Below are positions 1-32,000 of a stretch of DNA of 32,000 bases, one piece after another. The stretch spans positions 1,140,001 to 1,172,000 of the forward strand of contig CP126532.1 of assembly GCA_030167145.1 (NCBI GenBank). Direction: 5' to 3'. Position 1 is the stretch's first letter. Every line of letters begins with the position of its first letter. Origin of the DNA: Ktedonobacterales bacterium. Lineage in GTDB: Bacteria; Chloroflexota; Ktedonobacteria; Ktedonobacterales; JADMIN01. The position numbers and the translations under genes are program-made. The notes under the pieces are model-generated. The model had not been told where the DNA came from and did not search any database. It worked only from the letters and a program-made list of their open reading frames with translations.

Positions 1-588
1 GCCGTCCACCGCCCCACCATCGGCGTAGTAGTTATTGCCGATACGCACCGGCGGAAAGATGCCCGGAATCGCCGATGACGCGAGCACGGCGGGCGCGACG
101 GCCCCACTCTTGAAGACGGCTCGGCCACCATGGCTGAGATCGGTGGCGATGACGCGCAATGGCAGGGCTAGCTGCTCAAACGTGTCGTCGCCAAGGTACT
201 GTGCCACGATCTGCCGCATCCCCACATCGCTATAGAGCGATGCGGAGCCATTCGCGATGCGCCGCAGCGCGCTGACGAGCAGCATGCAGCGCAGCATCAG
301 CGACGAGATGCGTGAGGAGCCACGGCCCAGCAGCACCTGCGCTGGCCGCAATCCGCGCCACACCTCGGCGAGTTGTTCGACGCCCGCCAGCGTTGGCATG
401 CGAGCGAGCCACGCAGCATTCCAGGCGCCTATCGAGGTACCTACCAGCATGTCGGGGTGTTCGCCATATTCGAGCAGCGCGCGCATCGCCCCAACGTGTA
501 GTGCCCCGCGCGCCCCGCCGCCAGAGAGGACAAACGCTGTGGCTGGGCGCGTGCCGTGCCATGAGCCAGAGCGCAGACGTGCGCGCAT
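1..588 (-). CDS. patatin-like phospholipase, N-terminal 196 codons (3' end lies left of the window)
   Basis: My own minus-strand translation in the frame ending exactly at nt 1. It is absent from the ORF track because there is no stop in the window. Sequence: MRARLRSGSWHGTRPATAFVLSGGGARGALHVGAMRALLEYGEHPDMLVGTSIGAWNAAWLA...VIATDLSHGGRAVF...IPGIFPPVRIGNNYYADGGAVDG. The GGGxRG oxyanion motif, GTSxG serine elbow and DGG aspartate motif appear in canonical patatin order. ATG at 586-588, with an in-frame TGA upstream. Confidence 0.85.
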   Translation of the reverse strand, partial: MRARLRSGSWHGTRPATAFVLSGGGARGALHVGAMRALLEYGEHPDMLVGTSIGAWNAAWLARMPTLAGVEQLAEVWRGLRPAQVLLGRGSSRISSLMLRCMLLVSALRRIANGSASLYSDVGMRQIVAQYLGDDTFEQLALPLRVIATDLSHGGRAVFKSGAVAPAVLASSAIPGIFPPVRIGNNYYADGGAVDG

Positions 589-825
589 CCGCAGGCTCTC
601 GGATGGCAGCCATGAATCTTCCAAATCTGCCTGTTTCAGCGTTTCGGCGTTGCATTCGATTAACCGCACGGGGCGCTCCTTTATGGCACTGACGCGAGCA
701 GCGATAAACCGCGCGCTGCTGGATATGTGTCAGTGTGCGCTGGCATCATGCCCGCGCGCCATGGAGAACCCGCAGAATCACCCGCAAAATCGCTCGTGTA
801 ACGTTCCCTGCTCTGGATTGCAGCG

Positions 826-1479
826 TTATGCACTGATCGCGCTACTGTCGCGTCCCTGTCCATCGGGCGCGGCTGCGGATGTGGCAATAGGCTGCACGAC
901 GATTTCGGCGGCGCGCAGGCGGCGCAGACTCCGATTCTCCTGGGCGTAGGGAATCGGGTCGAAGATGAGTTCTTCGAGGGTATCCCACATGACTACCCAC
1001 ACATACACCGAGGCGCTGCCGAAGACGACCACCTGGATCGGCTGCCCTGCCTGTGACAGTACGCTGATGTAGAGCAGATAGGCAACCGCGAGCACCACCG
1101 CAGAGGTTATGCTGGCGATGATAAGTTGGCGGCGCGCATGCTCGCGCGCGATGCGGATCGCCAGCTCGTTGTCGTTGATTTTGGCATCGCAGTAGCGATG
1201 GATTGCCTGGGTCACCTGGGCTGACCCGCGCTCCGGCGTGAGCTGGCTCGCGGGCACGCGCAGTGTCAGGCGTACACGGCGCTTGTCGCCCAGCTTGTGA
1301 ACCTGAAGCTCGCGCACGACGCGATGCAGCGCAGGCTCGCCTATCGCGCGCAGATCACTATCTACGAATGGGTTGACTGCTGGCGCGTTGAAGAGGTCGT
1401 CGAGCGTCGCCACGGTCATCGCCATGTCGTAGGTGTCCGCTGTATCGGTTGTTGTCGCCGCCGCGCTAGCCTGCGTCAT
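826..1479 (-). CDS. hypothetical membrane protein (two predicted TM helices)
   Basis: 217-aa ORF. ATG at 1479 is preceded by AAGGATGAGGT. Two hydrophobic stretches: IIASITSAVVLAVAYLLYISVL and IQVVVFGSASVYVWVVMW. Same strand and upstream of the patatin gene. No family recognised. Confidence 0.6.
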   Translation of the reverse strand: MTQASAAATTTDTADTYDMAMTVATLDDLFNAPAVNPFVDSDLRAIGEPALHRVVRELQVHKLGDKRRVRLTLRVPASQLTPERGSAQVTQAIHRYCDAKINDNELAIRIAREHARRQLIIASITSAVVLAVAYLLYISVLSQAGQPIQVVVFGSASVYVWVVMWDTLEELIFDPIPYAQENRSLRRLRAAEIVVQPIATSAAAPDGQGRDSSAISA

Positions 1480-1697
1480 CGGCGTACCTCATCCTTACGT
1501 GCCGCATACATTTTGTGACGCGCACATGCCGTGTTGCCAGCACCTATCGCACGTTGTATGCCGGGGTGTTGGGTGCATTGTTCCGAGCTGACAGAGTAGC
1601 GAAGCAGTTGCGCCACCTGGATGAGCCACGTGATAGACTGCAAGCAACATGTGCCCGCCTGACCCGTACATCAGCGCACACGAGGAGGAGCGCATCA

Positions 1698-2033
1698 ATG
1701 GGCCTCACGCATGAAGCATTGTTGCGCGCCGTCTGCTATCTGCCGGAGGACTATTACCCCTACGGGAGTAACATGGACCGTGAGGCAGATCCGAACGTAG
1801 ACCTGGCGCAGATGAGCGACACGGAAGTTGCGGCATACTTCGAGAGGATCGAAGGACGCTACCACGGTGATTGCTCCTGCGGCTGCCGCTGGTTCGTGCA
1901 ACTGATCGGGGCGGTCGGCATGGATTGGGGCGCTTGCTACAATCCGGCGAGCCATCGCTGCGGACTGCTGACCTTCGAGCACCAGGGCTGCCCGCAATTC
2001 GAGGCGGACGGTGATGACGACAATTCCAGGTGA
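1698..2033 (+). CDS. small Cys/His-rich hypothetical protein (111 aa)
   Basis: Internal ATG at 1698 of track ORF 1515..2033 is preceded by GAGGAGGAG. Product MGLTHEALL... has 7 Cys, including HGDCSCGC, HRCG and HQGC clusters, suggesting a metal-binding site. The upstream part of the track ORF is Arg-rich and looks non-coding. Confidence 0.5.
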   Translation: MGLTHEALLRAVCYLPEDYYPYGSNMDREADPNVDLAQMSDTEVAAYFERIEGRYHGDCSCGCRWFVQLIGAVGMDWGACYNPASHRCGLLTFEHQGCPQFEADGDDDNSR

Positions 2034-2048
2034 AAGGAGGCAGGATCT

Positions 2049-2825
2049 GTGGATAGATACGATGAGCGCGCCACACCTGATTCGTGCGACTCTGATGGGG
2101 AAACCTCGTTGCCAATAACCATAGCGGCATCCACAGAGGTGCGACCGGGGACCATCAATGGACTTATGTGGGGCGAGTACGTAGCTCGTGAGTATGCCGC
2201 ACCTCACCGCATCGCACTCTACGACGCTGGCGGAGGCGGCCTGTACTGCGGACTGATCGCGCCAGCGCCCAGCGGCTACCTCTGGTGTCAGCAGACGAGC
2301 GGGCTTCTCTGCACGCAACGCGATTTGGAAGGCATCTATGTGCCCTTGCCTGACTCAAATCTGGCGCAGCATTTGGTGGAGCTTGACATTGGCTGCTGCA
2401 CAGATACACGCGATGACCGTGAGGCGGCTGAGACATATCGTGCATCTCACCCAGATGAAGTTGCGGCAGGCGAAGCGTGGATACGGGAGCACATGCCTGA
2501 ACTGGCGGCGGTGCGGGATGCGTTCGCGGCGGAAGACCGTCCGCTGGGAATCACCGCAGAGGAAGCGGACCAACTCGATGCCCTGCTACGAGAGGTGAGG
2601 CTGCCGCTTAGCGTTGCCCGCGAGCGTATGGAGCGCAGTACCGAGGCATGGGTCTGGGTGCGCGTCGCCAGTGACGTAGCGACATGGGAACACGAGTTCG
2701 CGCGTGCGCAGATTTTGCAGCAAGGAGCAAGCACATCCCACACGCTTAACGGCTACCGCTTCCAATGGATGCTGGCGGCGCTGGCGGGCACAGAGGCCGT
2801 GCTGACGTGGGAGAATTGTGACTGA
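2049..2825 (+). CDS. hypothetical protein (258 aa)
   Basis: GTG start preceded by AAAGGAGG 7-8 nt upstream. It lies 16 nt after the previous stop, so the two are probably an operon. Acidic helical C-terminal half. No family recognised. Confidence 0.55.
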   Translation: MDRYDERATPDSCDSDGETSLPITIAASTEVRPGTINGLMWGEYVAREYAAPHRIALYDAGGGGLYCGLIAPAPSGYLWCQQTSGLLCTQRDLEGIYVPLPDSNLAQHLVELDIGCCTDTRDDREAAETYRASHPDEVAAGEAWIREHMPELAAVRDAFAAEDRPLGITAEEADQLDALLREVRLPLSVARERMERSTEAWVWVRVASDVATWEHEFARAQILQQGASTSHTLNGYRFQWMLAALAGTEAVLTWENCD

Positions 2826-2902
2826 GCGATAGCTATATGCATCTCAGCGCAAGGTCGTTCGCAAACAGAAGCACTGCGCCATTGCGCGAGCAAAACTAAT
2901 GA

Positions 2903-2926
2903 GGCCAGACCCCAGTGGGCCTGGCC
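2903..2926 (-). terminator. hairpin immediately 3' of the tRNA-like CCA end
   Basis: GGCCAG(2903-2908)...CTGGCC(2921-2926) with inner CCC/GGG pairing. On the minus strand it is followed by TCATTAGTTTTG. This fits a native terminator of the RNA gene whose 3' end is at 2932. Confidence 0.4.
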
Positions 2927-2931
2927 CCAGA

Positions 2932-2970
2932 TGGTGGAGATGGGGGAGATGGGGGAGAGTCGAACTCCCC
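2932..2970 (-). tRNA. partial tRNA- or tmRNA-like 3' end (T-arm, acceptor 3' strand, CCA); probable att core, not an intact gene
   Basis: The minus strand reads GGGGAGTTCGACTCTCCCCCATCTCCCCCATCTCCACCA. That gives a T-stem GGGAG/CTCCC, a canonical T-loop TTCGACT, a C-rich acceptor strand ending CTCC, discriminator A and an encoded CCA. I found no D arm, no anticodon arm and no 5' acceptor complement (GGAGATG) in the following ~150 nt, which run into the integrase stop codon. Confidence 0.55.
2939..2956. repeat. perfect 9-bp tandem duplication (GATGGGGGA x2) inside the acceptor strand of the tRNA-like fragment
   Basis: 2939-2947 and 2948-2956 are identical. Read directly from the sequence. Confidence 0.9.
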
Positions 2971-2981
2971 TATATTCACCC

Positions 2982-3008
2982 GCAGAGTCCCGAATTCAAA
3001 GACTCTGC
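2982..3008 (-). terminator. 8-bp stem hairpin downstream of the integrase stop
   Basis: GCAGAGTC (2982-2989), an 11-nt loop containing GAATTC, then GACTCTGC (3001-3008). It lies about 40 nt downstream of the integrase stop on the minus strand. There is no U-tract, so a terminator role is uncertain. It could instead be part of the att/arm architecture. Confidence 0.3.
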
Positions 3009-3027
3009 AGCTTCGTGGTGATCAGAC

Positions 3028-3051
3028 TGACACCAATTTTGACACCAATTA
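3028..3051. repeat. 12-bp tandem direct repeat TGACACCAATT(T/A) x2 overlapping the integrase stop codon
   Basis: 3028-3039 TGACACCAATTT and 3040-3051 TGACACCAATTA. Read directly. The position between int and the att core suggests arm-type recombinase binding sites, which is inference. Confidence 0.85.
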
Positions 3052-4218
3052 CTCCAAAAGTCGGTCGATTTTTTCGGGTTCATAACTTTCGACCGGCGTT
3101 CCCAACAACGTGTCCATTGCCTGCACGGCCGACTGCTGCATGTGCGGCAGCACGTGCGCGTAGGTGCTCAAGGTGATGGACACGTTGGAGTGGCCCAGCA
3201 TCTCACTGACCACCTTGACGTTGACCCCGCTGGCGAGCAAGAGGGTCGCCGCGGTGTGGCGCAGGTCGTGGAAGCGCGTCTCACGGCTGAGCCCGGCCTT
3301 GACCAGGTAGCGTTTGAACGACCGTTTGGTGATGTTGTGCGGAATCATGATGCCGCCGTAGCCGTTGGGGAAGACGAGGTCGAGCGTGTTGTCCCACTGA
3401 TCACCCATCGTCGCTTTATCACGCTGCTGGTGCTGCCAGTGCGCGGTCAGCGCGTCGACGGCGGCTTGGGTCAGGGCGACCGTTCGCCGGGAGTAGGCCG
3501 TTTTGGTTTCGGCGACGATGTAGCGCCCGCTCGTCTCCTGCACGTTCATCCGGACTTGGGCAATGCGCCGGGCCAGGTCGACGTCCTGCCACCGCAGCGC
3601 TAAGAGCTCGCCTTCACGCATGCCCGTGCTGAGCGCCAGTACGTACAGCGCGTAGAAGCGGTCGTCGGCCACGACGTCGAGGAAGCGCCGCACCTCAATG
3701 ACCGACAGCGGCATCATCTCGCGGTGGTCGCGCTTCGGCGGCTTCAGCATTTCCGAGACGTTGCGGCTGACGAGGCCCATCTGCAGCGCGTCGTCGAGCG
3801 CCCGATGCAGCATGCTGTGAATGGCGTGGACCGTCGTGGCGCTCAGGCCCTCCGCCAGCTTGCGGTTGTAGAAAGCCTGGAGGTGCTGGGGGCTGAGCTT
3901 GGCGAGGCTGTGCTGGCCGAGCCCCGGGACGAGGTGGTTGACGTAGTCACCGTACCGCCGGTAGCTGCTCGGCCGAATCTGCGACCGCATCGTCTCGTAC
4001 CAGCCCGTTAGATACTGCTTGACGGTCTGCCGCTCATCGACCAGCGGTACGCCCCGGCCGACGTCGTGCAACGCCTCCTGCATCTTCTTGGCGACTTCCG
4101 CCCGCGTCTTGCCGTACAACGCCTTACGCGTGCCGCCGTCGAGGGTGATCCGCGCCATCCAGCGGCCATCGCTGCGCTTGCTGATGCCGCCCTCGTTGTT
4201 GCCGCGCCTGCCGGCCAT
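3049..4218 (-). CDS. int: tyrosine recombinase / phage-type integrase (389 aa)
   Basis: ATG at 4218 is preceded by GAGGAGGTG. The N-terminus MAGRRGNNEGGISKRSDGRWMARITLDG...GKTRAEV is an AP2-like/SAM-like integrase N-terminus. The catalytic region has ...ALSTGMREGELLALRWQDVDL..., HDLRHTAATLLL (HxxR) and GHSNVSITLSTYAHV (catalytic Tyr). The track ORF start at 4395 adds 59 non-coding-looking residues. Confidence 0.9.
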   Translation of the reverse strand: MAGRRGNNEGGISKRSDGRWMARITLDGGTRKALYGKTRAEVAKKMQEALHDVGRGVPLVDERQTVKQYLTGWYETMRSQIRPSSYRRYGDYVNHLVPGLGQHSLAKLSPQHLQAFYNRKLAEGLSATTVHAIHSMLHRALDDALQMGLVSRNVSEMLKPPKRDHREMMPLSVIEVRRFLDVVADDRFYALYVLALSTGMREGELLALRWQDVDLARRIAQVRMNVQETSGRYIVAETKTAYSRRTVALTQAAVDALTAHWQHQQRDKATMGDQWDNTLDLVFPNGYGGIMIPHNITKRSFKRYLVKAGLSRETRFHDLRHTAATLLLASGVNVKVVSEMLGHSNVSITLSTYAHVLPHMQQSAVQAMDTLLGTPVESYEPEKIDRLLE

Positions 4219-4471
4219 CGGACACCTCCTCGCGAGCAGACCCCACTGGTGCCAGCGGGTCGTCGTGTGGCTCCTGCTGGAGCAACGTCGTGATGTAGTC
4301 GTTGAGCGATGCGACCACCACTCGGCGCGTGCGACCGATCTTGACGCTCTGCAGTGCCCCTTGTAGCACCAGCAGGTAGGTGGCAGTCCGGCCAATACTT
4401 AAACGACGAGCGGCCTCTTCGACTGTCACCAGCAGCGGCGGCTCGGACTCAGGATGCCTCATAGATAGCAT
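4124..4471 (-). CDS. xis: excisionase-like helix-turn-helix DNA-binding protein
   Basis: LLVTVEEAARRLSIGRTATYLLVLQGALQSVKIGRTRRVVVASLNDYI matches the MerR/excisionase-type HTH pattern and lies directly upstream of int. The start may be ATG 4471 or ATG 4462, which has better SD spacing to AAGGA. As read, the ORF runs 95 nt into int, and its tail is Arg/Gln-rich. Confidence 0.65.
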   Translation of the reverse strand: MLSMRHPESEPPLLVTVEEAARRLSIGRTATYLLVLQGALQSVKIGRTRRVVVASLNDYITTLLQQEPHDDPLAPVGSAREEVSDGRQARQQRGRHQQAQRWPLDGADHPRRRHA

Positions 4472-4514
4472 TCCTTTCGCGGACAGGAAATCGGGCTAGG
4501 CCGGGACTTTCGGC

Positions 4515-5366
4515 TCAACTATGGAGGCTCGCTAGCATGGTCGCCACGGCCTCCAACTGGGTCACCACCTGGAACAGCGCGCTCGCTGGCTCGGGTAAGT
4601 GGGCAACAATGGTCCTAACGGCATCGCGACGCTCCGGGCTCACGGTACTCACCAGTACCCGCGGCACGACCCCGTGCGGGCCGAGTTGACCACGCTGGAC
4701 AAAATCCAGGTAGACGCTCAGCTTGCGCTTGATGGTCGGTAGGCTCTCGGTCGCCAGGTCAACCTCTATCCACCAGTGGTCGCGGACCGTGCCGAGCGCC
4801 AAGCGGGTGTAGCCATCGGGCTTGACGTAGCCGCCGAGGCCGCTCGGCCACCAGCACGCCGGTTCTGCCGCGAAGCTGACGACGGACGCAGCGTGTAGAC
4901 GAGCCTGTTCAACGAGGCTGACGTACAACTCACTGACGGCCAGTGTGTGGCGAACCGTACGCTCGGTGGGGAGGCCGGGGTGTCGCACCCGCTGACGGGC
5001 CGCGTAGGCCGCTTGTCGCGTGGCGTAGAGGTGAGTGCCCGCACTGCCGAGGGCGAAGGCCGCGCCAGCGGAGCCCCGCGCCGCGCCACCGATCCGGCGC
5101 GGTGAGACGGCGAGCACCCGCCAGCGGACCAGACGGCGCAGCACCCGGCCGCGGACGACCTCGCGGGCGTGGCCGGTGAGCGACTGGAAGTACAGCCGCT
5201 CCAATTGCTGACCGGTTACCAGTCGCAGCAGGTTGACGATCTCGATGATCTGCCAATCGCGGTCGCTCAGCCGGTCCGCGAGCCAGGCGGTGTTTGGCGG
5301 GCGCAGCCGACGAGCGGACCCGGCGCGATCGGGAATGGCCATATCGGCCTGAGCTTGGGTTATCAT
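4515..5366 (-). CDS. replication-relaxation family protein (283 aa)
   Basis: Body LSDRDWQIIEIVNLLRLVTGQQLERLYF...RRLVRWRVL...HTLAVSELYVSL...PDGYTRL...WWIEVDLATES...KLSVYLDF fits my recollection of the Replic_Relax family found next to coupling ATPases in Gram-positive/actinobacterial elements. I chose ATG 5366 (GGAGA 6 nt upstream). Alternatives are 5384 and 5417. The track start at 5552 overlaps the upstream gene. Confidence 0.65.
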   Translation of the reverse strand: MITQAQADMAIPDRAGSARRLRPPNTAWLADRLSDRDWQIIEIVNLLRLVTGQQLERLYFQSLTGHAREVVRGRVLRRLVRWRVLAVSPRRIGGAARGSAGAAFALGSAGTHLYATRQAAYAARQRVRHPGLPTERTVRHTLAVSELYVSLVEQARLHAASVVSFAAEPACWWPSGLGGYVKPDGYTRLALGTVRDHWWIEVDLATESLPTIKRKLSVYLDFVQRGQLGPHGVVPRVLVSTVSPERRDAVRTIVAHLPEPASALFQVVTQLEAVATMLASLHS

Positions 5367-5496
5367 GCCTGTCTCCACGGGCATGTCGGCGGCACGTACG
5401 ACCGCTCGACAGCCCATACCAAGGGGTGAAGGGTTCGTGCGAGTCGCACAGCGACCACACCACCGACGACACCAGCAAGCACAACACGCAGCTGGC

Positions 5497-7800
5497 TCAT
5501 CCCCGACCTCGCGTTCCCTCACGGCCGAAGCGATCACCGGCCGCCGTACCACCGACCGTCACGCGGGCGCGCAGCCCCGCCTCGATGGCTGAGCGCGCCA
5601 TACCATGCCGTTCACGACTGGCGGCCGCCAAGGCGGCAGCGTCCTGCAGCGGTGATCCCAACGGCAAGGTGGTGCCGGTCACCGGGGGCAGCGTCTGGCC
5701 CTCGACGCACGGCTTCATGGCGAACTCGAAGGCGTTGAGGCTCGCCAGATCATCGCGCGTCAGCGGCGCAAAGCGGTCGGCGAGCACCCGCGCGTCGTCC
5801 CACTCCAGTTGAAAGGCAACGTGGGTGCGCACCGTGCCGAGCGTGGCGTCGCGTACGGCGCTGGGGAGCTGGTTCAGGTACTGGTGGGCCAGCGTCAAGG
5901 ACAGACCCAGGCCGCGGGCCTGCGCCAGCATATCGGCCAGGTTGTCGTTGGCCCCGAGGCGAACGATGTCTTGAAACTCATCGAGGTAGGCGAAGACCGG
6001 GTGTCGATGCCAGGCCGGCAGCGCCACACGGGCCTGAGTGGTTTGCCACATCGTCGCCACGAACAGCGAGCCGAGCAGGTTGGCTGCTTCGCTGCCGATC
6101 TTGCCCTTGGCCAGCGAGATGAGCAGCACACCGCGCCGGCTAAAGCGCTGGCTGAGTGTCACGCCTTGGCTTTGGCCGAGCAGCAGGCGAATGGAAGAGC
6201 GCATCGAGAAGGCGCGCAGCTTGTTGAGTACCGGTCCAATGGCCTCCACCCTCGCGGCCTCGCTGAGGTTGCCATCGAACCACTGCCAGAACGAGCGCAC
6301 CGACGACGGCAGGTCGGGGTGCTGGCTGACGTAGCGGCGCAGCGCCGGGTTGGTGAGCAGCTCTGGCACTTCCATCAGGGTAAAGACCGAGCCATCCGGC
6401 GCCCGGGTATGGGTCAGGCTAAACAGCGCCGCCCGCAGAATTTCGTCGGTCCGTGGTCCCCAGAAGTCCTCGTAGATGGAGTGAAAGACGTTGAGGACGT
6501 GGTCGGCCATCAGCTCCCGGCTGGCCTCGTCGTCGAACGCCGAGCGCAGCGGGTTGAAGCCGACGATCGAGTCCTGTATCGTGCTGGGGTCGAGCACCAC
6601 TACGTCCGGGCTACGCTCCGGCGGGATGCGCGCGGCGATGTCGCTCACCAGGTCGCCCTTGGGGTCGATCACCACCACGCCGTGGCCGGCGGCGATGTCC
6701 TGCAGAACCATGTGAGCCAGCAGCGTCGACTTACCGCTGCCGGTCGGACCGATCAGGTGGACGTGGCGCAGGCGGTCACTGGGGGCAAGCGCGAGTGGCC
6801 GGTCGGTCAGGCCGGGGTAATTGCAGCGTCCCACGACGTTGCCGGTGGTTGGCACCATCGGCAGGGGCGGCAGTTGGCGGGCCTGGCTTGGCGCGAGGCC
6901 GGGCAAGGCAGTGGCGAAGGGGAAGGCCACCAGCCCGACTGCCTCACGGACGTTGAGCAGCAGCGGCCAGCGCAGTAGCGGGTAGCGGCGGCTACGCAAC
7001 CAGGCCGCGACGATAGCCGCAGGCAGCAGCCGGCGCACGACTTGGACGCCGGGCGCGTTCAGCCCCTGCATGAGGCTCCAGGCCCGCTCGCCGAGTGCAT
7101 TGGCCCGCGGCCGGGTGGGGGCGCTCACGCCAATGCGGAGCGTCGTGGCCAGCAGTGGCTCGCGCTGTTTCGTCCGCTGGGCGTGAATGGCGTCAGCGTC
7201 GGCCGGTACGTCACGCTCCAGCCACCACGGCACGGCCAGGTTCCGCGTCGCCGCGTCGCTGGTCGCCGCCGGGGGTGTCCCGGCGCTGGTCAGAATGAGC
7301 TGGATGATGACGCGCTCGTCGGCGGCGAGCGGTTGCAGGGTGGCGAGCACGTCGGTGCTGACGGCCCCAGCCCGCTCAACCGCCAGGGGACGGATGTGAC
7401 TCGTCAAGGTGAGCTCATCGGCGAGCAAGGGCGTCTCCCGCGCACTGATGGACGGCGGCACCGCGTCAAGGCGGGCACCGGGCAGTTGGGCGCGCACCGT
7501 GGCGAGGAGCGTGTCACGGGCGGCCGGCGTCACCAGCACGTAGTGGCTGATGCCGGCGTGGTCGGCGACGACTTCGAGGGCGACCGGCGGAAGCGGCAGC
7601 AGCGACCAGCGCGGCGGATGGGTGGCCGCGGCCAACGCGCTCAGCCAGCGCACGGCGTCGTCCACCGTCAGCTCACGCGGCAGCTGGAGCCGGAAGGCTA
7701 CGAGCGACTGGCGCCAGGCGTGCATATCGACAGCCCGCGCCGCGAGCACGATAGCCAAGGGCAGCAGGCTCACTACGAGCAGCAGGAGAGCGATGGTCAT
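5497..7800 (-). CDS. type IV secretion coupling-protein-like ATPase (TraD/VirD4-type), N-terminal TM anchor
   Basis: ATG 7800 is preceded by AAGGA. N-terminal TM MTIALLLLVVSLLPLAIVLAA. Walker A LIGPTGSGKSTL, Walker B-like VFAYLDEFQDIV, and LTLAHQYLNQL. Its start overlaps the stop of the upstream small ORF (ATGA). Confidence 0.8.
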   Translation of the reverse strand: MTIALLLLVVSLLPLAIVLAARAVDMHAWRQSLVAFRLQLPRELTVDDAVRWLSALAAATHPPRWSLLPLPPVALEVVADHAGISHYVLVTPAARDTLLATVRAQLPGARLDAVPPSISARETPLLADELTLTSHIRPLAVERAGAVSTDVLATLQPLAADERVIIQLILTSAGTPPAATSDAATRNLAVPWWLERDVPADADAIHAQRTKQREPLLATTLRIGVSAPTRPRANALGERAWSLMQGLNAPGVQVVRRLLPAAIVAAWLRSRRYPLLRWPLLLNVREAVGLVAFPFATALPGLAPSQARQLPPLPMVPTTGNVVGRCNYPGLTDRPLALAPSDRLRHVHLIGPTGSGKSTLLAHMVLQDIAAGHGVVVIDPKGDLVSDIAARIPPERSPDVVVLDPSTIQDSIVGFNPLRSAFDDEASRELMADHVLNVFHSIYEDFWGPRTDEILRAALFSLTHTRAPDGSVFTLMEVPELLTNPALRRYVSQHPDLPSSVRSFWQWFDGNLSEAARVEAIGPVLNKLRAFSMRSSIRLLLGQSQGVTLSQRFSRRGVLLISLAKGKIGSEAANLLGSLFVATMWQTTQARVALPAWHRHPVFAYLDEFQDIVRLGANDNLADMLAQARGLGLSLTLAHQYLNQLPSAVRDATLGTVRTHVAFQLEWDDARVLADRFAPLTRDDLASLNAFEFAMKPCVEGQTLPPVTGTTLPLGSPLQDAAALAAASRERHGMARSAIEAGLRARVTVGGTAAGDRFGREGTRGRG

Positions 7801-7961
7801 GATTGATCCTTGGTTGGCGGTTGGGATTCGGCGTGCGTGGCCTCCCGTTGCCTGCGCTCCTCGTGGAGCACGTAGGCGAAGGCGATCAGCAGCTGCTGCC
7901 ACGGCTCAGCGTCGAATGGCCGTTGTTTGGCGATGATGAGTACGCGGCGGTGTCTCGGCAT
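7797..7961 (-). CDS. small hypothetical protein (54 aa) translationally coupled to the coupling ATPase
   Basis: ATG 7961 has a strong AAGGAGG SD. Its stop TGA overlaps the ATG of the next gene. Product MPRHRRVLIIAKQRPFDAEPWQQLLIAFAYVLHEERRQ... Confidence 0.5.
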   Translation of the reverse strand: MPRHRRVLIIAKQRPFDAEPWQQLLIAFAYVLHEERRQREATHAESQPPTKDQS

Positions 7962-8035
7962 GGGACTGGACCTCCTTTCCCGTGGGCGGCGCGGCCTGAT
8001 GTGACACGCCGCCCCCTTACTAATTCTTATGCGCC

Positions 8036-8053
8036 TGTCACGGATTTGTGACA
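8036..8053. promoter_or_regulatory. operator-like palindrome TGTCAC-N6-GTGACA (copy 1)
   Basis: TGTCAC GGATTT GTGACA lies about 75 nt upstream of the 7961 start of the minus-strand transfer operon. The half-sites and spacing are identical to those at 9559-9576. Confidence 0.55.
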
Positions 8054-8090
8054 AGCCGTAGAAAAGACAACGGTGCCGCCAGTCGTGCGG

Positions 8091-8279
8091 TCAGGTGCGC
8101 CGTCGCCACTGCTGCGTGGTGGCGAGGTAGGCGGTAGCCAGAATCAGCAGGGCAATCATCAGGGGCAGCAGCGGGGCGAGCAGCTCGTAGATAACGCGGG
8201 CCACCACCGCCAGGCCGAGCACCAGCAGCAGCATGTTCACCAGGCGCTTGCCCCACCCACCCGGTTGGTACGATTGCAT
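8091..8279 (-). CDS. small membrane protein (62 aa, two hydrophobic helices)
   Basis: ATG 8279 is preceded by AAGAGGTGA. Product MQSYQPGGWGKRLVNMLLLVLGLAVVARVIYELLAPLLPLMIALLILATAYLATTQQWRRRT. Confidence 0.5.
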   Translation of the reverse strand: MQSYQPGGWGKRLVNMLLLVLGLAVVARVIYELLAPLLPLMIALLILATAYLATTQQWRRRT

Positions 8280-8469
8280 GGTTGGTATCACCTCTTTCTG
8301 CCCAGTCGCTGCCATCGCGCATGTCGCCGGACGTCTGGGATAAGCGTGGCACAGCGACTGCGGGAAACGAAGTGAGAAGTCGCCTCAGAGACCTGGGGCG
8401 ATTTTCGTCACCCAGGGAAATTGGGGCAGAAATTGGCGACATGCAGCGGCACGCCGGGAGGTACCTATC

Positions 8470-9426
8470 ATGGCAAAGCGAGATGCGTCGTCGTCGCCCG
8501 TGGCGCGGCTGACGCGCAACCTGATCGCGACTCGCTGGCGGGGGATCGAAAACCTTGACCTCCACAACAGCAAACAAGACCCGCGCGACGTACAGGAGCT
8601 CGCGCAGCTGGCCCACGACTACTGCGTGGCGCGGGGGGTGGAGTTCGGCGATGATCGAGTCGCCGAGATCCGGTTCTTACTCCACGATGGTATAGCGGCG
8701 TATTGGGCGAAGGGTCATAAGCGAGCGGCCCAGCGCTTTCGGCGCCTCTTCTTCACGCCCTCGGAGTCGGTACCGCCGCAGACGCCGCACCAGGTCTTGA
8801 AGGAAGTCAAGGCAGAGATGGAGTTGGCGGGTGAAGATTACGCGGCGTGGCGGCGGCTCGCCTTCCCCCAGTTGGCGGCGTTCCTCATCGCTTTCGTGAC
8901 GGCGGCGCGGGAGGCGGCCGAACCGCAGCCAGCCGACATGGTGACCTACACCCCGCCGGCTGAGACGCCGCCACGGCCGCGGTCGGGCTGTGCGCGACTG
9001 GCGCTGACTGGACTTGCCGGCCTGGTGATCGCCGGCCTGGTTTTGGCGCGGCTGCTGATGGGCACCACGGCGCCACCGCACCAGGGGACAACGGCCGCGT
9101 CGGCGCAGGCGACGATCATTACCGGCATCGTCGAGTGCTCGCCCGACCCGACGAAGGCGGTCGTCGGCGTCTGGATTGTGGGGAGCAATGGTGGCTCGGG
9201 CTGGGCACACTACCAGCGGCTGCCCGGTCATCCCAACATCGCCCTGTTCGACCGCACGTTGCCGAAGGGTGGCAGCTATGTCGTGCACGTCGGCTGCGGC
9301 GGCACGCCAGCGCACTGGGAGCTGGCCCTGGGCTCGGTTACCCCCGTCTCGGATAGCGGCTACCACTTCACCTGCTACGACAGCACCGCCGACCAGAACC
9401 CGTACCTGGGGCAGTGCCGGCCGTAA
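8470..9426 (+). CDS. hypothetical single-pass membrane protein (318 aa)
   Basis: ATG ORF with a central TM (LALTGLAGLVIAGLVLARLLMG) and a Cys-containing C-terminal ecto-domain. It is followed by a clear terminator. No family recognised. Confidence 0.55.
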   Translation: MAKRDASSSPVARLTRNLIATRWRGIENLDLHNSKQDPRDVQELAQLAHDYCVARGVEFGDDRVAEIRFLLHDGIAAYWAKGHKRAAQRFRRLFFTPSESVPPQTPHQVLKEVKAEMELAGEDYAAWRRLAFPQLAAFLIAFVTAAREAAEPQPADMVTYTPPAETPPRPRSGCARLALTGLAGLVIAGLVLARLLMGTTAPPHQGTTAASAQATIITGIVECSPDPTKAVVGVWIVGSNGGSGWAHYQRLPGHPNIALFDRTLPKGGSYVVHVGCGGTPAHWELALGSVTPVSDSGYHFTCYDSTADQNPYLGQCRP

Positions 9427-9482
9427 GTGCCGTACCCGATGGTGCGCGCTCGTACCCGTCGTCCTACCGGCAAGCACGAGGA

Positions 9483-9514
9483 CCGCCCAGCTCTTTGACG
9501 AGCTGGGCGGTTTT
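9483..9514 (+). terminator. rho-independent terminator
   Basis: CCGCCCAGCTC tttgac GAGCTGGGCGG is an 11-bp perfect stem followed by TTTT, about 57 nt after the stop at 9426. Confidence 0.75.
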
Positions 9515-9558
9515 GCATGCGCTCAGCCCTCTGGGCGCCTGTTGTCGATTCCACTGCT

Positions 9559-9576
9559 TGTCACAATTCTGTGACA
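9559..9576. promoter_or_regulatory. operator-like palindrome TGTCAC-N6-GTGACA (copy 2)
   Basis: TGTCAC AATTCT GTGACA lies about 125 nt upstream of the 9701 start of the plus-strand operon. Confidence 0.55.
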
Positions 9577-9700
9577 GTGGCATAAGGATGAGTAGGGGGC
9601 ACTGAGCGAGGACGGGCCGCGGCGACGAGGTGGCTGCTCCGTCCCAGCCTCACGTAACAACGTGCCCCCACCGGTAGCACCGGAAGGAGGTAAGGATACC

Positions 9701-10009
9701 GTGAAGTTAATCGACATCTTTTACCAGCCAGCAGTGCTGGACTGCTACACGTTCGTCTTTGACGAGCACGACTCCCGGACGGGCGCCTACACCATGTTGG
9801 GCATGAGCGAAGACGGGTACGCGTTCTCGCAGTGGACGAGTGGGGTATACGAGCCAGGGGCTGCCAACGAACACTTAGGCTCGCGGGTCGTGCTCAGCGC
9901 CGTCGGGGCCGCCGCTCTCGACGGCTTTTTTCACCGCTTGAGCATCCCTGAGGAGTGGGAAGGAATTCACACCACGGTCGAGCAGATCGTGCAGGAGCGC
10001 GATGAGTGA
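9701..10009 (+). CDS. hypothetical protein (102 aa)
   Basis: In-frame GTG at 9701 within track ORF 9662..10009, preceded by GGAAGGAGG. It is the first of three overlapping small genes. Confidence 0.5.
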   Translation: MKLIDIFYQPAVLDCYTFVFDEHDSRTGAYTMLGMSEDGYAFSQWTSGVYEPGAANEHLGSRVVLSAVGAAALDGFFHRLSIPEEWEGIHTTVEQIVQERDE

Positions 10010-10451
10010 TCTGCGGGCTTCCCAGCGAATGATTCACACCCCGGAGTTCTGGCAGGCCGATGAAGCTGACCGTACCGCCCTGTTTGCGCCGTATACCAGC
10101 ATTGAAGCGGACGACGTGACGCCGGTCAACGCCTACCAACTCGGGCTACTGGCGCTGCAGGAACTGGTCCGCCTGGGGCTGGTCGTCAAGGCTCTGGCGC
10201 TGGAGGTGCCGCCGGCAGCGCCACCGCGACGGCGTGGCCGACCCCCTAAAACCCGTCCGGATAACGTGGTGATTCGGCGGGAGACCGGGCGCATTGAGGT
10301 GCTGCACCGCAAGCTCTCGGCGGCCGAGGCCCGCGCTCTGGGCAGTCGGCTACTCGAAGCGGCGGCGGCCATTGACGGCGCTTCAAACGGGACGGCACCT
10401 GATGGCTTTCCAGAGGAAGCGGATATGCCCCAGGAGATGGCGGAGCAATGA
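10002..10451 (+). CDS. hypothetical protein (149 aa) with an AT-hook-like RRRGRPPK segment
   Basis: Its ATG overlaps the previous stop (ATGAGTGA). No family recognised. Confidence 0.5.
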   Translation: MSDLRASQRMIHTPEFWQADEADRTALFAPYTSIEADDVTPVNAYQLGLLALQELVRLGLVVKALALEVPPAAPPRRRGRPPKTRPDNVVIRRETGRIEVLHRKLSAAEARALGSRLLEAAAAIDGASNGTAPDGFPEEADMPQEMAEQ

Positions 10452-10690
10452 GCGAAGCCAGCCGAACGCCTGGTACCACCCCGCTGCCGACGGTTGACGA
10501 CATTTTATTCACGCTGGAGCGACGGACCCACGTCCTTACCGCCGCGGCGCTGCACCATCCCGACATGCCGCAGGACTGGCTGGCTGAAAACATGGCACTG
10601 GCGCATGCGCTCGCGAAGACGGCGCTGCTGGAGCTGCTCGAACCGGACGGACAGGAAGGATGTATGAAGGACGCAGCGGGCGATCAGTAG
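10448..10690 (+). CDS. hypothetical protein (80 aa)
   Basis: ATGA start/stop overlap with the previous gene. Acidic and helical. No family recognised. Confidence 0.45.
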   Translation: MSEASRTPGTTPLPTVDDILFTLERRTHVLTAAALHHPDMPQDWLAENMALAHALAKTALLELLEPDGQEGCMKDAAGDQ

Positions 10691-10709
10691 CGGTCGCCAC
10701 ACCTATCGC

Positions 10710-11555
10710 ATGGAAGCAGACAATAAACTCAACTGGCAGCAGCTGATCGACGAGGCACTGACCGCGCCGGGGCACTTGGGATCGGTCTACAACCGCTTTC
10801 ACGACTACAGCCTGACCAACATGTTCCTGTTCATGATCCAGGGCGTGCGCGAGCCGGTGGCGTCCTTTTCACGGTGGAAGTCGCTCGGCCGACATGTCAT
10901 CCGTGGGGCGCGGGCGAAAGAAGTCATCGTCCCCATTATGATAAATGAGCCGAATACTGCGAAATCCGCCGAATTTGGCGGAAATACGGCTGACACTGAC
11001 AGCACCGACGAACAAAAAGGGCGCGTGGCGCGGCTGGTTGGCTTCAAAGTGGTGCGGGCGGTTTTTGCCTTATCCGACACGGATGGCCCAGACCTGCCGC
11101 CGATCCACCTGCCGACATGGGATGTCGCCACCGCGCTCACCAACCTGCACATCCGGCAAACGCCGTTCGAGAACCTAAACGGCAATGTCCAGGGATATTC
11201 GCGCGGCCGCGAGATTGCCATTAATCCCGTCGCTGTCCATCCCGCCAAGACGCTCATGCACGAGGTCGGCCACGTCGTCCTCGGGCACACCATCGCCACG
11301 CGCTTCGGCGAGTACGCGACCCACCGCGGCATCATGGAGTTTCAAGCCGAGGCCACCGCCTACCTGGCGATGAACGAGCTGGGCCAACTCGATACGGCAA
11401 CCGCCAGCCAGAGCCGCGGCTACATTCGGCACTGGCTCCGCGACGAACGACCGGGCGACCGGGAAATCCGGTTGGTCTTTAGCGCTACTGATCAGATACT
11501 GCGTGCGGGCCGGGTAGCGGTCGGCGCGACGGTTCGTGCTGACGCTCCGACGTAA
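10710..11555 (+). CDS. ardC: ArdC-like antirestriction protein (ssDNA-binding N-domain plus HExxH metalloprotease C-domain)
   Basis: N-terminal FHDYSLTNMFLFMIQ...FSRWKSLGRHVIRGARAKEVIVP matches the ArdC-N/DUF1738 signature as I recall it. The C-terminus has TLMHEVGHVVLGH (HExxH) and EFQAEATAYLAMNELG. Confidence 0.75.
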   Translation: MEADNKLNWQQLIDEALTAPGHLGSVYNRFHDYSLTNMFLFMIQGVREPVASFSRWKSLGRHVIRGARAKEVIVPIMINEPNTAKSAEFGGNTADTDSTDEQKGRVARLVGFKVVRAVFALSDTDGPDLPPIHLPTWDVATALTNLHIRQTPFENLNGNVQGYSRGREIAINPVAVHPAKTLMHEVGHVVLGHTIATRFGEYATHRGIMEFQAEATAYLAMNELGQLDTATASQSRGYIRHWLRDERPGDREIRLVFSATDQILRAGRVAVGATVRADAPT

Positions 11556-11688
11556 ACAGCTGAGCCGCCCGAAAGTCCGCGGTTTGGGTACGGACTGCGC
11601 GTTCCTGAAGCCTGTCACGTGCCGGGCGTGTATTGTCATCGACCTTCGCGCATGGATAGCGGCGGCATATCGATGATGACGCTTACAC

Positions 11689-12717
11689 CTATCTGAGTCG
11701 TTTCAGGCCGTCGTATCTTGTGTCATTGAACAGAGTCGGCTGTTCGAACGGTAACCCCGACATCTCGCTTGATATATCAACCTCGCTTGCTCCGGGCGTG
11801 TTGATACGGTCGTACACCGCATTGGCTTCCGATTCCTGGACAAAGCGTAGTGCTGAAGCGGCCAGATAGCTCTGGTCCAAATCGAACGCGAGCCACTGGC
11901 GATGAAGTCCCTCAGCCACCGCGCCGGTAGTGTTGGAGCCAGCGAAGATATCGAGGACCAGATCGCCCTCATCAGTCAGGAACTTGATGAAGAACTCCGG
12001 CAATTTGGCTGGGAAGCGCGCCGGGTGCCCGGTCGCACCGACGAGCTTGCAGAACCGTAGGTACTGCGAATTGCTTTCAGTATTGGGGATTTGCAGCAGG
12101 TTCGATGGGATCGCCCCACCATTGTCTTTATTGAAGCCTTCGCTAATGTCGTGGCCCGACGGGCGAAGTGCTGGTTCATAGTACCGCGTTTTATTGCTGA
12201 GCAATTTCGCCATGCGCGCTGAGTAGGGCACGAGCACATTGGAGACGTTGGCTTTGGGCGCGGAAGTCTTAGTGAACCACCAGAGGGTATTGACCGAGTC
12301 CTTGGCGCGAATCTTACGCTTATTGACCCACTCGATCGGCGAGGGCAGTTTCGACGAGTTATACCAGAAGAACTCCTCAGCCAGGTACCACCCCAGCTCG
12401 TCGCACATCCTCACCAGGACGCGATACTGATAAATCGATCGCACCGGTAGGCCGCTCTGGTACGCCCCACCTAAATCAAGCACAAAGCTTCCCGTCGGCT
12501 TCAAGATGCGCTTAATCTCTGGCGTGAACGACAGCAGCCAGTTGACGTATGTCGCTTGGTCTTCGTTCCCGTACGCTTTCTGGCGTTGCAGCGCAAATGG
12601 TGGCGACGTCATGACCAGATCGACTGATTCATCTGGTAGCTCGCGCATGAGATCATTAGCATCGCCACAAAAGGCCTGGCCCTGGCGTGTGGTGTAAAGT
12701 GGCTTCCGCTGCATCAC
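11689..12717 (-). CDS. beta-class DNA methyltransferase (motif IV SPPF before motif I; N4-cytosine or N6-adenine)
   Basis: VDLVMTSPPFAL (catalytic motif IV) lies near the N-terminus and DLVLDIFAGSNTTG (FxGxG SAM motif I) near the C-terminus, plus HPARFP. SPPF is typical of m4C enzymes such as the M.PvuII group. The start is GTG 12717 or ATG 12714, and either overlaps the stop of the upstream gene. Confidence 0.85.
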   Translation of the reverse strand: MMQRKPLYTTRQGQAFCGDANDLMRELPDESVDLVMTSPPFALQRQKAYGNEDQATYVNWLLSFTPEIKRILKPTGSFVLDLGGAYQSGLPVRSIYQYRVLVRMCDELGWYLAEEFFWYNSSKLPSPIEWVNKRKIRAKDSVNTLWWFTKTSAPKANVSNVLVPYSARMAKLLSNKTRYYEPALRPSGHDISEGFNKDNGGAIPSNLLQIPNTESNSQYLRFCKLVGATGHPARFPAKLPEFFIKFLTDEGDLVLDIFAGSNTTGAVAEGLHRQWLAFDLDQSYLAASALRFVQESEANAVYDRINTPGASEVDISSEMSGLPFEQPTLFNDTRYDGLKRLR

Positions 12718-14171
12718 CCGTACACCTCCAAGCCATAGACCCAGCTGGATACAATCTTCCAGAGTACCGTTGTCGCGAAATAGACCTCAAGGTCTTGGGC
12801 CTTGAGTGCCTCAAGCTCGCTGATGAATTCTTGGCTGTCACGCATGCCGAGGATATATGAAATCCACTGGCGTGCATCCTCGTCGGTGCGCGCAGTGAGC
12901 AACTCACTTATATTGAACTGCCCACTCTTGCTCAATGCCCAGGCAATGCCCGGTCGTAGCGTTGCGGAGGCGGACCCGAAGCGGTCGATGAGGTTGCCAG
13001 AGTATGCGGGTGCGAATCGCGCGAGCGCGCGTGCTGCTTCGACCCGAATGACGTCGGCAAGCTCGCCAAAAGCATTCACCAGCGACTCGATGCTAGATGG
13101 GTCGCCCAGTTCGCCGAGTGACCAGGCGGCACCAGCCCGCACCTCAGCATGTTGTGTGGGGTCGCTGAGGACGGCCTGCAGCAGGGTAATTGACGATGGC
13201 TTGTCGAGTTCAGCGAGGATGATTACCGCTTCCAGTCGGTGCTGCGGGTAGTCATCTTGCAGGCGCTGCCGGATGAAATCCCAACCTTCGGCGCGGTCAG
13301 CCCGCGCCAAGGTTGCCGCCGCTTCCATACGCACGTAAATATGCTCATCGGAGTCCTTGAGTCGATCAGTTAGGGCCGCCAATATTGGTTCGCTTGTCGG
13401 CAGGAAGCGCAGCGCTTTCGCGGCGGCGTAGCGCTCGCTGACCGATGCGCTCCGCAAGCGCCGCAGGAAATGCTCCTCGGCTGCGATCGGTGCACAGGAG
13501 AACGACGGGTGGGGCGTCACTACGGAGGCGATGATTTGATCCTCTACCACTTGCTCGCCGGCCTTTACGCTGGGCTTGACCCCTGGGCTGCGCCACCGAT
13601 AGGATACCGTTCGGTTATCGGCGGTTCGCCTGATGCGAATCGAGGAAGCATCAACTGCTAACACTATTCCGGCTGCGGCCGCAATTGTGGAAGGCCAGAT
13701 CAGTCGGCTTTCGAAGCCTTCTTGCGCACCTTTCGGCGTCGTACTCTTTACCAGTCCTGCCCTGAACGCCGTATCCATCTCGCCGACCTGGATATAGGAG
13801 ACGTTCTGATCTGCCTCCCAATCGATGGGCGCCTCGCCACGCTTATGGACGCCAACAAGGGCAACATAGTCTTGGTCGTACAGCCCGCTATTCCAAGCTC
13901 GCTCCGCATCCGCTAGGGAATGTGACATGGAGACCTCGAACTTGGTTTTGCCCCGTGACTCAACTCGCGTCCCGCACCGTATGCAGAGAATATCCGGCAC
14001 CCTAATACGCTTGATCTTGATTTCACGCCAGATTTTGAAGCTCCGAGAACCGCGCTCCAGCTCAATTGGCTGGTGACCCGCGTCGGTCAGATCAGCGAAT
14101 ACACGCTGGGTGCCGATGGCACCAATCGAGAGCTTTTCCAGAAAACTGGTGTCGGTCTTAAACGCAGGCAT
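12714..14171 (-). CDS. unusual 485-aa protein: N-terminal nuclease-like module, beta-rich middle, C-terminal HEAT (PBS-lyase-type) repeats; candidate partner of the methyltransferase
   Basis: aa 243-445 contain 5-6 repeats of about 31 aa, for example YVRMEAAATLARAD, VRAGAAWSLGELGDPSSIESLVNAF and IRVEAARALARFAP. The N-terminus has IELERG...RVPD(60)ILCIRCGTRVE(71)SRGK(75)TK, which resembles a PD-(D/E)xK layout but not strictly. Its stop overlaps the MTase start. Confidence 0.7.
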   Translation of the reverse strand: MPAFKTDTSFLEKLSIGAIGTQRVFADLTDAGHQPIELERGSRSFKIWREIKIKRIRVPDILCIRCGTRVESRGKTKFEVSMSHSLADAERAWNSGLYDQDYVALVGVHKRGEAPIDWEADQNVSYIQVGEMDTAFRAGLVKSTTPKGAQEGFESRLIWPSTIAAAAGIVLAVDASSIRIRRTADNRTVSYRWRSPGVKPSVKAGEQVVEDQIIASVVTPHPSFSCAPIAAEEHFLRRLRSASVSERYAAAKALRFLPTSEPILAALTDRLKDSDEHIYVRMEAAATLARADRAEGWDFIRQRLQDDYPQHRLEAVIILAELDKPSSITLLQAVLSDPTQHAEVRAGAAWSLGELGDPSSIESLVNAFGELADVIRVEAARALARFAPAYSGNLIDRFGSASATLRPGIAWALSKSGQFNISELLTARTDEDARQWISYILGMRDSQEFISELEALKAQDLEVYFATTVLWKIVSSWVYGLEVYG

Positions 14172-14311
14172 GTGGCTGTTATCCTACAAACAACGGCAAT
14201 GCGCCAAAACTAGCTCGTACGTATTCTAACGAATGGGGCATGTAAACCAGCGCGTTTTAGCCCAGGCAGGGTGGGCAGTGAACACATCAACTGTCAACTG
14301 TCACCACGTAG

Positions 14312-14395
14312 CCAGACGAGTTCGTGGCGCCGGTCCACAACCGCATGCCGGTTATGCGGCTGCCCGAGGATGAAGAACTCTGGTTTGACCCGGAT
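14312..14395 (+). pseudogene. relic of the 3' part of an SOS-response-associated peptidase (SRAP/YedK-like) gene
   Basis: In-frame translation PDEFVAPVHNRMPVMRLPEDEELWFDPD resembles the conserved SRAP C-terminal block (..IH.RMPVIL......WLDP). A stop lies immediately upstream (TAG 14309-14311) and no N-terminal catalytic part is present. Confidence 0.45.
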
Positions 14396-14433
14396 TGGCA
14401 CGTAAGAGCGGTGGTAGCCTTTAACCGTACCTG

Positions 14434-15594
14434 TCACTCGTCAACATCGTCTAGATCGCCCAGACCCTCAGCGCTTACGTCCGGGACTTGCTCTCGTTTT
14501 CTGTGTAGCATGGTCGGCGGTTTTACGGCATCCGGACGCACCGGTCTAGCCCGTGCTCCACTGGTAGGCAGTACCGGCTTTAGTGCCCGCTTGGAGCTCA
14601 CCTCGTAGTCAACGTAGGTCATGGGTGAGTTCAAGTAGTCGTCACTGAGCAGGCGCAAGAACTGGGTTTTGTAAGCCGTCGCATACACGAGCATCTCCTT
14701 GCCGTCGCGCTTCGTAATTTCGACGGACAAGCCACGGCGATCGATCGCCCGTCTGATGCGGGCCATCGATAGCTGCTGTACGTGGGGCAACTCGGCGAGA
14801 TCAGCGAGCTTCATTGCCATGCGCGGATCGCGTTTGCAGGCGGCCAGAAATTCGTCGAGGTTGGCGATGGGAATACGGTCTTGCAAGCTGTAGGCAACGG
14901 CTTTTGCTTCCTCTTGGACATACTCGTAGAAGCGGAATATGCGCTGGAACTTGTCCCGGTTCAGGATGAACATGTCGTCGCCCCGGCAGAGGCAGTCAAT
15001 TTGATAATCAAAGACGAACCCTGGCTCGGGCACCTCATCGTAGTAGCCGGGTTTATGGCCGCGCAACGTGGCGACCCAGCGGGTTCGGTGTAGTTGGAAA
15101 CTGTCAGTAAAGAAACGGAATGCGTGGAGGATTGGGTCGGTCGGACTATCTGCTCGCCGCAGCGAGACGACGTAGTAACGCAGTCCCGCTAGGAACTCCT
15201 TGCGTTCACGGAACGGCTCGAGATCCCAAGGGGCGGCCAGCGGCGCAATTTGGTCAGCGACGCGGTCGCCATTGGACAGCGCCAAGTGCTCCAGAACATC
15301 TTCGCTGGCACCGATACCGCCCTGATAGTCTTCGACCACGCCACCATCTTCCAGCCGGTCGAGGAGGTCGTCGAGCGTATCAGCCACTATCGTGCGAAAG
15401 CGCTGCGCCAGCGCCGGTTCTACCTGCAACTGCCGATAGGTGGTCTTGGCCGCGTCTTTCCGGGTTGACTCTTTGATAGAGGCGAAGTTTACCGTGACGC
15501 TGGCGGTCGCTAGATCGATGGCCGCAAACTCTTTGAGCAGGTTGTAATACTTCGTCTCTGGGACGAATAACCGCAGTTGTCTACTGACCATCAT
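14434..15594 (-). CDS. kwaB: KwaB-like protein (DUF4868) of a Kiwa-type defence pair
   Basis: 386 aa. Segments FVFDYQIDCLCRGDDMFILNRDKFQRIFRF and KTQFLRLLSDDYLNSPMTYVDY match my recollection of the KwaB/DUF4868 conserved blocks. Its start ATGATG overlaps the stop of the upstream 4-TM gene. The Pro/Arg-rich, acidic C-terminal tail of about 55 aa is extra. Confidence 0.65.
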   Translation of the reverse strand: MMVSRQLRLFVPETKYYNLLKEFAAIDLATASVTVNFASIKESTRKDAAKTTYRQLQVEPALAQRFRTIVADTLDDLLDRLEDGGVVEDYQGGIGASEDVLEHLALSNGDRVADQIAPLAAPWDLEPFRERKEFLAGLRYYVVSLRRADSPTDPILHAFRFFTDSFQLHRTRWVATLRGHKPGYYDEVPEPGFVFDYQIDCLCRGDDMFILNRDKFQRIFRFYEYVQEEAKAVAYSLQDRIPIANLDEFLAACKRDPRMAMKLADLAELPHVQQLSMARIRRAIDRRGLSVEITKRDGKEMLVYATAYKTQFLRLLSDDYLNSPMTYVDYEVSSKRALKPVLPTSGARARPVRPDAVKPPTMLHRKREQVPDVSAEGLGDLDDVDE

Positions 15595-16103
15595 ACACTC
15601 TCGATCCAGAGGTCGTGATCCATGCGCGCGACCTTCACGACATCATTCCGGGCGATCTCGGCCTTAGTAATGAGGTGCTGCGTTCGCCCGTTCTCGAATG
15701 TGACCTCATAGACGTGGTATCCGAGGCAGCGGAGCGTCGGGTTTATGTGCAGCATGTCGGTGCTGACGTACAAGTACGCCAAGACGAGGAAGAAGATGAC
15801 GAGCGCGACATCCTGCCTCACGTCGCGCAAGGTGAAGCCCACAAACGGAATAAGATAGGCTGCTACGTAGCCCATCACCTCGTCGCCGCGCCTGCGGTAG
15901 TCAACGACGGTCCTCGTCGCCGGTTCTACGTCGGTTTTTGCGGTATGGAGGAACCACAGCAGTCCACTGACTCCGAGCAGCAATACAGCCGCCGCGACGA
16001 TTGCCACGACGCTGTCTCTACCAGCGTAGAGTACTAAGAAGATCAGGGCAAGCGGCGCGTACGAGCTACAGAACATGACGGCGCGAGCGAAGTTGTTGAG
16101 CAT
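15591..16103 (-). CDS. kwaA: KwaA-like four-TM membrane protein
   Basis: ATG 16103 is preceded by AGGAG. Four hydrophobic helices: AVMFCSSYAPLALIFLVLY, VVAIVAAAVLLLGVSGLLWFL, VMGYVAAYLIPFVGF and VALVIFFLVLAYLYV. These are followed by a soluble tail of about 60 aa. The call rests on gene order (membrane gene then DUF4868) and the 4-nt overlap. The track start at 16277 adds a non-coding-looking leader. Confidence 0.6.
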   Translation of the reverse strand: MLNNFARAVMFCSSYAPLALIFLVLYAGRDSVVAIVAAAVLLLGVSGLLWFLHTAKTDVEPATRTVVDYRRRGDEVMGYVAAYLIPFVGFTLRDVRQDVALVIFFLVLAYLYVSTDMLHINPTLRCLGYHVYEVTFENGRTQHLITKAEIARNDVVKVARMDHDLWIESV

Positions 16104-16271
16104 GTGCCCGGCTGACTCCTGTGAGCGGTGATCCCTAGTCGCAATGGTAGCTACGACTTGCGACGGGCTTCTGGTACGTACGGCCACACCGCGAGGCGCC
16201 GTATAGGAAATCCATCCCCCTGAGCAATCGGCGACGCTGACCAACGGGCTAGTGAGGTGATCCACTCCGGC

Positions 16272-16300
16272 TGTCAACGATGCGGCTCGCCTAGTATAAT
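16272..16300 (+). promoter_or_regulatory. candidate sigma-70-type promoter of the large gene
   Basis: TGTCAA (16272-16277), a 17-nt spacer, then a perfect TATAAT (16295-16300), about 58 nt upstream of ATG 16358, in the divergent region shared with kwaA. Confidence 0.45.
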
Positions 16301-16357
16301 CTTGCTAGAAACAGCGTTGGCTCCGCCACCTATAGCTACGTTTACGTTTGAGAGGAA

Positions 16358-19300
16358 ATGATGGCTCGACCAGGTCTTATTGACCGCCAAGGCCTACTCG
16401 ATTGGGCCAAGCTCCGTGTCGCGGAAAGCGAACTGCCTCGACTCATCCGTCGGCTTATTCTGGAAACGGGTCGCGGTATCGCCTATCTCGGGTTTCCCGC
16501 CGGGGAGGGCGTGGCCGCGAGCAGTTGGGACGGGACCGTTCGCGCAACTGAGGAGGCACTATACATACCGCTAGGTCTTTCGCTGTGGGAGGTGTCGGTT
16601 AACGGCAGCCCTGGCGCTAAGGCCAATGATGATTACCAGAAGCGCACGACGACACCGGATGGCTCGCCCACGAGCGACTGCGCGTACGTTGAGGTCATAT
16701 TGCGCCCGTGGACGCAACGCTTTGATTGGGCGCGTGATCGGACCGCCGAGGGCAGGTGGAAAAAGGTGACTGCACTCGGGGTGGACGACGTGGAGACGTG
16801 GCTCGAGTTCGCGCCAATCACACACGCGTGGCTATCCGAGTTGAATGGGTTACATCCCTATGGTTTGGTGACGGCGCAGACCTGGTGGAATACATGGTCA
16901 GCGGCGACGACGCCGGCGTTTCCGAGCGCGGTAGTGGTCGCCGGGCGGGACGAGGCTATCACGAAGCTCCGACAGGCGCTGGGCGAGCCGGGCCAGGTCG
17001 TTACCGTCCGGGGCACGAGTCGTGATGAGGTGGCGGCTTTCGTGGCCGCAGTCGTGTTAGCTGAGGAAGCTGCTGATGGCGGCGCCCTGCTCGCGCGGAC
17101 CGCCTTTATCGACAACGTCGAGACGTGGCGTCGCTTGCGTGGCCACCAAACACCCCTGGTCCTGGTCGCCTTGACAGAGCAAGTGGCCGCTGAGTTTGTA
17201 CCTAGTTCTCCCCATGTCCTCATCGTGCCGCGAACGGGGACAGCAAGTGCGGACATTGAGCTGCGACCCATTGATGCGCAGGTGGCCACAGAGATTTTGA
17301 AAGGCGCGGGTCTCGCGGAACGCCAAGCGGTGGAAGCCGGCCAACTCGCGCGTCTCAGTCTTCTGGCGGCGCGGCGACGACTGGCGAATAAGCGGGAGCT
17401 CCTTCAACCAGCCTGGGCTGAGTCGCCCGCTGGCAAGACGATACGCCGCCTCGCGCTCGTCGGACGCTGGAATGAGGACTCCGACGCGGACCGTGCTCTC
17501 GTCGGGCAAGTGGCCGGTATCTTGTACGACACGCTGCGCGAGGAAATCGCCAAGCTCTCTGCGGGCGGCGACCCACTGTTGGCGCGGGTCGGCGGCACCA
17601 TCGGTGTCGTATCGCCAATTGACGCGTGGCTGCTGCTCTTCGGCGAGCTGCGGCAGGACGACCTCGTAGCCGTTCACGATGCTGCCCGAACAGTCTTAGC
17701 GGAAATCGATCCGCGTCTAGACCTGCCGCGAGATGATCGTTGGCTGGCGCGGGTGCGCGGTAAGACCCGAGCGTACTCGGACAATCTCCGACAGGGGTTG
17801 GCCACGACGCTCGCCCTACTCGGCGCATATGGCGCTCGCCCAATTGGGGGCACCGCCAGCGTAGGCCGCGACTGGGCAGCGCGGATTGTTCGCGAGACGC
17901 TGGCAGCCGCGAACGCGGACGCAGCGTGCCGCTTGTGGGTGTCACTCGCCGACGTACTACCGCTGCTAGCAGAGGCCGCGCCCGAAGCGTTTCTCGACGC
18001 CGTGGCGACAGGCGCGTGTGGGCAAGCGCCCGTGCTCAGCGGGATATTTGAGGATGTGGCAGACAGTGGGCATCCGCTGGGGCCAAGCTCGGCGCACAGC
18101 TATTTGCTCTGGGCGCTCGAAAGGTGCGCTTGGTCGCCGGATCACATTGGCCGGGTGGGTGACGCACTGGCCCGGCTTGCGGAGATTGACCGGGGCGGTC
18201 GTCTGAGCAATCGTCCCTTTGCCTGTCTCCACTCGCTCTTCCGCCCATGGTATCCGCAGACCGCCGTGTCTGCTGAACGGCGGCTCGCCGTGATTGATGG
18301 CTTACGAGACCGTCACCCGGCAATCGCCTGGAAGTTACTGATGTCGCTGCTGCCCGAGCCGGGTGGCGCGGCGGTGGATACCAGTGAGCCGCAATTCCGT
18401 GATTGGAAACCGGAACAGATTATGGTATCGGCGGCCGAATACTGGACCGCTATCGGTGAAATCTGGACGCGGCTCCTCGCAGACGCCGGCCACGATCCCG
18501 ACCGCTGGGTAGCGCTGATCGAGAAGATTGATGACCTGCCGCCACCAAACCGGGGTGCGGCACTCGCACGCCTTGACGCACTAAGTGGTGACGGTGACTT
18601 ATCCGAAGAACAACGCACAGCCACCTGGAGAGCGCTGCGTGCCGAGGCGGCAAAACACCGTGAGTACGCGACGGTGTCGTGGGCGTTACCCGCCGACGAG
18701 GTGTCGGCGATGGAGGCAACAGCCACGCGGTTCGCGCCGACCAGCTCTGACGAGCGACATCGCTGGCTGTTTGAGCAGCAGTCACCGATGATCTCCACCA
18801 TTAGGCAGACTGACGACTTCGCGGCGTACGACGCCGAACTCATGAAGCTGCGCGCCACCGCTGCAGCCGAGATTGCAGACACATCGGACTGGTCCGGTCT
18901 CCAGCGCTTTGCTACGTCACTGGAGCACTCGTGGCTTGTCGGCGAGGCGGTGGCGCGGGCCCGACGCTACGAGCACGAGAGCGAAGTCCTGACACTGCTT
19001 GGGTCCGTCGAGCACCGTGAGGCGGTCTTCGCCGCCGGCTATGTCTCGGTGCGCTTCCAGACGGACGGATGGGAGTGGCTCGAGTCCTACCTCAACGATG
19101 GCACACTTTCACCCAATCAGGTAGCCCGACTCCTTTTGTATACTGATGACTATCCGAAGGCGTGGCAGGTCGCCGAAACAATGGGCGAGCCAATCGCCGC
19201 CCTCTTCTGGCAACAGTTTCGGACGCACGGCCACGATCCGGGCTTCGCGCACGTGGACTTTGTGGCCGAGCGACTGCTCGACGTCAATCGGCCGGGCGCC

Positions 19301-20184
19301 GCGCTCGACCTGATCTTGATCTATTCGGACCGTGGGAAGGTCATGAGCCAAGCACGCGCCAAACTCGTGGCACGCGGTCTCGAAGCCTTGCTCGACCGCG
19401 ACGCTCAGGAGGCGGACCTCGGATACCTATCGCACGATACCATCGTCGAACTCTTTAGTGCTCTGGAGCGCTCCGAATTGTCACGAGAGCGCCTAGCGCG
19501 GCTCGAATGGGCGTACCTGCCGTCCCTTAACTATGATGGCCGGCCCGCGACGCTGACTGCGATGCTGCCGCGTGACCCTGATTTCTTTGTGGACATCATT
19601 CGACGTATCTTCAAGCCGAGTGGCAGTGAGGATACAGATGAGCCTGAGCCTGTAGATGAAGCTCAAGACAAAGCACAGCGGGAGGCGATCACGCAGAACG
19701 CGTACCGCCTGTTGATGGAGTGGAAGAACATTCCCGGTCAGTGCGATGACGGGACGGTGGACGCTGCGGCGCTCGATGCATGGGTAACGCGGACGCGCGT
19801 GCCAAGCTCCGGGAGTCTGGCCACCTCGAGATTGGCGACTCGCGCATCGGCCACGTACTGGCCTGGGGCCCAGCGGATGCGGACGGGTCCCGTCCGTGCC
19901 TCGCGGTATGCAATCTACTGGAGAAGCTCGAGAGCACCGGCAACCTTGAACATGGCTTGATGATTGAGCTGCGCAATAGTCGTGGCGTGACAACCCGCGA
20001 GCCATTGGAGGGCGGCGACCAAGAACGCGCGCTCGCCGCCACGTACTTCAAGCAGGCTGAGGCGTTTGCTGATCGCTGGCCGAAGACCGCCGCGCTCCTG
20101 CGCAAAGTTGGTGAGAGCTACGAGCAAGAAGCGCGGTTCATGGACGAAGAGGCCGAGCGTCGTCGTACAGGCCTCGATAGTTAG
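16358..20184 (+). pseudogene. large orphan protein (about 1,275 aa if repaired), interrupted by a -1 frameshift near 19784-19790
   Basis: Track ORF 16358..19960 turns into Arg/Ser-rich junk after ...DAAALDAWV. ORF 19780..20184 in the -1 frame continues with well-behaved sequence: NADARAKLRESGHLEIGDSRIGHVLAWGPADADG...GGDQERALAATYFKQAEAFADRWPKTAALLRKVGESYEQEARFMDEEAERRR. Re-reading A19786 (GTA-AAC) joins the two frames. The body is long, helical and Leu/Ala-rich. No GxxxxGK[ST] motif was spotted. Confidence 0.6.
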
Positions 20185-20216
20185 CGAGCGATGTTCGACC
20201 GATTGGCAGGGATGCC

Positions 20217-20930
20217 TCAGCCAACACTACACGAGCCGGTACCGCCCATCTGCACTACCTGCCACGTGCCGTCGTTTGCTGCCACCAGCGTAAACGTGCG
20301 GGTGCCGGTGTCGGCAACCGTGTCGGGTGCGGCGAGCGTAGCGACCTCGTAGGCAATACACACTGTAAGCTGATTGTCGCTCTGACTTTGGATCTGCACG
20401 GCCGTAGCGTCGAGCAGCACGTAGCTGCCAGCGAACGGGCCCTGTTGATCGTAGTAGGCTTTCGCCAGCGCCACGATCCCGTCGGTGGGTGGTGGCGAGA
20501 CTGTTGGCACGGGCGTGGCGGTGGGCACGTCGGTGGGCGTCGGCGTCGGCAGCGGTGTATCAGTCGGAATGGGCGGTGCGGCGGTCGCCGTGGCGGTTGC
20601 GTACTGGGCCGCGGGCGGCTGGGGTGCGGCGCTTCCGGCAAAGGGCTGCGCCCGGATCGCCAGGTACATGACGAGGGCACCCACCATAACGCCAATCCAG
20701 AACACGACGCGGCTAGGCAGCGCCGCGCCCTGTCGCCACAGCTGCGGCTGACTAGGGAGCGGCCTGAGCCGCGGTGCGGGTTGACCGATTGGCTCCATCC
20801 CGTCATCGAGCGGCGTATCGCGCGCCCGCCGCAGCATCTCTTCGAGGCTGGGGTCAGACGCGCGACGCCGGGGCTCAGGCGGGAAGTAAGGATGGCTGTC
20901 CACGCGCGAGCTCCAACTGGGGTGGCCCAT
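20217..20930 (-). CDS. membrane-anchored protein with a Pro/Thr-rich linker and a small C-terminal domain (237 aa)
   Basis: TM VVFWIGVMVGALVMYLAI, linker PIPTDTPLPTPTPTDVPTATPVPTVSPPPT, and C-terminal domain ...QLTVCIAYEVATLAAPDTVADTGTRTFTLVAANDGTWQVVQMGG. Its start is 3 nt after the upstream stop. Confidence 0.6.
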   Translation of the reverse strand: MGHPSWSSRVDSHPYFPPEPRRRASDPSLEEMLRRARDTPLDDGMEPIGQPAPRLRPLPSQPQLWRQGAALPSRVVFWIGVMVGALVMYLAIRAQPFAGSAAPQPPAAQYATATATAAPPIPTDTPLPTPTPTDVPTATPVPTVSPPPTDGIVALAKAYYDQQGPFAGSYVLLDATAVQIQSQSDNQLTVCIAYEVATLAAPDTVADTGTRTFTLVAANDGTWQVVQMGGTGSCSVG

Positions 20931-20933
20931 GGC

Positions 20934-21482
20934 CTAGTGGAACCATTTGCCGATCAGCACCCACAGGCCGCGACCGGGGGCGGTCGGAATGACGCCGACG
21001 ACGATGGGGTCACGGAGCGGCGCCAGACGGTCGGTCCAGCTGCTGGGCCGGGCCTCGGTTGTCTCGGGCAGGGGCCGCATCTTCGGTCGCAGGGGTTGCT
21101 CCTCACCCCAGAGCCAATAGAAGAAGGGGACGTTGGCCCCTTCCAGGGCCCGCCAGCGGTTGAAGACGACGGCCGGCACGTCCCGTTCGGCGGTACCGAA
21201 GGGCGCCAGCTCCCACTCTATGCCATCGAGGGTCAGGCGCACCGGCGTGGTCGGGACGTCCCGGATGCCGAGGACCGTAGCGCCGTGGTCCTCACAGATC
21301 GGTCGCCAGTGCTGCTCAACCGCGGCCTCGTTACACGGGTCGGTGTATTCGTAGGTGTCTCGCTCCGGCAAGACGGCCAGGCCATATGGGGACGCGCGCC
21401 GGGCGATGCTGCTGGCAAGGTGCTCGTCCATACTTGTTTCTTCTCGCTTCCTATCGCTGTGCACAACTACATCGTTGGTCAT
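20934..21482 (-). CDS. hypothetical protein (182 aa, or 165 aa from ATG 21431)
   Basis: The ORF is contiguous with the downstream membrane protein gene. No family recognised and the start is uncertain. Confidence 0.5.
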   Translation of the reverse strand: MTNDVVVHSDRKREETSMDEHLASSIARRASPYGLAVLPERDTYEYTDPCNEAAVEQHWRPICEDHGATVLGIRDVPTTPVRLTLDGIEWELAPFGTAERDVPAVVFNRWRALEGANVPFFYWLWGEEQPLRPKMRPLPETTEARPSSWTDRLAPLRDPIVVGVIPTAPGRGLWVLIGKWFH

Positions 21483-21804
21483 CTGGGGTCTGGTGCCGCG
21501 CTACCTCCCTTCGTGACTGCTCAGTACCCGGCATCAGCGTCGCCGGGGCGCTAGGTGGAGCATGCCATAGCGGCGGCGAGAAACGAAGCGAGACATTAGC
21601 GGAAATTGGAGAAGAGATTGGCATGCCGGTCTGTCGGACCCGCACGGTATGCCAATCGGGGCTGCCAAGCGTGGGGACGCAAAGCCGCAAATCCAGCTAC
21701 ATGGTTTGCCACTTTCGCTGCCAGCGCAAGAAGCGGGCGGTGCGTGGTGGTTGCCGGCCTCTCGGCCTTGCTGTATGCTGAGACTGTAAACAAGGAAGCT
21801 GTTT

Positions 21805-22494
21805 ATGGCTGGCACGCAGCGCACCCCGACCGGTTTCGGGATCGTTGAACTTCTCCTCGCCATCGTCGCCCTCGGCGTCATCGGCACCCTCGGTTGGGTC
21901 GTCTATCAGCACGGCCGGATTACTGGCGCGGGTATGCTGGGGACTGCATCGGCACCTCCCGAGCAGCCAGCGACCGCCGATCCCTATGCGGAGTGGAAGA
22001 CGTATAGCTCCACTCTCAGTGGCTTCTCCTTCCGCTACCCGACCGGCTGGGACTTGAGTGGGTTCCAGGGCAATAACCCGGTCGCGGCCGACCATATGAC
22101 CGGCCAGGAAACCACGATTCGTCTCGAATCCAAACCCGACACGAGGGTCGATAACTTCGGCATCACCATGTACCCCAGCGCCGGCATCTACCGCACCCCG
22201 TACGACACCTACGGGAACGGCACGACAACGGTGCTGGCCAACGGCATCACCCTGTGGCAAGAGAAGGCGCAGGAGACTTATGCAACGGGTCTCGCTACCG
22301 ATACCTGCCCAGCGGTGCAAGTCGGCACTGATGCCACGTTCGCGCAGCGGCTGCCGAATGGCAATTACCTGTCGCTCTATGGCTCGTTCTGTTGGGGTCA
22401 AGGCCTGACCACCGCCAAGACCTACGCGCAGCAGGTAGCCAGTCCCGAGTGGGCGGCCGCGATTGCGGTGGTGAAGTCCATCCGCTTTTACTGA
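21805..22494 (+). CDS. protein with a prepilin-type N-terminal cleavage/methylation-like signal (229 aa)
   Basis: The N-terminus MAGTQRTPTG|FGIVELLLAIVALGVIGTLGWVVY has the G-F-x-x-x-E plus hydrophobic helix layout of type IV pilin/pseudopilin signals. Positions +2 and +3 are non-consensus. AAGGAAG SD upstream. Confidence 0.6.
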   Translation: MAGTQRTPTGFGIVELLLAIVALGVIGTLGWVVYQHGRITGAGMLGTASAPPEQPATADPYAEWKTYSSTLSGFSFRYPTGWDLSGFQGNNPVAADHMTGQETTIRLESKPDTRVDNFGITMYPSAGIYRTPYDTYGNGTTTVLANGITLWQEKAQETYATGLATDTCPAVQVGTDATFAQRLPNGNYLSLYGSFCWGQGLTTAKTYAQQVASPEWAAAIAVVKSIRFY

Positions 22495-22599
22495 TCGGCC
22501 GCACCAAGTTCCTGCTCGGTAGCCGAGCGAACCGGCCGGCAGTCTTCTTCATGACGCCTGCCTCGTCCCTGGCTACTGATCACCTAAAATTCCTACAGC

Positions 22600-22628
22600 G
22601 CGACAGCAGGCGTTGTAAGTGGTACAAT
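22600..22628 (+). promoter_or_regulatory. candidate promoter with an extended -10 (TGgTACAAT)
   Basis: GCGACA (22600-22605), a 17-nt spacer, then TACAAT (22623-22628) preceded by TGG. This would give a leader of about 390 nt before the CHAP gene start. Confidence 0.35.
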
Positions 22629-23023
22629 ACCAAGTGACCCCCTTCTACGCGAGCAAGAAGCCGCCACGCGTGGTCAGGGAAGGGGCCCGCGCTCCTATCC
22701 TGACGTCAACTGCTGCCGGCTCCAGCCTGCGCGCGCCACCAGACGAAGGGGCACTAGCTGCGGGAGGCGGTGGACCACACGGTCGCTCGTCGTTCTTCGA
22801 GTGCATGCGGAAACCTGGAGGGAGGACGTCTCTCGACCGGTGCACGTCTACTCGCCCTGATGATCCCCACTCACCACAACCCGCTAAGGTAGTGGGCAGT
22901 CCATCGGGCTATCAATCAGCCACCCTCGGTACTACGGGAGCTCGGGGCAGACGCAATCTGCCCTGGCCCGCGCGGGCCGATCAGTCGATGGCGTCGAGCC
23001 ACAGCGAAGGTGAAGGTGTATGC

Positions 23024-24451
23024 ATGTCCACATCGGAACGGCGGCCGCGGAAGGCGTTGGTAGGGCTGGCAGGCATTGTGATCATCGCCGTAGGGCTGGC
23101 CGGTTGGATGTTGTACCTGGGGCACTCGCCGCAGGCGTTTCTTGCTGCCGGTCCCGGCAACGACTACCCCTGGGGGAACGCCACTGATTGTTCCCAGACG
23201 TTCGGCATATACTCTTGGTGCCTGAATGGCAACTGGCTTTCGCCACTGGGCTTTGGCTACCGCAACTGCACCGACTATGCGGCGTACGAGTTGAACGAGG
23301 CGATGGGGGGCAGTGTGAGCCACCCTAAGTTCGCGTGGAAGGACATAAACGTTAAGACGCCCGCTTCCCCCAACGGGGACGGCAATGCCCGGGAGTGGAA
23401 GCAAGGGGCCATTAATCGCTACGGCGCTGGGGTCGCCAATGGCACGCCGGCGGTCGGTGCGGTTGCCTGGTGGGGCACTGTGGGCCACGGCTTCGGTCAC
23501 GTCGGCATTGTGACCTCCGTCTCGCCAGATCGACAGACCATCCGCGTCGACAGCTACAACGAAGACCAGCATGGTAACTTCTATCCGGACACCATCAGTA
23601 CGACGAAACGCGGGGTGTTGCCCTGGCCAGACGCCTTCCTCCACATCGCGGACGGTCCGAGCGCGAGCGGCAGCAGCGCCGACCGTCAGCCCGCCGACTT
23701 CGCCGGCAAGATCGTGCAGTGGGATGGTGACCACAACCAGCAGCGGGCCTCGTGGCTCGTCTCGGCCGACCTCAAGCGCTACTGGATTCCTGACATCCGG
23801 ACCTACTGGTGTCTGCGGGGCCAAGGGCACGCCGACGCTGGCCCGATTAGCGAGCATCTCCTCGACCAGCTCCCCGACACGGGCCACTGGGCGACGTGCG
23901 GCAGTAGCCCAATTGCCACCGCGCCGGTAGCAGTCGTACTCACCCCAACCCCAACGCCGCCCCCAACCTCGCCGCCCCCAGCGCCCTCACACCCCGTTGA
24001 CGCGTACTCCAATTACGGACAGGACAACCTGGTCGGCCACGCCATGTGCCGCGGCAACCCCGGCGACCCCTTGTCCATGCCGGGTGGCACGGGCACACAG
24101 ACCTTTACGGTGCCGGCGGGCGTCTCCACGTTGAGCAGCGCCATGGTGCAGGTTGATCCGGCAGACGTCACCGCGTATCTCACCGTGTACGTGAACGGCG
24201 TGGCACAGGCAACGGCAGCAGCCGCAGCGGTTGGCGATACCCACTTCACGTTTGGTCCCGTCAGCGTGCACCAAGGCGACACCGTAATGCTCTCTATCAC
24301 GTTCACGGCTACGTACGGCAAAATCATTACGCTGTATACGGTCGGTCATCCGGGTGGAACGTTCACCGCACAGAACAGCTGTCCCGATGGCGCTCCAAGC
24401 GTCACAGTGACCGATGGCGGACTGCGGGCAGTGGTGTCTGGCATGAGCTAG
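23024..24451 (+). CDS. membrane-anchored CHAP-domain peptidoglycan hydrolase with a PT linker and C-terminal beta-rich domain
   Basis: ATG 23024 is preceded by GAAGGTGAAGGTG; ATG 22988 is an alternative. TM ALVGLAGIVIIAVGLAGWMLYL. CHAP-type Cys/His blocks: GFGYRNCTDYAAYEL and GHGFGHVGIVTSV. Linker TPTPTPPPTSPPPAPS. The first 135 codons of track ORF 22619.. look non-coding. Confidence 0.75.
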   Translation: MSTSERRPRKALVGLAGIVIIAVGLAGWMLYLGHSPQAFLAAGPGNDYPWGNATDCSQTFGIYSWCLNGNWLSPLGFGYRNCTDYAAYELNEAMGGSVSHPKFAWKDINVKTPASPNGDGNAREWKQGAINRYGAGVANGTPAVGAVAWWGTVGHGFGHVGIVTSVSPDRQTIRVDSYNEDQHGNFYPDTISTTKRGVLPWPDAFLHIADGPSASGSSADRQPADFAGKIVQWDGDHNQQRASWLVSADLKRYWIPDIRTYWCLRGQGHADAGPISEHLLDQLPDTGHWATCGSSPIATAPVAVVLTPTPTPPPTSPPPAPSHPVDAYSNYGQDNLVGHAMCRGNPGDPLSMPGGTGTQTFTVPAGVSTLSSAMVQVDPADVTAYLTVYVNGVAQATAAAAAVGDTHFTFGPVSVHQGDTVMLSITFTATYGKIITLYTVGHPGGTFTAQNSCPDGAPSVTVTDGGLRAVVSGMS

Positions 24452-24601
24452 GGTGACACAGTTCGGCACGGTGCCCTGGTCCAGCGCGGCCAGGGCACCG
24501 TGCCGGGTGCTGGATATGTCGGGGGCAGCTGGCGCCTGGCCGTGGCTAGTGCCGTGGCTGGCGAGCACGCTCGATGGCAATGGCAACATTCAGCTGGCCT
24601 A

Positions 24602-25040
24602 CTACTCGAGCTCAAGCCATGGCTTACGCCAGCTGCCCTCGGCAACTGCATTCACCGCTTTGTCGGTCCCTTCGGCCTCGCCATTGGCATTGCAGCCGGG
24701 ACCGGTATCGTCGCGGGACTCGTCCTGCACTGGAAGCATGAGCAGCGCCTCGAAGCCGAGGCGATTGTGCACGCCCTGGGCCGCTGGATGCCCACCGCTG
24801 AGCCACTTGCCCGTAACGGGCGTGCACGATCGCCTCGCGGGCGATGAGCTCGAGCTCCCAACGCTTGATGCCCGCCGCGGGCTGTTTATAGAGTGGGAGG
24901 ACCTCCAGATCAGGCGCAAAGGGGACGCCGTAGGCGAGGTTCTGCGAGTACGCCCTGACGACTGCTAACGTATCGGCCAGGGGGTAGCTCCGAATGCGAT
25001 TGCGAAACGGGCGATAGGTTTCAAAGACGTCGTTGTTCAC
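24602..25040 (-). pseudogene. small hypothetical gene (about 146 aa if repaired) with an apparent frameshift near 24815-24830
   Basis: GTG 25040 has a GGGGAGGG SD. It reads MNNDVFETYRPFRNRIRSYPLADTLAVVRAYSQNL...WELELIAREAIVHA and then becomes Arg-rich junk. The neighbouring frame continues with GC3-rich coding-like PVTGKWLSGGHPAAQGVHNRLGFEALLMLPVQDE...WLELE to a stop at 24602. It is divergent from the ATPase gene. Confidence 0.35.
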
Positions 25041-25263
25041 ATGCCCTCCCCAACAGCGTCGACTCAGGTATTGCCAACATGCACCCAGTATATCGCTCGG
25101 TAGAACCTGCGGCCTGTCGCCCTACCCCCTGTGGGGCCCCATCATGACATTATTGGCAGCGACACGAACGACCAGTGGTGCAGCGATCAGCAGCATCTCC
25201 TCCGCTCGTATGGTATACCTAATCAGGTGTACCGTTGAGTCTGCAGCATGAGAAAGAGATGGC

Positions 25264-26874
25264 ATGAGAGTCACGAGCGCGCACTTCAGAGACTTCAAGC
25301 GGTTTAAGGACCTAACCATACAACTACCGAGCACCGGTACGCGCCTGGTTGTCATTGCCGGGCCGAACGGGACAGGCAAGTCGTCCATCTTTGATGGCTT
25401 TAAGGTGTGGCAGGGGAGCCGCTACACCGGTTTCAATCAGGATCCGTTGTACTATGATCGGCCGGAAGCGCGTCAGTCCCAGCAAGCCTCGCAGCGGGTC
25501 AGCATCGACTTTGACCGCCCGCCGACGAGCGTTGAGGAGTTTAAGCGAGCGTTCTATATCCGCTCGGCCTACCGGCATGAAGCCGACTTCACGATGGCAC
25601 AGATTCAACGTACACCGTCGCTGCTCGACCAGAACCGGTTCTGGAAGATGATTGACCAGGATGTGGCAGTATCGCAGAACTATCAGCAACTCGTGGCCCA
25701 GACGTTTGAAGGCATGTTTGAGCCGCAGAACAACGACATGCGCGTCGAGGCTCTGCGAGAGCAGCTAATCGGCCAGGTCCGCGCGGCCATGCACCGCGTG
25801 TTTCCCGACCTGGTGCTCGAAGGCTTACAGAGTCCGATGAGCGGGGACGGCTCGTTCTTCTTCGAGAAGGGGGTGAGCCGCAAGTGGCACTACAAGAACC
25901 TCAGCGGCGGTGAACGGGCAGCGTTTGATCTGTTGCTCGACATCATCGTGAAGCGCGCAGCCTTCCACGACACGATCTACTGCATCGATGAGCCGGAGAC
26001 ACACCTCAACACGAAGGTGCAGGCGGTGTTACTGCGCGAGTTGGTCAACCAGATTCCCGAGGGGTGCCAGCTCTGGATCGCCAGCCACTCCATCGGCATG
26101 ATGCGCGAGGCGCTGACCATGTGCGACGAAGGGGCGAGCGTCGTGTTCCTCGACTTCGGCGACCGAGACTTTGATATGCCGGTCGTTATCGAGCCGTCCC
26201 GCCCGGATCGCCACTTCTGGCAGAGCGTCCTGAGCGTGGCGCTCGACGATCTGGCGGGGTTGGTGGCGCCCAAGGAGGTCGTGCTCGTCGAAGGCAAACC
26301 GCTCATTCAGGGGACGACGCGTCGAGACAGCAACGTCGAGTTTGACGCCAGGTGTCTGCGCACCATCTTCGAGCCTTATCGGCCCCAGTCAGGCTTCATT
26401 TCAGGCGGCGGCTCGCATGAGGTCGCACACGACCGTCTCGCGCTGGGCAGTGGTATCGCGGCGCTGGTGCCGGGCGCGTCGCTGATCAGGTTGATTGATC
26501 GTGACGATCGGACGGACGCTGAGGTCGAGGCGCTGCGCCGCGGCGGGTGCAGGGTGCTCGGCCGCCGTGATATCGAAAACTACCTCCTCGCCGATGACAT
26601 CCTCCGCAAGGTAGCCACCGAGATGGGTAAGCCAGGTATGGGGGATGCTTTGGTGGCGGAGAAACAGCGATTGCTTGGTGATGGAATGCTTGCAGGCCGG
26701 CCCGCAGACGATGTCAAAGCGGTTGTCGGCCCGCTCCGACAGTTTATCCGGCGGGAGTTGGCCCTAACGCAATCGGGCAACACGCCGCACGCCTTCTTGA
26801 GCGACACGATGGCGCCGCTGATTACGCCTGACACGGCAACCTACCAGGAGCTCGAGCAGGCCATTTTTGGCTAA
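25264..26874 (+). CDS. ABC-type ATPase fused to a Toprim/DUF4435-like domain (OLD-family / PARIS AriA-AriB-fusion-like), 536 aa
   Basis: Walker A GPNGTGKSS, ABC signature LSGGERAAF, Walker B TIYCIDEPETHL and H-loop WIASHS. The C-terminal part has VVLVEGK (Toprim Glu), LIRLIDRDDR (DxD) and RRDIENYLL, as I recall for DUF4435/OLD Toprim regions. Confidence 0.7.
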   Translation: MRVTSAHFRDFKRFKDLTIQLPSTGTRLVVIAGPNGTGKSSIFDGFKVWQGSRYTGFNQDPLYYDRPEARQSQQASQRVSIDFDRPPTSVEEFKRAFYIRSAYRHEADFTMAQIQRTPSLLDQNRFWKMIDQDVAVSQNYQQLVAQTFEGMFEPQNNDMRVEALREQLIGQVRAAMHRVFPDLVLEGLQSPMSGDGSFFFEKGVSRKWHYKNLSGGERAAFDLLLDIIVKRAAFHDTIYCIDEPETHLNTKVQAVLLRELVNQIPEGCQLWIASHSIGMMREALTMCDEGASVVFLDFGDRDFDMPVVIEPSRPDRHFWQSVLSVALDDLAGLVAPKEVVLVEGKPLIQGTTRRDSNVEFDARCLRTIFEPYRPQSGFISGGGSHEVAHDRLALGSGIAALVPGASLIRLIDRDDRTDAEVEALRRGGCRVLGRRDIENYLLADDILRKVATEMGKPGMGDALVAEKQRLLGDGMLAGRPADDVKAVVGPLRQFIRRELALTQSGNTPHAFLSDTMAPLITPDTATYQELEQAIFG

Positions 26875-26912
26875 CAGTCCGCGTGGCTGGCAACTCGTAG
26901 CCTAGGCGTAAC

Positions 26913-27602
26913 TCACTCCATAGGTACCTGGTGGGCTTCTGCTGGTGGCGCTCCATCATGCGCTGCTAATTCCCGCTCGCTGATGAAGCCGACATACGAG
27001 ATGGCGTGCAAACCAACCATCAGGATGGAGTCAAACAGTGACTGCACCCACGGGAAGCCGAGTTCGTTCGCCTTCCAGCGCTCCAGCGCCTCCCATTTCT
27101 CCGGCTCAGCGTGGGCCATCCCGCCATAGATGAACACGTCCATGACTTGGCGGTGGGTGTAGTTGTACTCGCCGACAACGGTTGGCAGTTCGTCCGACCC
27201 TGGCGTCGGAGGTTTGACCACTTTCTCGTTGTAGGGCGACGGGCTATCCAAGAAGGCGTTCAGTTGGGTCCGCACGTCCGTGAACGCTCCCTTCCACTCA
27301 TCTGCGAGGCCGGGGTCATCCATCACGTGCTTCGCTAGCCAGGCGAATGACGCGGTTTCCCGCTGCTGGATGAAGAAGCGGAACGTCAGGACGAACGCGT
27401 CCGTCGCGTCGTCGTCGGGGCGGACGTGCTCGATCTTGACCGCGCTCTGACCGGAGGTGGGGTCGGTCTTGTGTTCATAGGTTAGCTTCGTGCCATTACG
27501 CTCGCGGAGCAGTCCCGTGTAGCGGCCGCCGCGCAGCTTTTGGACTTTCAGGACCACCAGTTTGAGCGCCCGGCGCGTCTCGGGGCGCATCGGAGTTACC
27601 AT
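26913..27602 (-). CDS. hypothetical protein (229 aa)
   Basis: ATG 27602 (ATG 27590 is an alternative) within track ORF 26913..28061, whose upstream 153 codons are Arg/Pro-rich and overlap a gene relic in another frame. Product MVTPMRPETRRALKLVVLKVQKLRGGRYTG... No family recognised. It is convergent with the ATPase gene across a 38-nt gap. Confidence 0.5.
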   Translation of the reverse strand: MVTPMRPETRRALKLVVLKVQKLRGGRYTGLLRERNGTKLTYEHKTDPTSGQSAVKIEHVRPDDDATDAFVLTFRFFIQQRETASFAWLAKHVMDDPGLADEWKGAFTDVRTQLNAFLDSPSPYNEKVVKPPTPGSDELPTVVGEYNYTHRQVMDVFIYGGMAHAEPEKWEALERWKANELGFPWVQSLFDSILMVGLHAISYVGFISERELAAHDGAPPAEAHQVPME

Positions 27603-27906
27603 ACAATTACCTGCACCTTTCCCTCTTGCGGCTCGCTGGCCGCAACTCGATGGGAGCGTCCTGACCGCGCACCTGAACGAAAAGCGTGGCGCGGGTTTGG
27701 ATAGCCGCCGCGCCTCCGCTTGCCAGCTAAGCAAGTCACAAGTAGCGACCGCTGTCAAGGGCACGGGCGGGCGATTTCTGGCGCGCGAAGGCAACTTGCA
27801 ACGTGGAGCGGGATAGGGAGGTGAACGAACGGCTGGCCGCCGAGGCTCGTGGCGGTCTCGCTCAGGCTCGGAGCCGAAAGTCAGCGGCAGCCGGTCAATG
27901 TAGGCT

Positions 27907-28071
27907 TCACGAGCCCGCCTCACCCATGTGCGCCACTTGCCAGGTACCGTCGCTGGTTGCCACCAGCGTGAACGAGCGGGTATTGGTGCCAACGACCGTG
28001 TCTGGTGAGGACACAGCAGTGGCCTCGTAGGCGATGCACGCCGTAAGCTGGGTGTCAGCAAGATGCTCGAT
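27907..28071 (-). pseudogene. 3'-terminal relic of a paralogue of the 20217..20930 gene
   Basis: Translation ...IEHLADTQLTACIAYEATAVSSPDTVVGTNTRSFTLVATSDGTWQVAHMGEAGS* aligns with the last ~53 aa of the 237-aa protein (QLTVCIAYEVATLAAPDTVADTGTRTFTLVAANDGTWQVVQMGGTGS). DNA identity by eye is about 70% against 20217-20378. No TM or linker part is present. Confidence 0.6.
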
Positions 28072-28168
28072 CGGGCGCTGCCGGAATGGCGGGAGCTCCG
28101 CCAGAAGCTGGGCCACGCTGAATTTCAGTGACCGCCATGACGCCTGCATCAACGCGACATGCCGGTAC

Positions 28169-29176
28169 CTATTCGAACCGCAGTCGCGCGTTGAATAGGT
28201 ACGAGAACGCGCCTACCTCGACGGGCGACGTCAATTCAGCCGCCGCAGCCGCTGCCCCGAGCGCAAGCAAGCCACCCAAGACGTCACCCTGCTTCACCTG
28301 CCACGCAGCGCCAGCGAGCCCCAAGCCGAATGCCAGCGGTCGCCGCCACGCTTTTTGGGCGAGCGTACGCAACTGGGCCGCAGCATCTGCCAGTTCAGCC
28401 TGCCGTGCGTGGAGCTCCTCCTGCTGGTCATCTAACGGCAGTTGCCCGATCTCGCGCACGAATTTCCGGACATTGCGTGCATAGGCGCGGTAGTGGGGGC
28501 GGTTCTGGGCCCGGAAGTCCAGAACTTCGTCTATGGGTATCGGCCCGAGATCTACCCCAACGGTTTGCATGTCCAGCGATACGACGTGGGCCGCCGAGGG
28601 TTCCGTCGGTAAGCTGAGCAGTTCCTTCAAGGCCTCGTGAATTTGCGGCGTATCGGTCACTGGCTGGAGGTCGAGGCCCTTGGCCTTACCAACCGGCCTG
28701 AGCAGCTGCCCTAAGAGGACGAGGATGAGTGAGCGCACCAACGGGTGCATGGGAATGGAGACGTTGTCCTCTGATTGCTTGGCAAGGCCGCGGCTGATGA
28801 GTTCATCACGGATCATGCTCGCCAGGCCTTCATCAGCTACGGCGCCGAGGCGCGAGTACGACAGCTCGTGAAACCGGGTAGGTTCGGCGGCGAGACCATC
28901 GAGCGCACCGGACACCAATATGTCCGTCATCGCCGTCGCTAACGCCTCGGTCGTCGAGTGATCAATGAAGGTCTCCGGCTTGAGGATCGTAAGTAACCCA
29001 TGCTGCTCCAGCCCGGCAACGATCGCGGGATCGAACCAAAAGGGACGGTCGCGCATGTAGTTCGGTACGAGCAGCGCAATACCGTCGAAGAACAGGATGA
29101 GATTCTTAACCCAATCACCGTTACCCCACATGGGATTGGGGTAGTAGTAGGCAGTTTCGGGGACTTCATCGGCCAT
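28169..29176 (-). CDS. hypothetical protein (335 aa) with a C-terminal Gly/Ala-zipper hydrophobic tail
   Basis: ATG 29176 is preceded by AGAGGAGAAA. The N-terminus AYYYPNPMWGNGDWVKNLILFFDGIALLVP vaguely recalls a DUF family (DUF6236-like), which I cannot confirm. The C-terminus is RRPLAFGLGLAGAAWQVKQGDVLGGLLALGAAAAAAEL. Confidence 0.6.
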   Translation of the reverse strand: MADEVPETAYYYPNPMWGNGDWVKNLILFFDGIALLVPNYMRDRPFWFDPAIVAGLEQHGLLTILKPETFIDHSTTEALATAMTDILVSGALDGLAAEPTRFHELSYSRLGAVADEGLASMIRDELISRGLAKQSEDNVSIPMHPLVRSLILVLLGQLLRPVGKAKGLDLQPVTDTPQIHEALKELLSLPTEPSAAHVVSLDMQTVGVDLGPIPIDEVLDFRAQNRPHYRAYARNVRKFVREIGQLPLDDQQEELHARQAELADAAAQLRTLAQKAWRRPLAFGLGLAGAAWQVKQGDVLGGLLALGAAAAAAELTSPVEVGAFSYLFNARLRFE

Positions 29177-29195
29177 GATGGTTTCTCCTCTGCGC

Positions 29196-29225
29196 TCAAT
29201 ACCTCGATTTTCCGGGGCTTGTCAA
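29196..29225 (-). promoter_or_regulatory. candidate promoter of the 335-aa gene
   Basis: The minus strand reads TTGACA (29225-29220), an 18-nt spacer, then TATTGA (29201-29196), followed by the SD and ATG 29176. Confidence 0.4.
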
Positions 29226-29322
29226 GGCGGGCTCCGGTACGCCAACCGACTATCATGCGGCGGTAGTGCTCTCTCTGAGAGGTGTCGCATTCGGATCGCA
29301 TTCGCGAGCGGCGCAGGATCGC

Positions 29323-29904
29323 TTAGCTATGCTTCAGTTCTTTCGGCAAGAACGCGTCGATCTCGACGTCGCTGAACGTCATGTCCTCGCTCAATTTTAG
29401 CGCGGCTTGCGCTCGCTTATAGGCCCCATTGTTCGTGCTCGGGGCGTTGCGATAAATCTGGTGCAGCTCATCGCGCCGCTGATCGCGCTGCGCCTGCAGC
29501 TCTTCGATCGGTTTCTCACCCATGCGGAGGTCCACCAGCAGGGACTGGTACTTCTCACGGACGAGCCACAGGTCGCTGGCTGTTTGCCGGTGTTTCTGCG
29601 CCTGCTCGCCGGGGTCGTAGTTCTTGGTGTAGGCGTTGAGTGCCAGTAGGATGGCCGACACGATGAGGCCGACGACGGCGGCGAGTTTGCTGGTGCCGAG
29701 CACGGCGGTAATAAAGCCGACGGTGGTGAGGGCCGACAACCCAATTTGCGCGATCCTAATCCAGGACTGATTCCGCAGCAGAATGTCCGCGCACTTCTCC
29801 TGGGTCTTATGGGTATAGACGACGCGGCCGTAGGCTTCGCGCAGCTGTCCCTCGAGAATCCGCCGCGATTGCGGTGTATCGTCAGTTTGGGAATGTGGTT
29901 CCAA
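29323..29904 (-). CDS. SLATT-type two-TM effector (193 aa)
   Basis: The frame of track ORF 29323..30090 has no ATG or GTG in a sensible position. TTG at 29904 lies 6 nt after GGAGG. Product LEPHSQTDDTPQSRRILEGQLREAYGRVVYTHK..., then two TM helices (WIRIAQIGLSALTTVGFITAVLG and LAAVVGLIVSAILLALNAY) and a helical tail. This matches the SMODS-associated 2TM (SLATT) architecture. It overlaps the upstream gene by 23 nt. Confidence 0.65.
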   Translation of the reverse strand: MEPHSQTDDTPQSRRILEGQLREAYGRVVYTHKTQEKCADILLRNQSWIRIAQIGLSALTTVGFITAVLGTSKLAAVVGLIVSAILLALNAYTKNYDPGEQAQKHRQTASDLWLVREKYQSLLVDLRMGEKPIEELQAQRDQRRDELHQIYRNAPSTNNGAYKRAQAALKLSEDMTFSDVEIDAFLPKELKHS

Positions 29905-30757
29905 AGATTTTCCTCCATTTCTGCTTAGCTGACCAGTCTTGCTTCGCGGTGTCGTGGTTGATGGCTTCGACGGCGAGGTTGTAGCACTGTTTGGCTTTGT
30001 ACTGAAACAGCCCCTTGCCGTAGACCCGCTGACCGCTGCCCGGCGCCCGCCAATACTCCTGCTCTTTATCCTGACCGGCCATCCAGGCAAAGAAATCCCG
30101 GCATATGAAATCGTAGTAGAGGTACGACTTGTCCCGGTACTGGTAGGTCTCGATGAACTGGTAGGCCAACGTGTCTATGAGCAGGCCGCTAATTGGCACC
30201 GACCACTGCTGCTTCCATGCCCGCATCATCCGGCACAGGCGCATCAGGTTGTCGTTGCAGGCCGCGTTCCGGGTGCGCATCGCTGCGATCTCGGGTTTGG
30301 GGTTCGTCGTTTTCCAGCTGCCGCCGCCGTTGGTGTCCGGAAATGTGTAGCTGTCGTCGGTGTTGCGGAAGGCCGGCAGGACTTCAAAGCTGATCCCGTC
30401 GTCCCAGTTCACCTGCACGACTTGCCCGTCGGCACCGATGTGTGACGTGGAGTACGTCTTCGCCATCGAGTTGCGCACTGCTTGCAGGAGGGCGGACTGC
30501 CCATTGCCGGCATGACCGTCGTACTGCTGGTAGACCGCGTACGGCAATTGAAAGAGCATATCGACGTCGCTGGGCCCGGCGATCGCCGTGTTCCGCCCGT
30601 AGGAGCCGACGTACAGACTGTGCTCGGTGTCCGAGGTCGTGGTCCAGAAATCGGTGTTCAGCTGCCCGGTGATGCGCTGGTAGCGATACGAGATGGTGTT
30701 GCCGTCTTTGTTTTGCAGGTTTGCACAGAACGTGCTGAACCAGCCGGCCAGTCCCAT
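29882..30757 (-). CDS. SMODS / CD-NTase-like nucleotidyltransferase (291 aa)
   Basis: ATG 30757 is preceded by GGGAGGCAAGGAA. The pol-beta NTase core is YVGSYGRNTAIAGPSDVDMLFQLP (GS...DxD), with the third acidic residue in VNWDDGISFEVLPAF. The track start at 30841 adds 28 residues without an SD. Confidence 0.75.
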   Translation of the reverse strand: MGLAGWFSTFCANLQNKDGNTISYRYQRITGQLNTDFWTTTSDTEHSLYVGSYGRNTAIAGPSDVDMLFQLPYAVYQQYDGHAGNGQSALLQAVRNSMAKTYSTSHIGADGQVVQVNWDDGISFEVLPAFRNTDDSYTFPDTNGGGSWKTTNPKPEIAAMRTRNAACNDNLMRLCRMMRAWKQQWSVPISGLLIDTLAYQFIETYQYRDKSYLYYDFICRDFFAWMAGQDKEQEYWRAPGSGQRVYGKGLFQYKAKQCYNLAVEAINHDTAKQDWSAKQKWRKIFGTTFPN

Positions 30758-30985
30758 TTCCTTGCCTCCCGCGCCAACAAATATGCTGCCGGAGGGCGCG
30801 GCAGTCATGTAGCCACACCTCGTCCAGGACACAGGCAGCACGTGTCGTCTGCCCTTCCAGTGCCAGATGGGGCTGCTCTGTGCGGTACGTGTCCCTGCAT
30901 TGCTGCTCAGATTGTATCACAAAGCGAAGGAGCGTTCGAACACGTGTACCAGTGCGCATTGATGCTCACAGAGGCAGCGGGTCAA

Positions 30986-31324
30986 GCCGGTCAGCCACAT
31001 GTCGCGCACGATCACCAACTTGAGCGGATTGGCGGGATTCTTAAAGCGCTTGGCGATATCATCGCGGCCCTTCTTATTGCGAATGTGCGGCTGCCAGTCG
31101 AGCGGATCAGTGGCCGAGCCGGTCATGACGACTTTGAGCGCGCCGCTCGCGTCATCGTCGCTGTGCCACTCAGGTCGCAGCCGGATGAGCGCGCGGTCGA
31201 CTTCAATGGCGGGACTCTCACGGCTCTTGGCATCCAATATCGTTAAGATCCGAAACCGTTGCCTGCTCGCCAGGTTGTCACTTTCTGCAATGCGTGCCAG
31301 GACACGGTATGCGCGAATCGTCAC
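30986..31324 (-). pseudogene. hsdR: internal relic of a type I restriction enzyme R subunit gene
   Basis: Translation ...[69 protein letters not shown] matches the highly conserved HsdR helicase-C block as I recall it from EcoKI-type enzymes. Similarity stops abruptly after WLTG (about nt 30986). No N-terminal nuclease or DEAD part is present. Confidence 0.65.
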
Positions 31325-31350
31325 ACAAGGTCGCGCGCCGGGGCCGGACG

Positions 31351-32000
31351 TTATGCGCTCCGGGACAGAGCGTTCGGGCCAATCTCGTCGACATTACGGT
31401 ATCCGCTGAGCCCGACTGTTAGGTCGAAGTCCGCGAGCAGGCTACGCAGGACGTGTCGCACGCCTCGCTCGCCACCCTGACCCAGCCCGAACGCTACTGG
31501 GCGCCCAACCAAGACTGCCCGGGCACCAAGCGCGAGCGCTTTGAATATGTCCGAACCACTGCGTATTCCGGAATCGAAAAGCACTTCCAGACGGTCACCC
31601 ACGGCCCGAACGATGTCTGGAAGAACATCCAAGGAGCCCACAGCGCCGTCTACCTGGCGCCCACCATGGTTGGATACCACAATCCCGTCCGCTCCAACAT
31701 CTATTGCGAACAACGCATCATCTGGATGCTGGATTCCCTTGAGTACCATTGGCCCACCCCAATGCCGCCGCAAGAATTCCACATACTGCCATGTCCGATC
31801 AACGTCATTAAATATCTCGGACCATCTCTTTACTGCCGCTACGAGGTCGACAGTCGGTGGCGCATCAAGCTGCGAGAGAAAGACTGGATCGGTGAATGGT
31901 ATGGCCGACCCAACGCCTAGGTTGAAAGCGGGATACGCACCGTCTAGATCGTTAGGTCGCCAACCAAGAGACCAGCAGTCGATGGTTACAACAAGCGTCG
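31351..32000 (-). CDS. FMN-dependent alpha-hydroxy-acid oxidase / lactate 2-monooxygenase-like enzyme, C-terminal part (5' end beyond the window)
   Basis: My own translation extends track ORF 31351..31782 upstream without stops to nt 31998: [28 protein letters not shown]...[11 protein letters not shown]...[17 protein letters not shown]...[27 protein letters not shown]. These are classic FMN-dependent dehydrogenase motifs. Confidence 0.85.

Follow-up and report, generated by a model that had tools for sequence, protein, structure and literature searches.

The two open reading frames designated ORF A and ORF B constitute a single gene of ~1,274 codons, broken near 19788-19791 of the window (the whole 32,000-nucleotide stretch of DNA analysed). 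On balance, the locus is best explained as encoding an anti-phage pattern-recognition nuclease of Avs-like (STAND-derived) type on one polypeptide, in a copy either broken recently or mis-sequenced, and as cargo of an integrative conjugative element (ICE). The window is ICE-like and also holds an integrase, a relaxase, T4CP, ArdC, Kiwa, an AriAB-like ATPase and a CBASS cyclase. The positions of all features are listed in Table 1.

Table 1 Features of the broken gene and its upstream region, in window positions.
Feature	Position	Strand	Remarks
kwaB	14434-15594	-	divergent, upstream of gene
kwaA	15591-16277	-	divergent, upstream of gene
Promoter-like site, CTGTCA-18 nt-TATAAT	16271-16300	+	57 nt upstream of start codon; consensus match
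ORF A	16358-19960	+	1200 aa
Restriction-endonuclease-like (PD-(D/E)xK-type) head, aa 1-165	16358-16852	+	predicted fold, conserved residues
Five-stranded alpha/beta domain (NTPase-like)	16865-17257	+	AF2 model, pLDDT above 90
Helical lid (aa 307-341) and winged helix (aa 360-430), completing NBD-HD-WHD	17276-17647	+	DSSP on models
Alpha-solenoid (HEAT/TPR-like) body, aa 433-1143, presumed sensor	17654-19786	+	AF2 model, Foldseek
ORF B	19780-20184	+	134 aa; frame +2 relative to ORF A
Lesion, 2 extra bases (CG/GC) inside ACGCGGA	19787-19793	+	frame shifted; DNA alignment to homologue, protein alignment of 32 homologues
Last 130 codons and stop, conserved helical family end	19792-20184	+	frame +2; 85% identical to homologue, dN/dS 0.16

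When joined near 19786-19792, the two ORFs match full-length homologues of 1,256-1,280 aa from end to end, which bears out an earlier, sequence-only reading of one large frameshifted gene. That reading had proposed a -1 frameshift. Compared at the DNA level with an intact homologue of 85% identity, the gene instead shows a 2-base insertion, the window reading GGGTAACGCGGACGCGCG where the homologue has GGGTGA--CCGACGCGCG. Deletion of the CG yields ...DAWVTDARAKL, which aligns without gaps to all 32 homologues in the protein alignment; the repair suggested earlier inserts one residue absent from every homologue aligned. As sequenced, the copy stops 57 out-of-frame codons past aa 1143 and, unless the 2 extra bases are a sequencing error, is without the final 130 aa, which are highly conserved. 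Purifying selection is seen over the entire gene, with the head most constrained (dN/dS 0.08). Relative to the 85%-identical homologue, dN/dS is 0.17 upstream of the lesion and 0.16 downstream, and amino-acid identity to the closest homologue is 85% on either side. Because dN/dS is equal before and after the break, the damage is either recent or a sequencing error. Programmed frameshifting and phase variation were considered and rejected, as the lesion sequence contains neither a slippery heptamer nor a long repeat tract; both are also opposed by the observation that most relatives are uninterrupted here, while split relatives break elsewhere. In other genomes ~11 of 78 family loci are split or truncated, at positions other than that of the window copy, and relatives encoding the two halves as separate genes were not seen.

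Upstream, the gene is divergent from kwaA, as had been described, and its ATG has a GAGAGG ribosome-binding site in front of it; in homologues the start codon is the second ATG (16361). The TATAAT promoter previously assigned to the gene is present as a sequence, the promoter-like site agreeing with the consensus at 10 of 12 positions (0.2 sites expected by chance, from shuffles), and is a candidate by consensus match. Neither KwaA nor KwaB occurs among the neighbours reported for other family loci (Pfam gene lists and listed PADLOC families). A functional link to Kiwa was rejected, given that Kiwa adjoins a family gene in this window only.

The protein had been described as an orphan, a view that can no longer be held: it belongs to a collinear family with members of ~1,260-1,280 aa, for which a word-index search returned 229 matches, and 4,498 representative proteins match a profile built on the final 130 aa. 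In 185,579 species genomes 104 relatives were found, from many phyla and including archaea, and relatives also occur on conjugative plasmids (24 plasmid records carry a family gene, 11 of them conjugative). Neither the window protein nor its close homologues match any model in Pfam, NCBIfam or PADLOC, and a comparison of the N-terminal regions of 74 members with Pfam at E <= 1 gave no recurring family. Single-sequence and profile searches of PDB sequences returned noise or designed helical repeats only, and no mention of the locus tags was found in the literature.

Family neighbourhoods are variable and rich in defence and mobile-element genes. The neighbours of homologues include type I RM, McrBC, GmrSD, MmeI, AbiE, AbiJ, SIR2, CBASS-SAVED, integrases and relaxases, and the 144 genes immediately adjacent include varied PADLOC families. 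A conserved partner is lacking, as no neighbour family occurs in more than 6 of ~80 loci, and homologues in conserved housekeeping synteny were not seen. The earlier proposal of a single-gene sensor/effector in a defence island is thus supported. Some relatives, in Proteobacteria, have an XRE/HigA-like HTH at the N-terminus, and in other members there is an RHH-like extension; a C-terminal AIG2/GGACT domain is added in 4 of 120 among the homologues listed.

A compact, possibly nuclease-like N-terminal head of ~110 aa had been suggested. The nuclease-like character is plausible on the basis of fold topology, conservation of D58/E78/K88 and a structural match to Avs4, and the length is revised to ~165 aa. 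In two AF2 models the head runs helix, three strands, helix, strand, helix, strand, and contains the alpha-beta-beta-beta-alpha-beta core of the PD-(D/E)xK fold (DSSP H20-37, E41-44, E59-63, E73-80, H85-95 and E109-114). Across 74 members of 27-90% identity, five residues (R31, D58, G59, E78, R96) never vary, and 71 members keep K88. D58 lies at the start of strand 2 and E78 in strand 3, with K88 in the following helix. The putative catalytic motif is non-canonical, with E78-x-S/G in place of (D/E)xK and K88 ten residues downstream; some restriction enzymes likewise have their lysine at a shifted position. A viral 'Restriction endonuclease' was matched with a probability of 0.93, and the 513-column structural alignment to Avs4 takes in the Avs4 nuclease head. 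No nuclease sequence model matched the family in the Pfam, NCBIfam and PADLOC searches. We infer that the head is catalytic.

The remainder of the protein had been considered purely helical. In the AF2 models (full model, pLDDT 89.9 and pTM 0.75; N-terminal model of the first 432 aa, pLDDT 93.9 and pTM 0.91), residues 170-430 instead include an alpha/beta NTPase-like domain, a helical lid and a winged helix, so that the N-terminal model displays the NBD-HD-WHD arrangement of the STAND fold. With this degenerate STAND module and a candidate nuclease triad, the described lack of enzymatic motifs does not stand. Foldseek matched the NBD to Avs4, ORC1/Cdc6, Dark, Apaf-1, SAMD9, TRIP13, NAIP5 and Sr35, and the NBD-lid-winged-helix unit to ORC/Cdc6 and apoptosome-type proteins over 330-375 columns, all at modest E-values (1e-5 to 1e-3) and low TM-scores (0.16-0.34) that do not separate the STAND from the ORC/Cdc6 clade.

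The absence of a Walker A motif had also been noted, and this holds at the structural position: neither a GK[ST] nor the acidic pair of Walker B is found at the corresponding positions in any of the 74 aligned members. The window protein has VRGTSRDEV at the P-loop position and LVLVA-LT at that of Walker B (family consensus x(G/A)xSxx(E/D)E and LVLV(P/A), respectively). The GR of an hhGRExE-like motif is retained, and R197 is invariant in the 74 members. A literal Walker string does exist, AESPAGKT (aa 354-361, matching [AG]x4GK[ST]), and was rejected as a chance match outside the structural P-loop position; it is common to the window protein and its closest homologue only, and the 4 of 162 members that match the Walker expression all do so by chance at non-homologous places. 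Sequence models for Avs, AVAST, NACHT, NB-ARC and nSTAND (Pfam, NCBIfam, PADLOC) gave no match to the 74 members at E <= 1.

A helical repeat region of ~840 aa is predicted to follow, the model covering aa 433-1143 and the last ~130 residues lying outside it. The modelled part is all-helical, with pLDDT mostly 85-97. Its Foldseek matches (Avs4, SAMD9, CAND1/CAND2, importins and exportins) are generic, and weak AlphaRep/HEAT-like sequence matches were obtained. The model therefore places a candidate N-terminal effector and a C-terminal repeat region of at least 400 aa, the presumed sensor, on one polypeptide. The terminal ~130 aa had been taken for a module seen in other large proteins. Among the best 150 of the 4,498 profile matches this was rejected: the region lies at or near the C-terminus throughout, and the 48 matches that reach 1,150 aa or more follow the family profile collinearly over their full length. 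Hence, within these matches, it is the conserved end of the same family.

Comparison to known systems yields an only remote relation to Avs4 and Avs8, drawn from structure-level and weak HMM matches; this is the extent to which the repaired protein resembles any well-characterised family. Avs4 (PDB 8dgf_B) is the top PDB Foldseek match (E 2.8e-5 for the full model; 6.9e-5 over 513 columns for the N-terminal model), with SAMD9, ORC/Cdc6, Dark, Apaf-1, NAIP5 and Sr35 below it. This Mrr-like nuclease-STAND-TPR portal sensor shares domain order, single-gene organisation and a location in defence islands with the family, but sequence identity is ~9%, TM-scores are 0.16-0.26 and the AVAST/Avs HMMs do not match the family. 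Among PADLOC models, only PD-Lambda-4_A (Avs8A) is matched recurrently by divergent members, in weak, collinear matches exclusive to this family. For the sensor region (aa 530-800), PDLC03991 matches 6 and PDLC03990 matches 3 of 72 members (best E 1.7e-5), and the N-terminal region of 1 of 74 members matches PD-Lambda-4_A models (profile length 1,283); the window protein itself has no match to these models in PADLOC. A tblastn search of plasmids at E <= 10 with the segment best matching the Avs8A model returned family members only.

Avs8/PD-lambda-4 A (E. coli ECOR07 WP_000963924.1) resembles the family in its ~1,280 aa, endonuclease-fold head, STAND module and C-terminal repeat sensor, and Avs8A by itself is enough for defence. 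Capsid protein activates the DNase of Avs8A, which combines an Mrr nuclease, an NTPase and repeats; EcAvs8A carries a P-loop and requires ATP for DNase activity, protein B is dispensable, and Avs4 tetramerises by binding ATP (PMC12236752). The degenerate Walker motifs of KpAvs8 (PMC13581612) resemble the family, whereas the EcAvs8A P-loop sets it apart from the 74 of 74 members devoid of Walker A and B. Avs8 further differs in having a small partner gene B, in contrast to the lack of a conserved partner here, and is found in Gammaproteobacteria, while the family is mainly represented in Actinomycetota, Chloroflexota and Acidobacteriota. Dsr1-type proteins (an effector plus an Avs7-like sensor without STAND NTPase) provide a precedent for a large helical sensor without an active STAND ATPase (PMC13581612); by description, the Dsr1 effector is SIR2 and an NBD fold is missing altogether, whereas the window family keeps the NBD-HD-WHD without its motifs. 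SAMD9/SAMD9L and Avs9-like STAND proteins (Foldseek PDB ranks 3 and 5 with the full model, 6 with the N-terminal model) share a large antiviral STAND-plus-repeat architecture, a likeness of architecture only; their effectors are AlbA, SIR2 and OB, and SAMD9 is eukaryotic.

By analogy with Avs sensors, the C-terminal solenoid may bind a conserved phage protein, which would free the receptor from an autoinhibited closed state. The degenerate STAND module would then oligomerise without a canonical ATP switch, and the clustered N-terminal heads could cut DNA through D58/E78/K88, leading to abortive infection. In STAND/NLR receptors of bacteria, plants and animals, binding of ATP or dATP is generally taken as the on-switch. 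As the characterised Avs4 and Avs8A require ATP, a receptor unable to bind it needs another switch. It is conceivable, if somewhat doubtful, that the family, widespread in bacteria and archaea, consists of immune receptors of STAND origin that bind no nucleotide, in which the NBD-HD-WHD serves as a ligand-gated oligomerisation scaffold linking a helical phage-protein sensor to the endonuclease head. If true, NLR-like switching would here be independent of nucleotide and unlike that of the characterised Avs families compared here, in a large family that keeps the fold without Walker motifs and remains, in defence islands, subject to purifying selection. The family would also offer a natural test of whether NLR-type activation needs nucleotide, and would give a range of taxa a defence gene that annotation has missed.

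Whether the lesion is biological is close to an even question, with a little less than an even chance that assembly or base calling introduced the 2 extra bases and that the organism carries an intact, working gene. The lesion is the only one in 3.8 kb, lies in a CG-rich run and has equal constraint and identity on both sides; the source is one 5.07-Mb MAG contig, of a kind presumably typical of long-read assembly. The same assembly is, however, the only one on record. The ~11 of 78 split or truncated loci elsewhere indicate that real inactivation is common in the family, and an unsystematic look at the other long ORFs of the window revealed no obviously split genes, which would argue against a generally error-prone assembly.

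The functional assignment has two competitors. The family could serve the mobile element, acting in addiction, exclusion or regulation of a plasmid or ICE, with the head or an HTH binding DNA and the solenoid as scaffold. The plasmid records, the ICE-like nature of the window and several other loci, and the HTH and RHH-like extensions fit such a role, which we nevertheless consider unlikely: HTH fusions often autoregulate defence and abortive-infection genes, the majority of members have none, and immediate neighbours are mostly defence rather than replication or partition genes. Furthermore, the Avs4-like three-part fold and conserved acidic/lysine residues fit an effector better than a regulator. 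These residues likewise bear on the idea that the head is a non-catalytic endonuclease fold for DNA binding or oligomerisation, with signalling via a trans partner or the occasional AIG2/GGACT domain. While the departure from canonical (D/E)xK, the lack of nuclease HMM matches and the AIG2/GGACT domain of a few members are in keeping with it, the conservation of D58, E78 and K88 at 27-90% identity in the most constrained part of the gene, the absence of a conserved partner and the rarity of AIG2 fusions make it distinctly unlikely.

Carriers of the family include Corynebacterium, Gordonia and Brachybacterium (Actinomycetota), Methanothrix, rhizobial and Shewanella plasmids, and several other bacterial phyla; intact members occur in Corynebacterium, on Shewanella pS19502 and on Buttiauxella plasmid NZ_CP033075.1. 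Some members appear in RefSeq as "HTH transcriptional regulator" or "HigA antitoxin", names that cover only the first ~100 of ~1,360 residues; the HTH regulator names stem from an N-terminal XRE fusion. A 'phage' match, MT837561, was rejected as an instance of phage carriage, the record being an unverified gut contig, on which an unremarkable family member of low GC adjoins part of an hsdM gene and a transposase of IS256 type.

A search with the joined ORF A and ORF B, the two frameshifted pieces of the gene beside Kiwa, returned 229 matches, the best being the intact homologue P0002 (locus L001) at 85% identity, followed by others at 64% and below. Nearly all matches listed are 1,256–1,280 aa long and cover the query end to end, in agreement with the single large gene proposed from the sequence-only reading. 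The -1 frameshift proposed at the junction does not hold: a one-base repair adds a residue absent from all 32 aligned full-length homologues, which read W-V-(T/H/N/A)-(D/E/G)-A-R at this point. Because the DNA alignment with the P0002 gene (window GGGTAACGCGGACGCGCG versus GGGTGA--CCGACGCGCG) shows two extra window bases, the lesion is read as a two-base (CG/GC) insertion at ~19788–19791. With CG removed, the sequence reads ...DAWVTDARAKLRESGHLEIGDS... and the protein is 1,274 aa long.

Purifying selection is seen on both sides of the lesion, with dN/dS between the window gene and that of P0002 at 0.168 over the 1,142 codons ahead and 0.160 over the 131 codons past it. This similarity implies either that the tail was selected until very recently or that the insertion is an error, and records of the window gene come from one 5.07-Mb MAG assembly only (Ktedonobacterales bacterium, WIG58312.1). 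If the extra CG is genuine, the window copy lacks the conserved tail. Programmed frameshifting was rejected, as the lesion has neither a slippery site nor a long repeat. Most family loci contain a single uninterrupted ORF, while ~11 of 78 loci in species-representative genomes (~14%) are split or truncated at varied positions (L013, L017, L019, L023, L044, L046, L051, L077, L085, L086 and L088). None of these breaks falls at residue 1143, and the two halves were not seen as independent genes in relatives. Such splitting points either to frequent inactivation, perhaps of a costly or toxic gene, or to error-prone MAG assemblies.

The gene is divergent from kwaA as originally read, with kwaA and kwaB upstream in the opposite orientation. 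The suggested TATAAT promoter also agrees with a promoter-like CTGTCA-18-TATAAT site at 16271–16300, matching the consensus at 10 of 12 positions (0.2 such sites expected in shuffles), and a GAGAGG ribosome-binding site precedes the gene's ATG. Translation probably starts at the second ATG (16361), since homologues begin MARPG or MTRPG. The kwaA ORF encodes 228 aa when read from a TTG start and 170 aa (15591–16103) according to JGI; its PADLOC match begins near residue 59, and the shorter call leaves ~254 bp between kwaA and the gene, versus 80 bp.

Coordinates of features in the window, in the predicted structure and at two plasmid loci.
Feature	Position	Strand	Remarks
Tyrosine integrase	3049–4395	-	
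Replic_Relax relaxase	4515–5552	-	
TraG/TrwB-type coupling protein	5497–7902	-	
ArdC-N/M78-like anti-restriction protein (ArdC-like gene)	10710–11555	+	
Methylase + HEAT-repeat protein pair	11689–14171	-	4-nt gene overlap
kwaB	14434–15594	-	PADLOC + Pfam
kwaA	15591–16277	-	PADLOC + Pfam
ORF A	16358–19960	+	1200 aa
ORF B	19780–20184	+	134 aa; frame +2 relative to ORF A
CHAP-domain hydrolase	22619–24451	+	
ABC/SMC-type ATPase	25264–26874	+	536 aa; PADLOC fused AriA/AriB (PARIS) models, E 2.8e-28
CD-NTase (CBASS oligonucleotide cyclase)	29882–30841	-	E 7.6e-143
Helix, three strands, helix, strand, helix, strand	aa 1–165		AlphaFold2
Five-stranded alpha/beta domain	aa 170–300		AlphaFold2
Helical lid	aa 307–341		AlphaFold2
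Winged helix	aa 360–430		AlphaFold2
All-helical repeats	aa 433–1143		AlphaFold2
Rhizobium tropici pRtrCIAT899b member	L093 7704–11774		WP_004118204.1; N-terminal XRE-type HTH (HTH_3)
Shewanella baltica pS19502 member	L094 152–4264		WP_012197948.1; N-terminal XRE-type HTH (HTH_3)

AlphaFold2 models were built with 94 homologues for aa 1–1143 (pLDDT 89.9, pTM 0.75) and aa 1–432 (pLDDT 93.9, pTM 0.91). In the model, the helical body of more than 1,000 aa described previously begins only at aa 433 and continues to the model's end at aa 1143, preceded by alpha/beta, lid and winged-helix elements. Foldseek comparison of the whole model with the PDB gave portal-bound Avs4, an antiviral STAND receptor, as best match (8dgf_B, E 2.8e-5), followed by SAMD9 and generic HEAT/ARM solenoids. 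Avs4 was likewise the best match of the N-terminal model (E 6.9e-5, 513 columns), ahead of ORC1/Cdc6, the Dark and Apaf-1 apoptosomes, SAMD9, TRIP13, NAIP5 and Sr35, and a comparison with viral models returned AAA+/RFC proteins, an NLR-like protein and a "Restriction endonuclease" (probability 0.93). The TM-scores of the structure matches are low (0.16–0.34), indicating architecture-level similarity and not close kinship.

A survey of 74 aligned members (27–90% identity) found R31, D58, G59, E78, R96 and R197 to be invariant, with K88 (71/74), D92 (69/74) and H286 (69/74) nearly so. In the model, D58 starts strand 2 and E78 lies within strand 3, the usual places of the PD-(D/E)xK acidic pair; position +2 of E78 is S or G, and a conserved lysine is located in the next helix. 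The fold and conserved acids make the compact head a candidate nuclease as had been suggested, although it extends over aa 1–165 rather than ~110 aa. At the structural P-loop position the family has x(G/A)xSxx(E/D)E, and at the Walker B position LVLV(P/A). No aligned member (0/74) has GK[ST] at the former or an acidic pair at the latter, so the absence of a Walker A motif applies to the entire alignment. Upstream of the P-loop position is AGR(D/E), similar to the hhGRExE motif of STAND proteins. AESPAGKT (17417–17440, aa 354–361), common only to the window protein and P0002, fits a Walker A regular expression by chance, being located between lid and winged helix; a structure-free motif scan would mislabel the window protein as an ATPase.

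Neither the window protein nor its close relatives matched any PADLOC model. Four of six divergent full-length members weakly match PD-Lambda-4_A, the PADLOC model for Avs8A, with family aa 527–802 corresponding to profile positions 558–726 of 1,283. Among the sensor regions of 72 members, PDLC03991 (6/72) and PDLC03990 (3/72), both PD-Lambda-4_A, were matched with a best E of 1.7e-5, and no other of 5,027 PADLOC models was matched more than once. The N-terminal regions of 74 members gave two matches, PD-Lambda-4_A (E 0.0082) and a weak Cas9b (E 0.074). Avs8A is an Mrr-nuclease/P-loop/repeat protein that binds HK97-fold capsid proteins and then degrades DNA (PMC12236752). The family differs from Avs8A in lacking the GK[ST] of a P-loop in its 74 aligned members, and in this respect resembles the Avs8A homologue KpAvs8, in which the Walker motifs are degenerate (PMC13581612).

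The most economical reading is that the window protein is an Avs-like single-protein pattern-recognition nuclease, with a STAND module that has lost nucleotide binding family-wide. The analysis shows the predicted fold, the missing motifs, a coherent family, purifying selection and an island setting; a protein of this kind would bind a trigger, oligomerise and cleave DNA. Context and architecture fit the single-gene sensor/effector proposed for this defence island, while the presumed lack of enzymatic motifs is not supported, given the candidate residues D58, E78 and K88 and the degenerate STAND module. Many Avs families are already known, one with degenerate motifs having been reported; what deserves a test is that a family kept under selection seems to have lost its NTP switch completely.

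Far from an orphan, the gene is a real one in a real, large, unnamed family, probably of Avs/NLR-like receptors. A single scan over 185,579 species genomes yielded 104 relatives in Chloroflexota, Actinomycetota (including Corynebacterium, Brachybacterium, Gordonia, Actinoplanes and Microbacterium), Acidobacteriota, Gemmatimonadota, Myxococcota, Planctomycetota, Verrucomicrobiota and Pseudomonadota, as well as the archaeon Methanothrix. A profile built from the terminal 130 aa matched 4,498 proteins, each representing a cluster at 50% identity, with E < 1e-30 for 705. The terminal ~130 aa had been taken for a module present on other large proteins; instead, of the best 150 matches listed, the 48 of at least 1,150 aa are full-length members, aligned along the whole 1,270-position family profile. 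In the shorter listed matches the region is found at or close to the C-terminal end, and these appear to be fragmentary family members. This best conserved stretch (mean column identity 65% versus 57–60% overall; dN/dS a low 0.10) probably forms the end of the helical region and not a mobile module. A conserved C-terminal helix of Avs7 participates in autoinhibition (PMC13581612), and a similar role for the family's C-terminal end would be speculation by analogy.

Fusions are rare. Some members have N-terminal extensions (P0090, P0107, P0112, P0221, P0185, P0208, P0213 and P0259) consisting of an RHH-like or XRE HTH segment or of a conserved helical stretch of ~190 aa; the XRE HTH and RHH-like forms may be autoregulators. 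A few (P0065, P0085, P0114 and P0117) add a C-terminal AIG2/GGACT (gamma-glutamyl cyclotransferase-like) domain. Family members occur on 24 plasmid records, 11 of them conjugative. RefSeq takes the name of the entire protein from such a segment, calling HTH-bearing plasmid members 'helix-turn-helix transcriptional regulator' or 'HigA family addiction module antitoxin'; yet ~1,260 of roughly 1,360 residues in the proteobacterial plasmid members are family sequence. A low-GC 1,204-aa member (L095 1762–5376), with an hsdM-like fragment and an IS256-type transposase as flanking neighbours, is found in an unverified human gut 'Bacteriophage sp.' record (MT837561.1), which has the look of bacterial or mobile-element DNA and not of a phage genome.

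Conserved non-island synteny was not seen among homologues. When all neighbours within 10 kb were clustered, no family recurred at more than 6 of ~80 loci, the commonest being transposases, integrases, type I RM subunits and MmeI. The 144 immediate neighbours gave PADLOC matches to many different systems, including type I REase, MADS, HEC-05/06, PDC-S09, SspE, DRT, AbiE and GajB; Kiwa adjoins the family gene at the window locus only, among the loci examined. Seven metagenomic contexts, examined by precomputed Pfam annotation, contained beside the gene, respectively, AbiEi/AbiEii; an RHS toxin and IS3 element; SNase, AbiJ and DUF6119; SLFN-AlbA, Macro, integrase, relaxase, NERD and HsdR; DUF5677, SIR2, type I RM and McrBC; type I RM, relaxase and SAVED; and GmrSD, T5orf172, MmeI and ArdC.

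The window itself is an element resembling an integrative conjugative element, with the integrase, relaxase, coupling protein and ArdC-like gene (3049–11555) and the CHAP hydrolase (22619–24451) as its backbone and a defence cargo comprising the methylase and HEAT protein, Kiwa, the gene under study, the AriA/AriB-like ATPase and the CBASS cyclase. The type II N6/N4 DNA methylase (342 aa; PADLOC MTase_II, E 1e-149) and the 485-aa HEAT-repeat protein (weak PADLOC matches HEAT-ARM_XIII and RT_UG22) may together make up an unusual defence pair built on a methylase. No restriction enzyme cognate to the methylase was recognised. The ATPase, with PtuA, NsnB and mad3 as next PADLOC matches, is possibly another defence gene, and its neighbouring ORFs (24453–24968 and 26913–28061) had no matches. 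Downstream of the CD-NTase, ORFs 29397–29918 and 28169–29176 (both - strand), with no PADLOC match where scanned, might encode effector or accessory proteins for it.
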